A DNA stretch of 62,944 nt from a virus (Duplodnaviria; Caudoviricetes): IMG/VR virus record IMGVR_UViG_3300025853_000079, positions 1 to 62,944 of that record; one strand, written 5' to 3'. The translations under genes and the position numbers were made by a program. This document shows positions 1 to 62,944 of the stretch, piece after piece. The notes beneath the pieces are model-generated. The model had not been told where the DNA came from and ran no database searches. It worked only from the letters and a program-made list of their open reading frames with translations. Every line of letters begins with the position of its first letter. Within the stretch, counting starts at the first letter, position 1.

Positions 1-151
1 CTCGGTCTCTGATTTTGCCTCGCCTTAGTGCTTCGCGAGAATCGATTTCGCGCTCGCGACGCTGTTCGCGGTGTTCTTCCGCTGCCAGGCCGAGTTGCGA
101 GGCGACCATCGCCAGCCGGATGATTTGAGCGACCTGCGGACGTCTGCGTCG
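1..151. repeat. Terminal direct repeat, copy 1 (circular assembly overlap)
   Basis: Matches 62794-62944 except at position 16 (T vs C) and position 25 (T vs G). Confidence 0.95.
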
Positions 152-2682
152 GGCTTGCCGTCGAAGAAGATGCGGACGCGATCGTCGTCGTGATCACGCT
201 CGACCGAATGCCCTGCGACCTCGTGAACGGTCTCGGTGCCGGTCGGTGCGTTCTTCTGTGCTTCGACGCGGTTGCGGGCGTGCTCGGCGAACTTCCAGAT
301 TTTGTGACGCTTCGTGAAGACGGGTTTCTTGAGGTGCTCGGTCTGCAGCTTGTCGAGCGTGTCGAGCGCGTTCTGCACAACTTCCGGGCTCGCATCGCGA
401 ACGGCCGTCGAAAACCTGCCGACAAAATTCTGCTTGAACAACGCAGGATCGGAGCCCCGCATCTCGCCGGCCTCGAACGCCTTCATCGTGCCGATCATCC
501 GCTCGATCTGGCCGTGTATCTCGTTGTGCGACTCTTCCGCGAGCTGCTCGGACGTCATCGCGTTGCGGATGTTGCGACGCATCGCCGCCTGAGCTTTCTT
601 CGAGTAGTCCAGTAGCTCATCGAGGCGTCGTCGCTCGGTGTCGAATCGTTTCTGATTCCGACGCGTCGGGAAGTTGCTCGGTCCGGTGACCATTGGTGAC
701 AGCGTGCGGCTCTTCGCGTCGAGGTGCGCGTTCAGTTTCTTGAGGTAGCCCTCCTGGAACCGTGAGAACTCGCTATCGAGGACCATCTGCTGCTCGGGCG
801 ACTTCGCCATCTTGCTGACGTCATCCCAGACGGAATCCATGAACTGCTTGTATTGCTGCTGTTCCTGCTTTGCCCGTTCATCGGGCACCATCGAAATGCC
901 AGCGTAGGCCGCGGCTGCTCGCTTGTAGTCGACGTCGCTCTCGGAGATCGTCGGCCGCTTCGGGCTCTCGGTCTCCGGTTCCGCTTCGCCGCCGTTCGCT
1001 CGCTCCCATTTCGCATCCGCCTGCGTACCGAACGTACTCACGCCGCTGTCGATCGCGTCGCGGATATCGGCCTCATGCTGCTCGACGGTCTTCTTGCCAG
1101 TCCGGGCTCGTTTCTCGGCCAGCTCACCGATCAGGCGATCGCGGTGCTGCTCTTTGGTCTCACCGGCCGCCTCGTCGCTTCCGGCCTGCAGGTCGGGATA
1201 ATCCGCCAGAACCTCGGCCGGCACGTCCTTGCCGCGCTTCAAAGCATCCTCGACGAGCTTGCGGTGCTTCGCTTCCGGCATCCCCGTGACGCGCTTGACG
1301 GCGTCTCTCGGTCGCTGCCAGAGCTTCTTGCCCTCACGTTCCTCGGCCTTGCTGATCTTCTTGTCGAGCTCGCTTGTGTCCGGTGGTGCCGGTCGCGTTG
1401 AGCCTGTGCTCATCGCGTTGTCCCAGATATGCCGGTCGCTGATCTTCTTTCGCTCGGCCTGCAGGTCCGCCAGGCTCGGCTCGTCGTCGGCCGGCTCGCC
1501 GACCATTTCGACCTGCTGCGGGTTGGTGTCAGGCTCGAACAACGCGTCGGCCGCGTCAGACATATCCTGCCACGGTTCGCGTTCGTCGCTGTCGGTCGCT
1601 GCCTCAGTCTTCGGTGCCGCCTTGAAACTCTGCGGTTCGAGCCACTCGTAAGATTTGCCGTCGTCGTCCTCGGCGTCCCAGACCTCGCCCATGTCGTCGA
1701 CGGTCTTATTCGTCAGCGTCAGCACTGTTCCGGCCGGCGGAGCTCCGTGTCCCATGTCGTCGTCATATGGAGGCGACCAGAGCACCCGATGCCCTTCCCG
1801 CAGGTCGGCCAGGTTGAGCTCGCCGCCGTCGCTCTTCTTCGCTTCCTGCTTTGCCTTCCGTTCCGCGATCCGCTGCTGCCGGTTCTTCTCCCAGTCCGGA
1901 TCCGTCGTGTCGATCGTCTGGCCGCGGCCCTCTTCGACGTCCCTGATCGCGCTCGCGCCGACGCCATCGTCATAGAACGACTCGAGAGCCTTGCGATTCT
2001 CTGGGCTCGCAGCCCGCTCGGCCGGCGTCTGCTTCTCGCGGTCATCAGCAGCGTTTTTCGACCGCTGTGCCAGCCAACTATGTACTTCGTTTTTCTTCAG
2101 GAACGCGTATTCCTCATCCGGATCGTCGGCCGACGTGTCAAACACGACATAGTTCTTTGAGTCTTTGCGACCATTCGCCGCAACAGCCACGAACTGTGAT
2201 CCCGGCACCTGCAGCGCAGGCGTTCCCTCATGCTCGGTCCATTCGGGTTGATGTGCGTCCCACTTGCTGCTGTCGTTCTTCTCGTGCCACTCGTCCCGTT
2301 GCTTGTTCTCACGTTCCTGGCGGCGTTTGGCACCTGGTGCCATCTTTTCGATCGATTCCGCGTCCCGATCCTTCGGCTTGCTCTTCTTCTTCGGCTTCTT
2401 CTCGTCGCCCTTGCCGAAATCGTTGAGGTTCTTGATGCCCTTCTCAGCGAGAGCGGCCGGCCCCTTCACAATGTCGCCGTCGCCGTTGATCTGGACGTGA
2501 GCCCCACCGCTGCCGTCCTCGCCTTTCAGCGTGATCCAGCGGAGTTTGCCCTGCGTCTTTTTCGACGCGCGTTCTTCGCCGCTGAACAGATCGCGTTGGC
2601 CCGGAGCGTCCTTACGCTTGCGGGCGTACTGCTCGACGTTGGCGGCTGCCGCCGCGTTGATCATTGCGGTGATCGGGTGCAT
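25..2682 (-). CDS. N-terminal part of a giant polyvalent protein, with a DUF3560-like region
   Basis: 885-aa ORF. C-terminal SPMVTGPSNFP...RVRIFFDGKPD...GWRWSPRNSAWQRK resembles DUF3560-type domains. The TAA stop at 25-27 reads TAC in the other repeat copy. Confidence 0.8.
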   Translation of the reverse strand: MHPITAMINAAAAANVEQYARKRKDAPGQRDLFSGEERASKKTQGKLRWITLKGEDGSGGAHVQINGDGDIVKGPAALAEKGIKNLNDFGKGDEKKPKKKSKPKDRDAESIEKMAPGAKRRQERENKQRDEWHEKNDSSKWDAHQPEWTEHEGTPALQVPGSQFVAVAANGRKDSKNYVVFDTSADDPDEEYAFLKKNEVHSWLAQRSKNAADDREKQTPAERAASPENRKALESFYDDGVGASAIRDVEEGRGQTIDTTDPDWEKNRQQRIAERKAKQEAKKSDGGELNLADLREGHRVLWSPPYDDDMGHGAPPAGTVLTLTNKTVDDMGEVWDAEDDDGKSYEWLEPQSFKAAPKTEAATDSDEREPWQDMSDAADALFEPDTNPQQVEMVGEPADDEPSLADLQAERKKISDRHIWDNAMSTGSTRPAPPDTSELDKKISKAEEREGKKLWQRPRDAVKRVTGMPEAKHRKLVEDALKRGKDVPAEVLADYPDLQAGSDEAAGETKEQHRDRLIGELAEKRARTGKKTVEQHEADIRDAIDSGVSTFGTQADAKWERANGGEAEPETESPKRPTISESDVDYKRAAAAYAGISMVPDERAKQEQQQYKQFMDSVWDDVSKMAKSPEQQMVLDSEFSRFQEGYLKKLNAHLDAKSRTLSPMVTGPSNFPTRRNQKRFDTERRRLDELLDYSKKAQAAMRRNIRNAMTSEQLAEESHNEIHGQIERMIGTMKAFEAGEMRGSDPALFKQNFVGRFSTAVRDASPEVVQNALDTLDKLQTEHLKKPVFTKRHKIWKFAEHARNRVEAQKNAPTGTETVHEVAGHSVERDHDDDRVRIFFDGKPDADVRRSLKSSGWRWSPRNSAWQRKNTANSVASAKSILAKH

Positions 2683-2729
2683 GTCGTCATCCGTGAGAAA
2701 TTAAGTCTGGCACGACAGAGACACGGCCC

Positions 2730-3074
2730 TTACGTGACCGGCTGGATTTCGGCGTCGCTCATCGTGCCACTACCGAGCACCATCTTGATCCACGGGAACG
2801 CCGCACACTCATCCGGAACCGGGAACCAGCCTTCTGCCGCGGCCGTCAGGCTGACGTTCTCGAACGCCGTCCAGTCCGTATCAGCGGACGTGCGACGGTT
2901 CAGAACCGTGTAGTCGCCGCCCTCTGATGTTGCTCCGTAGAACGTGATCGTCGCAGCCGCCGACAAGTAGACCATGCCGGTGATTCCGCTGTACGGGATC
3001 GCCTCGGTCGTTCCTTCTGCTGCTGTCAGTGCCAGGGCTCCCGTGCCCCGTTTGTCTCGAGAGATTACTCCCAT
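2730..3074 (-). CDS. Small beta-rich protein, probably virion-associated
   Basis: Tightly packed ORF in the late operon; Thr/Ser/Gly-rich. Start chosen at MGVIS. Confidence 0.6.
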   Translation of the reverse strand: MGVISRDKRGTGALALTAAEGTTEAIPYSGITGMVYLSAAATITFYGATSEGGDYTVLNRRTSADTDWTAFENVSLTAAAEGWFPVPDECAAFPWIKMVLGSGTMSDAEIQPVT

Positions 3075-3079
3075 TGGTT

Positions 3080-4561
3080 CTATCCTTTTCTGCTGTCGCA
3101 GGAACAAAGCATTCTGAGCATTCGCCGCCGCCGGGCGTTCGGATCAGTGCCGCCACCGCCGCCACCGCCTCCAGCCGCGCCGTATGTGACTTCAAGGTAT
3201 GGATCGTTCGCGCTCTCGGCGGTATAGACCGACGTGTTCTGCGAACCACCCGGTCCTGATGTTGAGCCGATGTAGTCCAGATTTGACCGGCAGCAGAATT
3301 TCACGATCCCTGAACCGTCGACGGCTGTTTGCAGGTGCGTGATGCCCGTGATATTCAGCGCAACCGGCGTGTCGTCGAGCTGAAACGCATCCGTCAGATC
3401 AGTGTCGTGATCGTTGAACGTGTTCTGATAGTCCGTCGTCGTGTGCCCCGTGTTGCTGGCGGTCGTCGCGCCGGTCAGCCTTACGTCGCGGTTGTATCCC
3501 CCCGTTCGGACGCAGTGCCAGTTTGCACTTTCGACCGATTGACCAGACAACGATGACACGTCGAAGAGTGTGATAAAGCGGTGATTTGTGATGGTGCTGG
3601 TGTCGTAGGTAATCCCCGCCGTGGTCTGGTGCGATGCGCTGTACGTGGAACTGCCGTTTGCCGCGATCACGGTGGCCCAATCGCCGTTTCGAGCGCCCAC
3701 GTGACCGTCCCACGTCGTGGTCTCTGAGTGCGGGTCCGGGTAGAACGTTTGCACGTCATCACTGATTAGCAACGAACCCTCCGCCGCTGCTGCGTCTACC
3801 AGCGCGGCCGGGATTGTCTTCGTGAGCCTAATCGTATCCGGATCAACGATCGTGGCAGTGACGGTCGCGGACTGCGTCACCAGCGTGCCGTCTGCTTTCC
3901 AATACCAGACCTGCGGAGCCTTAAACCCGCTGCCTCGCTGCTGGTCGAGCTGTCCGTCGAAGTAATGGACGGCAGCCCCTGCTGTCGGTATCTGGATCGT
4001 GTTGTCGATCGCCGACGCCCAGAGAGACCCGTCTGGCATCTTCGCGCGTTCGCTGCCGATCCATACCTGCGCTTTCGAGCATGTAATCAGCCAGCTGGCC
4101 TGTAGCGGTTGCCCGATGTGCCTGGACTCCAGCCTAGCCGGATCGATGACTGCTTCCCGCGTTGCCCGCGGGGCTCGCCCATGCCAGACCGTGTATCTCA
4201 ACGAGAGCCCTGGCCCCCAGGCGTCATCATACCAGACCTGCGAGGGTTGACTGTCGTCAATGCGGCCCGCGACGGCTCCGATCCCTTCTGGCGTAATCTC
4301 AAGGACCATCGCCGGGCTGGTGATCAACGACCGATTGAACACGTCCCAGCGGTTATTGATCTCGAGAACGGCCGTCTCATTGGCGAACTGCGGAACGTGA
4401 AACCGGAACGGTCCGGAATCGCTGACGAACGCGGAACCGTCGTTGCGGAATGCCGCGTTGATGGCATCCCAGCTGCCGCCGTCGTTGCGGTATCCGATCC
4501 ACTTGCCGTGTACCTGGGCGCGATTGCCAGACTTCCACGTATTGAATGCAACAGGTCTCAC
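3080..4561 (-). CDS. Virion structural protein with a C-terminal DNRLRE/CBM-like domain
   Basis: 493 aa, overlapping the portal stop. FYPDP...RFITLFDVSSL...SANDPYLEVTY pattern followed by a poly-Gly linker. Confidence 0.6.
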   Translation of the reverse strand: MRPVAFNTWKSGNRAQVHGKWIGYRNDGGSWDAINAAFRNDGSAFVSDSGPFRFHVPQFANETAVLEINNRWDVFNRSLITSPAMVLEITPEGIGAVAGRIDDSQPSQVWYDDAWGPGLSLRYTVWHGRAPRATREAVIDPARLESRHIGQPLQASWLITCSKAQVWIGSERAKMPDGSLWASAIDNTIQIPTAGAAVHYFDGQLDQQRGSGFKAPQVWYWKADGTLVTQSATVTATIVDPDTIRLTKTIPAALVDAAAAEGSLLISDDVQTFYPDPHSETTTWDGHVGARNGDWATVIAANGSSTYSASHQTTAGITYDTSTITNHRFITLFDVSSLSGQSVESANWHCVRTGGYNRDVRLTGATTASNTGHTTTDYQNTFNDHDTDLTDAFQLDDTPVALNITGITHLQTAVDGSGIVKFCCRSNLDYIGSTSGPGGSQNTSVYTAESANDPYLEVTYGAAGGGGGGGGTDPNARRRRMLRMLCSCDSRKG

Positions 4562-7356
4562 GACAGTCCCTCGGCAAACGGCAGCGATAGATCGCCGTTG
4601 GTCATCCAGTCAATCAGCTGCTTCCAGGTTGCCGGCGTCACGGTGCCCACTTTCCAGCCGGCCGTAAACGCGTCGCGGTACGCCTTGCGGGCTTCCGCCT
4701 CGGTGTGGAACCCGGTCATCACCTTATGCTCGTCAAATCGCCCGTTGTCCTGGTTGATCTGATCGACGACGTACACCAGATCGCAGGCGGGATCCGGCCC
4801 GATGAAGACGTCGAGCTGGTCGCCGTCGTTGCCCTCGGTGCGTCGCAGGTAGCCGTAATGCGCCGGCATCGTCACGGACCACTCTTTGCCGTTCGCGTCG
4901 GTGCCGCTGCGTGTCGAGCCCTTCGGATTCTCGATCGTGACCTGCAGGCCGTGATTCCAGAATTTGCCCTTCCGGTAGTTCCCGCTTTTTGCCTGCGCCT
5001 CGGTCGGGCTCGTGTCGGTCACGGCCGCGGCTTCACGGCAGGCCGTCGCGACGTCTCGCGCGTAGTGCTCGCTGTCCTGATCGGCGTCGCCGTCCAGGTC
5101 GAGCGAAACACTCTCGTCATACGTCTGAATGATCGCAGCCCGGAGCTCATCCAGAACGCCGCGATGCCGCAGCTCGCGATAGACCTCATTCTCGACGGAC
5201 GTCTCGCCGTCCTCAGCAATGCCCTCGCGTCGCTTCGCCTGAAGCCGCTGCAGGAGCGTCTTCAGCTGCTCGTGATTCCGTCGTTGAATACAGAGCTCGA
5301 TGCAGCGTTCCGCGACGTCGGCCTTGTAATCGACGACAGCCGCGTCAGCTTCGCCGTCGTCGTCGTCCTCGGATTCTTGAACCCATTCCTCGGATACGAG
5401 GCTGTACCTCGCTCCGGGCGTGCCGCCGCCGTCCTCGAGCTCGACGAACAACTCGACCTGATGGCCACCGATTCGAACGTCGTGCTTCAGGTTCCAGAGT
5501 GCTCCGTGATCGTAGAGATACTCGTCGAGAAACTCGCGATCGATGCCCTCGATCTCCGGATCAACGACGAGGTGAACGTCGATGTCGCTCTGCTCGGTGA
5601 ACCGGTCCGGATTCGCTGCGCTGCCGGCAATCACGATATCGGTGACCTGATCGCGATCGATCGCCAGCGTGCCGGCAAAGTCTTCCGCGATCTTCCGGAG
5701 CTTCTCGACGACTTCGGGAGCCGTGACGTCGAAATCACCGCGTTCGGGCTCATCGTCGCGTTCGTACTTCTCGGGCTCGACGACAGCGCCAACTTTCGCG
5801 CCCATATCCGCCACTGCGGCCAGTGTTCGAGGATCCGGCATCGCACCACCGCCGGCCGTACCGTCGTCCATACCCGGCATTCCCTCGCCGCCGCCCTGCG
5901 GGCTCGGCAGAACGCGGTCGGTTTCCTTCGGGACACTCGCGCCGATCGAATCGAGAACGTCGCTCTCTTTGATCCGGGCACCCATCTCCCAGGCACCTTT
6001 GAACGCTCCGAGCTTGCTTTCCGGATTCGGGTCTTCCGTCTCGATGACAAACCGGCAGTGGATATCGGACGCCGCCGGGAAATTGAATTGCTTGACCGGC
6101 TCGACCAGTTCGTACGTCAGCGTTTCTTCAAGGTTCCGGGCGTCGTACGTGACGATCTGCATCAGAGTGTCGAGGTGCAGGTCAGCCAGGCCGGATCCCA
6201 GCCCGGTCGCGTCCGCTTCGCTCGTCAGCGTCTGACCTAAGATGTATCGCTTGATCCGGTGCCCGAAATACTCCTCGAGCAGGTTTTTGATGATCTCCGC
6301 ACCGGCCATGCCGGGCTCAACGATGTGGACGTTGTAGAGCGGTGCGTCCTCACCCATCGGCTTCGGAAACAGAATGACGCCCTTATTTCCGCTGCCTCGC
6401 TGCAGGGCCGCCGTTTCGACGGCGTCTTTAGCCTCGGACGAACCCATCGGGTATTCCCAGACTTCGATGCCGGCTGCCGAGCGTTCCAGGTATTCGAGCA
6501 GGTAGGCCTTGCACTCCTGCTGCTGGAACCACTCCCAATAGATTCGCGATCGAATGCCGACGCCGTGAACTGAGCCAGCGTCGATTGGGTTTTCCCAGGG
6601 AGCATCCTCGATCTGGTGTCGATGGATTGCCAGCAATCGCCGTTGATAGTGCGGCAGGAAGTAAGCCATCCCGCGATCAGTCGCCGCGAGGTAGTTCTTG
6701 TCAATGTGGCTTGACGCCGCGAGAGCCCGGTTGATCAGGATTCCGACCGGGCCGAGATCGCGGTTGTACGTGCCGCTCAGCCAGCTTGGGTCATCGTGCT
6801 GGAAGACCAGCTTGTCGCCGTTGACCGGGCTCCAGCCATACCCCTCGGCCAGCGTTGGCGCGGTCGGCATGATGTAAGATTCGCCCTGAATCCGCTGCTT
6901 CGCCCAGCGGTGCTGAACGGCATACTTGCCATACCAGATCGCTTCGAGCAGGTTGCGACGGTACTCCGTGAAGCGTCGCATACGCTTCAGAATCATCGTC
7001 AGCTTCGTGCAGAGCTCTTTCTGCTCGGGGCTGTTCTCGTCTTCGGGCTCAATGTGCCAGTCGAGTAGGGCCGTGAGCCGCTGCCGGGCTTCAAGGCACT
7101 CCATGATGCCGACGTCGTTCCGCATGAAACGAGCGTTGTCGCGGCTGGCTTTGATCGCCTCGTCGCTGTCTCGGTAGACGCGGGCAATCGAGCCCAGGAG
7201 CGAGTTGAACGTCAGGACGTGCGGCAGAGGCTGCTTGCCGGCGTTCGGCAGGCCGCCACTGAGAAACGACGTATCGACGATATTCGCAGTCGTGCGATTG
7301 AGCTGCGTCGTGATCTGCTGATAGCTGTCGGGGATTCGTGGCGCCGCGCCGATCAT
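4558..7356 (-). CDS. Mu gp29/DUF935-like portal fused to a pol-beta-type nucleotidyltransferase and an inorganic pyrophosphatase domain
   Basis: Portal motifs LLEAIWYG and ILGQTLTS. NTase motif IAGSAAN...SDIDVHLV...VELFVE. InPase motifs GNYRKG, IENPKGS.RSG, HYGY, DGDQLDVFIG, FDEHKVM.GF. Confidence 0.85.
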   Translation of the reverse strand: MIGAAPRIPDSYQQITTQLNRTTANIVDTSFLSGGLPNAGKQPLPHVLTFNSLLGSIARVYRDSDEAIKASRDNARFMRNDVGIMECLEARQRLTALLDWHIEPEDENSPEQKELCTKLTMILKRMRRFTEYRRNLLEAIWYGKYAVQHRWAKQRIQGESYIMPTAPTLAEGYGWSPVNGDKLVFQHDDPSWLSGTYNRDLGPVGILINRALAASSHIDKNYLAATDRGMAYFLPHYQRRLLAIHRHQIEDAPWENPIDAGSVHGVGIRSRIYWEWFQQQECKAYLLEYLERSAAGIEVWEYPMGSSEAKDAVETAALQRGSGNKGVILFPKPMGEDAPLYNVHIVEPGMAGAEIIKNLLEEYFGHRIKRYILGQTLTSEADATGLGSGLADLHLDTLMQIVTYDARNLEETLTYELVEPVKQFNFPAASDIHCRFVIETEDPNPESKLGAFKGAWEMGARIKESDVLDSIGASVPKETDRVLPSPQGGGEGMPGMDDGTAGGGAMPDPRTLAAVADMGAKVGAVVEPEKYERDDEPERGDFDVTAPEVVEKLRKIAEDFAGTLAIDRDQVTDIVIAGSAANPDRFTEQSDIDVHLVVDPEIEGIDREFLDEYLYDHGALWNLKHDVRIGGHQVELFVELEDGGGTPGARYSLVSEEWVQESEDDDDGEADAAVVDYKADVAERCIELCIQRRNHEQLKTLLQRLQAKRREGIAEDGETSVENEVYRELRHRGVLDELRAAIIQTYDESVSLDLDGDADQDSEHYARDVATACREAAAVTDTSPTEAQAKSGNYRKGKFWNHGLQVTIENPKGSTRSGTDANGKEWSVTMPAHYGYLRRTEGNDGDQLDVFIGPDPACDLVYVVDQINQDNGRFDEHKVMTGFHTEAEARKAYRDAFTAGWKVGTVTPATWKQLIDWMTNGDLSLPFAEGLS

Positions 7357-7382
7357 GCGTCGATGTCGTTATCCGCCGCTCA

Positions 7383-7400
7383 GCTCGGTGGTTCCGATGC
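7383..7400 (-). promoter_or_regulatory. Late-leader motif B (GCATCGGAACMACCGAGC), copy 1
   Basis: Near-identical copies at 11125, 54848, 56519 and 58740, all in leaders of virion genes. Confidence 0.7.
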
Positions 7401-7482
7401 AGTGCGAGAAAGGCGACCCGGACAAAATAGAGCCGGGCCGCCCTGCGAGGTTACGCCAGTGGCATCTGGCAGTCGAACGAAT

Positions 7483-7509
7483 TAGCAGATTGTTTGAGCG
7501 ATTGTCGAA
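7483..7509 (-). promoter_or_regulatory. Putative late promoter motif A, copy 1
   Basis: Consensus TTCGACAATCGCTC-N4-GATTTGCTA; other copies at 9514, 12601, 51923 and 58977. Confidence 0.65.
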
Positions 7510-7515
7510 TCGGCG

Positions 7516-8115
7516 TCAGCAGCTCGTCAGAGCGGCACGCTCTCCGCTCCATTCTTCGATCGCTTGGCTACTGTTGCCCTGTTGTGCCATTTTCTCGATC
7601 AGCTGCTGCGACAGGTTCAGACAACGACTCTTTACCCTGTCGAGCTCGGCCTTCACTTCTTCCAGTTCGGCGTTTGGATGCCCTTTCTGCAATTCTTCGT
7701 TTTGCTCCCGAAGCCAAGCGAGCTCCTCGTGCAATGGCTTCGTTTCCTGCTCGTGCAGTTCTGCTTGCATCTCGCGAGTGTTTTTGATGATTTCCACAAC
7801 ACTGGTGGCCCCACTAGGCCCATTTGCCAGATTTTCGGCCAGTTCGCCCGCCAGCTTTGCTAGATGATCAGTCCTCACGTCGATCATGCTCCACAAAGGC
7901 CCGTCACCTTTGTTGATGCGAATTAGCTGGTCCCGAATGTTGCTCAACTCCTCGAGTTTGTCCATCTGTACCGCCTGGCTCGCAACAACCCGCATCCCGG
8001 CCGCTCGTGCCTCAATCGCCACTTCCGCCATCCGCCGGGCAATCCCCTGCAGAGCCAGGACGCCCAGCCCTGTCAGGATGAGGTAGCCCCACTCTCTCGC
8101 TTCAACGTAATCCAT
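7516..8115 (-). CDS. Hypothetical membrane-anchored coiled-coil protein
   Basis: 199 aa with a hydrophobic N-terminal segment and heptad-rich C-terminus. Confidence 0.65.
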   Translation of the reverse strand: MDYVEAREWGYLILTGLGVLALQGIARRMAEVAIEARAAGMRVVASQAVQMDKLEELSNIRDQLIRINKGDGPLWSMIDVRTDHLAKLAGELAENLANGPSGATSVVEIIKNTREMQAELHEQETKPLHEELAWLREQNEELQKGHPNAELEEVKAELDRVKSRCLNLSQQLIEKMAQQGNSSQAIEEWSGERAALTSC

Positions 8116-8141
8116 CGATGTGCCCCTCGATGCTGTGCAGC

Positions 8142-9125
8142 CTATCGACCTCGATTCGGCAGGCCGCGGTTTGGAATGCCGCGCGACGCCAGAGCCTGCA
8201 GCTCCGGCTGATATCGCCCGACCAGTCGATCCGGCAAAGCTGACTGGAACGTCTGCGTTTCCCCTGTGCTCGGACTGCGTGCTCTCAGCTGCCGTCCGAT
8301 GAAATACTCTTTCCGTCGATCGCCCTGACCGTAGGCCTTCGCTTCCCGCGGCACGTAGCCCTGAGCAATGCCAGCCAGCTTGTACCGGTAGCGATGCCCG
8401 CTGACGGTCCCGCGAACACGAATCCGATCCCAGACAAAAGAGCCTTTCGAACTCGCGGTTCGCATCGACTCGAAAACGTACGGATGCACGTTCTCATACT
8501 CGTACTGCGGGCCGGCCGTCTTACTCCTGCCGCCTCGTCGCCGGTCTTTCTGCAGGAATCGAATCTTGAGCGTGCCGTGCTGGCTCTGACCGTCCCAGTC
8601 GAAGCCGATCGAATGCACGTTCGACGATTCGACGTTGATCATTTCGCCGGTAATCAGCGGGTCGTCAGGCTGCACCCACATGGTGCGACCGCCGGCCGTC
8701 GCCGTGACTCGGTTATCCGGCCGAGTCTTCAGCGGATATGTATCCGGCTCGGCTGAACGGCCTCGATTCGGCTTCGCCGCCGGCTGACCCTTGAACAGCT
8801 CCGGTCGATGCTCACGCAGGAACGATTCCGCCAGGTCGAGTGCAATGTTGAGCTCGTCATCGCCGTCAGACGCCACGCCTCGACGCCCTCGGCCGCCGCC
8901 CTTGCCGCCTCCACCGCCACCGGTTGCCCGCTGGATCTTGGTGATCAGGTCGATGATCGGCTTCGCAGCCCCGACGCCACGCAGTAGGTGCGAAACGGCC
9001 TGACTCGTGTCCGTCAGGCTGCCGAGAACTTTGACGCCCTCGATGGCTCCGCGGAAAATCGACTTCGGCCGATTGCGACGGTTCAGAGCCTTCTGACCAC
9101 CGCGGTAATGCGGGAACAGCGGCAT
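8142..9125 (-). CDS. KTSC domain protein
   Basis: VESSNVHSIGFD...TLKIRF...YEYENVHPYVFESMRTASSKGSF matches the KTSC pattern. Confidence 0.75.
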   Translation of the reverse strand: MPLFPHYRGGQKALNRRNRPKSIFRGAIEGVKVLGSLTDTSQAVSHLLRGVGAAKPIIDLITKIQRATGGGGGGKGGGRGRRGVASDGDDELNIALDLAESFLREHRPELFKGQPAAKPNRGRSAEPDTYPLKTRPDNRVTATAGGRTMWVQPDDPLITGEMINVESSNVHSIGFDWDGQSQHGTLKIRFLQKDRRRGGRSKTAGPQYEYENVHPYVFESMRTASSKGSFVWDRIRVRGTVSGHRYRYKLAGIAQGYVPREAKAYGQGDRRKEYFIGRQLRARSPSTGETQTFQSALPDRLVGRYQPELQALASRGIPNRGLPNRGR

Positions 9126-9128
9126 TGG

Positions 9129-9389
9129 TCAGGCCTTTTTCTGGACGGAGATACCCATCGACTTGAGAGACGAGCGAGTCAGCCAGGCAATGACGAAACG
9201 ATTCCGATTGACGTCCTCGCTCAGTTTGACGATCTCCTCGGACATAACCGGATCGAGCCGTGTAACGCCATCATCGCATTCGACAACGCGGCACACGACC
9301 GAAATCAGTTCGTTGCCCTTGTGGTCGAACGGCGTGTGAGACGGTAGGTCGCTCATCAGTACCTCCGGTCGCGCTGGCAACGCGGACAA
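9129..9389 (-). CDS. Hypothetical protein
   Basis: Operon packing; start uncertain. Confidence 0.5.
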   Translation of the reverse strand: MSALPARPEVLMSDLPSHTPFDHKGNELISVVCRVVECDDGVTRLDPVMSEEIVKLSEDVNRNRFVIAWLTRSSLKSMGISVQKKA

Positions 9390-9513
9390 ATCTCATGCTT
9401 CGCGGCCTGCGGCTTCTTCAGACGCTTCCCGCAGCATTTGCAGGTCACTGGAATGACCGGACCGCCGGCCCATGGTTTGCCGAGTTGCTTCTTGATGATC
9501 ATGCCCGGCCATC

Positions 9514-9540
9514 TAGCAAATCAGCCGAGCGATTGTCGAA
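9514..9540 (-). promoter_or_regulatory. Putative late promoter motif A, copy 2
   Basis: TAGCAAATCAGCCGAGCGATTGTCGAA on the plus strand, just past the terminase stop. Confidence 0.7.
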
Positions 9541-9545
9541 GTTGC

Positions 9546-11096
9546 TCAGCGTCGACCTTCGCCGCGATCAAGCTGCATCGATTCGTGTCGCCGACGGATC
9601 CGGACGCTCGACGCCGAATGATCGTGCGACGTTCGCGTAATCGTCTCGCCGCGGCGTGCCGCTTCCGTGTAGACCAGATAGCGCAGCGCGTCGACGGCGT
9701 GGTCGTCCTTCTTCAGCGGCTTGGGCTTCGCGTCGCGAGGATTCGCCCCGGTGACGCTGCCTCGCTCCCAGCGATACGTGCGCATCTGCCGCACGAGGTT
9801 CGGGCACCGCTCTCGATGGATGTAGAGCCGACACTGGCCGCCGAGCGTCTTGTCCGGCTTCAGCATGTAACGAACGTGCTCGATGCCCTCGTAAACCGAG
9901 TTGTTCGCGGCCGTCATGTTCAGCGGTCGGCAGTCGGGCTTGTACTGCGTTAGCTTCGTCGCGAGCCGAATCCCGTCCGGGTTGCTCGGGTCAGCATAGG
10001 TCGTCCCGAACCAGGGTTCATTGTCGTTCCAGTCCCAGTCATCAGAAATGCGTGACACTTCCTCGAGGTGATCGGCCGTCGTCATCGTCTGATCGGTGCT
10101 GTAATACTCATCGAAGACGAACCACTGGCCGGCCTCGGTCTTGTACGCCCAGAGACAGCAGAACGCGTTTTCCGGGCCGGCTCCCCAGTCGATTGCGCGT
10201 CGGTATTCGACGTTCTCAGGGAAATCGATCACGTCGTCGCCGGGAGCGTGTACCTGCGAATTCCAGGTCTGGTAAATCTGCCCTTCGAACTGCCCGAACT
10301 GGCCACGGCAGCGGACCGGCTTCACCTCGTCGGGAAGCATCCCGAAAAACTCGTCAAACCACTCCTGTGACACCTGACCGGCATCGACGGCACACTCGGT
10401 GTTCGACCAGTAGACAGCCCAGCCAGGCGGCAGGTCGTCCTCGTCGATCATGTCCTGCAGCTCGATCGACAATGCGGGATCGACCGGCGTGAACTCGGCC
10501 AGCTTGCTGCCGGGGAATTCGTACTCGCGGGATCCGCGGAGCACTTCCTCGAGGATGCCCCAGGGGAACTGCTCGACGAACAGAAAGCCGCCGATTGCGC
10601 GGGCCTGCATCTGGCTCCGGCCCTGTCGGTAACTCTTGAACTCCAGCACCCAGTTCTTGCCAGGCCGGCCTTCCCACGGCTTCAGCGGCACGCGTTTCGG
10701 CCAGTTGTCTTTCGAGCTCATCCACGCGATGCGATCGAACTCAATTTCGCCGTGTGGACAGATCGAGCGGCCGTAGAGCTTCTCGGCCCAGCAGGCTTCC
10801 ATGACCTGCTCGTAGCTCTCGGCAATGACCCAGAACGGAGTGTTCTCGCGCGGAGGCGGCTGCTCGTGCAGCACGAACTTCATCGCCTTGGCGAGCCCGA
10901 GCGTCGTCGTGCCGGCACCGTTTCCGCCCAGCATGAACGAGACGCCGCGGTGCTTCGAGTTGAAATATCCGGCCTGTTCGTCGCCCTTCTGCGGCTGATC
11001 AGGGCGAGGCTTGAACGTGCAGAACGCGTCATCGAGTGTCGAGACAACGCGGCCGGCTTCGTGCTCTGAATCGATCTCCGGACCGAGCAGCGGCAT
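9546..11096 (-). CDS. terL: Terminase large subunit
   Basis: Walker A-like GGNGAGTT; nuclease motifs AIDWG, FVFDEYY, YADPS and KDDHAVDALRY. Confidence 0.9.
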   Translation of the reverse strand: MPLLGPEIDSEHEAGRVVSTLDDAFCTFKPRPDQPQKGDEQAGYFNSKHRGVSFMLGGNGAGTTTLGLAKAMKFVLHEQPPPRENTPFWVIAESYEQVMEACWAEKLYGRSICPHGEIEFDRIAWMSSKDNWPKRVPLKPWEGRPGKNWVLEFKSYRQGRSQMQARAIGGFLFVEQFPWGILEEVLRGSREYEFPGSKLAEFTPVDPALSIELQDMIDEDDLPPGWAVYWSNTECAVDAGQVSQEWFDEFFGMLPDEVKPVRCRGQFGQFEGQIYQTWNSQVHAPGDDVIDFPENVEYRRAIDWGAGPENAFCCLWAYKTEAGQWFVFDEYYSTDQTMTTADHLEEVSRISDDWDWNDNEPWFGTTYADPSNPDGIRLATKLTQYKPDCRPLNMTAANNSVYEGIEHVRYMLKPDKTLGGQCRLYIHRERCPNLVRQMRTYRWERGSVTGANPRDAKPKPLKKDDHAVDALRYLVYTEAARRGETITRTSHDHSASSVRIRRRHESMQLDRGEGRR

Positions 11097-11124
11097 CCAG
11101 GCAGTCTTTGACTGCTATGCCCCG

Positions 11125-11142
11125 GCTCGGTGGTTCCGATGC
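11125..11142 (-). promoter_or_regulatory. Late-leader motif B, copy 2
   Basis: GCTCGGTGGTTCCGATGC upstream of terL. Confidence 0.7.
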
Positions 11143-11151
11143 CATGACGAA

Positions 11152-11193
11152 CAAACAAAAAGGCCCGGCAGCCAGTGGAACACTGCCGGGCCT
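11152..11193 (-). terminator. Putative intrinsic terminator
   Basis: GGCCCGGCAG...CTGCCGGGCC hairpin followed by TTTTTGTTT on the minus strand. Confidence 0.6.
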
Positions 11194-11247
11194 CGCGGAC
11201 GATAAAAAAACGACTCGACAACCTCCGAGTTGAACGGAGAAGCGGGG

Positions 11248-11598
11248 TTATGAGCCCTCGCCGGCACCCTTGCTGTCAGCGTCGTCAGAAAACCCGTCCG
11301 CTGCTGGTGTTTCCGGGTAAATCGCACCGGGTCGCGGCTCGGTGCTCAGGTAGACCGTGAGTCCGTTTTCTTCGCGACCATAACGACCGTCGTCGGTCAC
11401 GTAGTCCTTGCCATTGCTGGCGTAAATCTTGCCGTTTGATGCTAGCTCGCTTGGCTGCGCTTCGGCCTCTTCAGTGTCAGCAACAATCTCAGCCTGCCCG
11501 CCTTCCTGCAGGTCATCGTTGTCGTTATCCGTCGTTGCCTCGGCAACAACCTCGCCCGTATCGGCGTCGACGATTGCGTCTGTCTGTTCGTCCGGCAT
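11248..11598 (-). CDS. Acidic hypothetical protein
   Basis: 116 aa with a GAGGAG ribosome-binding site. Confidence 0.7.
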   Translation of the reverse strand: MPDEQTDAIVDADTGEVVAEATTDNDNDDLQEGGQAEIVADTEEAEAQPSELASNGKIYASNGKDYVTDDGRYGREENGLTVYLSTEPRPGAIYPETPAADGFSDDADSKGAGEGS

Positions 11599-11624
11599 TG
11601 TCGTGCTCCTCGTGCTCAGAAGTG

Positions 11625-11669
11625 AAAGAAAAAGCCGGCCGCCCCTGTGTGCGGGAGGCGGCCGGCTTC
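11625..11669 (-). terminator. Putative intrinsic terminator
   Basis: AAGCCGGCCGCC...GGCGGCCGGCTT hairpin followed by a T-tract on the minus strand. Confidence 0.65.
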
Positions 11670-11687
11670 AGCAAGCTACACGCCCGC

Positions 11688-12536
11688 TTAACCAGCTTCG
11701 CGGCTGATGTGCTGGCCGTAATAGGTGAGCGTTTTCGCCTCGGCAGCTCCGTCCGCTTCGACGCCGACATACGGGATCAGGTCCGTCGCGTCCGTCAGTG
11801 CTGTCGTCGTCGCGACCAGCGTGCCGTTGATGTAGAAACGGGCGATGCGATCGCTATCGATCGCGATGACCAGCTCGTAGCTGGTGCTCGCTGCCACCGC
11901 GACACCGGTATCAGTCGCAGTGTCCGTTCCGCCGATCGAGCTGACCGCCTGGAACTCACCGTCGTTGACGTCATCCTCATAGCGGAAGAAGACTTGATCG
12001 TCGTCCGTCGCTGTCGTTGGCGTGTTGGTCAGCTTCAGGCCGGCCCAGATGATGCAGTTATCGATCGCGGCGCCAGTCTCGATGCGACACTGCCAGGCGG
12101 TCTGCTTGTCGGTGCCCCAGGTGATCTGAGTCCATGCCGACTGATTCGCGTCGAGGTGCGGTAACAGGATGACGCTGTCACCATCAGCCCCGTCCGTTGT
12201 GAACGTGAGGCCGCCCTCAGCGTTGAACGTGACGTCGTCGCTCGACGCGTTTGTGCCGAGAATCTCGAAATCCGGATCCGCGATCATGCGGGTCGCTTCG
12301 GCCGCGTTCTGGATGTCGGCATTCAGGCCAGGCTTGCCGCGCTGTCCGGCGATGTGTGTCAGCTGGATGCGGCTGGGCACCAGTCGAGCCGGGGCATCCA
12401 GCACCGTCTCACGACCAGCCAGCAGGCCTCGCAGGTTTTTGTCATAGAACAGGGCGCCACTGCAGGCATTGCTTGGTCGGTGATCGCTGTCTCCCGCGAT
12501 CTGACTGCCGTGCAGGCTGGGAATTGCCTCAACCAT
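11688..12536 (-). CDS. Probable virion protein, beta-sandwich/ConA-like
   Basis: 282 aa, Thr/Asp-rich; C-terminal YELVIAID...ARFYINGTLV pattern; lies downstream of a motif A copy. Confidence 0.6.
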   Translation of the reverse strand: MVEAIPSLHGSQIAGDSDHRPSNACSGALFYDKNLRGLLAGRETVLDAPARLVPSRIQLTHIAGQRGKPGLNADIQNAAEATRMIADPDFEILGTNASSDDVTFNAEGGLTFTTDGADGDSVILLPHLDANQSAWTQITWGTDKQTAWQCRIETGAAIDNCIIWAGLKLTNTPTTATDDDQVFFRYEDDVNDGEFQAVSSIGGTDTATDTGVAVAASTSYELVIAIDSDRIARFYINGTLVATTTALTDATDLIPYVGVEADGAAEAKTLTYYGQHISREAG

Positions 12537-12600
12537 CGTTCATTGCTCCGTACGGGTGATCGGGATTCAGTCTGGAATCCGGTGTGTGAGGCGTGGGCTG

Positions 12601-12627
12601 TAGCAAATCAGCTGAGCGATTGTCGAA
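12601..12627 (-). promoter_or_regulatory. Putative late promoter motif A, copy 3
   Basis: TAGCAAATCAGCTGAGCGATTGTCGAA. Confidence 0.7.
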
Positions 12628-12635
12628 TTCGCTTT

Positions 12636-12863
12636 TCAGGCCATCGCAGCCCTGATCTGCTCGACCTTCTGCTCCCAGTCCTTCGGCTGATGTTCGGTTA
12701 GCAGGTCGATCGCTTTCTGCATTGCTTGCAGTCGCGTCAGGCCTGCCACTCGCATGTAGCGGAGCGGATCGCTAGCCAGATTACTCTCGCTGCCGTGAGC
12801 GTCAGCCTGTGCTGCCTTCTCGGCTTCGAGGAGCTTGTCGACGATGTGCTTGAGTCTGGACAT
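12636..12863 (-). CDS. Hypothetical protein
   Basis: 75 aa with a GGAG ribosome-binding site. Confidence 0.6.
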   Translation of the reverse strand: MSRLKHIVDKLLEAEKAAQADAHGSESNLASDPLRYMRVAGLTRLQAMQKAIDLLTEHQPKDWEQKVEQIRAAMA

Positions 12864-12906
12864 TTCGCTCCGTCAGTGAGCGCTGCGGACACGGCACGCG
12901 GAGTCG

Positions 12907-13500
12907 TTACGTTGCCTGCTTCTCGAAACCAATTCCTCGCATTCCTGCACGCTCTGCAGCTCGAGGTATCGCACCGCTCCCCGCAAATGGGTCGAGCAGG
13001 AGGCCACCCTCGACGGCAAATGGCCTGACTGCCCAGTCTGCAACTTCGGGCGGCAACTCTGCACGTCGACCATTACGGATCGGCTCTGCTGTAATGTGGT
13101 CAAGCATGTCGGCGGGAATTCCCTCACCCTTGCCTTTTCGCATCGCCACAGCGTTGACCGTCGCCCACTGCCAGCCGGGAGTTCTCGTTTTCGTTTTCGC
13201 GACCGGCTTGCACCAAGTACCGATGCGGACAGGCTCCAGAATCCCACGAACTGCCTCGACCATGTAGGCCGTCGAACGCCAGGACGACGCACAGAACACG
13301 ATCATCCAGCCGCCCCGCTTCAAGCGGACCGCAGCCTCGCGGAGAACGACAGCGACAGTCGCGCTCAATGCGTGCTCGCCGCCACTTCCCCCGAATGCGT
13401 AAGGCGGATCGGTCACGATCACATCCGGAGTCAACTCGAACTCTGAAAGTAAATCGATCGCGTCGCCGCGTCTGATCGAAAACATCTCGCTCTCTGTCAT
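12907..13500 (-). CDS. N6A/N4C DNA methyltransferase (beta class)
   Basis: VIVTDPPY catalytic motif and LLDPFAGSG SAM-binding motif. Confidence 0.85.
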   Translation of the reverse strand: MTESEMFSIRRGDAIDLLSEFELTPDVIVTDPPYAFGGSGGEHALSATVAVVLREAAVRLKRGGWMIVFCASSWRSTAYMVEAVRGILEPVRIGTWCKPVAKTKTRTPGWQWATVNAVAMRKGKGEGIPADMLDHITAEPIRNGRRAELPPEVADWAVRPFAVEGGLLLDPFAGSGAIPRAAERAGMRGIGFEKQAT

Positions 13501-13573
13501 TCCGTTCTCTCCAAAAGTAGCGCTGGACAGTTTTCCAAAAGTAGCGCTGGACACGGCAGCCGCCTGCTGTGCG

Positions 13574-14242
13574 TTATCCAGCAAACGGCAGCACGCCCTG
13601 ACGTAGACGCTCGACCGCTTTCTGGCAGTATTCCTCGTTTATCTCTATTCCAACCGCACGCATTCCGGCCAGCTTCGCCGCAACCAATGTCGTCCCCGCC
13701 CCCATGAACGGATCAACCACACTTGTTACGTCATTAACCATGCTCAGGCACCACTGAATCAACCTCAACGGCTTCTCGGTCGGGTGGTGCTTTCCGTTCG
13801 TGTGCGCCTCAACCCGGCTCAAGCGAAACGTCTTGCACGGCTTATCCAGCGTTGTCCACGCTGCCTCAAAATCGCTGCCGCTGAATTCCTGCACCTTGTC
13901 CCACGTCAACCAGCATCGTGACGGCTTCACCGCAAAATAGTTGCCGCCCCAAATGATCGCGTTTTCTGCCAACTCAATTTGTGAATCAATCACCCACTGG
14001 CTCGGCGTTGCCGCATCCCAGTCTGGTGACTCTTTGAAATGCTTTTCCCATTCACCGTTCCCGCCCGTCAATCGCTTCCCTAACCCATACGGCGGATCAG
14101 TTAACAACAAGTCAAACCGCCCCAACCACGGCAACACTTTCCTGCAATCGGCGTTGTAGATCGTGATTCCACCCTGATCGTAAAAAGGCTGGATAACAAA
14201 CGGTTGCACCGGAGCGGCGGTCGTCGTCGCATCTGAATTCAT
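13574..14242 (-). CDS. N6A/N4C DNA methyltransferase (beta class) inside an integron-type cassette
   Basis: LLLTDPPYG, HPTEKP, VVDPFMGAGTT and GIEINEEY motifs. Confidence 0.9.
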   Translation of the reverse strand: MNSDATTTAAPVQPFVIQPFYDQGGITIYNADCRKVLPWLGRFDLLLTDPPYGLGKRLTGGNGEWEKHFKESPDWDAATPSQWVIDSQIELAENAIIWGGNYFAVKPSRCWLTWDKVQEFSGSDFEAAWTTLDKPCKTFRLSRVEAHTNGKHHPTEKPLRLIQWCLSMVNDVTSVVDPFMGAGTTLVAAKLAGMRAVGIEINEEYCQKAVERLRQGVLPFAG

Positions 14243-14274
14243 AGTCTTATCTCCGCCGCCCGGTGAACCGGGCG
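13574..14274 (+). mobile_element. Integron-type gene cassette (701 bp)
   Basis: Begins at G/TTATCCAGC (13573) and ends in an attC whose R'' side, GCTGGATAAC (14188-14197), is its exact reverse complement. Confidence 0.75.
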
Positions 14275-14280
14275 TTATTG
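14191..14280 (+). other. attC recombination site
   Basis: GGATAAC...GTTATTG ends. The inner palindrome TT(G)CACCGG(A)GCGGCGG / CCGCCGCCCGGTGAA has two unpaired bases. Confidence 0.75.
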
Positions 14281-14338
14281 GTAGCGCTGGACTGATTCCG
14301 CGAGCGCTGCGGACACGGCATCCGGAGCGATTTACGCC

Positions 14339-14743
14339 TCACGGCCGCTGCTTAACGAGCTCCTGTAGCTCAGCAATCTTGCCCGTCAGATCTGCCTGCT
14401 CCTGATACTTAAGCAGATTGTCGAACCAGAGCTTGATGCCCTGCAGCGCGACTCGATCCTTCTCGGTTCCCGTGTCGATGATCTCTAGCAGCTTCGCCTG
14501 AATCTTTTTTCCTTCCATGATGAAGCCGCCGAGCAAGCCATCGACGGCCTCGTTCCGTATCTCGTCGACCGTTGCCATGAAATCCGGATCCGTCGCTCGT
14601 CGCACGATCGTCGACAGATGGACGCCGGCCGCATTTGCGGCCTCACGTTGAGACAGTCCGCGGGCCAGCGCGATACGAATCCGATCGTCTCGCGCGACCG
14701 TCGACGCGGATTTGCCCTCTCGCTTGGCCTTCTTCTTCGCCAT
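14339..14743 (-). CDS. HTH protein, possible terminase small subunit
   Basis: LARGLSQREAANAAGVHLSTIVR HTH, then DPDF and a helical C-terminus. Confidence 0.55.
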   Translation of the reverse strand: MAKKKAKREGKSASTVARDDRIRIALARGLSQREAANAAGVHLSTIVRRATDPDFMATVDEIRNEAVDGLLGGFIMEGKKIQAKLLEIIDTGTEKDRVALQGIKLWFDNLLKYQEQADLTGKIAELQELVKQRP

Positions 14744-14750
14744 GGATCAC

Positions 14751-15806
14751 CTACGCAGTTGCTTCGGCTGTCGTGCGACGCTTCCAGGCAGAGTGCAACG
14801 CAGACACTCGTTGCACGGTCACCGCCGAACTGAAGTGCTGGCTCAGTTCGACAGCGATCGCCTTCATATCCGTGCGCCCCGACTCAAACCGTTCGACGGC
14901 TGCCGCCTTGACAGCGTCTGGCGTTGCCTTGGGTGGCTCCTGACTCGCGTTCTCATCGACAGGCTCGACTGGCGAGTCCTCGTCAGTGCTCTCGCTGTCA
15001 GCTGGTGCGGATTCAGTCGCGATGCCGTGCCGCTTCGCAACATCATCGACCTGGTTCAGCGTGATCTCGAACCGCTTCGCGACCTGCCAGGGAAGTGCTC
15101 CCTCTCTCAGAAACTCGACAACGTCCGCCTCGATCTCCTTGAGCCGCTCGGCTTCCGACTGCTGGACGATGCCGGCCTTCGATTGCTGTTCGACCTGCGT
15201 CGCTCGATCGAGGTGCCCCTGCAGCTCGATGTTGAGCTTCTCCCGAATGATCTTGTCTTCGGGATGCACAAAGTCGGCAGGGATCACACTGCCCGGCTTA
15301 TCGGCCTCCTGCTCAATCAACTTGCTGAGCGGCTGGCCGTGCTCGGTAAAGAAGATTCCAGTCCAGTTGCCATCGACGCGCAGGCCGAACTGAACTGCGA
15401 TCTGGAAGTCATTCAGCCCTTCGGCCTTGTATTCCTTCACGCTCTTGAGAACTCGCCCCTCGACCGCAATCCGGACCTTGCGATAGGTCTCGATGACGTC
15501 ACGGAACGCAGACCAGAACGCCTGCACGGGCTCACCGTCGGTCGTGATCTTCGCGCGATCGACGTACGCCTGATACTCCAGATCAACGCGTCGCATCCGG
15601 TCCGCGATCTCGCGGCAGTCGGCCGGCACGTCACCGTAGCAGATCGTCGAGATAGCAACCTGCAGCGCGGCATCAAGATCGCTGCCGTCCTCGATGCCGG
15701 TTGCCGTCAGGTCATCGCACCACTTGTCATGTGCTTCGATCAGAGTGTCGATCGCGCGAATGATATCGCCGCGTCGACTGTGCAGTGGGTTAGAGCTCCC
15801 CGTCAT
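14751..15806 (-). CDS. Hypothetical protein with possible HTH segments
   Basis: 351 aa; LPWQVAKRFEITLNQV looks HTH-like. Confidence 0.65.
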   Translation of the reverse strand: MTGSSNPLHSRRGDIIRAIDTLIEAHDKWCDDLTATGIEDGSDLDAALQVAISTICYGDVPADCREIADRMRRVDLEYQAYVDRAKITTDGEPVQAFWSAFRDVIETYRKVRIAVEGRVLKSVKEYKAEGLNDFQIAVQFGLRVDGNWTGIFFTEHGQPLSKLIEQEADKPGSVIPADFVHPEDKIIREKLNIELQGHLDRATQVEQQSKAGIVQQSEAERLKEIEADVVEFLREGALPWQVAKRFEITLNQVDDVAKRHGIATESAPADSESTDEDSPVEPVDENASQEPPKATPDAVKAAAVERFESGRTDMKAIAVELSQHFSSAVTVQRVSALHSAWKRRTTAEATA

Positions 15807-15878
15807 TGTGCTTCCTGCATGTTGGGGAGGGGCTGGCCATAAGGATAGCCCCTCGGTGCTTGTTGTCCAGAGGTTTCG

Positions 15879-16130
15879 CTACGTCTTGCCCTCGGTCTTT
15901 TCCGCTGGCTTCGTGACGTCGATCTTCGTGAAGCCCTTCGCTTCCAACAGGAACGGAGCCGCCTTAACGGCCGTCTCTGCTGCTGCCCGACATTGCTCCG
16001 GGTTGATGGTCGGCATGTTGCTGATCAGCGCCGCGTAGATTGCGATCTCGGTCTCGGTGGTGACCTGCCCGATCGCCGCTCGCATGTGTGCCTCGCGTTG
16101 TGCGAGATCAACAATTCCGTTTCCGTCCAT
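15879..16130 (-). CDS. Hypothetical protein
   Basis: 83 aa in operon context. Confidence 0.6.
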   Translation of the reverse strand: MDGNGIVDLAQREAHMRAAIGQVTTETEIAIYAALISNMPTINPEQCRAAAETAVKAAPFLLEAKGFTKIDVTKPAEKTEGKT

Positions 16131-16179
16131 TGGTAACTTTCTTTTCTGGTTTGTGGTGATGGCCCGATTACTGCCCGCG

Positions 16180-16953
16180 TTACTCCTCGCTGCCGTAGCC
16201 GTTCGTGTTCCGCCAGGCGACCACGGCGTCGCTGATCTTGTCGATCGCAGCTGCCCCGATGCCCTTCACCTTTCGCAGACGGTCAGCGTTCATCGCTTCC
16301 TCGAGCTCCTTGACGGTCGCGATGTCCGCGTCTTCGAGCTTCTGCGCCTGGCTCGGCGTGATGTCGAGCTCGCTGACGGCCGCAGTGATCGCGGGATCCT
16401 TGCCGCTGGTGCTGGGCTCTTCGGCCTGCTGCTCTTCTTCGCTGTCCTCGGACGGGAACGGCAGAGCCGGCTGCCAGTTGCCGTTGAGCGCGTTGTTCAG
16501 CTCCACGCAGGTCGAGTTCAGCCGGTTCTGTGCGGCTTCCATGTACTTCTTGGCGGCCTTGGCTTCCTCGGCCGCTGCCGTGTGCGCGTCGGTCGCATCC
16601 TGCAGAGCTTCGAGCCGCTGCCCCATTTCGCTCTCGAGGCGTTTGACGGCCTCTTCGCGAGTCTCGACTTTCGGTCGCTCGGGTTCCTCGGTCTCGCCGG
16701 CCAGCAGATCGCAGAGGCAGTCGGGCAGGTCCGGATACTCCGGCTCTCGCCCCTCTTCGCCCACTGCGAACGATTCCGCGGAAACGTGATCGATCCAGTT
16801 GCTGAGCTCACACTGCTGCTCTTCGTCGAGAGCTTCCAGCTGCTCGAGTTCGACCGGTGACGTTTCGCCATCTTCGATCTTGCCGACCGAGACCAGTGCA
16901 GTCGCCAGGCCCTTGTGCAGTTCCGTCGTTTCGATTGCTGTCGCTGTCGTCAT
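16180..16953 (-). CDS. Acidic coiled-coil protein with a C-terminal RNAP alpha-CTD/HhH-like domain
   Basis: VSELDITPSQAQKLEDADIATVKEL...LRKVKGIGAAAIDKI. Confidence 0.65.
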   Translation of the reverse strand: MTTATAIETTELHKGLATALVSVGKIEDGETSPVELEQLEALDEEQQCELSNWIDHVSAESFAVGEEGREPEYPDLPDCLCDLLAGETEEPERPKVETREEAVKRLESEMGQRLEALQDATDAHTAAAEEAKAAKKYMEAAQNRLNSTCVELNNALNGNWQPALPFPSEDSEEEQQAEEPSTSGKDPAITAAVSELDITPSQAQKLEDADIATVKELEEAMNADRLRKVKGIGAAAIDKISDAVVAWRNTNGYGSEE

Positions 16954-16965
16954 CGTGTGCCCCTT

Positions 16966-18087
16966 TCAGGAGTTGTTGCAGGCGTCAAACGCCTGAATGA
17001 ACGCCGCAGCTACCTGCGGCACGATTGCATTGCCAAATCCCTTCAACGCTCCGACGGGGTTGTACCAGTGCTCCGCCGCGGCTTGTCCGTCGGAGCTGCG
17101 AACAGCCACGCGACCGGATACCCCATGAGCCAGCACGGAAGCTGAGGGTCCAACACGCCGGGCCCTTTCGTCTCGGCAGGGGGCGATTCGGTATTCGCTC
17201 CATGCGTCCGAGCGGCATCCGCTGGCAGCGAGCCGCCCGTCTGATTCGGCCCGCCCTTGCTGCCGTCCGTCGCCCGCGGCGTATTCCAGCCTGTGATCTG
17301 GCCGCACAGTGTCTGGCCGGTATTGTGTTTTGAGCCGGGTTTTCTCGTTGCTGTCTCGTTCCTGCCGTTCCGCGAGTCGTTGACTGTTGGCGTTGCCCAC
17401 CCGTTCATCATCTCGGCAATCGCCCCGAGACATTGTTCCGAGTGACGGGATCGAGTTTTCCAGTTCTCCCGCATCATCGAGCCGTTCGGGTTTACCGCTT
17501 CCGTCGCCATGCCCGGCGTGTCCTTGTGATCGCGAGCCGATGGACTCACCCACCCAGAACAGACGTTGTCGGATGTGCGGTGCGCCGACGCTGTGTGCGC
17601 CCAGAACTGCCGCCCCGACGGCGTAGCCCTCAGCTTCCAAGTCTGCCGATACTCCATCGAACCAGACGGGAGCATCTCCTGCAGACGCTGGCCGATCGCC
17701 TTTGACAGTTCCGACGACCGCTGCGCTGGCGACTTGTTCGCCGAACACGATCCCGGGTCGCTGGGCCCGTATGAGTTCGCAGAAGACTGGCCACAGGTGC
17801 CGCTCGTCCTGGTGTCCGTTTCGCTTTCCGGCTGCTGAGAATGGCTGACAGGGGCACGAGCCGGTCCAGACGGATCGATTGTCGTCCCATCCGGCCAGTC
17901 GAAGAGCAACTGACCAGCCACCGATGCCGGCGAAGAAATGGCACTGTGTGAATCCGTCGAGGTCATCCGGTCGCACCTCCGTGATCGATCGTTCGTCGAC
18001 GACTCCCGGAGCAATCAGCCCCGCGTCGATCAGATTCCGCAGCCACTGAGCCGCGTACACGTCGTGTTCGTTGTAGTAAGCCACCAT
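16966..18087 (-). CDS. C5 cytosine DNA methyltransferase, main frame
   Basis: FFAGIGG (motif I), GSCPCQPFS (IV), EQV (VI), PHIRQRLF (VIII) and GNAIVP (X). Confidence 0.9.
   Translation of the reverse strand: MVAYYNEHDVYAAQWLRNLIDAGLIAPGVVDERSITEVRPDDLDGFTQCHFFAGIGGWSVALRLAGWDDNRSVWTGSCPCQPFSAAGKRNGHQDERHLWPVFCELIRAQRPGIVFGEQVASAAVVGTVKGDRPASAGDAPVWFDGVSADLEAEGYAVGAAVLGAHSVGAPHIRQRLFWVGESIGSRSQGHAGHGDGSGKPERLDDAGELENSIPSLGTMSRGDCRDDERVGNANSQRLAERQERDSNEKTRLKTQYRPDTVRPDHRLEYAAGDGRQQGRAESDGRLAASGCRSDAWSEYRIAPCRDERARRVGPSASVLAHGVSGRVAVRSSDGQAAAEHWYNPVGALKGFGNAIVPQVAAAFIQAFDACNNS
17043..18014 (-). CDS. Overprinted alternative-frame polypeptide of the C5 methyltransferase (putative beta subunit; start uncertain)
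   Basis: Three W-x-[ST]-P repeats and a motif IX-like LDPQLPCWLMGYPVAW in a different frame inside the gene. Confidence 0.6.
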   Translation of the reverse strand: MLRESSTNDRSRRCDRMTSTDSHSAISSPASVAGQLLFDWPDGTTIDPSGPARAPVSHSQQPESETDTRTSGTCGQSSANSYGPSDPGSCSANKSPAQRSSELSKAIGQRLQEMLPSGSMEYRQTWKLRATPSGRQFWAHTASAHRTSDNVCSGWVSPSARDHKDTPGMATEAVNPNGSMMRENWKTRSRHSEQCLGAIAEMMNGWATPTVNDSRNGRNETATRKPGSKHNTGQTLCGQITGWNTPRATDGSKGGPNQTGGSLPADAARTHGANTESPPAETKGPGVLDPQLPCWLMGYPVAWLFAAPTDKPRRSTGTTPSER

Positions 18088-18128
18088 TTTTGATCTACCA
18101 GCACCGTGCGGTGCTCCAGTTTGTTCAG

Positions 18129-18554
18129 TTATTCCGCGAAGACGCGGATTCGAATGGCCGGTCCGTGCTTCCGATGCCCGGCGTCCTGCCGGTAGTCGCA
18201 TTGGGTGATCCACTTCGGGCTGTCGTCGTGAAACCAGCCGATCGCGACCAGAGCGTCAACGAGCTCTTTGGCGTTGCCTCGACCGATGCTGTCGAAGTCC
18301 CAGAAATGCTGCCCTTTGCCCAGGATTCGCGTGATCTCGATGCGGACGGGATGCCCGAATGGCTTCCGTGCGAGCCCCAGCAGTGACAGGTCACGCTCGA
18401 ACTCGTCGCGGCGTTTCTTTGCAGCCTGCCAGCTCTTCTGACGCCCGTCGTTCTCGTTGGTGAGTTCCAGCGGCAGGAGCTTGTCGACCAGTGATTTTTC
18501 GCGTGACGCATTCATTTGGTTAGCGCTAACCTCTGTTTGAATATATACTGCCAT
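18129..18554 (-). CDS. RusA-like Holliday junction resolvase
   Basis: WDFDSI...KELVDALV...GWFHDDSPKWI acidic triad; start uncertain. Confidence 0.7.
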   Translation of the reverse strand: MAVYIQTEVSANQMNASREKSLVDKLLPLELTNENDGRQKSWQAAKKRRDEFERDLSLLGLARKPFGHPVRIEITRILGKGQHFWDFDSIGRGNAKELVDALVAIGWFHDDSPKWITQCDYRQDAGHRKHGPAIRIRVFAE

Positions 18555-18567
18555 CGTTGAGCCCAGG

Positions 18568-19056
18568 TCATTGCTGCGGGATCGCGGCGTGCCCGACGTC
18601 GCGCTTGCTAACCTCGTTCTCCCAGACGAACGTCGCACAGTCGATCGCGTCCCCGATGTGCCAGCCGTTTGCCAGTTGATCCAGACCGCCGAGCAGCTCC
18701 CGCACGGCCGCCAGCCCTTCGCCCTTGTGGTCTTCAGCCTGCCGGATGCCCTGTGATGATTTCAGGACCGAGTGACTCAGCCGGCCGATCACGTCGAGAT
18801 CCAGTCGCCCGCCTCGCAGCGGCGTCTCTGGCATCTGCCAGCCCATGCGGGTGCAGACGTCGCAGAGATAGATCACGACGTCGCCGATCGCGTCCTCGAC
18901 CGCGTTTGCCTTCCTCACGACGAGAGCTCTCGACAGTTCGCCAAGTTCCTCGACGACGCCAGCCAGCGGCGCGAGAGCAGCGGTTGCTCCGCGTTCGCTG
19001 CCGAATCGTTTTGCTGCCCATTCGGCCTGCTCGGCCTGCAGTTGCTCGTAGGTCAT
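18568..19056 (-). CDS. MazG-like nucleotide pyrophosphohydrolase
   Basis: GVVEELGEL...EDAIGDVVIYL. Confidence 0.75.
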   Translation of the reverse strand: MTYEQLQAEQAEWAAKRFGSERGATAALAPLAGVVEELGELSRALVVRKANAVEDAIGDVVIYLCDVCTRMGWQMPETPLRGGRLDLDVIGRLSHSVLKSSQGIRQAEDHKGEGLAAVRELLGGLDQLANGWHIGDAIDCATFVWENEVSKRDVGHAAIPQQ

Positions 19057-19123
19057 TTCGCTTCGCTCCGTTGTCAGGTAAGGCACCCTCTGGTGCTGGT
19101 GAAATCCGCTGCTTGTTCACTAG

Positions 19124-19378
19124 ATGGTGTCACGGTGTCACGGCGTTTCTATATATAAGAGCCGAAAAACGCTCAAAAACGCTCAAAACAGAAGAACAGA
19201 GAAATCAGGTAAATAGTGTGACACCATTTAATAATACCCCTTATTTCCTAGTTCTTTTCTTCTTGAAATGGTGTCACAGATTGCTGTCACGGGGGTTGTG
19301 ACACCGTGACGCCATTTTGCTGTTTTCGAGCGATTGGCGGCATGGTGTCACGGGCAGTGTGACACCATTTGTGACACC
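19124..19378. repeat. Probable replication origin with iterons
   Basis: About ten GGTGTCAC/GTGACACC-type copies in both orientations, an AT-rich core and tandem AAAAACGCTC, directly downstream of the primase gene. Confidence 0.7.
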
Positions 19379-21612
19379 TATTTTCTCTTGATGTACACTA
19401 CTTCTGCCCCGTTGTTCGCAGTGCGATTTTCGATCTCGACGTAGCCACACTGGACGAGGTAGTCGAGGACTGAATGAGCGATTTTCGAACTGTTCCGAAC
19501 GGCCGTACGCATGAAATCCCGCCAGGGCATCGGAGTGCCGTCGGCCTTCAGTTTTCGCAGTGCTTTCAGGGCGAGACGCTCAAAATCGTTGTCAGCAACG
19601 TGCAGATCGGCCTGATGCAGCATTCGCCGCGTACACCAGTTCGATACAGCAATCGCCCGGTTGACGTCCTGCAGCTCGATTTCGAGCGTCTCGTCGAGGT
19701 TTCCGTCTTCGATTTGCTCAGCAGTCGCTCGGCTCGCTGCGAACAGCAGCGCTAACTTGCTCGTTTTCTCAGGCGTTCCACGCCAGACGGCTGCGGTTTC
19801 CGGCTTTTCCTTCTTGGTACGGCCGTTGGTCTCGTTGGCGTGCTGCCAGTAGCGTTCCTCGGCTTCTGCCGTGTGAGCAATAATCAGCGGACTGCTGCCG
19901 TCGATCTCGGCAAGGTTTCCGCGGTGCGGCTTCAAGTCACCCCAGGCGCGAGCAACTCGCAGAATTCGCTCCGGCGGTCCGTTGGGAAAACGCTCCGGCT
20001 TCTGCATGTCGACATAGCCGTTGTCGACGGTAGGCATTTCGAAAATCAGAAAGCGGCCCAGCAGTCCGCCAGTGACGTTTTCAGATGTGATCGCTTCCCA
20101 GAACGACGACGGAACTCCCGTTCCGTAGACGATCGCGTGAGGGAAGTTCAGCGTTATGTTGCGTTTCTCGTCGGCATAGGCATCACCTTTGACGATCGTG
20201 CTGGAGCCGCTCCAGAGCTTGAGTAGCTCGCTGTTGATCTTGAATAGGTGCGGCGATCGTTTGGCGTCCTGCATCGTCGACAGCAGGTGAGAAATCTCAT
20301 CGACCTGGAACAGTCGAACCGGGTTTGATTCGAGTGATTTCGTGAGCCCAGAGCCTGACGCCCAGCTCTCGGGACCAAGTAGCCGATCGAGGCCAGCGTA
20401 GAGCATGATCGATTTGTTGAGTTGACGGCCGTGCTCCTTGCCGCCACGAGTCGGAGCGAGTCCGCAGAAATAGGCGTTCGTCCGAGTGCCCCAGAGTGCA
20501 TCAGCGATCTTGTGACTGGTCAGCGTTGCCATCAGGGCCAAATGAGCCGGCAATGCAATCTGCGGTAACGGGTAGAGTGCAGTTCTCAGGTTGTGATCGA
20601 TGACGTCGCCGATGAATCCAGGTGGACGCAGGGCATCCTTCGGAAAGTTCTCTGGTGTTGGATGAATCTCGGCCTTCGGCGAATTTGCCTGCTCTACCGA
20701 TTGAAACAGGGCCGTCAGATTCGGATCCGGCCCGCGATACGTTTGACCGGTCAGAAGATGCCCGCGTTGCCCGCCGAGCTTGTTCGCTTCGTCGAGCTTT
20801 CGTCGCAGGTCGCGTTCGCTCCAAGGTGGTTCGCAGGTCGCGTTCCAGTCACAGAAGACCGGCCAGGCGTCGTCGATCGCCATCGCGAAGCCGAGCATCA
20901 GGACGCAGGCAGCGTGATACGTTCGATCGTGCCCGTGTTGCCCGCTGACTGCCGGCGGCATCTTCGCGAGGTAGCGGGCTGCCCGCTCCTGGATGCTCAG
21001 CTGCCCGGAACTCGGTGCCGGGCTGGTCCCGGTATTTGGCTGGGGCTTCGGCGGCTCTGGCTCACTGAAAAACTTCTTGTAGAGCCGGTCGATCTGCGGC
21101 TGGCAGGGCTTGATCGACGAATCCGCGAGCCCTTCCCAGCGTTGTGATGTCAGCGTGAAGAACCTGCCGGAACTGTAGACCTCGATGCCCGGAGATTTGC
21201 CCTCGCGTTCCTCGATGATCGTCTTGCGGCCGCGTTCGATGTTGCCGTAGACCCAGACCTTGAGGCCTCGGCCGCTTGGGCTGATTTCGGCGTACGAATC
21301 AAAGCTGGCCAGCCAGGTGAGAGCCCATTCTGCGATGTTGCCGCGATCGTCGAGGCACTCGTCGAAATCGACACCGACGAGCCCGTCACCGTCCGCGAAG
21401 CAGAAGCCGAGCCCGCTCAGGTTGCCGTTGACGGCCAGAGCATCGCAGGCCGTCTGGAAATCGCACCACGTGGTGTGATCGTTGGATTTCGCCGGCTGTG
21501 ATGTGCGAGCGTTGATCGGCACCTTGCGGCCGTCGCGATCCTGCCAGCAGACCCATTGATCGAGCTCGCGAAGTTCGACAGGGATCAGTTCGGTGTCGAG
21601 TGTCATCAGCAT
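19378..21612 (-). CDS. AEP primase-polymerase fused to a DUF3987-like helicase region
   Basis: IPVELRELDQWVCW, VGVDFDEC, YAEISPSGRGLKVW, PriCT-like PPWSERDL, then GLAPTRGGKE and VDEI. Confidence 0.85.
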   Translation of the reverse strand: MLMTLDTELIPVELRELDQWVCWQDRDGRKVPINARTSQPAKSNDHTTWCDFQTACDALAVNGNLSGLGFCFADGDGLVGVDFDECLDDRGNIAEWALTWLASFDSYAEISPSGRGLKVWVYGNIERGRKTIIEEREGKSPGIEVYSSGRFFTLTSQRWEGLADSSIKPCQPQIDRLYKKFFSEPEPPKPQPNTGTSPAPSSGQLSIQERAARYLAKMPPAVSGQHGHDRTYHAACVLMLGFAMAIDDAWPVFCDWNATCEPPWSERDLRRKLDEANKLGGQRGHLLTGQTYRGPDPNLTALFQSVEQANSPKAEIHPTPENFPKDALRPPGFIGDVIDHNLRTALYPLPQIALPAHLALMATLTSHKIADALWGTRTNAYFCGLAPTRGGKEHGRQLNKSIMLYAGLDRLLGPESWASGSGLTKSLESNPVRLFQVDEISHLLSTMQDAKRSPHLFKINSELLKLWSGSSTIVKGDAYADEKRNITLNFPHAIVYGTGVPSSFWEAITSENVTGGLLGRFLIFEMPTVDNGYVDMQKPERFPNGPPERILRVARAWGDLKPHRGNLAEIDGSSPLIIAHTAEAEERYWQHANETNGRTKKEKPETAAVWRGTPEKTSKLALLFAASRATAEQIEDGNLDETLEIELQDVNRAIAVSNWCTRRMLHQADLHVADNDFERLALKALRKLKADGTPMPWRDFMRTAVRNSSKIAHSVLDYLVQCGYVEIENRTANNGAEVVYIKRK

Positions 21613-21649
21613 TCCGTGCTCTTCCGTGCGGTTGTTCCGTCAGTATCAT

Positions 21650-22006
21650 TCAGTTGTCGAGCTTATTTTTTTCAGTCTCTTCATCTATCAGTTGAATCTC
21701 TTCACGAAATCCCAGCTTGAGCATGTCACTGCGTGTTCCAACATCGATGTATCCATCAAGTCTTATCACGTAGGTCATAACGAGCTGCCCGCTCAGGCAC
21801 GTCAACGTGAATGCCGCGCCACCTCCTTCCAGGACATTATGGTTGTAAACCTTGCCTGCTATTGCTTTCGCAAGCTGCTCGCCAGTGAATCCAGAAACCT
21901 TGATCAGGTCGTCGCCAATTGAGATTGGAATCATGCCGGGAGGACATTTCTCAACAGCTTCTTTTGGTGTCATATCGTTTAAGCGGATTGGCCTTCCGTT
22001 GCTCAT
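21650..22006 (-). CDS. Hypothetical protein (lower GC)
   Basis: GAGGAG site before MSNGRP; the longer tracked ORF overlaps the helicase. Confidence 0.55.
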   Translation of the reverse strand: MSNGRPIRLNDMTPKEAVEKCPPGMIPISIGDDLIKVSGFTGEQLAKAIAGKVYNHNVLEGGGAAFTLTCLSGQLVMTYVIRLDGYIDVGTRSDMLKLGFREEIQLIDEETEKNKLDN

Positions 22007-22017
22007 TGTTCTTCTCC

Positions 22018-23907
22018 TCAGAACGGAATTTCGTCGTCTTCCATATCCACACCGGCAAGGCACGGTGCCCATTCTTCCGGCGGTTCTTCGTCGAACTCGT
22101 AGCCGATGATCCGGTCCCAGCGGCCTTCCTTCGTGACCGTGATGCGTCGCGGCTGGATGATTGATTCCCAGCAGATCAGCGCGTCGTCGACGCTCAGCGG
22201 GATCGCGGCCGTCGAGCGTTCCTGCCACCAGGCTTCGGCCTTCTGGCGTGCATAGCCTTCGTGATTGAAGCAAACCCACTCGGAGACCTCTTTCTCCTCG
22301 AGGTTGCCGGCTTCTCCTGGGATGTTGTTCGGGTGCTGGAGCCTCTTGACCCACTGACCACAGTGCCCACAGACCAGGCTGGCCTGATACTTTCCGTCTT
22401 CATGCTTGACGGTTGGGATCGTTGCGAGGTGTCCGCATCCACATTGTGCCGGAGTCGGCTTGTTCCACTCGAAATATGCTTCCGCTTCTTCCTCGGTCAT
22501 CGGCTCGGCTGCTTCGGCATCAGCTGGCACAACTGTGTAGATCACTCGCAGCGTTGTCGGAGCGTCCGGGTTGTTCTTCTTCTCATGCTCGACGGCTCGC
22601 ACAGCCTGAACCGTGTAGACCTGCGGTTCAGCGTTGAGCAGAGCGTTCTCATCATCGGCTTCGGTGCCGTGTGACGGCCTGGGATCGGGGAACAGAAACC
22701 CGCATTCCTGGCATTCGCGAGCAGCTGCCGGCACGTCGGTCTCGCAGTTCGGGCAGAGCTTCCCACGGCCGTTGCGTTCTTCAGCCGAGCCGCCAGTGCT
22801 GCGGAAGTCCGCGCGACCGTAGTTCGGATCGTCAAGCGGTCCGTGTCGTTCGATGTTGCCGCCGAAATCGAGAACCAGGCAGTTTGATTTTGTGGGATGC
22901 AGTCGCAGGCCTCGGCCGACGATCTGAGCGAACAGGCCGGGGCTCATCGTCGCACGCAGAACAGCAACGCAGTCGATGCGGGGATTGTCGAAGCCCGTTG
23001 TCAGGACGTCGCAGTTCGTGAGCCATCGCAGCTCGCCAGAGCTGAAGCGTCGCAGGGTCGCCTCGCGTTCCAGTGGACCGGTTTCTCCGGTCACCGTGCC
23101 ACATTCCTGGTTCGTGCATTCTTCAAGAACTCTGGCGACCTGCTCAGCGTGTTCGACGCCAGAGCAGAAGACGAGGATTGACTTCCGGTCTTTCGTCTTG
23201 TCGATGATCTCCTGACAGGCAATCAGGATCTCGTCAGTGTGACCGAACACGGCAGCCATCGAGCTCGTAACGAACTCACCGCCACGGACCTTGATGGCCG
23301 TGGTATCGGTCTGATGCTGTGCTGGTTTGTTTGTCAGCGGGCACAGGAATCCCTCGTTGATCAGCTGGCCGGTCTGCACCTCGTAACAGATGCGTTCGAA
23401 CATTCGCCCCTTGCCGGCCAGCGGCCCGCTGGAGCAGCGGTAGGGCGTCGCTGTCAGGCCGATCGGTCGGATGTTCGGGCAGATGAATTGCAGTTCGCGC
23501 AGGTACTGCTGATACATGCCATCGCCGTCCGGCGGTATCAAATGCGACTCGTCGATGATGACCAGCTCACGACGTCCGAACTCGCCGGCCTTGTTGTAGA
23601 CCGACTGGATGCCGCCGCAGATGATGTCGGCCTCAGTGTCTCGCTGACTCAGGCCCGCCGAGTAGATGCCTATCTTTTCGTCAGGCAGCAGTGCCTGAAT
23701 CTTCGCGGCGTTCTGTCGCAGGAGTTCTTTGCGGTGAGCCAGAACGAGCGTGCGGCCGTCCCATTTGCGAGCCTGCTGAGCGAGCATCGCGATCACGAGA
23801 GACTTGCCAGCACCGGTCGGAAGCACGACCAGCGGAGAGCCGGTTGAGGCTCTCATGTGCTGCCAGACAGCGTCGACAGCTTCAGATTGATACCAGCGTG
23901 GCGTCAT
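22018..23907 (-). CDS. SF2 DExH helicase (RadD/YejH-like) with Zn ribbon
   Basis: PTGAGKS, DESH, GLTATP, TTGFD, QIVGRGLR and CxxC pairs. Confidence 0.9.
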   Translation of the reverse strand: MTPRWYQSEAVDAVWQHMRASTGSPLVVLPTGAGKSLVIAMLAQQARKWDGRTLVLAHRKELLRQNAAKIQALLPDEKIGIYSAGLSQRDTEADIICGGIQSVYNKAGEFGRRELVIIDESHLIPPDGDGMYQQYLRELQFICPNIRPIGLTATPYRCSSGPLAGKGRMFERICYEVQTGQLINEGFLCPLTNKPAQHQTDTTAIKVRGGEFVTSSMAAVFGHTDEILIACQEIIDKTKDRKSILVFCSGVEHAEQVARVLEECTNQECGTVTGETGPLEREATLRRFSSGELRWLTNCDVLTTGFDNPRIDCVAVLRATMSPGLFAQIVGRGLRLHPTKSNCLVLDFGGNIERHGPLDDPNYGRADFRSTGGSAEERNGRGKLCPNCETDVPAAARECQECGFLFPDPRPSHGTEADDENALLNAEPQVYTVQAVRAVEHEKKNNPDAPTTLRVIYTVVPADAEAAEPMTEEEAEAYFEWNKPTPAQCGCGHLATIPTVKHEDGKYQASLVCGHCGQWVKRLQHPNNIPGEAGNLEEKEVSEWVCFNHEGYARQKAEAWWQERSTAAIPLSVDDALICWESIIQPRRITVTKEGRWDRIIGYEFDEEPPEEWAPCLAGVDMEDDEIPF

Positions 23908-23913
23908 TGCCCC

Positions 23914-24502
23914 TCGACTCCGTTCGTGTGTTCCATCAGATCAATTCAGTAAGGCGGGTTATCCATATCCATAACCGTGACCAGATATCCGACCAATTTA
24001 AGCATGTTCTCGATTTCGCGAGTGTCACGACACATGCCGGGATCAACGGCAACTATTGGCCAGGTGGATTTGTTTTTCAGCGATTGGAGTCCGGCCATTG
24101 TTTTGATTGAATCAAACTGAATGACTCGTTCACCGAATCCCGCTTTTTGTATCCAACTCGTTTTTCCCGATGCTGGTCTCCCTGTGACCAGAACCGCGAT
24201 TGGCGGGCACCCGACGATTGCACTGTCGATGAACTCTCTGGCATGATCGAGCAGACATTCCGCGTAATGAACCGGCTTTATTCCGGCAGCCAGGCACTCC
24301 GCGACAAACTCGCAGCGTTCGTTCCACTTGTCATCATGCTCGACTTCGTAGACCAACGAGTCGCATCGATCGCTGATGTCATCCTGTGATATGAAATAGC
24401 CGCTAAGCCACAGCCCGGCGATGTCTTTAGGGTCGCATTCGCCAGCGTGTTCGCGGTGGCATTTACTGCATTTATCCATGTCGACTCCGTTCGTGTGTTC
24501 CA
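23914..24502. repeat. 22-bp direct repeat TCGACTCCGTTCGTGTGTTCCA
   Basis: Exact copies at 23914-23935 and 24481-24502. Confidence 0.85.
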
Positions 24503-24503
24503 C
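23946..24503 (-). CDS. Hypothetical protein with a degenerate P-loop
   Basis: VLVTGRPASGKTS; lower GC; probably starts at MDKCSKC. Confidence 0.6.
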   Translation of the reverse strand: MEHTNGVDMDKCSKCHREHAGECDPKDIAGLWLSGYFISQDDISDRCDSLVYEVEHDDKWNERCEFVAECLAAGIKPVHYAECLLDHAREFIDSAIVGCPPIAVLVTGRPASGKTSWIQKAGFGERVIQFDSIKTMAGLQSLKNKSTWPIVAVDPGMCRDTREIENMLKLVGYLVTVMDMDNPPY

Positions 24504-24579
24504 ACCAAAGGCAGCAGCCTGCCAACCTCACCACTTCCCGCGATTCCATGCAGTAGCAGGTGACGCATCACGCCCCGAT

Positions 24580-25530
24580 TCACTCGCCGATCGTTCGCTT
24601 ACGAATCCAGCTCGAGAGCCCATCGATTGCGTCGATGATCTCGTCGCGGGTCTGAACCATCTCCGGCCCGACGTCCGGAATCTCAATCAGGAGCAGCTGC
24701 CTTGCCACGCCTGCCAGCTTCTCGCGATCGGTCTGCCCGACCGGCTCTGCAACGACTGGCGTTTCAGGCTGCGGTTCCGTATCTGCTTTCGCGGCTTCGA
24801 GCTGTCGCTGCTGTTCCGCGAGCTCGGCCTTCTGTCGTTCCAGTTCGGCACGTTCGGCTCTCAGACGCTCAGCTTCTTCCTGCTGACGCTTCGCTTCTTC
24901 CGCTCGCAGTCGTTCGAGCTCGGCCCGCTCTTCTTCTTCCCGTTTCTTCTGAGCTTCGCGAGCCTCGTGTGCGGTTTGCTCGTTCGCGAGGAGCGTTGCA
25001 AACTCGCTGTCGTCGAGCTTCTTGAGGAATGACTCGTCAGGGATGACTTCCGCGAATGGCTTCAGGGCTTCGATCCGCTTGTCGAGCCACTCACGTTCAA
25101 TCCGCTTCTTCTCAGCCTTGATCGCGTCCACCTGGTTTGTCAGGTGGTTCTCGATGGGTTCCAGCAGCCCCTTGAGCCGCTTCGCTTCCGCGTCGACCTT
25201 GCGGCCGTATTCGAGAGCGTCGGCCTTCAGTTCCTTACGGGTTGCCTCGACCGTGCTGCGAATCTTCTTGACGTCCTTTCGGGCCGCGTCGCAGGCTTCA
25301 AAGCCCTCCTTGTCGTCGACACCTTTGATCGTCAGCGGCAGGTACTTCTCAGCCAGCTCGTCGATCGCCGCGTCAGCGACCGGGTACTTGATGACCCGCG
25401 TCGCGTCGGCTGGTACTTCGTTGACCAGCTCAGGCTCGGCCGTCTTCGGGTGTTCGTCGAACACGGGATCCGCTTCGAGCTCGTTCAACTTCAGTTGTTC
25501 CTGGACGTCTTCCATCAGTGTGTCAGCCAT
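24580..25530 (-). CDS. Coiled-coil phage protein (DUF1351-like)
   Basis: RKELKADALEYGRKVDAEAK...LLEPIENHL pattern in the recombination block. Confidence 0.7.
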   Translation of the reverse strand: MADTLMEDVQEQLKLNELEADPVFDEHPKTAEPELVNEVPADATRVIKYPVADAAIDELAEKYLPLTIKGVDDKEGFEACDAARKDVKKIRSTVEATRKELKADALEYGRKVDAEAKRLKGLLEPIENHLTNQVDAIKAEKKRIEREWLDKRIEALKPFAEVIPDESFLKKLDDSEFATLLANEQTAHEAREAQKKREEEERAELERLRAEEAKRQQEEAERLRAERAELERQKAELAEQQRQLEAAKADTEPQPETPVVAEPVGQTDREKLAGVARQLLLIEIPDVGPEMVQTRDEIIDAIDGLSSWIRKRTIGE

Positions 25531-25568
25531 TGCCTCTACCTCGATTCAAAAAAACAGTTTGCAGTCAG

Positions 25569-25659
25569 TGGCTCCGGCAGGATTTGAACCTGCAAGGGGT
25601 CCAGCAGTCCCCGCATCGATCGCTGGTGTAGATGCTGCGACAACCAGTCGCACGGAGCC
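25569..25659 (-). ncRNA. tRNA-like element 1 (non-canonical anticodon loop, long variable arm)
   Basis: Acceptor GGCTCCG/CGGAGCC, T-arm GCAGG-TTCAAAT-CCTGC, D stem CGAC/GTCG, and GCATC/GATGC closing a 13-nt loop. Confidence 0.75.
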
Positions 25660-25740
25660 GAATGCTCGTCTCTCCGAGCTGTCACGCCTGTGCCTTTTGA
25701 TCCAGGATGGCATTCCGGCGTCCCCGCCCACCGATTCGAT

Positions 25741-26244
25741 CTACTGAGGAGCGGCCCACGGAGCGGCGTCGCCACCGACACCAGCGCCGACAGGCTGCTG
25801 AGCCTGTGCGGCCGGAGCTGCGGCCTGCTGCGGTGCAGCGGCCTGCTCGCCACGCGGCTTGTAGCCCTTCACTTCGTTGGACGGGTTGCCCTTGTCGTCC
25901 TTCGTCACGACAACGCGACAACGCAGCGGCCTGTTGTGCAGCTCGGCCGAGTCCTTCGGAGTCATCACGCCGATCGCTCGGCAGATGGCCGACAGCGTGC
26001 CCTTTGCTATCTGTACGGCCTTGTCGTTCGGGTTGAACAGGTTCAATCGGTCCCAGAGCTGACGGTTCTGGAACGGGCCGTTCAGCACCTGCAGCGTCAG
26101 CTCCAGGTAACGACCAGTGTTCGCTTTCGTCGGCTTCATCTTCGAGTCGATGATGATCACCTCGTACTCGCCTGCAGGCAGGGGCTCGAAGCCCTGGTTC
26201 GGTTCGACAGTGTTCGCGTCGAAACTCATTCCTAACTCAGCCAT
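25741..26244 (-). CDS. DUF669-family protein (putative ssDNA binding)
   Basis: FEPLPAGEYEVII...YLELTLQVL.GPFQNRQLWDRLNL. Confidence 0.85.
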   Translation of the reverse strand: MAELGMSFDANTVEPNQGFEPLPAGEYEVIIIDSKMKPTKANTGRYLELTLQVLNGPFQNRQLWDRLNLFNPNDKAVQIAKGTLSAICRAIGVMTPKDSAELHNRPLRCRVVVTKDDKGNPSNEVKGYKPRGEQAAAPQQAAAPAAQAQQPVGAGVGGDAAPWAAPQ

Positions 26245-26265
26245 CGGTAACACCTCATTCAAACA

Positions 26266-27205
26266 GAGAAACAGAAACACTCACTCACACGTTGATTCGC
26301 TGGTGCGGTCAGGCAATGACCGGCTGCGGCTTGCTGGAACCGTCTTTGACGATGCCGTCGATGTTGCCGGCGGGCTCCGCTGGAACGGTCGGCGGCTGAT
26401 ACGCTTCCGGCTGCGGAACAGGTGCCGGCTGAGCTCCCGGCAGGTACTGAGCGTACGCCTGCCAGGTGAAATCAATTTCCGCCGGCAGGCCGAGTCGGTT
26501 CTTCGCGACGACGGCCGCGGTCTCGGTCGTTCTCAGGTATCGCTCGCCCTGACCGACAGCGATCGCCCGCTCCTTGCCGAACCCTTGATCCTCTTTGCGG
26601 ACATAGGTGCGGTAGCTCGCAAAGAGCACTTCGTCAGACCACTCCTGCCAGAGCGCCGACGCCGCGTCATGCAGGGCCGGTCGGTAGCGGTCGTAACTGT
26701 CCTGTTCCGGACTATCGAAGCGTTTGATCTCAGCGTGAGCCAGGGCGATCGTGCCCATGCTCATCTTGTTGCGGAGGTAGTCGAGAGCAGTCTGGATTTC
26801 ATTCCAGATGGCCAGGGCTCGCTTGTATCCAGCTCCATAGCCGATGTCGCCGATCGACTTCTTGCCGGCTTCCTCGGCAATGTGCCCCCAGATGATCTGC
26901 TCCAGGTGATCCAGGGTGTCGATCGCCAGCCACTTGAAAGACTCCTCACCGAGTGCGAGGTATTTCAGAGCGGCCATCAGGTCACCGACAGTCTTGATCT
27001 GCTCGGTCTTCGCGCAGTCGATGTCGTCAAGTCCATCCTCGACGTTCAGAAACAACACGTCCGGAGACTGTGCTGCCCAGGTGGATTTGCCGACGCCATG
27101 CACGCCATAGAGCATGATGCGACGGCCCGGTTTCGGTGTCTTACCTCGCACGATCTTCATTGCCTCACCTCACGAATTGAGAAACAGAAACACTCACTCA
27201 CACGT
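26266..27205. repeat. 27-bp direct repeat GAGAAACAGAAACACTCACTCACACGT
   Basis: Exact copies at 26266-26292 and 27179-27205, in the leaders of the DUF669 and Sak4-like genes. Confidence 0.85.
26309..27160 (-). CDS. Sak4-like AAA_24 ATPase/recombinase
   Basis: LYGVHGVGKST, AIDTLD, GYGAGY and AKNR motifs; adjacent to DUF669. Confidence 0.85.
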   Translation of the reverse strand: MKIVRGKTPKPGRRIMLYGVHGVGKSTWAAQSPDVLFLNVEDGLDDIDCAKTEQIKTVGDLMAALKYLALGEESFKWLAIDTLDHLEQIIWGHIAEEAGKKSIGDIGYGAGYKRALAIWNEIQTALDYLRNKMSMGTIALAHAEIKRFDSPEQDSYDRYRPALHDAASALWQEWSDEVLFASYRTYVRKEDQGFGKERAIAVGQGERYLRTTETAAVVAKNRLGLPAEIDFTWQAYAQYLPGAQPAPVPQPEAYQPPTVPAEPAGNIDGIVKDGSSKPQPVIA

Positions 27206-27214
27206 CATTTCCAG

Positions 27215-27289
27215 TGATCCCGGCAGGAGTCGAACCTGCTCAGCAACGCGTCGGGCCAGATCGCTTTGCCGCCTCCACAGTGCGGGATC
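27215..27289 (-). ncRNA. tRNA-like element 2
   Basis: Acceptor GATCCCG/CGGGATC, T-arm GCAGG-TTCGACT-CCTGC, minimal D arm and irregular anticodon arm. Confidence 0.7.
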
Positions 27290-27319
27290 AATGCACGCCA
27301 GCAGCGTGCGGAGTTCCAG

Positions 27320-27505
27320 TTATGCCGCTTTGGCGGCGTATTCGTCGATCAGCTCGCTGCGAATGATCTCCCAGTGCTGGTCAGCCTTGATTCCGATCCG
27401 CACGACCTGCGGTCGAATCTCGGTCGGCTTGACCTCGATCGATTCGCCGGTCTTGCGATGCAGCAGGACAATCGTTTCACCCTTCTTCCGTGACAGAACC
27501 AGCAT
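27320..27505 (-). CDS. csrA: Carbon storage regulator (CsrA-family RNA-binding protein)
   Basis: MLVLSRKKGETI...VVRIGIKA...IIRSEL. Confidence 0.85.
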   Translation of the reverse strand: MLVLSRKKGETIVLLHRKTGESIEVKPTEIRPQVVRIGIKADQHWEIIRSELIDEYAAKAA

Positions 27506-27598
27506 GTTTCGCTCCTTCCGTTGGATTGAAAAACCGGGCGACGTACTGCCGATAGTTGACGCCGCCCGGCGTCACCACGACGGCAACGAGCCGCCGAA

Positions 27599-35240: not shown

Positions 35241-37548
35241 CCTCGTCCAGCGGCCGCGGCTCCTGCTTGGTCGTGGCCTGCTGCAGCTCGACGACCGGAA
35301 CACCGAGAAACTGTTGAACCCGCTCCATCGTCGGCTGCCAGTTCTCCGTCAGCTGCTCGTAAGTGACCTCGAGCTTGTCATGCAGGTCGAGACGCCTGAG
35401 CCGCTCAGCGAGTAGCTGATCGTTCCACTGTTTGAACCATCGCAATTCATCGCGACTGACGTCGATGACCGGCCGGTGTTCCTGCTGCTGCTCTTTCCAG
35501 CGGCCGATTGTGTTCGCGACCTTCCAGCTGGCGAACTGCGCGAGCTGATCCTCTCGCCGCAGGACGATGATCTTCACGAACGGATCGTCTGCGATCTCGT
35601 CCCAGCCCGTCGCCCATTGCTCCGGATCGTTGTCCCACGGCTGGAACGCCAGCAGCTTGAAGCCAGCAGCGATGCACGGTCCGATTCGCTCCCAGGCTGC
35701 CCGAACGCGTTCGCGACCTTCGCTCGGTAGCGGGATGCAGTGCCCAGCGTTGAGCACCTCGCCGCGTGTCTGAATCTCGGGATGCTTGCCCAGTGAGCTG
35801 ATCAGCAGCGTGGAACCGGTCCGCGGCTGCGCGAGCACGATGAACCGCTCCGGGCCGCAATCGTCCCGCTCGAGGTGCTCGCACTCGACCGACCAATCCA
35901 GCAACGATCGCCACTGGCCGGCCCTGAGTTGCTCGTAGAACGCCCCGTCGTAGTCCGCGGTCGATCCGTCGCGAGTGATCGAAAACCGCCTGAGAACGCC
36001 CCTGCGGAGCAGGACGCACCCGAAACCGTTGCCGGTCACCTCGACGACGCCGGCACCACCCTGCAGGCAGCGGCCAATCGTGTGCCAGGCCACAATCCCG
36101 GGCTGGTATCGGTGCCGGTACGCCCCGCTGACGCTGGCGACGTCGCCCTCCATCGAGGCCGTCAGCCGCTCGATGGCATCTGCCGGCGGAATGATGTCGT
36201 CCTCAACGATCACCGCGAAATCGGTCGACAGCTCGGCCGCCATGCGGCGATAGATACGCACGACGGCCGTCTGTACTTCGTACCGCGTCGCCCCGTCGTG
36301 CCGATCAGCGTCGGCGACGCCCGCTGTCGCCGCCTCGTGGCGATACAGCCGCACGTCCGGGTAATCCGTCACGTCGACCCATCGACGCACGAGGGCGTGA
36401 AATCGGGCGTTCTGGGACGTGTCGCAGAGCACTAGCCGAATCTGGTCCCGCGGCCACGTCTGCGACTCCAGCCACGCTCGGAACTTCGGCCATGCCCACT
36501 CGCGGCCGGACAGCGCGACGAACAGTGTCAGCACCTCGCTCTGCATCCCGAAACGCACGGCCCACGGATTCTGTTTTACCTTGCGGAGCCGTGAGTGTGA
36601 GTGCTGCCGATACTGATAGATCGCTGTCGATTTCCGAAACTGCCACCCATTCGCCGCCAGACGCCGCCAGACCGCCCAATCCTCGAACGATTCCATCGAG
36701 ACCGAGCTGCAATCGACATTCGACGCAATCAGAGCCGTGCGTCGCACGATCGCCCCGGCATGGATGTGGTTTTCCTGGTTGAGCCGCAGCTGGTCCGGTG
36801 CCGGCATTTCCCACAGTTCTGCCGAGTTCCCGAAACACTGCATGTCCGAGTACACCGACCCAACCGTGTGCTCGTCCAGCAGCGGCAGCCCTTTTTCGAG
36901 GTAGTCGAGCGGCAGCAGATCATCCGCGTCAAGAAAGACGACAAACCTGGCCGACGTCCTCGCGAGCCCGTCAAGTCTGGCGTTGTGTACGTTTCGATGC
37001 TCGACCCGCAGGTATTTAACGCCTTGGCTGGCAAACCGGGCCGCTACGTCGGCCGTGTCGTCGTCGCTCGCGTCGTCAACGACGATAATCTCGGCCGGCT
37101 TCGTGGCGATAGCTGATTCGAGGCAGGCTGCGAGGTAACGGCCGTAATTGTGGCACGGGATGACGATCGCTACCGGATGCGGCCCGGACAGTTTTCGGAC
37201 AGCTGCTGTCGCACTCTGTCCGCTTTCTGTCCGCTTCAGGTCGCTGCAGGATCCGCACCAGCTGATGCTCTGATCGGTCGCCCTCCGGAGCTCCGTACAG
37301 CGGCCGTGCAGCTCGCAGCTGTATGACGGGATCGACGTCTGGCAGGACACGCAACCGGCGCGGCCCGCATAGCCGCCGCGATGCTCGCAGCGGTTTTTCT
37401 GCCAGTAGGCCACCTCGGCGGCGTCTTCCGCCTGTCGCCTCGCGTCCCGGTGCCGTCTCGCCGGCCTCTTCCCGTGAACCGGGCACGAGCTCGCGGGCTG
37501 TCGGCTGGTCGCGCACTTGCCATCCGGCATAACCTGCGGGCATTTCAC
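35191..37548 (-). CDS. Cys-rich N-terminus, two GT2/GT-A glycosyltransferase domains and an Stf0-like sulfotransferase
   Basis: IVIPCHNY, VVDDASDD and FLDADD; second domain IVEDD and GFGCVLL; C-terminal PRTGSTLL, GFKL, LRREDQLAQFAS and VTYEQL. Confidence 0.85.
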   Translation of the reverse strand: MKCPQVMPDGKCATSRQPASSCPVHGKRPARRHRDARRQAEDAAEVAYWQKNRCEHRGGYAGRAGCVSCQTSIPSYSCELHGRCTELRRATDQSISWCGSCSDLKRTESGQSATAAVRKLSGPHPVAIVIPCHNYGRYLAACLESAIATKPAEIIVVDDASDDDTADVAARFASQGVKYLRVEHRNVHNARLDGLARTSARFVVFLDADDLLPLDYLEKGLPLLDEHTVGSVYSDMQCFGNSAELWEMPAPDQLRLNQENHIHAGAIVRRTALIASNVDCSSVSMESFEDWAVWRRLAANGWQFRKSTAIYQYRQHSHSRLRKVKQNPWAVRFGMQSEVLTLFVALSGREWAWPKFRAWLESQTWPRDQIRLVLCDTSQNARFHALVRRWVDVTDYPDVRLYRHEAATAGVADADRHDGATRYEVQTAVVRIYRRMAAELSTDFAVIVEDDIIPPADAIERLTASMEGDVASVSGAYRHRYQPGIVAWHTIGRCLQGGAGVVEVTGNGFGCVLLRRGVLRRFSITRDGSTADYDGAFYEQLRAGQWRSLLDWSVECEHLERDDCGPERFIVLAQPRTGSTLLISSLGKHPEIQTRGEVLNAGHCIPLPSEGRERVRAAWERIGPCIAAGFKLLAFQPWDNDPEQWATGWDEIADDPFVKIIVLRREDQLAQFASWKVANTIGRWKEQQQEHRPVIDVSRDELRWFKQWNDQLLAERLRRLDLHDKLEVTYEQLTENWQPTMERVQQFLGVPVVELQQATTKQEPRPLDEVIRNPDQLPESLASPV

Positions 37549-39305
37549 AGAATCGACTCCAGCGCGTTCCAGAAGTAGGCCGGCAGGAACTGCGAATCGT
37601 CAGCGTCGCCGGCAGTCGTCGTGTCGAGGAAATACTGGCCATAGACCAGCACAATCGAGCCGTTCGCCAGCGTCTCATATGCTCCGCTGACCCATGTCGT
37701 CGAGGTTTGCGTGAAACCGCTGTATTGGCCGGTCACGTAACACCGCTCGAACGGTGTCCCGCCAGCGACCGCCAGCGGCCATTGTGACGGCGTCAGCGTG
37801 TCGAACGTCCGGTCGACTGGCAGCGTTCGTGCGCTTACGCCCGCGCCGATCACGCTCTCTGGCGTCGCTACGATCGCAATGTCATCCGTCGGCGCCAGGT
37901 ACGTCCAGGTGAAACCCGGGTCGGTCAACGACAGACTCGACCCCAGCGCAGCCAGGAGACCGTTATCGCTCGCTGTCGGGACACCACCGCCCGTGATCGT
38001 GCAGGCGTACGGCAACGCGACAGCCAGCACCTTCGCGGATCCTGTCGATGCCCAGCTCGCGAGCTCGGAGATTGACGCCGGCAGCGTCCCTGCTGCGTTC
38101 AGGCCGCCCATGATCGATCCGTCGAGAGCTATCGCCCGGACGCCCGTCAGATCACTGCTGCCGATCGGCTGCAGCGTGTCGTCAGCCCAGCCCTGCCACC
38201 AGCCGACGTGTGGCACTGTGCTCGGTCGCGAGCTCTCGTAACTGCTCCAGATCGCTTCCAGATCAATCGGCCCGTAAAGCCCTGACGAATACCTGCCGGC
38301 CCAGTCGCTTCCTCCGTGCGTCCAGCACACGGCCACTGGTGGACAATCCGCCGCCTTATCAGCGTCAGACGTGTCGCCGGCCCAGGTGAGTGAGTGAATC
38401 ACCGGATCGTCGATTGATTCGCATTCGTGAGCGTTGTTCTCGTGCTCGTGACGAACACCCGGAACCGTGATCGATTCGCCGTTGTATGTGACGTCGAACT
38501 CTTCTGGTGCCGTGCTGCGGTACCAGGCTCCGTATGTCGCGTTCAGCTGGTCTTTCGTCGGAGTGAGCCGACTTCCGTCTTCGTTAAACAGTTCGTCGTA
38601 AATGATGATTGTGGGTCGCTGCACGGGCCAGGTTGCCACCGCCTGACTGCGAGCACAGCGAATGCAGCCGATGTCGATGGCCAGCGGAACGTCAACCGTC
38701 GGATCGCTCGGGTAATAGGCCGACGAGATCAGGCCGGCACCTGCGGCATTCCAGTCCTCGTTAAACCCGAACGCCACCGGGTCGCCGTCAGCAGACACCC
38801 AGGAGTTGAAGCTGCTCAGCGTGTGCCGGTACGCATAGCCAGCCTCGACCGCATAGAGCACCCCATCGCGAACCGGCCCCAGCTGGAGCACGTTGTCGAC
38901 GGCACCCGCGTCCAGATCACGCACTCTGGCTGTCCAGCGTCGTGCGTAGTAGCCGCCGAGCCCGGCCGGCGGGTCGTCACCCGTGTACCAGCTCGGCTTC
39001 TCGTAGATGAACTCTGACGATTCCTCGAGCAGCGTCGGCGCGGCGATTGTCGTCGCCGCGTCCCGCATCTCATCGAGGAACTCGCGATTCTCCGTGTCGA
39101 ACCGCAGCCGCCAGAGCAGCGACGTCGGCCCTTCCTGCCAGTCGAGCAGCTCATGGTGATACAGCGGAAACGTCCGGATGTCGCGGCCGCCCGTGCCGCT
39201 GAAATCCCGGTCGCCTCGCCATCGAATGACCGTCCTGGCGTGACACGTCAGACAATCGAGACAGTCACCGCAAGCGGCCCCGGGCAAGCTGACTGTCGGG
39301 CTCAT
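37545..39305 (-). CDS. Putative tail-tip or receptor-binding protein
   Basis: Late position, Cys-rich N-terminus, translationally coupled. Confidence 0.55.
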   Translation of the reverse strand: MSPTVSLPGAACGDCLDCLTCHARTVIRWRGDRDFSGTGGRDIRTFPLYHHELLDWQEGPTSLLWRLRFDTENREFLDEMRDAATTIAAPTLLEESSEFIYEKPSWYTGDDPPAGLGGYYARRWTARVRDLDAGAVDNVLQLGPVRDGVLYAVEAGYAYRHTLSSFNSWVSADGDPVAFGFNEDWNAAGAGLISSAYYPSDPTVDVPLAIDIGCIRCARSQAVATWPVQRPTIIIYDELFNEDGSRLTPTKDQLNATYGAWYRSTAPEEFDVTYNGESITVPGVRHEHENNAHECESIDDPVIHSLTWAGDTSDADKAADCPPVAVCWTHGGSDWAGRYSSGLYGPIDLEAIWSSYESSRPSTVPHVGWWQGWADDTLQPIGSSDLTGVRAIALDGSIMGGLNAAGTLPASISELASWASTGSAKVLAVALPYACTITGGGVPTASDNGLLAALGSSLSLTDPGFTWTYLAPTDDIAIVATPESVIGAGVSARTLPVDRTFDTLTPSQWPLAVAGGTPFERCYVTGQYSGFTQTSTTWVSGAYETLANGSIVLVYGQYFLDTTTAGDADDSQFLPAYFWNALESIL

Positions 39306-41569
39306 GCGACGCCCTCCGGAATGCAATCACCCTCGATCACCTGCCACTCGTCGCCCCACTTCAACGCGTACAGGACGCCGCTGGTGATGCTCAGGGACGC
39401 CGTGCGGTCGAAGTAGAAACAATCTTCGCGATCGCTCGACATTACGCTCGGGCAGTCGTCAGGAGCGTCGGCCGTCGGCAGTGTGTCGCAGAGCAGTTCC
39501 GTCCGCAGTCGGTCAATGATCTTTCGCGACCTGCTGACGGCGGTGATCGGACTGCCGGCCCACACTCGCGATCGTCCGTACTCGAGAGAGTTTGTCGGCG
39601 CCCACGGGTCCGCGGGAATCAGCGGCCGCAGCGTAATCTCGGCCCATTGCCAGGAATGATCGAACCGGTCCGTAATCAGGCAGTCGATCCTGATCGGCAG
39701 CTCTTTCCAGATGCCTTCCTCGGTCTGCAGGTCACAGAAATCGACGGCGGGATCGTCAAGCCGCTCCAGCTCTTTCGGGTGCAACGTCCACTGGCTGGTA
39801 ATCAGCCCGACAATCCGGTCCTGGCTGAATGCCCCCTGCCGATGTAGCTGGACGAGCATTGTGTCGACGCCGAATTCCGGCCCGACAGAATGGACGAACG
39901 TCTTTCCCGTGCCCGCGTCAATCAGGACGTGATCGTCAAACCCGGTCTGGTTCCACGCGACAAAGCCCGCGAAGCAGTAGGCGTGTCGCTGCTGAACCCA
40001 TTCGAGATAATTGTCAGCTGCCGCCTTTGCGAAGCGGAAATACCGGTCGCCGTAGAACTCATCGTCGATCAGGCCGGCCGCCTGATTGGCGTGTGTGTCC
40101 GATCGATTGATTCGGTCGAGATGCCACTCGCGATCGATTTCGTCTGGATCTCCGTCACATGTTCCATCATCGATGATAATTTCTTCGGTCTCGTGCGAAT
40201 CGTCGAACGCGTACCACTGACGGCCGACCCAGCTCGACACGAATATCTTGCGAGCCGAGCCCGGCACGATATTGAACGCGCCTAGCTTCTCCGTCAGAGC
40301 CCGCAGTGTCCGCGTTCCCGGTCCATGCAACGCCTGCGACCACGGATAGTCAGACGGCATGTCAGCCTGCTCTGTGACGTCGGCCGGCAGGTCAGCGTCG
40401 TCGTATTCGCAGAGCTTCCGGAACACAATGTCGATCACTTCCGGAGCCGTTGTCTGGTGATGAAACGGCAGTTTCGCGATCGCGTCGATCTTCAGCTTCT
40501 GCTTGAGCTCTGCCTCTGACGAATGCGGCAGCAGGCGAATCCCGCCGGCTACGATTGTTCGCTGCTCGAGGTTGATCTGGTGCCTGTTGAGTGACGACTC
40601 AGGATCGATCAGTCGTAGGTGACCGCTCCAGTCCCGCACGACTCGCCGGCCGCAGGAGTGAGCCAGGGCATCCAGAATCTCAGCCGCGTTGTGGTGCGGT
40701 CGATCGAGCTCGACGCGATCAGGATAGAACCAGGCATCCTCATCGATCGGGTCCGGGTCGAGGTAGATTCTGACAACCGCCTGGCCAGAGCCGGTCACCG
40801 TGTTGGTGCTTCCGCCGATCGTCACACCTTGCACGATGTTCGGGTCTGGAGGCGGTGGATCCTCATCGAGCTCGCCGAACATGGCCGCGCGAGAATCGAG
40901 CGAGTACCGAATGATTCGGAGCCAGCCGTTCCACGTCTCCTTGATGGTCGTCGAGGTTTCCGGAACGCTGGCATCCGAGTCGAGCAACGACTCCGGAATC
41001 CGTGCCGGCAAGCTGGCCCACTGCCAGAAGTATCGAGCGTCAACCAGTGGCAGGAGCCACAAATCGGGATCCGGGTCCGTGCGGTCGATCTGCACTGTCT
41101 GGTCGATGATCGCCACCGGTTGCGGTTCCAGCGGCGTCATGCCGACAGACAGCACAGAACGCCCCTCGGCGTCCGTGCTCACGGCATCCGGGGAAATCGT
41201 CCCGTCAAACTCGGAATCGCCGATAACGAGCTGCTGCGGTCGCAGGTATCGCAGGTCGCCGCGTTTGTTGAACTGCTTCAGCACTTTCACCAGCTGCTCG
41301 CGATCGAGAATCGCGACAAACGTCGCGAACCTCGCCGCACCAGTCGGCCAGTGCAGTTGATTCGGTTTCAGCGGAGGTGATTCCGGATAGTTCGGTCGCG
41401 GCAACGGAGTCGCCGGCTGCGTGTCGCCCACGGAACCGGACCGGTCCGCAGTACGCACGATCGTCGGCCCCGGAAAGAGTCTCGCCCTGTCCAGTCCCGT
41501 ACGCTCGCAACGCGTCGCGGCCTCGCCGTACGCATCGAGCAGCAGATTGACGCCCGCGAATCGGATCAT
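39302..41569 (-). CDS. Putative tail hub/baseplate protein
   Basis: 755 aa in the tail operon; LWLLPLVDARYFW and ILDALAHSCGRR segments. Confidence 0.55.
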   Translation of the reverse strand: MIRFAGVNLLLDAYGEAATRCERTGLDRARLFPGPTIVRTADRSGSVGDTQPATPLPRPNYPESPPLKPNQLHWPTGAARFATFVAILDREQLVKVLKQFNKRGDLRYLRPQQLVIGDSEFDGTISPDAVSTDAEGRSVLSVGMTPLEPQPVAIIDQTVQIDRTDPDPDLWLLPLVDARYFWQWASLPARIPESLLDSDASVPETSTTIKETWNGWLRIIRYSLDSRAAMFGELDEDPPPPDPNIVQGVTIGGSTNTVTGSGQAVVRIYLDPDPIDEDAWFYPDRVELDRPHHNAAEILDALAHSCGRRVVRDWSGHLRLIDPESSLNRHQINLEQRTIVAGGIRLLPHSSEAELKQKLKIDAIAKLPFHHQTTAPEVIDIVFRKLCEYDDADLPADVTEQADMPSDYPWSQALHGPGTRTLRALTEKLGAFNIVPGSARKIFVSSWVGRQWYAFDDSHETEEIIIDDGTCDGDPDEIDREWHLDRINRSDTHANQAAGLIDDEFYGDRYFRFAKAAADNYLEWVQQRHAYCFAGFVAWNQTGFDDHVLIDAGTGKTFVHSVGPEFGVDTMLVQLHRQGAFSQDRIVGLITSQWTLHPKELERLDDPAVDFCDLQTEEGIWKELPIRIDCLITDRFDHSWQWAEITLRPLIPADPWAPTNSLEYGRSRVWAGSPITAVSRSRKIIDRLRTELLCDTLPTADAPDDCPSVMSSDREDCFYFDRTASLSITSGVLYALKWGDEWQVIEGDCIPEGVA

Positions 41570-41715
41570 TTCTCAGCAGTGTCCTGTTTCCGCCCGCCGA
41601 ACCCGGTTCCAGTTCGCTGCCAGTGCGGATTTTTCTTTCGCGCTGGAGCTGGCGCCGGTTTCGGTGGAGCTGCCGCTGGTTTCGGCGTTGTGGTGGTCTT
41701 TTTTTCGTCGCTCAT
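41566..41715 (-). CDS. 49-aa Pro/Ala/Lys-rich protein missing from the ORF track
   Basis: MSDEKKTTTTPKPAAAPPKPAPAP...; ATGA overlaps with both neighbouring genes. Confidence 0.65.
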   Translation of the reverse strand: MSDEKKTTTTPKPAAAPPKPAPAPARKKNPHWQRTGTGFGGRKQDTAEK

Positions 41716-42224
41716 GTCGTCAGATCCCATTCAAAGTCCGTTGAGAACGTCAGGGCCAAATCCCCGACCTTTTCGCCGTTTCCTTTCTGCGGCGGATCGC
41801 TGTGAACCGGCTGCAGAGCGTTGATCACGATTCGCTCACTGCTGTCGTTCACCGGCACCCATGTTGCGAGAGCTTTCAGGACCAGCCGCTTGAGCTCCAG
41901 CAGTCCTTCGACCGAATCAGTCATCCAGTCCTCGGAGCTTCCCGCCTGATCGGTGCGACGGTTCGAGAACAGGATGACAGTTGCTCCGGTGTGCTCGACC
42001 AGTGAGTGATGTCCGCCCCCTGTGAACTCGGCATCGTCATACGCGCCCTGCATCGGCAGGACAGCACCCCAGATGCCGTTGCGCTTCGATGACTGCTCAG
42101 CCTGCTCGGCAGACGCGACCAGCGTCAGTGTCGTCGAATTGAACACGCTGACCTGATCGCGCAGACGTGCCACGATGGCGTCGAGAATCGCCTTCTGAGT
42201 TGTTGCAACACTACCCGCGGCCAT
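41712..42224 (-). CDS. Putative tail terminator/completion protein
   Basis: 170 aa; ILDAIVARL start and alpha/beta pattern. Confidence 0.5.
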   Translation of the reverse strand: MAAGSVATTQKAILDAIVARLRDQVSVFNSTTLTLVASAEQAEQSSKRNGIWGAVLPMQGAYDDAEFTGGGHHSLVEHTGATVILFSNRRTDQAGSSEDWMTDSVEGLLELKRLVLKALATWVPVNDSSERIVINALQPVHSDPPQKGNGEKVGDLALTFSTDFEWDLTT

Positions 42225-45200
42225 CAGCTCACCACCGTGTCAGGAATCGTTTCGGAGCCGCCTGAGTCGCTCGGCAGCAGCAGGCCCAGACCTGCCAGAT
42301 CGAATGTCCGCTGCATCCACTCATGCAGCAGGCCAGCGCGGTCGTTGGTGACCGTGATCGTCCAGGCGTCGTCGATGCGGAACTGCTGATTGCCGGCAAA
42401 TGCGGCCGCCAGCGGCCCGCCGGGATAGAGCTCTGTCATCTGAACCAGCGACAGCTCGTCAAAGTAGACTTTGCGAGTGCTCGGCGGTGCTGTGCTGAAT
42501 CGAACCCGCAGGAACACCAGGTCTGGCATTTTCTTCGGCGTCCGGAAAATCGGATCGCCGGACGCCAGGACGTCAGCCAGTGCCTGGAATGACGTCGTCA
42601 GGTCCGTGCAGTTGACCGTCAGTGTGTTTGCGTTGCCCTGCTCGTCGTTGATCACGGTCCCGCTGATGCCGTCCACCAGCGACAGCTGGATCACTCCCGA
42701 CGCCGCGGCCGTGTTCACCGTGATGAAGCAATTCGCGGCGTAGGCCGTCTCTGGCTGCAGCGTCGTCAGCTTGTAGTCGAGCTGCGTCAGCGTGCTCGCG
42801 TCCGACTCGAAGTAGATCGCATAGCTGCCGGCATAGACCTGAGTGTCGCCGCTGGTCGTCGTGTCGTGAGTGATCGCCCCGCTGGTTGAGCTTCCCTGTG
42901 TCGTTGTTGTGATCGCCCCGCTGGCCGTCGATCCCGTCAGGCTCGCCGTGCTGTACGTGAAGTCTGCGACGTCCTGCGCTGCCAGTGCTCCGCTGAACGT
43001 CGCCGTCCAGGGTCCGCCGTCCGAACCCGTCACGGAGAATGTTGCGATCCCAAGAGCATCGAGAGCCGCCTCGACGGCTGCCGCGGTCGCATCCCAGTCG
43101 ATCGCCGACGTCGTGCTTGCGGAGTGCGTCAGCGTGAACGTGCCGCCCTCAGTGTTGCCGAGCGTGATCGTCTGCTGCTCGTCGATGCCGGCCGATCCCG
43201 TCTGCGTCTCGGCGATGGAATACTTCAGTTTGTCGTCATCGACGTCGATCAGCGAAACATCGCCGAGAGACGATGGAAACGTGATCGTGACCGGTGTTCC
43301 GGGAAGCGGCCCACCTCCGCAGGTTACCGCACTCAGCCCTGTAATCGTGCGGAGCTGCGTCTGCACGTCGGCCGCTGCGTCGTTGTAGTCGATCGTCACG
43401 GTCTCGCCGCCGTACGTCAGGTCGATTGTGCCCTGTGTAGGTGTGCCAGCGACTGTCAGCGTCTGCACTTCGGATGTGCCACCACTACCACCATTCTGCT
43501 GCACCGTGATGATCGCGTCGCCAGTCGGGAATGACTGCTCCCCGACACTGAACGTACCCATGTTCGTTTCGGCCAGATCGTTAACGAACTCGATTGCGAA
43601 AACCTTATTCAAGGGTGACGTCACGATCCCGGTGACCGTTACGTTGCCGCTTCCGATTGCCGAAATCCCCTCTAGCGCTGCCTGCACCGTCGAGGGTGTC
43701 ATGGTGTCCCAGGAGATTGCCGCACTGTACTCGCTGCCCGGCAATTTCAGCTTAAAGTTGCCACTCAGGTTTGACACACCACCGTTATTGCCATCCTGCA
43801 CTTTGTTGGCTGCGTAGGAACCCCCACCGGTCAGGTTGGTGCTGTCGACTGTTGCATCAGTGACGTCCGCCGCGTTTGCCGTCAGAAAGTAAAACGCGGT
43901 TTGTCCGGTGCCCGACGTTGTCGAGTCGGGCGAATACGTCATCAGTGCATCATTTTCAGCCGACGCGTGCGCGTCGTTCCAGGCCTTTGCGATTTCGTAG
44001 GCTGTCGCATTGTAGGCAATGTTTGTGACCTGATCCCCATTGACCGTCAGGTCGAACGTGCCGCCGCTAACCGTTCCTGTCTTGTCGATCGTAAACTCTT
44101 CCGCTGTGAGCGGTGCGTTCCACGTTAGGAACTGGATTTCGTTTGTCCCTGCAGTCCCTGGCGTCGTTTCCGCCATGCTGGCCGACATACTGCTCGTCAG
44201 GCTAGTCACGTCAACGCCCATCAGATTGACAGCTGAATTCGCCAGGCTGCCCGTGAACTCGATCGTCGTCGCTGCCGGCAATGGCCCGCTGCCGATCGTC
44301 GTCGTATCCACTCCGTCGATCGCCTCGATGGCCGTGTCCAGTGTCGCGTTGCTCGCGTTGTACGCGATGGTTCCCGATTCTTTGCCATCCAGGCTCAGCG
44401 TGAATGTTCCCCCGCTTGCTCCGTAGAGCGTGAGTGTCTGGATCTCGTTCTGGGCGGGAACACCTTTGACCGCTTCGGTAATCGTGATCGATGGCGTCGA
44501 GCCCGTGAGGCTTCCGGCGTCGACCGTTCCGTTTTCGATGTTCGTTTTCTCGAGGTTGCCCGCGAACGAGATCGTGATGTCGGTATCCGGCAGGTCACCG
44601 CCGGTGCAAACGACGTCGCCGGACACTGGTGTCGTCAACGCCTCGATAGCCGTCTGCACGGTCGCCGCTGTCGCGTTGTACGCGATCGCCCCGGTCGTCT
44701 CGTCGCCGCTGCCAAAATCCCAGGTGATCGTAAACGTGCCGCCCTCGGCATTCGTCAGCGAGAGCACTTGCACCTCGTTCGTGCCGCTGGCTCCTGTCAT
44801 CCGATTCGTTGACGTCAGTTGCGTCACGTTGCCGCCTGCGCCAAGGAATGTGATCGTGTGCGTGTAGTTCGGATCGGTGCCGGTCGCCGTGACCGTGACG
44901 CTGCCGAGCCCGTCGAGCTTCCTGAGAGCTGATTGCACTGCCGACGCGTTCGCGTTGTACGCAATCGGGTCCGTCGTCTGCGTCTTACTGTCGGAGTTCA
45001 CGTAGTGAAGCAGGTAATACCCGCCCGTCGGCGTGCCGCTGACCTCGACCGTCTGCACCTCGGGCGAGGTGAATTTGACGTCGACGCCCGGGCTTCCGAC
45101 CGAGCAGATAAACCCTCGCGGCAGATCGCCCTCCGTCGTTTTCTTGTCGAAGCCACCTTCCGATATCAGGCTCGTCGATGGCGACGTTACGGCCAGCGTC

Positions 45201-45787
45201 GCGCTGGCTCCGCTGGTTCCAGGCCAGTCGACGTCGAACGCATCCAGTGCCGCACCCTGCGAAATTGTCAGCGCAGTGCCAACGTCGTTCGCCGCTTCGA
45301 CCGTGATTGTTTCCGCGATCGCGTGCTCCTGTACGAGCCCGTCGCCTCGCTTCTCTGTCGCGACCACCAGCCCATTGCCGTCAGGGCTCCCGCTGGCAGC
45401 TGCAGTCACGCCAACGGCCGACGCGTCGACGGAATCTGAATCGTTCTCCATCTGCTCTATCAGCGTCTCCAGGGCGGTCGTAATGTTCTTCGACGCCAGT
45501 GCCGCGTCCTGGTCGAAGACCTCGATCAGGTACTCTCTGGCGACCGTCTTCAGCGTGCTGAGCGTTCCATCGGCCCCGCCAATCATCGCGGAGTCAGCAT
45601 CTTTAACCCCCGCGATGATCGCGGTCAGGTCGATGTCATCCGCGACGTTTTCGAACTGAGTGACGATATCCTCGATCTCGTCTCGGACCGTTGTCCCGGC
45701 TGCCGTGACCGTCACGCTCATTGCGTGAAAGATCCGCCCCAGAACGTCGAACAGGCCGGCCGATCCGTCTTGAAGTGTTACTGTCAT
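42224..45787 (-). CDS. Large virion protein with about seven tandem ~100-aa beta-rich repeats
   Basis: Recurring (N)EVQTL...GGTFTL...IAYNA.A..VQ.ALE.L units. Confidence 0.75.
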   Translation of the reverse strand: MTVTLQDGSAGLFDVLGRIFHAMSVTVTAAGTTVRDEIEDIVTQFENVADDIDLTAIIAGVKDADSAMIGGADGTLSTLKTVAREYLIEVFDQDAALASKNITTALETLIEQMENDSDSVDASAVGVTAAASGSPDGNGLVVATEKRGDGLVQEHAIAETITVEAANDVGTALTISQGAALDAFDVDWPGTSGASATLAVTSPSTSLISEGGFDKKTTEGDLPRGFICSVGSPGVDVKFTSPEVQTVEVSGTPTGGYYLLHYVNSDSKTQTTDPIAYNANASAVQSALRKLDGLGSVTVTATGTDPNYTHTITFLGAGGNVTQLTSTNRMTGASGTNEVQVLSLTNAEGGTFTITWDFGSGDETTGAIAYNATAATVQTAIEALTTPVSGDVVCTGGDLPDTDITISFAGNLEKTNIENGTVDAGSLTGSTPSITITEAVKGVPAQNEIQTLTLYGASGGTFTLSLDGKESGTIAYNASNATLDTAIEAIDGVDTTTIGSGPLPAATTIEFTGSLANSAVNLMGVDVTSLTSSMSASMAETTPGTAGTNEIQFLTWNAPLTAEEFTIDKTGTVSGGTFDLTVNGDQVTNIAYNATAYEIAKAWNDAHASAENDALMTYSPDSTTSGTGQTAFYFLTANAADVTDATVDSTNLTGGGSYAANKVQDGNNGGVSNLSGNFKLKLPGSEYSAAISWDTMTPSTVQAALEGISAIGSGNVTVTGIVTSPLNKVFAIEFVNDLAETNMGTFSVGEQSFPTGDAIITVQQNGGSGGTSEVQTLTVAGTPTQGTIDLTYGGETVTIDYNDAAADVQTQLRTITGLSAVTCGGGPLPGTPVTITFPSSLGDVSLIDVDDDKLKYSIAETQTGSAGIDEQQTITLGNTEGGTFTLTHSASTTSAIDWDATAAAVEAALDALGIATFSVTGSDGGPWTATFSGALAAQDVADFTYSTASLTGSTASGAITTTTQGSSTSGAITHDTTTSGDTQVYAGSYAIYFESDASTLTQLDYKLTTLQPETAYAANCFITVNTAAASGVIQLSLVDGISGTVINDEQGNANTLTVNCTDLTTSFQALADVLASGDPIFRTPKKMPDLVFLRVRFSTAPPSTRKVYFDELSLVQMTELYPGGPLAAAFAGNQQFRIDDAWTITVTNDRAGLLHEWMQRTFDLAGLGLLLPSDSGGSETIPDTVVS

Positions 45788-45833
45788 CGAGCCGTTTCCA
45801 GCTCAGTCCGTCGCCTCGGTACGTCCGATGGCG

Positions 45834-47639
45834 TCAGGGTTCCTCATTTCCGATCAGGTCTTCCGCCTTGCGATCTGCGAATGCAGGATCTTCCCAGGGA
45901 TTGTTGCCAATCGGCAACTTGTCCTCGTCTTTCGGGACGACAGACAGAGCATACTCGATTTCAGCAATAACCGTAAAAATGTACTTGTTGTCTGCGGTTT
46001 TCCTCGGGTCCTGGGGCGTTACCGCATAACGCAAGCGTCTGGCAATTCCGCCCAGGAACCTGTAGCTCCGTTTCGGCTTAGGCAACACGGGCTGACGCCC
46101 GACCCGCTGTGCCTCAATCCTGATGATTCGCCTCGCGGCAGGCGGTGCCAGATTGACGACAGACAGACTACTGCCACCACCTGACACTCCGACCCCAGCA
46201 GTCAGCCCGGCAATCGGCAACGCTGCCCGGTGGTCGTCTGTCTGATACTTGGAATCAACTTTCCAGACGGTATACGGATCTCGCCGGTGAGCCTCACTTA
46301 GTTTGTCCGGCAGGTTCTCCTCAATGTCTTTGACGACGTAGGCATTGACGTCCGGCTCGCTGCCTGTGTCCTCGTCCTCGTCGCCACTGGTGATCTCTGC
46401 CGCGCCGATCATGCGGTGATTCTCGTCGCATGGCGTCTGCAGATAGGCCGCAAACGCTCCGACGATCGGAATTGGACCGGACACAAAAATCGGTTCGTCG
46501 TTGTAACCACCAATCGACAGATTCGAGTTGTAGTCGTCAACAACGCCCTCCAGGTCATTCTTGTCGATCGGCTTGCCCAGGTTCGCCGCGATCATGCCGA
46601 ACGTCGTTCCGACGCGCCCCTCCGCAGCCGGGACTCGCGACACGGTTGCCGACAGGTTCACCGAGTTCTCGTTGTCGCCGTACGAGTCGACAAGCTCGAT
46701 GTGCTCGATGATCGTGGCATTCTTCTCGATGTCACCATTCATCAGGCGAGCCTCGAACACCGCTGTCGCAATTTCGATCAGCCTCGCCTTGTCGACGTCG
46801 CGCGGCCCGGCAAGATAAATGTCGATCGAGCTGCGGACGCGGCCCATGCGGTCGCTGCCGACCTCTCGGTGCGTGTATCGCCAGCTCGTCGCTGGCCGCG
46901 GTGGCGCGAACGCGACTTCGCGATCAGCGATCTGGTATTCCAGAATTCGCGCATCTTCGCTGACTCGGAACGTCATCGACTGCCGCCGAAATCCGATCGT
47001 CAGCCTCGGCACGACCCAGTTGCGCAGTGTGTGCGGGTTGAAGTTGCCAACGCATTCCAGTCGTCCGGTGAATGTTCGCGTCGTGTAGAAATTCTGGTCG
47101 ACCGTATCGATGCAGCTCCAGCGATTGCTGAGGATGCCGGTCGTGTTCCCGGTCGCGTTGCCGTCTGCGTCGCATTCGACCTTGCAGATTTCAATCTCGA
47201 ACTCAACGCGCAGGGCTGTCGAGCCTGCGATCTGCGTGATTTCGCAGCGTTTCGGCTTTGGCCCATTGTTGACGTCGTACTGCTGCGATGCCGTTCCGGT
47301 GTCACTCGAGAGCAGCGGGACGCGACCAGTGAGAGGTGACGCTCTCAGGATTTCATTGCCCCCGCCGATCTCCATGCGGAACTCGCCGCGCGGCTTCAGC
47401 AATAAGCTGCGAATTGCATGATGCTGGATCGTGCTGTCAGGCAGGACAGACGGCATGTTCGGGTAAGACGAATAGACCGCGGAAGTGTGATCCGCAATCA
47501 CGCCCTGCGCAACGATCGTGAAGCGATGATAGACCAGGTCGGTGCCGCTTTGGTCGTAGACGGCATCCTGCTGAAATCGTCGTGTGAGCACGTTCGTCAG
47601 CGTGACGCCGTTGTAGGTGAGAGTTGTCACGCCTTGCAT
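45834..47639 (-). CDS. Putative tail structural protein
   Basis: 601 aa, beta-rich, in the tail region. Confidence 0.55.
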   Translation of the reverse strand: MQGVTTLTYNGVTLTNVLTRRFQQDAVYDQSGTDLVYHRFTIVAQGVIADHTSAVYSSYPNMPSVLPDSTIQHHAIRSLLLKPRGEFRMEIGGGNEILRASPLTGRVPLLSSDTGTASQQYDVNNGPKPKRCEITQIAGSTALRVEFEIEICKVECDADGNATGNTTGILSNRWSCIDTVDQNFYTTRTFTGRLECVGNFNPHTLRNWVVPRLTIGFRRQSMTFRVSEDARILEYQIADREVAFAPPRPATSWRYTHREVGSDRMGRVRSSIDIYLAGPRDVDKARLIEIATAVFEARLMNGDIEKNATIIEHIELVDSYGDNENSVNLSATVSRVPAAEGRVGTTFGMIAANLGKPIDKNDLEGVVDDYNSNLSIGGYNDEPIFVSGPIPIVGAFAAYLQTPCDENHRMIGAAEITSGDEDEDTGSEPDVNAYVVKDIEENLPDKLSEAHRRDPYTVWKVDSKYQTDDHRAALPIAGLTAGVGVSGGGSSLSVVNLAPPAARRIIRIEAQRVGRQPVLPKPKRSYRFLGGIARRLRYAVTPQDPRKTADNKYIFTVIAEIEYALSVVPKDEDKLPIGNNPWEDPAFADRKAEDLIGNEEP

Positions 47640-47860
47640 TCGTCGCTCGCCTTTCGACCCCTGAACGCACTCAGCCCTTCAATCCCGCCCCCGTAAACCA
47701 GTCCCGTCTCGATGGACTGCAGAATCTCATCCCAGCTGAAATCATTGCAGTTCGCAGCGCCCAACAGCATCGATATCGCAACGACCTCGAGCGTTCGAAC
47801 CAGTCGCCAGACGGGATGCGAATCAGGCAAGTCCCAGATTGTGCGACCGATGGACGTCAT
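47627..47860 (-). CDS. Small hydrophobic protein (holin candidate)
   Basis: 77 aa, coupled to both neighbours. Confidence 0.5.
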   Translation of the reverse strand: MTSIGRTIWDLPDSHPVWRLVRTLEVVAISMLLGAANCNDFSWDEILQSIETGLVYGGGIEGLSAFRGRKASDECKA

Positions 47861-48240
47861 TCGGCACCGCCTTTGGTTCTGGTGGCGTGCCCCTTCTCGA
47901 CTTGTGTCTCAGCAACGCTCTGCAAGTCGCCCTCGGCGTTCGTGAACCAGACGTCGCCGACGAAACGGCCGAACGTCAGCAGATCACTCGCGCGATGTGA
48001 GCCCGGTATCTGCAGCGTGACCCGCTGACCTGCCATCAGCAGACGCCGCAGGTTGTTGGCCGAGTCGATCGCGGCCGCCTTGACCTCGGGATCCTTTGCC
48101 CGGAGCTCTGGCGCCCAGCAGTCTTCCAGGCGGATCGACATTTCCGGCAGCAGCGGCTGAACAACCAGTGTGTCGCCGTCGATAATTCGCACGACGACCG
48201 CATCTGTAACAAGGCCACGCTCGGGAGGCTTCTTTTTCAT
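47857..48240 (-). CDS. Thermonuclease (SNase)-family protein
   Basis: VVRIIDGDTL, IRL...APEL, FGRFVGDVW and GHA. Confidence 0.85.
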   Translation of the reverse strand: MKKKPPERGLVTDAVVVRIIDGDTLVVQPLLPEMSIRLEDCWAPELRAKDPEVKAAAIDSANNLRRLLMAGQRVTLQIPGSHRASDLLTFGRFVGDVWFTNAEGDLQSVAETQVEKGHATRTKGGAE

Positions 48241-48971
48241 ATCACCAGAGCCTCCGCGTACGACTGCGCCGCATGGTCCGAGAACGTGTCACCCAGCGAG
48301 TAACTGGTGAACTTCAGCCAAGCCAGATGCCAGAATGACGGCTCAACGATAGCCCCCTTCTTCTGCCGCACGTAGCAGAGCCGGGAGAGATGCTGGAACC
48401 CGCGAAAGACTGGCAAATGCGGGACGCCGTCATTGCTGTGCCAGTGATACCAGGCTCCGCTGATTGCGGGGTGAGGCCTTCGGTCCTTAAACGTCTTCGG
48501 AGTCCCGAACGTGTAGCATTGCCGCACCGTCCGCTGACAGGCCGCAATGTTGGCGATGGCCCCGCCCTGGGAATGCCCTGTGACATGAATTCGCCGGTCT
48601 CGCAAATGGTTGTCTTCAACCAGTTCAGTCAGCGGTCGAGCCAGTTTCAGATACTCGCGCAGAAATCCATTGTGAACGCGGTATTGCCCCATCTGGCCGG
48701 TTGATCGGTCCGCGTTGGCTATCCAGTCCTCAGCCGTCGGGTTGCTGCCCTCGAAGGCCATCACGACGTCCTGCTGATCCCAGAGAACGAGCATCGACTG
48801 TGAGCCGTGCGTAATCCTCTCGCAGCCGTCGGCCCGCCAGTAGGCGGCAATCTCTTTCGGCAGCATCAGACAGCTGCGGTAAGCCTGCACGCTCATCTGG
48901 GCGAATCGCCAGGCGAGTGCCTGCGACCAGTCGTCGCCATGCAGGTCAGATTGACAGCCTTCAAAGATCAC
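48237..48971 (-). CDS. Class 3 lipase
   Basis: AFEGS, VHNGF, VTGHSQGGA, YTFGTP, DGVPHLP and a C-terminal DH. Confidence 0.85.
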   Translation of the reverse strand: MIFEGCQSDLHGDDWSQALAWRFAQMSVQAYRSCLMLPKEIAAYWRADGCERITHGSQSMLVLWDQQDVVMAFEGSNPTAEDWIANADRSTGQMGQYRVHNGFLREYLKLARPLTELVEDNHLRDRRIHVTGHSQGGAIANIAACQRTVRQCYTFGTPKTFKDRRPHPAISGAWYHWHSNDGVPHLPVFRGFQHLSRLCYVRQKKGAIVEPSFWHLAWLKFTSYSLGDTFSDHAAQSYAEALVI

Positions 48972-49231
48972 GGACGCCGCTCCAGATCGCGAACACGACT
49001 TTCCAGAGACTGCAGCTGTCGCTCGATGTGAGCTGGCACATCAGGCTGGTAATTGTCCAACTTCGCGCGAATGGCGCTCACTTCAGACTGCATTGACATA
49101 GCCCAGGGGACTGCGCCGATGACCGTCGCCATGAACCCAGAACACAGAAGCCCGATTGCCCACGTCAGGATTGTCAGGCGAGTTTCCGAAACTGGCACGT
49201 TTTCACGTCTTTCTACTGCCGTTGCAGGCAT
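48968..49231 (-). CDS. Single-TM protein with coiled coil (holin-like)
   Basis: One TM segment followed by LESRVRDLE. Confidence 0.55.
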   Translation of the reverse strand: MPATAVERRENVPVSETRLTILTWAIGLLCSGFMATVIGAVPWAMSMQSEVSAIRAKLDNYQPDVPAHIERQLQSLESRVRDLERRP

Positions 49232-49265
49232 CGTTTTTCGATCCAGTCAGTAGAGATTTTTGAAT

Positions 49266-49307
49266 TGCCCCGGCAGTGAGTTTGGTCGCTTCTGCCGGGG
49301 CTTTTTT
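49266..49307 (+). terminator. Putative intrinsic terminator
   Basis: GCCCCGGCAG...CTGCCGGGGC followed by TTTTTT. Confidence 0.5.
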
Positions 49308-49382
49308 CGTGTCGAAAGACCGCCGCCGCTTCGCCGCCATCGGGGCACGAAAAAGCGGAACCCGCGACGGCGGCCTATGCGG

Positions 49383-50246
49383 TTACGGACTGACGTCCGG
49401 TATGACGGGGCCACCTCCAGCAGTCGCTTTGGATGTTGCCGTCGGATCGTTCGATTGTTCGTTTCCAGCCGCGGTGTTCGCCGATGAAAACGCGTTGTTG
49501 GCGTTGTAGTAACTCGTCAGGTTCGTCGGCCAAGGCTGGAGCTCCGGCAGGTTTGTCACCGGAATGCCCTCGCGAAGAACGCGCAGACGATCCTCGGTAA
49601 AGACGTGGCCAAGATGCGGCACCGTGTCGACCATTTCTATCGACGTGAAGAACTCGGCCGGGTTGTACTTCGCCAGTTCTTCCTCGCTCAGAATGAAGCC
49701 GGGCACCTGCGTCTCTTCCTGAGTCTTGCCGAACAGGTCTGTCGCCAGGTTGCGATAAAGCCGCTTCATGTACTTGCCGATCTCAGCAGCAAACTGCGAA
49801 CTGATCTCCATCGGCTTACGGTTCTCGCTGTGCTGCATCGCTTCCGCGAGCATCATCATCACCAGGCTGGCCCATTCCCGCATGAAACGATTTCGGACCT
49901 TGAAGTAGGGCACCGGGTAAACCCGGAACACCTCACCGGCCGGCTGAACGTGTTTCGGCTCCAGGTTCGACTCGTGCGGATCCAGAGCTCGCGCGGCAAC
50001 GAGCTGACCAAAGCGGATATAGAGCTTGTGGACGCGTCGCACCGTATTGATACTCGGCGGCGTTGACAGGTCCGCATCCTCATGGTGCATGATCGAAAAC
50101 AGATTGACTCCGATCACGCGAGTCAGCTCGACAATCGTCGGATTCAAGCTGCCGACGTCGTCAGAGAAATTCGGTACGGCATAGCCGAGCTGGCCGAACT
50201 GCTCCACGTTGTACCAGAGGATCGCGTCGGTATTCATTACTGGCAT
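49383..50246 (-). CDS. Hypothetical protein
   Basis: 287-aa ORF with typical codon usage. Confidence 0.7.
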   Translation of the reverse strand: MPVMNTDAILWYNVEQFGQLGYAVPNFSDDVGSLNPTIVELTRVIGVNLFSIMHHEDADLSTPPSINTVRRVHKLYIRFGQLVAARALDPHESNLEPKHVQPAGEVFRVYPVPYFKVRNRFMREWASLVMMMLAEAMQHSENRKPMEISSQFAAEIGKYMKRLYRNLATDLFGKTQEETQVPGFILSEEELAKYNPAEFFTSIEMVDTVPHLGHVFTEDRLRVLREGIPVTNLPELQPWPTNLTSYYNANNAFSSANTAAGNEQSNDPTATSKATAGGGPVIPDVSP

Positions 50247-50248
50247 GG

Positions 50249-51892
50249 TTAGGGTGCCCCTTGTGCTGGTGCAGTCGATGGTATAGGTCTCATGCCTGAC
50301 AGAAACTGCTGCACCAGCGACAGCTCTGCCTCGAGAACTTCCTGAGCCCCCGGATACCGTCTTCCGATCTGTCGCCGAGCTTCGTCGTGTGCTCGTGCGT
50401 AAAATCCATCGTCTGTGTTGACCCAGTTCAACGCTGGTGCCGTTGCCGGGATGTTGTTCGTGATCGTTGGCTGTTGCGGCCTGATGTCTTCCGATCGGTA
50501 GGGCTCACTCGGCACGTTTGGAGCCTGTGCTCCAGCATTGTGCCCACCGTATGGCTGCTCGCGTTTTCGTCGTCGTCGGGCCATCAGAATCTGCCAGACA
50601 GCGAGCCCAGCCGCGCCCGTGCCACCGGTCGCCCCGGTGATTGCCGCCGATGCCCACGGGTTGCTGACGACCGCATCGACGAGACTGATTGCCTTGTCGA
50701 CCTTGCTGCGGTCGGCCGACGGCTGGTCAACACCGCCGGCCGTCGCTTCGCTGGTCGTGGTGCCCGCAGTCTCTGATCCGATCGATTCGGTCGAATCGTT
50801 TTTCGGCGGAGCTGCGGGCGTCACCGTCCTTTCCGGTGCCCCTTTCAACTCTTCGGTGCCAGACGTCTGCGGCAATTCGGTTTGTGGCTGTGCGGCAATC
50901 GCCGGCCCGTCCCGCTGGTAAGGTTGCGGAGTGGTCGGCTCCCACTGCGAGGCCTGATTTCCGATCTGCGACCGTGCCCATCGATCCCAGTTCTGCCAGC
51001 CTCGGCTGTATCCGATCGCCCTCGCCCCATTTGGAGCCACGAACGCGGGAACGCCCTGCGGGCCACCAATCAGAGGAGGCGGCTCTTTGACGACGACGTA
51101 CGGCAGCGAGTGTGATCGCGACAGATAGTCGCCCCAGAACTCTTTGCACGGCCCGCACCAGGGCAGCGAGAACATGCGAATCACGGGCTTGCGGATCTGG
51201 CCACGAAAGTGAGCAGACCAGACCTGTTGTGTCTCATCGAGCGGTTCGCCGAGCACATGCTCCCAGCGTGCCGATGGTGTGCCCTTCATCAGCTCAAGGA
51301 GTTTAGTTTTACCGTGACGCTTCAGCAGAAACTCGGTCAGCGAGACTGAGAACCCATAGAACGGAGCGAGATCATCGTCTTCCGGGTACGCCTGCGTGTC
51401 GATGTCGTTCCAGAGCGTTACCGTGTCAGCTTTGCGAACAAGACTCTCGACGTATTCTGCGGAATCATTGCCGCGTTCAAACAGGCAGGCCGCCCCCTCG
51501 TCGAGCACTCGCGGAATCTTCCGGCCGATGATTGTGGCCCGCACCAGGTGGTCGACTTCGTGAGGGATCACGTCACGCAGGACCGACGTTCGTGGCCCTT
51601 TGAGCGTCAATCGGCTGATACCGGTGACCTGTTTGCCGACAGTTCTGAACGTCGCGTCGCCGCTCGTGCGGTCGCGTGTTTCGGTCCAGTAGATCGGCAC
51701 GGGCTCTGGCCAGTCGGGCAATCGTTGGCCAGTCCAGTATTCGGCCGACTTGATGCGAGCCAGCTCGGCCGCTTCGAGAAATTCCGGAGGTGTGTTTGCC
51801 GCAACTCCGACAAAATTGCCACCGCTGACCGCGCCGCAGAGAAGCGTCAACAGCCAGATCGCGGTCGCGATGATTCTCAGAATGTACTGCAT
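50249..51892 (-). CDS. Exported zinc peptidase-like (HExxH...EG) plus thioredoxin-like (WCGPC) protein
   Basis: Signal-like N-terminus, IPHEVDH, LDEGAA, PWCGPCK...GVPAF, and a late TM segment followed by RRRRKR. Confidence 0.7.
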   Translation of the reverse strand: MQYILRIIATAIWLLTLLCGAVSGGNFVGVAANTPPEFLEAAELARIKSAEYWTGQRLPDWPEPVPIYWTETRDRTSGDATFRTVGKQVTGISRLTLKGPRTSVLRDVIPHEVDHLVRATIIGRKIPRVLDEGAACLFERGNDSAEYVESLVRKADTVTLWNDIDTQAYPEDDDLAPFYGFSVSLTEFLLKRHGKTKLLELMKGTPSARWEHVLGEPLDETQQVWSAHFRGQIRKPVIRMFSLPWCGPCKEFWGDYLSRSHSLPYVVVKEPPPLIGGPQGVPAFVAPNGARAIGYSRGWQNWDRWARSQIGNQASQWEPTTPQPYQRDGPAIAAQPQTELPQTSGTEELKGAPERTVTPAAPPKNDSTESIGSETAGTTTSEATAGGVDQPSADRSKVDKAISLVDAVVSNPWASAAITGATGGTGAAGLAVWQILMARRRRKREQPYGGHNAGAQAPNVPSEPYRSEDIRPQQPTITNNIPATAPALNWVNTDDGFYARAHDEARRQIGRRYPGAQEVLEAELSLVQQFLSGMRPIPSTAPAQGAP

Positions 51893-51922
51893 GGTTTCGT
51901 GCCCTCCAGACTGGCGACCGTG

Positions 51923-51949
51923 TAGCAAATCACGCGAGCGATTGTCGAA
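51923..51949 (-). promoter_or_regulatory. Putative late promoter motif A, copy 4
   Basis: TAGCAAATCACGCGAGCGATTGTCGAA. Confidence 0.7.
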
Positions 51950-51950
51950 G

Positions 51951-53684
51951 TTAGAATCCTCGGTCTTCCCACTGCGGATTGATCGGGTCGCGTTCCTGCA
52001 CGCCATGCGCCGCCTGGTGCTGGCCGATCTCCCGCAGGGCTTTCACGAACTCACGGCCTCGGGTCTCGACTTCCTCGGGCTTGTTCAGGTTCTCCCGCAT
52101 GTCTTTGACGTCTTTTTTCAAGTCTTCCAGGTCGACACCCGGGATCGCATCAACCACCTGGACAACAGCCTCAAGAACGTCAACGCGGAACTCCTTAAAG
52201 TCCTTGTAGAACTCTGCGATCGTCTCGACACCGCCCGCCCCCTTGCTGGCGATCCAGTTCAGAGCGTTCGACATATCGGTCTTCAGCGGCAGCAATGCCT
52301 GCTCCATGTCACCGATGGAATCCGCGAGCTCGGCCGCGGAATCCTGCGTCGCGGCGCCGAGCTGTGTCTGGTGATGAATCCGTCGCACGTCGAGCTGAGC
52401 CATCGCCTGGGCGATCGTGCCGTTGTAGTCACCGAGTCGTCGGTTCGATTCGTTGACCGCCTGCGCGAACGATTTCAGGGCCGTCGTGATCGTCGGCAGC
52501 AAAGCTGCGAGCAGAGTGACGCCGGCAATCAACATGCCGACAGGGCCGCCAGCGGCTGCCATGCCCCGCAACGCACCACCAGTGCCGGTCACAGCCGCAG
52601 TGCGACCGACAGCCCCCAGACCGGTTCCAGCAGCCTGCAGGCCTCGCTGACCGGCTCCGACGAGAGCACTGCCGAGCCTCGTCCTGGCAAACTTCGTTTG
52701 CCCCAGACGCTGCGACAGCTGACGAGCTGCCCGCTTGCCACGGATGCCGAACCCTCGGAACGCATTGCGGTAACGCATCGCTCGCGATGTCCGGGCTCCC
52801 GGCTGGCCTCGCTGCTGACGCTCCTCCCGACTTACCGGAAGGAGCCTGTCGACGATTCTGCGGGACAGTGTGCGACGTTCGCCAGCTGCGCGACTGCTGC
52901 CCGCTGTGCTGCGGTTCTCGTCCCTGTCGTTGACCTCGACGGTAATCTTCGCCCCAGGCGGAACGGAAGCCGCTTCACCTGGCGACAGCGTCTCGGCCTC
53001 GTTCGTGTTGCTCTGCGATTGTCCGAACACCTGCTGTGCTGACAGGCTAAGCCGATGGACGATGCTATCCCGATTCTCAACACCGCGGATCGCCATCCCT
53101 GCTGTCGCGTCTTCAGGCATCGACGCCAGCGTTCCCAGTCGCGCGATCTTCGGCTCCGGCTCGGTGGATGGCTGGCCGATGTTCGTGACCTTCGGCTCCG
53201 GTTGCGTCGCCTGCTGCCCAATCGCTGGAGTCTTGGACTTCGGCAGCTCTGGAACCTTCAACCGCTCCGCTTCCGCCGGCACGGCCGCAAATCGCAGCTG
53301 ATTCTTCCGGAACGAAACTTCGCCGGTTTTCGCGGTCTCGTACGGGATCCCGAATTCGGGCGCGTACTGCCGAACCGCTTCCGGAGTAATCCCCAGCGTC
53401 TGGCTGGCTGTCTGCTCGTTGACTCGCGGGCCGGCGTCGATCTTCGCCTCGACCTTCGCGATCACGGTCGCGACTCGATCGAGCACGCTCGCCAGAACTG
53501 TCTTCTGCTCGCGTTCTTCCTGCGGCCGCGGATCGTAGCCCTGACGGTCTTCCCGGCTCTTGTCCTGCACGGACTGGAGCATCAGGCCGGGAACTACCTG
53601 AGCGATCGACCGCCATGCCCAGGATGCCGCCGAGCCTTTCCTTTGCTGCCGTTCTACGTCGTCAGATTCGATGTTCTCAGGCAT
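51951..53684 (-). CDS. Probable tape measure protein (short)
   Basis: Follows the chaperone pair; has an Ala/Gly-rich hydrophobic segment (AAAGGPVGMLIAG) and a helical C-terminus. Confidence 0.65.
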   Translation of the reverse strand: MPENIESDDVERQQRKGSAASWAWRSIAQVVPGLMLQSVQDKSREDRQGYDPRPQEEREQKTVLASVLDRVATVIAKVEAKIDAGPRVNEQTASQTLGITPEAVRQYAPEFGIPYETAKTGEVSFRKNQLRFAAVPAEAERLKVPELPKSKTPAIGQQATQPEPKVTNIGQPSTEPEPKIARLGTLASMPEDATAGMAIRGVENRDSIVHRLSLSAQQVFGQSQSNTNEAETLSPGEAASVPPGAKITVEVNDRDENRSTAGSSRAAGERRTLSRRIVDRLLPVSREERQQRGQPGARTSRAMRYRNAFRGFGIRGKRAARQLSQRLGQTKFARTRLGSALVGAGQRGLQAAGTGLGAVGRTAAVTGTGGALRGMAAAGGPVGMLIAGVTLLAALLPTITTALKSFAQAVNESNRRLGDYNGTIAQAMAQLDVRRIHHQTQLGAATQDSAAELADSIGDMEQALLPLKTDMSNALNWIASKGAGGVETIAEFYKDFKEFRVDVLEAVVQVVDAIPGVDLEDLKKDVKDMRENLNKPEEVETRGREFVKALREIGQHQAAHGVQERDPINPQWEDRGF

Positions 53685-53980
53685 TCGGAGCTCCGTCGGT
53701 GTGCAATCGAGCCTGTTCGTTGATTGCCTTCTGTGCCTGATGTGCTTCGTGCATCGCTTTCGCTTCGGCCGAGTCGTCTGTCATGGCCTCGAAAACGAAT
53801 AACGGCACCTCGCCACTCAGAGAGCAGGTCAGTGCCGTCAATGTTCCCAGCCCTTGCCGCGTGATCGTGCGGTCGAGATTCAGGTAGAGTCCGACTTGCT
53901 CCTCGTAGCTGAGTTGTCGTTGGACGACTCCGTTCCCGTAGGCTCCGACGACGTCTGCAAGTTGTTGGGCGTTTTTTTTT
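53677..53980 (-). CDS. Tail assembly chaperone, -1 frameshift extension (gpT-like)
   Basis: Frame is entered at the A9 run (53972-53980) and ends overlapping the tape measure start. Confidence 0.7.
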
Positions 53981-54293
53981 GAACTCCGAGCCAGCCAGTG
54001 AATGCAGCCAGCAGATCGAGGCATTCCGCCTGTGTCAGCCCGCTGGTTCCATCAAACGGTTTGACGTCGAACGCCGCACAAACGGCGTCCTGCGTCAGCT
54101 GGTAGCCCTCGATGCTGACCTCGTCAGACGCCGAATCGCATTGTTTCGGAGTCCGTGACCAGTCGAATTCCTTGTGTGATTTGAGAGCCGCCATCGCGAG
54201 CATCGGATCGATGCGTCGAATGCGAGTCCCATCCCAGTACGGAAAGACCGCCTTGCGACGGTCCGCAATCCGTTTACGCAGCCAGTTGAACAT
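53880..54293 (-). CDS. Tail assembly chaperone (gpG-like)
   Basis: Between tube and tape measure; ends VQKKT over CAAAAAAAAAC. Confidence 0.75.
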   Translation of the reverse strand: MFNWLRKRIADRRKAVFPYWDGTRIRRIDPMLAMAALKSHKEFDWSRTPKQCDSASDEVSIEGYQLTQDAVCAAFDVKPFDGTSGLTQAECLDLLAAFTGWLGVQKKTPNNLQTSSEPTGTESSNDNSATRSKSDST

Positions 54294-54317
54294 TCAGCGT
54301 GCCCCTGAACGTGACTA

Positions 54318-54821
54318 TTACGTGTCGGTGGTGTTGAAAATGACGCCCGTCGAGGAGTTCTGATGGCATTCCCAGCTCATCTGAACGCCGCGGAACTTCG
54401 TTCCTTTGTTGAACGAGATCGAGCCGCGCGGGAACGCGATCGGGTAGTTGCGAGGGTTGTTCGAACCGCTCGCGTAGTCGTCCGGGTACAGCAGCAGCCG
54501 GAACGCGTTCGACGACATAAACGTGCCAGAGTTGGGCAGCGTGCCGTAGGTTCCGCCGTAGACGCCTGGCGCCACTTTGCTGAGAATCGCATCGTCGAAC
54601 TTTGTCAGCGTGAACTGGACGATATGAAGCTCGCCAAAGTATTGGACGTCGCCAGGTGGACCCTCCGGACCACCATTCAGGTCCGTCGGCACGTTCCCGT
54701 GAAACTTGCGTTCTTCGAGACGAACGCCGTCAGCGGTGTAGCCGAGATCCTCGAGTGCGTTTGATGTGCCGGTGTCGACTTTGATCAGACACGGGCCATC
54801 AAAGAGGTATTCCATTGCCAT
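54318..54821 (-). CDS. Tail tube protein
   Basis: 167 aa with a DLGYTADGV motif; position fits. Confidence 0.7.
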   Translation of the reverse strand: MAMEYLFDGPCLIKVDTGTSNALEDLGYTADGVRLEERKFHGNVPTDLNGGPEGPPGDVQYFGELHIVQFTLTKFDDAILSKVAPGVYGGTYGTLPNSGTFMSSNAFRLLLYPDDYASGSNNPRNYPIAFPRGSISFNKGTKFRGVQMSWECHQNSSTGVIFNTTDT

Positions 54822-54847
54822 CGTGAGCGTCTCCGCTCAACCGTTGG

Positions 54848-54865
54848 ACTCGGTTCTTCCGATGC
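54848..54865 (-). promoter_or_regulatory. Late-leader motif B, copy 3
   Basis: ACTCGGTTCTTCCGATGC. Confidence 0.65.
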
Positions 54866-54877
54866 CCTCCGTCTGTA

Positions 54878-55378
54878 TCAGTTGACTCCCGGCAAATTGA
54901 CGCCCGGGTAGTAGTTCTGTGTCCGGTCACGAATCAGGCCGGGCGTTGTTCTCTGTGCCAGCGTTGGCGTTTCGAGGGATGCCTGAGACGCCGAGACGTT
55001 GTCGTCGAGGTTGAACAGGTTTTCGCCGCGTCGCAGCTTGTCGAGCTGCTCCAGTGCCCAGGCGGTGAATCGCTCGTACCGATCCGGATCGAAATCGAAT
55101 CGCCGTTGTTCCAGCTGACTGGCCGCCAGCTGGCAGACAATCCGCTTGAGCAAAGCCAGCGAATTGCCGGTCAGCGCTGCGAGCTGCGTGGCCGTGTAGC
55201 GACCGCCAACAATCAACGCGGCTTCGACCATGCCGGAAGCGTCATCGAGAGCCGTCAGTGCGTTGGTGTCGGTATTCAGGTCAGCCAGATCGACTGCCGC
55301 ACCGGAATCGCTGACGAGTTCGGACAGCGTCCGCTCGTCGAATCGTTCCCGCATGTCTGCGACAGTCGCGTAGGCCAT
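54878..55378 (-). CDS. Mu gp36/DUF1320-like head-tail connector
   Basis: MAYATVADMRERF...ALDDASGMVEAAL..RY...LKRIVCQLA. Confidence 0.85.
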   Translation of the reverse strand: MAYATVADMRERFDERTLSELVSDSGAAVDLADLNTDTNALTALDDASGMVEAALIVGGRYTATQLAALTGNSLALLKRIVCQLAASQLEQRRFDFDPDRYERFTAWALEQLDKLRRGENLFNLDDNVSASQASLETPTLAQRTTPGLIRDRTQNYYPGVNLPGVN

Positions 55379-55441
55379 TGCTCAGCTTTCAGAACAAGGG
55401 GCATCCCTGCCCCGATCAGCTCCCTCCTGGGCTTTCGTCGA

Positions 55442-62944: not shown

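Follow-up and report, generated by a model that had tools for sequence, protein, structure and literature searches.

A tyrosine-centred motif in head-encoded phage proteins as the candidate cleavage site of a predicted prohead protease-scaffold protein

In phage T4, the core protease gp21 recognizes L/I-x-E sites, degrades the scaffold and trims proteins that are packaged and injected. The internal proteins and Alt of this phage carry a capsid-targeting sequence, a short N-terminal leader that ends in the motif. Herpesviruses make assemblin and scaffold as one precursor, whose release (R) and maturation (M) sites follow the consensus V/L-x-A-S, cut between Ala and Ser, and the catalytic residues of assemblin come in the order His-Ser-His. 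The portal of phage Mu, gpH, is trimmed in virions. In the literature searched, including the accessible parts of PMC2628397 and PMC3185693, no cut-site data were found for the Mu portal or protease. For the giant phage SPN3US, the available sections of one study report that the protease gp245 cuts nine head proteins, its own chain and the portal among them, at 14 sites. A propeptide holds several copies of the motif, and the preferred residues are Val at P4 and Ser at P1' (PMC10052503).

Polyvalent proteins offer a further comparison. As described in the accessible text of their survey, ART-PolyVal, InPase, ParB-like and NTase domains are encoded with head genes, some fused to the portal or MuF, and their presumed fate is packaging, processing and injection; the role suggested for InPase is the removal of the PPi that NTase reactions produce (Iyer, Burroughs, Anand, de Souza and Aravind, 2017; PMC5512222). 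Those sections propose that zincin-like MPTase domains do the processing and name no linker motif or prohead-protease route; the paper uses the word 'prohead' once and 'linker' nowhere (PMC5512222). In the open-access literature searched, no paper was found on a portal-NTase-pyrophosphatase fusion or on a Tyr-centred prohead-protease motif.

The window studied here is the whole 62,944-nucleotide stretch of the Caudoviricetes record IMGVR_UViG_3300025853_000079. Its ends overlap by 151 b, marking the record as circular, and the two copies of the overlap differ at two positions; at one of these, one copy reads TAA where the other reads TAC. Because of this circularity, the ORFs at 25-2682 and 58999-62943, both on the minus strand, read as one giant protein of about 2158 aa. 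Around the circle, the gene order is portal, p493, p125, giant protein, p546, decoration/cement protein, major capsid protein and adaptor. The p546 gene lies in the head module, flanked by the gene for the giant protein on one side and by those for decoration and capsid on the other. The features that carry the motif are the following.

4558..7356, minus strand: portal gene, 932 aa; Mu-type core, linker, NTase-like domain, linker, inorganic pyrophosphatase
5758..5772, minus strand: motif copy 1, EKYER, portal aa 529-533, between portal core and NTase
5083..5739, minus strand: NTase-like domain, portal aa ~540-758; phrog_36119, Atlas matches, folded in the AF2 model
5056..5070, minus strand: motif copy 2, EHYAR, portal aa 763-767, between NTase and pyrophosphatase
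4603..5001, minus strand: inorganic pyrophosphatase domain, portal aa 786-918; Pfam InPase, PF18823
25..2682, minus strand: giant protein, N-terminal part; EQYAR at aa 17-21 (window 2620-2634); joins the C-terminal part across the record ends
58999..62943, minus strand: giant protein, C-terminal part; ART-PolyVal, Zeta-toxin-like kinase and ParB-like regions
62782-62796, 62728-62742, 62362-62376 and 61678-61701: giant-protein motifs ESYSQ, EKYGQ, EDYQQ and KYAREHYD, respectively
57081..58721, minus strand: p546, 546 aa, predicted prohead protease-scaffold fusion, from fold, invariant residues and head-module position
58488..58502, minus strand: EKYQR, p546 aa 74-78, at the start of the protease domain; not conserved (family consensus Phe)
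58062..58526, minus strand: p546 protease-like domain, aa ~66-220; AF2 fold, invariant H88, H130 and S188
58014..58061, minus strand: hairpin after the protease domain with QYERD (aa 221-225) and V-E-R-Y-S-A (aa 231-236); release-site candidate
57150..57971, minus strand: p546 scaffold part with ENYDA (251), EEYAS (373), ENYER (414), ERYSK (444), ENYQR (482) and ERYCL (520)

The portal belongs to the Mu type: Portal_Mu (PF06074) matches aa 78-471 at E 7.2e-35 (121.3 bits against a cut-off of 23.9), and among cultured phages the core matches only Mu-like phages, at 26-27% identity. The original prediction placed an NTase-like domain and a pyrophosphatase behind this core, and both find support. 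InPase covers aa 786-918 at E 4.5e-51; cultured phages have the same module in polyvalent or DarB-like proteins. On the NTase side, phrog_36119 matches aa 544-752 (E 6.2e-27) and phrog_113 ends at aa 526. NTP_transf_2 (PF01909) reaches E 0.0036 and 18.1 bits, below its 21-bit cut-off, and Atlas gives the region a feature score of 0.95, with structural matches over aa 540-758, one of which meets the NTP_transf_2 bar. Pol-beta-type nucleotidyltransferases carry the signature G-[GS]...D-x-D, and the domain contains G578-S579 and D591-x-D593.

In an AlphaFold2 model, built from an alignment with the whole portal as its first row, the NTase-like domain has a pLDDT of mostly 82-91. Values below 50 occur at 487-529, 534-538 and 750-766, and residues 530-533 exceed 50 within the linker 487-538. 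The C-terminal half of the portal has only these two long low-confidence linkers, and each holds one motif copy, at its C-terminal end and directly ahead of the next folded domain. The span originally singled out, 5059-5772, corresponds to portal aa 529-766, running from EKYER to EHYAR at the two ends of the NTase domain; its claim that the motif sits at domain junctions is borne out in the portal by these linkers and by the independent Pfam and PHROG domain limits. In the giant protein, ART-PolyVal ends 10 aa before KYAREHYD, a phrog_19458 match ends 13-30 aa before ESYSQ and EKYGQ, and EQYAR and KYAREHYD each head a duplicated module of about 55 aa.

The E-x-Y motif is real, specific to head proteins and conserved in relatives. 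All 12 motif strings quoted originally are present in the translated proteins, and p546 holds further copies (EKYQR, ENYER and ERYCL). Counting head against non-head proteins, the check that had been proposed, yields enrichment in the portal, the giant protein and p546 and background levels elsewhere. These three proteins, after inspection of which the motif had been picked, contain 22 copies of E-x-Y, whereas shuffling within each protein yields 7.6 ± 2.6 and none of 2000 shuffles attains 22. The remaining 51 proteins of the gene set, ORFs that we chose from GC at codon positions, contain 21 against 22.6 ± 4.5 expected from shuffles. Among 1200 gapped dipeptides tested, E-x-Y ranks first (z 5.2) in the three proteins and 697th in the rest. 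The 5-mer [ED][KRQNH]Y[SAEQ][RKA] occurs eight times in the three proteins (0.23 expected; 0 of 2000 shuffles) and once in the other 51 (0.52 expected). This Glu-anchored form is stronger than [RK]-Y-[ASG]-[KR], found 3 times in the window against 0.31. Neither other Glu-rich phage proteins nor the major capsid protein has a copy.

The pattern first suggested, E-x-Y-[ASEGDQ], captured a genuine motif but admits too much; what is conserved is the core [ED]-[KRQN]-Y-[SA]-[RKA], with [VP]-[ED]-[KRQN]-Y-[SA]-[RKA] as a sharper form. Tyr, and the residue two positions past it, are as informative as Glu. Tyr forms the centre of the core and Glu precedes it by two residues; the core does not end in Glu, and no Glu-terminal pattern (the T4-type L/I-x-E or the giant-phage A/S/G-x-E code) is among the best 8 of 1200 patterns. 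Codons vary among the copies; the motif is therefore a protein-level one and not a DNA repeat. Most copies have dissimilar flanks.

The protease/scaffold assignment of the original prediction is supported for p546 by a modelled fold and by invariant residues. Its N-terminal domain (AF2 mean pLDDT 85.9) probably folds like T4 gp21 and herpesvirus assemblin. In a fold search of 48161 PDB chains, T4 gp21 (5jbl_A) ranked first (Z 6.2, rmsd 4.2, 117 residues aligned) and the VZV protease (1vzv_A) second (Z 6.1, rmsd 2.9, 100 aligned), with the HCMV and KSHV proteases at ranks 4 and 39; a Z of about 6 is below the tool's own safe-match level. Of the matches in BFVD, 11 have E<=1e-3, a peptidase and a protein annotated as capsid maturation protease among them; its lower rows hold prohead serine proteases and scaffold-peptidase fusions. 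A Foldseek search against the PDB returned nothing at E<=0.001, with the KSHV protease among the weak rows. Across 95 aligned family members, H88, H130, S188, N114, R187 and E190 are invariant, so that conserved Ser and His residues are present in the sequence. The family as such stands apart from curated ones: p546 matches no Pfam family at E<=0.01 and no PHROG at E<=0.001, and among the best 25 families listed for the 95 members there is no protease family. Coiled-coil and scaffold-type Pfam matches do occur, T4_CASP among them in 2 of the 95. A tblastn search of 50,697 phage records gave no match and hence no cultured relative, and a sequence search of the PDB returned only low-complexity noise (Bcl-2 at E 0.015). 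A sequence link to the gp21-like protease of Serratia phage MTx was considered and rejected (BLASTP E 0.051 over 25 residues around V-P-x-x-x-E-H-E; no match with the family HMM). Right after the protease domain, the model has a hairpin with strands at 221-225 and 229-233, followed by disorder at 237-259. Complex prediction for p546 aa 60-219 with the portal linker aa 500-548, run without controls, scored 0.17 and 0.00 against a mark of 0.32 and speaks neither for nor against an interaction. The true start of p546 is probably Met7 or Met11.

With the proteases of giant phages (SPN3US gp245 and phiKZ gp175, with A/S/G-x-E sites), as the accessible accounts present them, the locus shares a short motif, a portal substrate, multiple copies, P4 Val and P1' Ser, all predicted here. 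In those accounts, however, the cut follows Glu and removes N-terminal propeptides, whereas here Tyr is invariant and the enzymes are C-terminal on the portal. The giant-phage proteases also form a sequence family unrelated to p546, in which the protease is fused to the scaffold. Judged from sequence, the Tyr-centred candidate code, the predicted protease-scaffold fusion and the portal with C-terminal enzymes set this system apart from those of the giant phages. As in a T4 leader, the first 21 residues of the giant protein end in the motif, but the motif is a different one, the T4 portal is not known to be an enzyme carrier, and p546 has no established membership of the gp21 sequence family. 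The herpesvirus precursor is likewise a protease-scaffold fusion with a conserved site right after the protease domain, others near the scaffold C-terminus and Ser/Ala after the presumed cut; it differs in having no known cargo substrates and in its His-Ser-His order, against His-His-Ser in p546.

Metagenomes contain 976 relatives of p546. The strict motif occurs 304 times in 150 of them (35.7 ± 5.8 expected) and 150 times in 81 homologues from 80 independent IMG/VR loci (18.0 expected), although the homologue sets share ancestry and these counts are not independent events. The 80 loci were kept from 101 relatives found in an alignment-based scan of viral contigs; a scan of such contigs with the single p546 protein found none. 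Y234, right after the protease domain, is the best-conserved copy, with Tyr in 150 of 151 family members and V in 122, E in 95, K/R in 141, S/A/T in 138 and A in 120 at the positions around it. Sites near 444 and 484 are also conserved. Among cargo proteins of these distant relatives, enrichment is patchy. Giant-like proteins adjoining protease homologues hold 14 copies against 2.9 and large upstream proteins 34 against 16.8 ± 4.1 (0/500), with 0-2 in tail proteins; capsid homologues comprise 78 ORFs in these loci. Portal extensions in the 80 protease-selected loci are weakly enriched, at 8 against 3.5 ± 1.8 (12 of 500 shuffles reach 8), and 16 of the 22 long portals there have no strict motif past residue 500.

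A search from the portal side gave 310 homologues, many with variable C-terminal extensions. Among 96 extended portals, 41 have the strict motif 55-115 aa past the core anchor, against 1.9 ± 1.4 in shuffles (maximum 6 in 300). The 23 unextended portals end 53-136 aa past that anchor (median 81). The motif of the extended portals thus sits where unextended ones end, and a cut there would restore a portal of normal length. The cores of 120 portals, 57003 aa in all, hold 14 copies of the strict motif, whereas their extensions, 62156 aa in all, hold 126. The strict motif lies 15-30 aa upstream of InPase in 43 of 81 InPase-bearing homologues, and most of the others have a relaxed R-Y-[SA] in the same interval. 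Upstream of the pyrophosphatase modules of six cultured phages (MTx, douglas, POI1126, Rb1, BF1-TP2 and TM3_14A), the strict motif is absent in all six, with a near-match, L-D-Y-A-E-R, about 27 aa upstream in BF1-TP2; the motif is therefore not part of the InPase domain. An unbiased pattern scan of the extensions ranked E-x-Y 141st and Y-x-R 7th. Linker context, judged by a hydrophobicity proxy, gave mixed results: in portal extensions the motif Tyr has a less hydrophobic context than other Tyr (0.202 against 0.233) but does not differ from all positions (p 0.07), and in scaffolds the motif Tyr lies in more hydrophobic, helix-like islands (0.228 against 0.192 for other Tyr).

We therefore propose, with a probability of roughly 0.55, that the N-terminal domain of p546 acts as the prohead protease of this phage and recognizes and cuts its substrates at [VP]-[ED]-[KRQN]-Y-[SA]-[RKA]. 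The best-conserved copy stands where herpesviruses have their release site, which counts for cleavage, and the many scaffold copies fit degradation into small peptides. The restriction of the enrichment to three proteins, the linker placement and the bias toward portal extensions count the same way, as do the protease-like features of p546 and the precedent of SPN3US gp245. Against cleavage count the patchy cargo enrichment, the copies close to C-termini, the hydrophobic scaffold islands, the rank of only 141 for E-x-Y in portal extensions and the copy-free major capsid protein, as well as a Z of about 6 below the safe level, a His-His-Ser order unlike that of assemblin and the lack of a cultured relative.

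If the motif is cut, head assembly might proceed as follows. The core of the prohead would be formed by p546 as protease plus coiled-coil scaffold, and the portal, its C-terminal NTase and pyrophosphatase facing inward, would be built in together with the giant polyvalent protein. The protease would free itself at V-E-[KR]-Y-[SA]-A right after its catalytic domain and chop the scaffold at the remaining copies into small peptides. Cargo would be cut at inter-domain linkers, returning the portal to normal length and leaving the NTase, the pyrophosphatase and the giant-protein modules loose in the head, ready to exit with the DNA. The bond broken would most likely follow Tyr, with Val at P4, Glu at P3, Tyr at P1 and Ser/Ala at P1'. 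Analogy and motif placement are the grounds for expecting a cut at the motif and injection of the freed enzymes; that p546 does the cutting is likewise inferred. Taken as a whole, the original interpretation is partly supported. The general form of this proposal is more tentative, at somewhat less than even odds: a large phage protease-scaffold family, represented by about 1000 clusters from metagenomes, would use the Tyr code V-E-[KR]-Y-[SA]-[RK], cut after Tyr, to free itself, dissolve its scaffold and cut enzymes from portals and giant proteins.

The main rival, which is less likely, is that the motif is an uncut docking or capsid-targeting peptide that binds the scaffold-protease core or the inner capsid surface and recruits cargo into the prohead, comparable to an encapsulin cargo-loading peptide or the C-terminal coat-binding element of a scaffold. 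Copies near N-termini (aa 17 of the giant protein, aa 28-61 in relatives) suit this, and those 8-40 aa from the C-terminus of several portals (P0021, P0029, P0019, P0037 and L006) fit docking no less well than cutting. The small ordered islands within disordered stretches, such as portal 530-533, the hydrophobic scaffold context and the restriction to head-interior proteins also agree with docking. Yet docking needs neither eight to nine copies per scaffold nor one copy per inter-domain linker, and enzymes fused to the portal are already anchored in the head and need release rather than targeting. The position of the best-conserved copy directly after the protease domain also speaks for cleavage, and a footprint of P4 to P2' with a small residue after Tyr would be typical of protease sites. 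Considerably less probable is that the copies have no single function in common, but belong structurally to unrelated modules or are left over from module shuffling, each mobile cassette of cargo having come with its own leader. The duplicated giant-protein module headed by EQYAR and KYAREHYD points this way, as do the copy 22 aa before InPase, which travels with that module in this portal family, the single conserved buried sites that make up the copies in terminase, adaptor and capsid relatives, and a possible structural role of Y234 in its hairpin. However, most flanks are unlike and codons differ, the same five- to six-residue consensus stands at non-homologous junctions in three protein families, and InPase modules outside this lineage lack the strict motif.

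Cleavage by another enzyme, a host protease or the 585-aa protein at 50249-52006 on the minus strand, is improbable. That protein matches Peptidase_MA_2 (E 0.0032), and zincin-like peptidases were proposed, in the accessible text, for the processing of polyvalent proteins (Iyer et al., 2017; PMC5512222). The match, at 17.7 bits, is nevertheless far below the cut-off of 32.4, the gene lies in the tail module, and Pfam reports no MPTase (zincin-like) family in the giant protein or the portal; the motif is densest in the p546 family itself and travels with it. Least credible is an effect of chance or composition, suggested by the choice of the motif after the proteins had been seen and by the richness of all three in Glu and Arg. 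The counts refute it, since no composition-preserving shuffle in 2000 reaches the observed number, E-x-Y ranks first of 1200, other Glu-rich proteins have none, and the signal is replicated in 150 and 120 homologues and 80 loci.

A cut at the motif would explain how enzymes fused to a virion-retained portal could reach the host. It would also give a first specificity for a widespread, uncharacterised prohead protease family and a simple sequence rule for telling which polyvalent-protein domains of uncultured phages are set free as individual effectors for injection. On the general form of the proposal, the portal would double as a twelve-copy launch rack for injected effectors, and sequence alone would suffice to read what thousands of uncultured phages inject. 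In this phage, the giant protein combines several effector domains in one head-encoded polypeptide, as polyvalent proteins do, and the portal carries InPase. The giant protein matches ART-PolyVal at E 3.3e-15 and Zeta_toxin at E 3.2e-10, and has a region matching phrog_21. By eye, this last region contains a ParB-like HHR motif.

The E-x-Y motif that the original prediction noticed at domain borders of head-associated proteins was traced in three proteins: the 932-aa portal (core, NTase-like domain and the inorganic pyrophosphatase domain InPase, PF18823), the giant polyvalent protein, and p546, a 546-aa candidate prohead protease-scaffold fusion. All of the motif strings originally quoted are present in the phage's proteins. 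The IMG/VR record (62,944 b) is rated 100% complete, and its ends overlap by 151 b; the phage genome is therefore circular. The minus strand carries nearly all genes. Read round the circle, the head module has the following order:

9546-11096, large terminase
4558-7356 (-), portal
3080-4561 and 2730-3107, two proteins of unassigned family
25-2682 plus 58999-62943 (-), giant polyvalent protein
57081-58721 (-), p546
56596-57015, decoration/cement protein
55442-56491, major capsid protein
54878-55378, Mu gp36-like adaptor

The two copies of the terminal overlap (1-151 and 62794-62944) differ at positions 16 and 25. The mismatch at 25 falls in the frame of the giant protein, with a TAA stop in the copy at 25-27 and TAC (Tyr) at the other end, and could reflect population heterogeneity or an assembly-end error. 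The giant protein was taken as a single protein of ~2158 aa read across the record ends; the alternative without read-through leaves ~340 b untranslated ahead of the next ATG ORF. Directly downstream of the portal, at the usual place of a MuF-type head protein, lies a 493-aa protein (3080-4561(-)) that had no match in Pfam or PHROG and whose C-terminus consists of an eight-Gly run and then an Arg-rich tail with Cys.

Motif frequencies were determined in 54 proteins (19,060 aa), for which ORFs were kept when GC at the three codon positions showed a coding pattern. The predicted enrichment in head over non-head proteins was borne out: E-x-Y occurs 22 times in the three proteins versus 7.6±2.6 in shuffles (0/2000 reach 22), and 21 times in the other 51 versus 22.6±4.5 expected. 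p546 alone holds 8 copies versus 1.7 expected, with Glu at -2 of 8 of its 17 Tyr residues. The narrower form [ED][KRQNH]Y[SAEQ][RKA] was counted eight times in the three proteins versus 0.23 expected (0/2000 shuffles) and once in the other 51 versus 0.52 expected. That lone outside copy is DRYER in the adaptor (aa 99-103, 55070-55084(-)), and a few relatives carry [ED]-x-Y-E-R at the same position. Because E-x-Y had been chosen post hoc, with the proteins already in view, all 1200 dipeptide patterns (gaps 0-2) were scanned; it ranked first in the three proteins (z 5.2), with Y-x-R third, and 697th in the remaining proteins. Since codons vary among copies, the signal lies at the protein level. 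On these counts, an origin of the pattern by chance is barely credible.

No match to p546 was found in Pfam, PHROG, PDB sequences or cultured phages, and an exhaustive HMMER search recovered 976 relatives, including 315 with E<=1e-30. Nine residues are invariant in a 95-member alignment (H88, N114, G129, H130, R187, S188, E190, P204 and P213). AlphaFold2 gave a confident beta-rich domain at about 66-220, followed by a hairpin (221-233), a disordered segment (237-259) and helices. In a structural search of 48,161 PDB chains, T4 gp21 came first (Z 6.2), varicella-zoster protease second (Z 6.1) and HCMV protease fourth; these Z values are modest on the tool's own calibration, and two capsid proteases would be unlikely to top such a list by chance. 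In BFVD, 11 matches at E<=1e-3 included 'capsid maturation protease' and 'peptidase', and lower rows 'prohead scaffold and peptidase', 'prohead serine protease' and 'Mu-like prophage I protein'. In the C-terminal half of p546 a Pro/Ala/Glu-rich part precedes a coiled-coil part, and a few family members match scaffold-type families. We conclude that p546 is a putative protease-scaffold fusion of an unnamed family. Its GTG start (58691-58721(-)) is probably too far upstream; Met7 or Met11 is likelier, since homologues align from residue 11-17 on.

Among the best 150 of the 976 p546 relatives, E-x-Y was counted 540 times versus 214.5±12.5, and the strict form [ED]-x-Y-[SAEQDRT]-[RKQ] 304 times versus 35.7±5.8, homologue counts of this kind being inflated by shared ancestry. 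The favoured residues relative to Tyr are V at -3, E at -2, K/R at -1, S/A at +1 and R/K/A at +2. Three sites are conserved in position in the family, and the remaining copies vary in presence among its members:

p546 231-236, V-E-[KR]-Y-[SA]-A, directly after the protease domain, Tyr in 150/151 members
p546 near residue 444, [ED]-R-Y-[SA]-[RK]-L
p546 near residue 484, I-x-E-N-Y-[QS]-R-I-P

The proposed placement at domain junctions held for both portal copies. In the giant protein, the E-x-Y copies EGYLK and ELYLN lie inside domains and outside the sharper consensus [VP]-[ED]-[KRQN]-Y-[SA]-[RKA]. Positions 5059-5772 correspond to portal residues 529-766, from EKYER to EHYAR, and therefore bracket the portal's middle domain. 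By Pfam and PHROG, the core extends to 471-526, the NTase-like domain covers 544-752 (Atlas structural matches, 540-758) and InPase 786-918. In the full-length portal model (AlphaFold2, alignment of 46 rows, mean pLDDT 76.9), the C-terminal half contains only two long low-confidence stretches, 487-538 and 750-766; EKYER (529-533) and EHYAR (763-767) each sit at the C-terminal edge of one of them, with a folded domain directly after. Of the giant-protein copies, KYAREHYD comes 10 aa after ART-PolyVal ends, ESYSQ and EKYGQ lie 13-30 aa beyond the end of the phrog_19458 match, and EQYAR is at residue 17.

Portal homologues, of which the best 120 of 310 were examined, share a Mu-type core followed by extensions that differ widely in length and content. 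The cores hold 14 strict motifs in 57,003 aa, the extensions 126 in 62,156 aa. The strict motif lies 55-115 aa past the core anchor in 41 of 96 homologues whose extension is at least 200 aa long, versus 1.9±1.4 (maximum 6 in 300) for shuffled extensions in the same interval; 23 unextended portals end 53-136 aa past the anchor (median 81). In 43 of 81 InPase-bearing homologues the strict motif precedes InPase by 15-30 aa, and most of the other 38 carry a relaxed R-Y-[SA] there. Six cultured phages without the p546-type protease family (Serratia MTx, Vibrio douglas, Ochrobactrum POI1126, Xanthomonas Rb1, Bacteroides BF1-TP2 and Rhizobium TM3_14A) have no strict motif upstream of InPase; BF1-TP2 has a near-match, L-D-Y-A-E-R, ~27 aa upstream of its InPase module. 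MTx (MK618717.1, locus L003) encodes at 7360-14537 a portal with C-terminal InPase, a MuF protein, a gp21-like protease of 511 aa whose long tail is acidic and Pro-rich, and a capsid protein. This head layout is the same as that of the present phage. E-x-Y is not in excess in those four MTx proteins, which could therefore provide a natural contrast.

An IMG/VR pattern scan with the protease alignment yielded 80 loci, whose plus-strand ORFs were classed by phmmer against the window's proteins and scored for the strict motif against shuffles.

Strict motif in protein classes of the 80 loci
Protease-scaffold (n=81): 150 versus 18.0 expected
Giant-like (n=6): 14 versus 2.9 expected
Large unclassified or giant-like upstream proteins (n=39): 34 versus 16.8±4.1; 0/500 reach 34
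Portal beyond residue 500 (n=22): 8 versus 3.5±1.8; 12/500 reach 8
Capsid (n=78): 10 versus 7.5 expected
Terminase: 14 versus 4.2
Adaptor: 10 versus 3.9
Decoration, tail and tape-measure-like proteins: 0-2

The terminase and adaptor excess comes mostly from a few conserved internal positions, and 16 of the 22 long portals have no strict motif past residue 500. By these counts the scaffold signal is family-wide, and that of the cargo stands out in the closer relatives and becomes patchy with distance.

We favour the reading that the motif is a site cut by the p546 protease, with a probability of about 0.55. This reading is suggested by the footprint, six residues spanning -3 to +2, in which an invariant aromatic residue is followed by a small one, by the best-conserved copy directly following the protease-like domain, by the many copies in the scaffold and one per inter-domain linker in the cargo, and by the coincidence of the first portal copy with the end of unextended portals. 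The putative protease would free itself at the copy just after its own domain, the scaffold would be degraded at its many copies, and cargo domains would be separated at inter-domain linkers. As the portal stays in the virion, enzymes on its inner end would reach the host only if freed. The cut would presumably fall after Tyr, with Val at P4 and Ser/Ala at P1', the same positions as in the SPN3US gp245 preference.

Several copies near N- or C-termini are explained at least as well by a docking motif that is left uncut, and the location of scaffold copies in helix-like, more hydrophobic islands also speaks against cleavage; set beside the linker copies of the portal, docking is a serious contender, if an unlikely one. 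Modelled as a complex, the p546 protease domain (aa 60-219) and the portal linker (aa 500-548) scored 0.17 and 0.00 against a mark of 0.32, which weighs neither for nor against a cut. In the giant protein, two copies each stand directly ahead of a duplicated ~55-aa module (2443-2607(-) and 61489-61677(-), local alignment score 169) with the pattern P-G-Q-R-D-L...K-T-Q-G...R-W-[IV]-T..., which matched no Pfam family. The module start also occurs in the compared homologues P0038 and P0073 and locus L020, two of which contain the motif inside it, as ...Y-E-K-R-W-I-T. This duplication counts against cleavage; the copies would then be module scars or lack a shared function, which we consider improbable. 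Cutting by another protease receives very little weight; processing by zincin-like peptidases was proposed by Iyer et al. (2017; PMC5512222).

It is already known from T4, phiKZ and SPN3US that prohead proteases trim packaged proteins at a short code; polyvalent proteins and portal fusions are likewise known. The herpesvirus protease-scaffold has release and maturation sites, and the placement of the motif copies described here parallels these. According to excerpts of the SPN3US study, gp245 cuts 14 sites in nine head proteins, itself and the portal among them; the propeptides have several motif copies each, and Val is preferred at P4 and Ser at P1' (PMC10052503). The motif placement in this phage also parallels that giant-phage system. 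The excerpts of Iyer et al. describe portal and MuF fusions and InPase, with the idea that InPase clears PPi from NTase reactions, and contain no linker motif or prohead-protease route (Iyer et al., 2017; PMC5512222). The open literature searched yielded no description of a Tyr-centred prohead-protease motif or of a portal-NTase-pyrophosphatase fusion. The new elements here are a protease-scaffold family for which no curated model exists, together with a motif centred on Tyr and used at junctions of portal-borne enzymes.

Other genes of the phage include a 785-aa protein adjoining the tail genes (35191-37548(-)), with a family 2 glycosyltransferase (E 2.1e-28) and a sulfotransferase domain (E 4.1e-11); it may serve to modify either the virion or the surface of the host. 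The tail module has a class 3 lipase/esterase (48237-48971(-), Lipase_3, E 3.7e-13). A 585-aa protein (50249-52006(-)) matches Peptidase_MA_2 weakly (E 0.0032; 17.7 bits versus a cut-off of 32.4), the sole protease-like hint in the genome besides p546. Methylases are encoded at 12907-14242(-) and 16966-18213(-): two N6/N4 DNA methylases, by neighbouring genes, and a C5 cytosine methylase.

Follow-up and report, generated by a model that had tools for sequence, protein, structure and literature searches.

A probable single integron cassette with an antisense methyltransferase gene in the genome of a freshwater phage

How does a DNA methyltransferase gene that starts inside an attC-like hairpin come to stand in the packaging region of a phage genome that carries no recognizable integron integrase? 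We addressed this question in a freshwater phage record of IMG/VR (referred to as the window, meaning the whole stretch of DNA analyzed), which is linear, 62,944 bp long, and complete according to the CheckV estimate. All genes around the locus are on the - strand, and the neighborhood is delimited by the following genes:

9546-11096, - strand: large terminase
12907-13503, - strand: neighboring methyltransferase (N6_N4_Mtase, E 1.8e-9)
14339-14743, - strand: HTH protein in the small-terminase position
16966-18213, - strand: C5 methyltransferase

Three small or accessory genes lie between the large terminase and the methyltransferase at 12907-13503, and the gene of a 351-aa protein comes after the HTH gene in the - strand gene list. 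The segment in question is a single cassette occupying an intergenic site, between the HTH/small-terminase-like gene and the methyltransferase at 12907-13503. Counting its own gene, the interval 12907-18213 holds three DNA methyltransferase genes in 5.3 kb (two of N6_N4 type, one C5), and no restriction enzyme gene was identified among the neighbors scanned around them.

The original prediction described this segment as an integron-type cassette sitting in a phage; its gene would be reversed and would take its ribosome binding site (RBS) and start codon from the attC. Its limits can be placed as follows:

13574-14274, + strand: gene cassette of 701 bp, from TTA... to the G of R', bounded by two G|TT points
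13573-13579, + strand: left junction G|TTATCC, with the crossover between G13573 (target) and T13574 (first cassette base)
14275-14292, + strand: right target flank, TTATTG then GTAGCGCTGGAC, phage DNA that completes the in-situ R'

The right junction reads G|TTATTG. The 10-bp inverted repeat that had been proposed is present, GTTATCCAGC (13573-13582) being the exact reverse complement of GCTGGATAAC (14188-14197), although such a pair is weak evidence alone, occurring in 193 of 2000 shuffles of 13500-14349. The GC content, which had looked lower than in the flanks, is 0.52-0.56 in 300-nt windows across 13450-14199 versus 0.59-0.63 on either side. We also compared the pairing of the R boxes. 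R'' (GGATAAC) complements the cassette's own left end (GTTATCC) at 7 of 7 positions and the in-situ R' (GTTATTG) at 5 of 7. When a cassette is opened at G|TT, it is its first bases that pair with R'' in the circular form. The in-situ R' is accordingly a hybrid here, as a G|TT exchange would produce. Scripted over seven cassettes, own-end complementarity was 7/7 in five, 6/7 in one, and 4/7 in one, and complementarity of the in-situ R' was 4-6/7; in an eighth cassette, encoding a 235-aa methyltransferase in phage locus L015 and read by eye, the own end again paired 7/7. In this respect, the ends match those of cassettes that can circularise.

The right part of the cassette holds the attC site, whose elements are:

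14191-14280, + strand: attC, matched by covariance model R1 (34.9 bits, E 1.1e-5, model positions 1-70 of 70)
14191-14197, + strand: R'' GGATAAC
14198-14202, + strand: 5' spacer AAACG
14203-14214, + strand: L'' GTTGCACCGGAG, with extra bases G14206 and A14213
14259-14268, + strand: L' CCCGGTGAAC
14269-14273, + strand: 3' spacer CGGGC
14274-14280, + strand: R' GTTATTG

A variable loop separates L'' from L', the conserved AAC/GTT boxes are present, and the spacers are 5 nt long on each side. The attC consensus is RYYYAAC/GTTRRRY, from which R'' and the in-situ R' deviate outside AAC/GTT. The two extrahelical bases announced from the sequence, G14206 and A14213, fall on both unpaired model positions of the 5' arm in the R1 alignment.

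For the model R1 we used 16 class-1 attC sites and excluded the candidate. These sites came from five class-1 integron arrays (plasmid R46 and four plasmids found via its intI1-attI1 region); they were taken from cassette junctions and aligned, with the structure given as R box, L box, and two bulges. The IntegronFinder attC covariance model had been named as one check; with R1, a match over the full length was obtained at 34.9 bits, its E-value of 1.1e-5 being rough, as for any score of this home-made model with sites delimited by eye. With filters off, the sole other match in the window scored 8.3 bits (E 9.5) at 28879-28961 (-); this one has AAT/ATT instead of AAC/GTT and is probably due to chance. 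On class-1 integron loci, R1 gave 21 matches of 31.1-73.1 bits (trained and untrained sites together), and on a background of 99 terminase-relative phage loci (949,696 bases) a single match of 17.2 bits. R1 is not a general attC detector because its scores do not exceed 12.8 bits in Polaribacter phage P12002L, for which the parts of PMC9892861 consulted here report a CALIN with two DNA methyltransferases; one 9.3-bit match in this phage immediately precedes a methyltransferase start and is on the strand opposite to it. In comparison with P12002L, the attC of the window is therefore nearer to class-1 sites (34.9 versus <=12.8 bits under R1).

Folding gave a consistent picture, as the hairpin 14185-14284 folds better than shuffled sequences on both strands (z -2.8 on +, -3.7 on -), with 3 of 200 shuffles folding as well on the + strand and 0 of 200 on the - strand. 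We also aligned 17 environmental sites, including the one of the window, to the model. In this alignment, 86.9% of the cells pair versus 66.6% in shuffles, a value reached in 0 of 500 shuffles, and sliding the partners by 1-3 columns reduced pairing to 26-40%; these counts lean towards the model structure because the alignment was fitted to the model. The L helix is 94.1% paired and all 10 of its pairs change on both sides, while AAC/GTT is kept in 17/17 sites. In situ, pairing is poor at the outer positions of the R box, which is what hybrid R' boxes should show. Both by its sequence and by its structure, the attC is a canonical one. It follows the same plan as class-1 cassettes (blaVIM-2, estX, aadA; plasmids R46, pND11_107, pFA267), that is R''-5 nt-L''...L'-5/6 nt-R', and its L'' GTTGCACCGGAG resembles GTTGCAGCCGAC from the blaVIM-2 attC, the two extra bases occupying identical positions in both. 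In class-1 cassettes, however, the attC top strand carries the gene, which stops before or within R'', whereas the gene of the present cassette occupies the bottom strand and has its start within the attC, in a record without intI, attI, or Pc.

This gene and its start region are laid out as follows:

13574-14242, - strand: methyltransferase ORF, 222 aa, N6_N4 family, TDPPYG motif, Pfam N6_N4_Mtase E 7.8e-20
14240-14254, - strand: translation start region, GGAG at 14254-14251 and ATG at 14242-14240, in the unpaired attC loop

As had been foreseen, the gene is antisense to the attC, its stop codon TAA is the complement of TTA at 13574-13576, the first three bases of the cassette, and its GGAG and ATG are inside the hairpin. 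The start region of the methyltransferase is in the loop also in phage locus L015 and in the bacterial locus L261 described below. A structure comparison of the 222-aa protein returned adenine methyltransferases, including CcrM, DpnA, and MboIIA, as the nearest solved structures, with N4-cytosine enzymes matching more weakly; the predicted cassette product is a beta-type amino-methyltransferase. Only about 35 nt of cassette sequence lie upstream of the RBS, leaving no room for a promoter in the cassette, and a search for sigma-70-like promoters found 0 sites in 12500-15000. The cassette gene is co-directional with the surrounding - strand operon of the phage, and read-through transcription from this operon is the likely source of its expression.

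We then asked where related cassettes are found. In GTDB genomes, the closest relative (best 80 of 430 relatives) is in a metagenome-assembled genome (MAG) of Schlesneria (Planctomycetota), with 69% aa identity, the next ones being at 48% or less. In this Schlesneria locus (L261), the methyltransferase gene is flanked by two opposite-strand attC sites (41.5 and 39.8 bits). The loop of one attC contains the likely ATG and RBS of the gene, the G|TTAGCC of the other contains its TAA, and the ORF of the neighboring cassette has the usual orientation. The contig also carries purA, indicating that it is chromosomal. A blastn comparison of the window with L261 gave 70.7% identity over 665 nt (window 13572-14223). 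The DNA homology begins at 13572 and thus at the left junction, where it stops 1-2 nt or less from the crossover.

The same arrangement was seen more widely. In the 80 bacterial loci, which are the best 80 of the 430 relatives oriented with the methyltransferase on +, R1 gave 18 matches (E up to 10) in nine loci, all 18 on the strand opposite to the methyltransferase. An IntI above the NCBIfam cut-off is encoded by four of five cassette-bearing MAGs versus 0 of 14 control genomes; the Schlesneria MAG encodes one, on a different contig from the cassette. Reverse-oriented cassettes in general are known in chromosomal integrons. In a Desulfobulbaceae MAG (L296 1-2717), ORFs at 510, 992, and 2032 each start in a reversed attC (29.3-32.0 bits), so that the antisense cassettes there are not limited to methyltransferases. 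These results bear on the proposal that the phage uses cassettes oriented to fit its operon. The direction of insertion does fit the operon, but the antisense ORF is a property of the cassette family, bacterial arrays included (18/18), and is therefore not a phage-specific adaptation.

Among viral sequences, relatives of the 222-aa protein in IMG/VR reach at most 49% identity (best 80 of 597 stretches). R1 scored 20 bits or more in four of these 80 viral loci, antisense to the methyltransferase in L015 and L045 and on the same strand in L063, where the match is 2.3 kb from the methyltransferase homologue, and L082. L015 belongs to a 32-kb Mu-like contig (G001) with genes for major head, portal, large terminase, and Mu-type transposition. 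It shows on one strand a row (2496-5696) of two methyltransferase genes (274 and 235 aa) and the gene of an IntI-like recombinase. The shorter methyltransferase shares 41% identity, over its full length, with that of the window (E 1e-56), and the recombinase has TIGR02249 as its best family at 184.8 bits, below the cut-off of 265. Three reversed attC-like sites stand upstream of the IntI-like gene, two of them (25.1 and 20.1 bits) covering both methyltransferase start codons, and both methyltransferase cassettes read towards the integrase. L045 (also retrieved as L257, 9121-13437) belongs to a 16-kb contig (G003) with portal, terminase, and primase genes, and encodes an IntI of 348.9 bits, above the cut-off. 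It has four reversed attC-like sites, one of 28.2 bits and three weak ones (10.7-15.3 bits), that bound its cassette genes (a 90-aa gene, the methyltransferase, and a PAPS-reductase-like gene); these genes are antisense to the attC and co-directional with intI. L082 (408-5107, contig G004) contains an array of five or more attC-like sites, which share the strand of its methyltransferase homologue, the reverse of the arrangement in the window, and no intI was found in its 23.9-kb contig. The same cassette family is found in bacterial attC arrays and beside intI in other phage contigs.

With these relatives at hand, we considered whether the hairpin could merely regulate the translation or stability of the methyltransferase mRNA, its resemblance to an attC being fortuitous. 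Such a role would suit the folding of the - strand, which is the mRNA sense (z -3.7), the position of the RBS and AUG in the loop, and a terminator-like stem scored at 14257-14274 (+). It does not account for a match to R1 at E 1.1e-5 with bulges at the canonical positions, nor for homologous sites that are arranged in arrays and covary, nor for the occurrence of IntI in four of the five cassette-bearing bacterial genomes tested and in two phage contigs with homologous cassettes. We regard this explanation as highly improbable.

The phage surroundings of the cassette have features of their own. The gap between the HTH (small-terminase-like) gene and the large terminase gene, 11097-14338 in the window, is a variable cargo region in this phage group, as seen by comparing loci L083, L084, L086, L088, L089, L090, and L093. 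In five relatives, about 1 kb separates the homologue of the 351-aa gene from TerL and the genes are contiguous, while L083/L084 and the window have a gap of about 3.6 kb with unrelated cargo. In L084, the 3' end of the HTH gene recurs 220 nt farther downstream as a 33-nt direct repeat (97%; 7048-7080 and 7268-7300), with a second repeat beside it (7087-7104 and 7299-7316); these repeats look like the scar of another kind of insertion.

The cassette is also inside a cluster of phage-specific repeats at gene junctions (12873-12903, 13510-13562, and 14281-14327; also 30368-30386), which includes

13510-13553, + strand: pair of perfect 20-nt tandem repeats, whose end is 20 bp to the left of the crossover, upstream of the methyltransferase at 12907-13503 and outside the cassette

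The motif TGCCGTGTCC(GC)AGCGCT is found upstream of three consecutive genes (- strand), and both N6_N4 methyltransferase genes stand between the copies of a 31-nt direct repeat (87% identity). The 11-mer GTCCAGCGCTA recurs 10 nt after the stop codon of the phage integrase gene, where it is followed by CCAAT after one extra base (GTCCAGCGCTAACCAAT versus GTCCAGCGCTACCAAT), and GTCCAGCGCT occurs 4 times versus 0.35 expected. The palindrome AGCGCT is depleted in the window, with 10 sites versus 27.3 +/- 5.2 in shuffles, and 5 of these 10 sites are in the junction repeats between 12879 and 14308. The motifs of the junction repeats were absent from all relatives examined. We also considered the flanking repeats (GTCCAGCGCTAC, TGCCGTGTCCGCAGCGCT) as attC remnants or attI and rejected them, as they have no GTT core and no fold.

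What type of element is it, then? As had been noticed in the sequence, there is no intI, the best TIGR02249 match in the record being 14.6 bits versus a cut-off of 265. This match is the only tyrosine recombinase of the record, at 30396-31676, a generic phage integrase that we discarded as a candidate IntI. The neighboring methyltransferase at 12907-13503 was likewise discarded as a second cassette, as it has no attC match and its four relatives (L163-L166) have none either. The locus is thus not a complete integron, which would have intI, attI, and Pc beside the cassettes, since the record has no intI; nor is it a CALIN (at least two attC within 4 kb on one strand, no integrase), only one attC being present in the window. 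It has one attC, no intI, and a G|TT (GWT-type) point that is neither attC nor attI, as do the elements named SALINs in the consulted parts of bioRxiv 10.1101/2022.09.11.507474. As for a circularisable cassette, its own ends pair, and homologous cassettes stand in an attC array and next to intI. Taking these results together, 13574-14274 is probably one integron gene cassette, made of a folded attC and an opposite-strand methyltransferase gene and integrated alone at a G|TT site, which agrees with the original prediction of a reversed-gene cassette in its attC match with controls, its end pairing, and its homologous antisense cassettes.

The route of arrival we infer from the junctions. A circular cassette would have been inserted by an integron integrase from the host or from a co-resident element, through recombination between attC and a secondary site ("attG") at G|TT. 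Once there, the methyltransferase gene would be read through from the co-directional - strand operon, with its own stop codon, RBS, and ATG supplied by the cassette, and the methylated phage DNA would be protected against host restriction. A single cassette would probably be hard to excise again because no second attC stands beside it.

Two other histories have to be weighed against this one. The cassette might be the remnant of a phage-borne integron, whose ancestor had intI and an array here and lost the integrase and the other attC sites. The contigs of L015 and L045, with intI directly beside homologous antisense methyltransferase cassettes, show phage loci of the kind that this would require, and a second methyltransferase gene adjoins the cassette, in a terS-terL interval that is a variable cargo region in the phage group. 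Against this, no second attC, even weak, was found near 12500-15000 with filters off, the left flank of the cassette has no fold (z -0.54), the relatives of the neighboring methyltransferase are without attC matches, and no intI fragment is present in the record; we consider a remnant unlikely. Alternatively, the segment might come from a cassette array of a host or phage and have entered by homologous or illegitimate recombination, without an integron integrase, its G|TT ends being inherited from the donor. Mosaicism is common in phages, this route is raised for phage CALINs by Qi et al. (PMC9892861, in the parts consulted), and the 33-nt duplication of the HTH gene end in L084 marks another kind of insertion in the group. 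However, no part of a neighboring cassette or attC came along, the homology to L261 ends within 1-2 nt of the crossover, and the in-situ R' is a hybrid pairing 5/7 with R'', as expected from a G|TT exchange, so that recombination of this type appears somewhat less likely still than a remnant. Integrase-mediated insertion of one cassette is the reading that we prefer.

Relatives or reads with the empty site had been suggested as a check. No empty-site relative was found, TerL relatives (up to 70% identical in IMG/VR and 57% in metagenomes) being too distant for such a comparison; blastn of 11000-16200 against GenBank phages gave no match, and the 351-aa neighbor gene led to no relatives in viral contigs. 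As for the host, a search with TerL in the five cassette-bearing MAGs gave no match. The stretch or part of it occurs in 18 freshwater sequencing runs, as Logan contigs. In those of 4 of the 18 runs, we found no 13573/14275 joint and no circle, and contigs cannot show rare variants. Two joints, 13792>14148 and 13951>14084, did appear in run contigs, with sides of 20-24 letters and other letters between them; these look like methyltransferases of other organisms.

We compared the locus with known systems. Phage integrons, CALINs, and methyltransferase cassettes have been published (Qi, Rajabal, Ghaly, Tetu, and Gillings 2023, PMC9892861). According to the consulted parts of that study, which required at least two attC sites per element, IntI1 recombines phage attC sites in five of six cases, N6_N4 methyltransferases are among the phage cassette genes, and escape from host restriction is proposed as the role of the phage methyltransferase cassettes. 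The window resembles the elements described there in having an attC-bounded N6_N4 methyltransferase cassette in a phage and differs from them in that the cassette is single and both crossover points can be read. In the parts consulted of bioRxiv 10.1101/2022.09.11.507474, IntI inserts cassettes at GWT sites of bacterial genomes, giving rise to the single-attC SALINs. These are alike in having one cassette, no intI, no nearby attC, and a GWT-type site (here G|TT), but they are in bacterial chromosomes, whereas here the site is in a phage genome and the insertion is deduced from the junctions. Orphan phage methyltransferases are also similar, with no restriction gene identified beside the gene, which stands here in a late/packaging operon with two further methyltransferases; what differs is that the gene is packaged as a mobile integron cassette. 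As argued for phage cassettes in PMC9892861, its expected role is probably to shield the phage DNA from host restriction enzymes.

The antisense layout with the start codon inside the attC was not found described in the consulted parts of PMC9892861 or in a limited literature search. The present case thus differs from the published phage elements in being a single cassette with readable crossovers, in its class-1-like attC, and in an antisense layout that recurs in bacterial arrays and phage integrons. Tentatively, and with more doubt than confidence, we propose that antisense methyltransferase cassettes could be a widespread family built for phage capture, each a complete translation unit. 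Being promoterless and pointing against the integron Pc, they would be silent in bacterial arrays and turned on only when co-directional in a phage operon; some phages (L015, L045) would keep their own IntI with arrays made purely of such cassettes reading towards intI.

In conclusion, this locus provides an example, clean at the level of the junctions, of a canonical integron cassette in a phage without an integron integrase of its own, and it favors the view that the bacterial cassette pool is a source from which phages obtain anti-restriction genes. As the crossovers are readable to the base and a 71%-identical cassette exists in a bacterial array, the case is directly testable. The antisense layout raises the question of how such cassettes are expressed and for whose benefit they are kept in bacterial integrons. 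Should they be silent in bacteria and active in phages alone, integrons would be of use to both parties in the conflict between phage and host.
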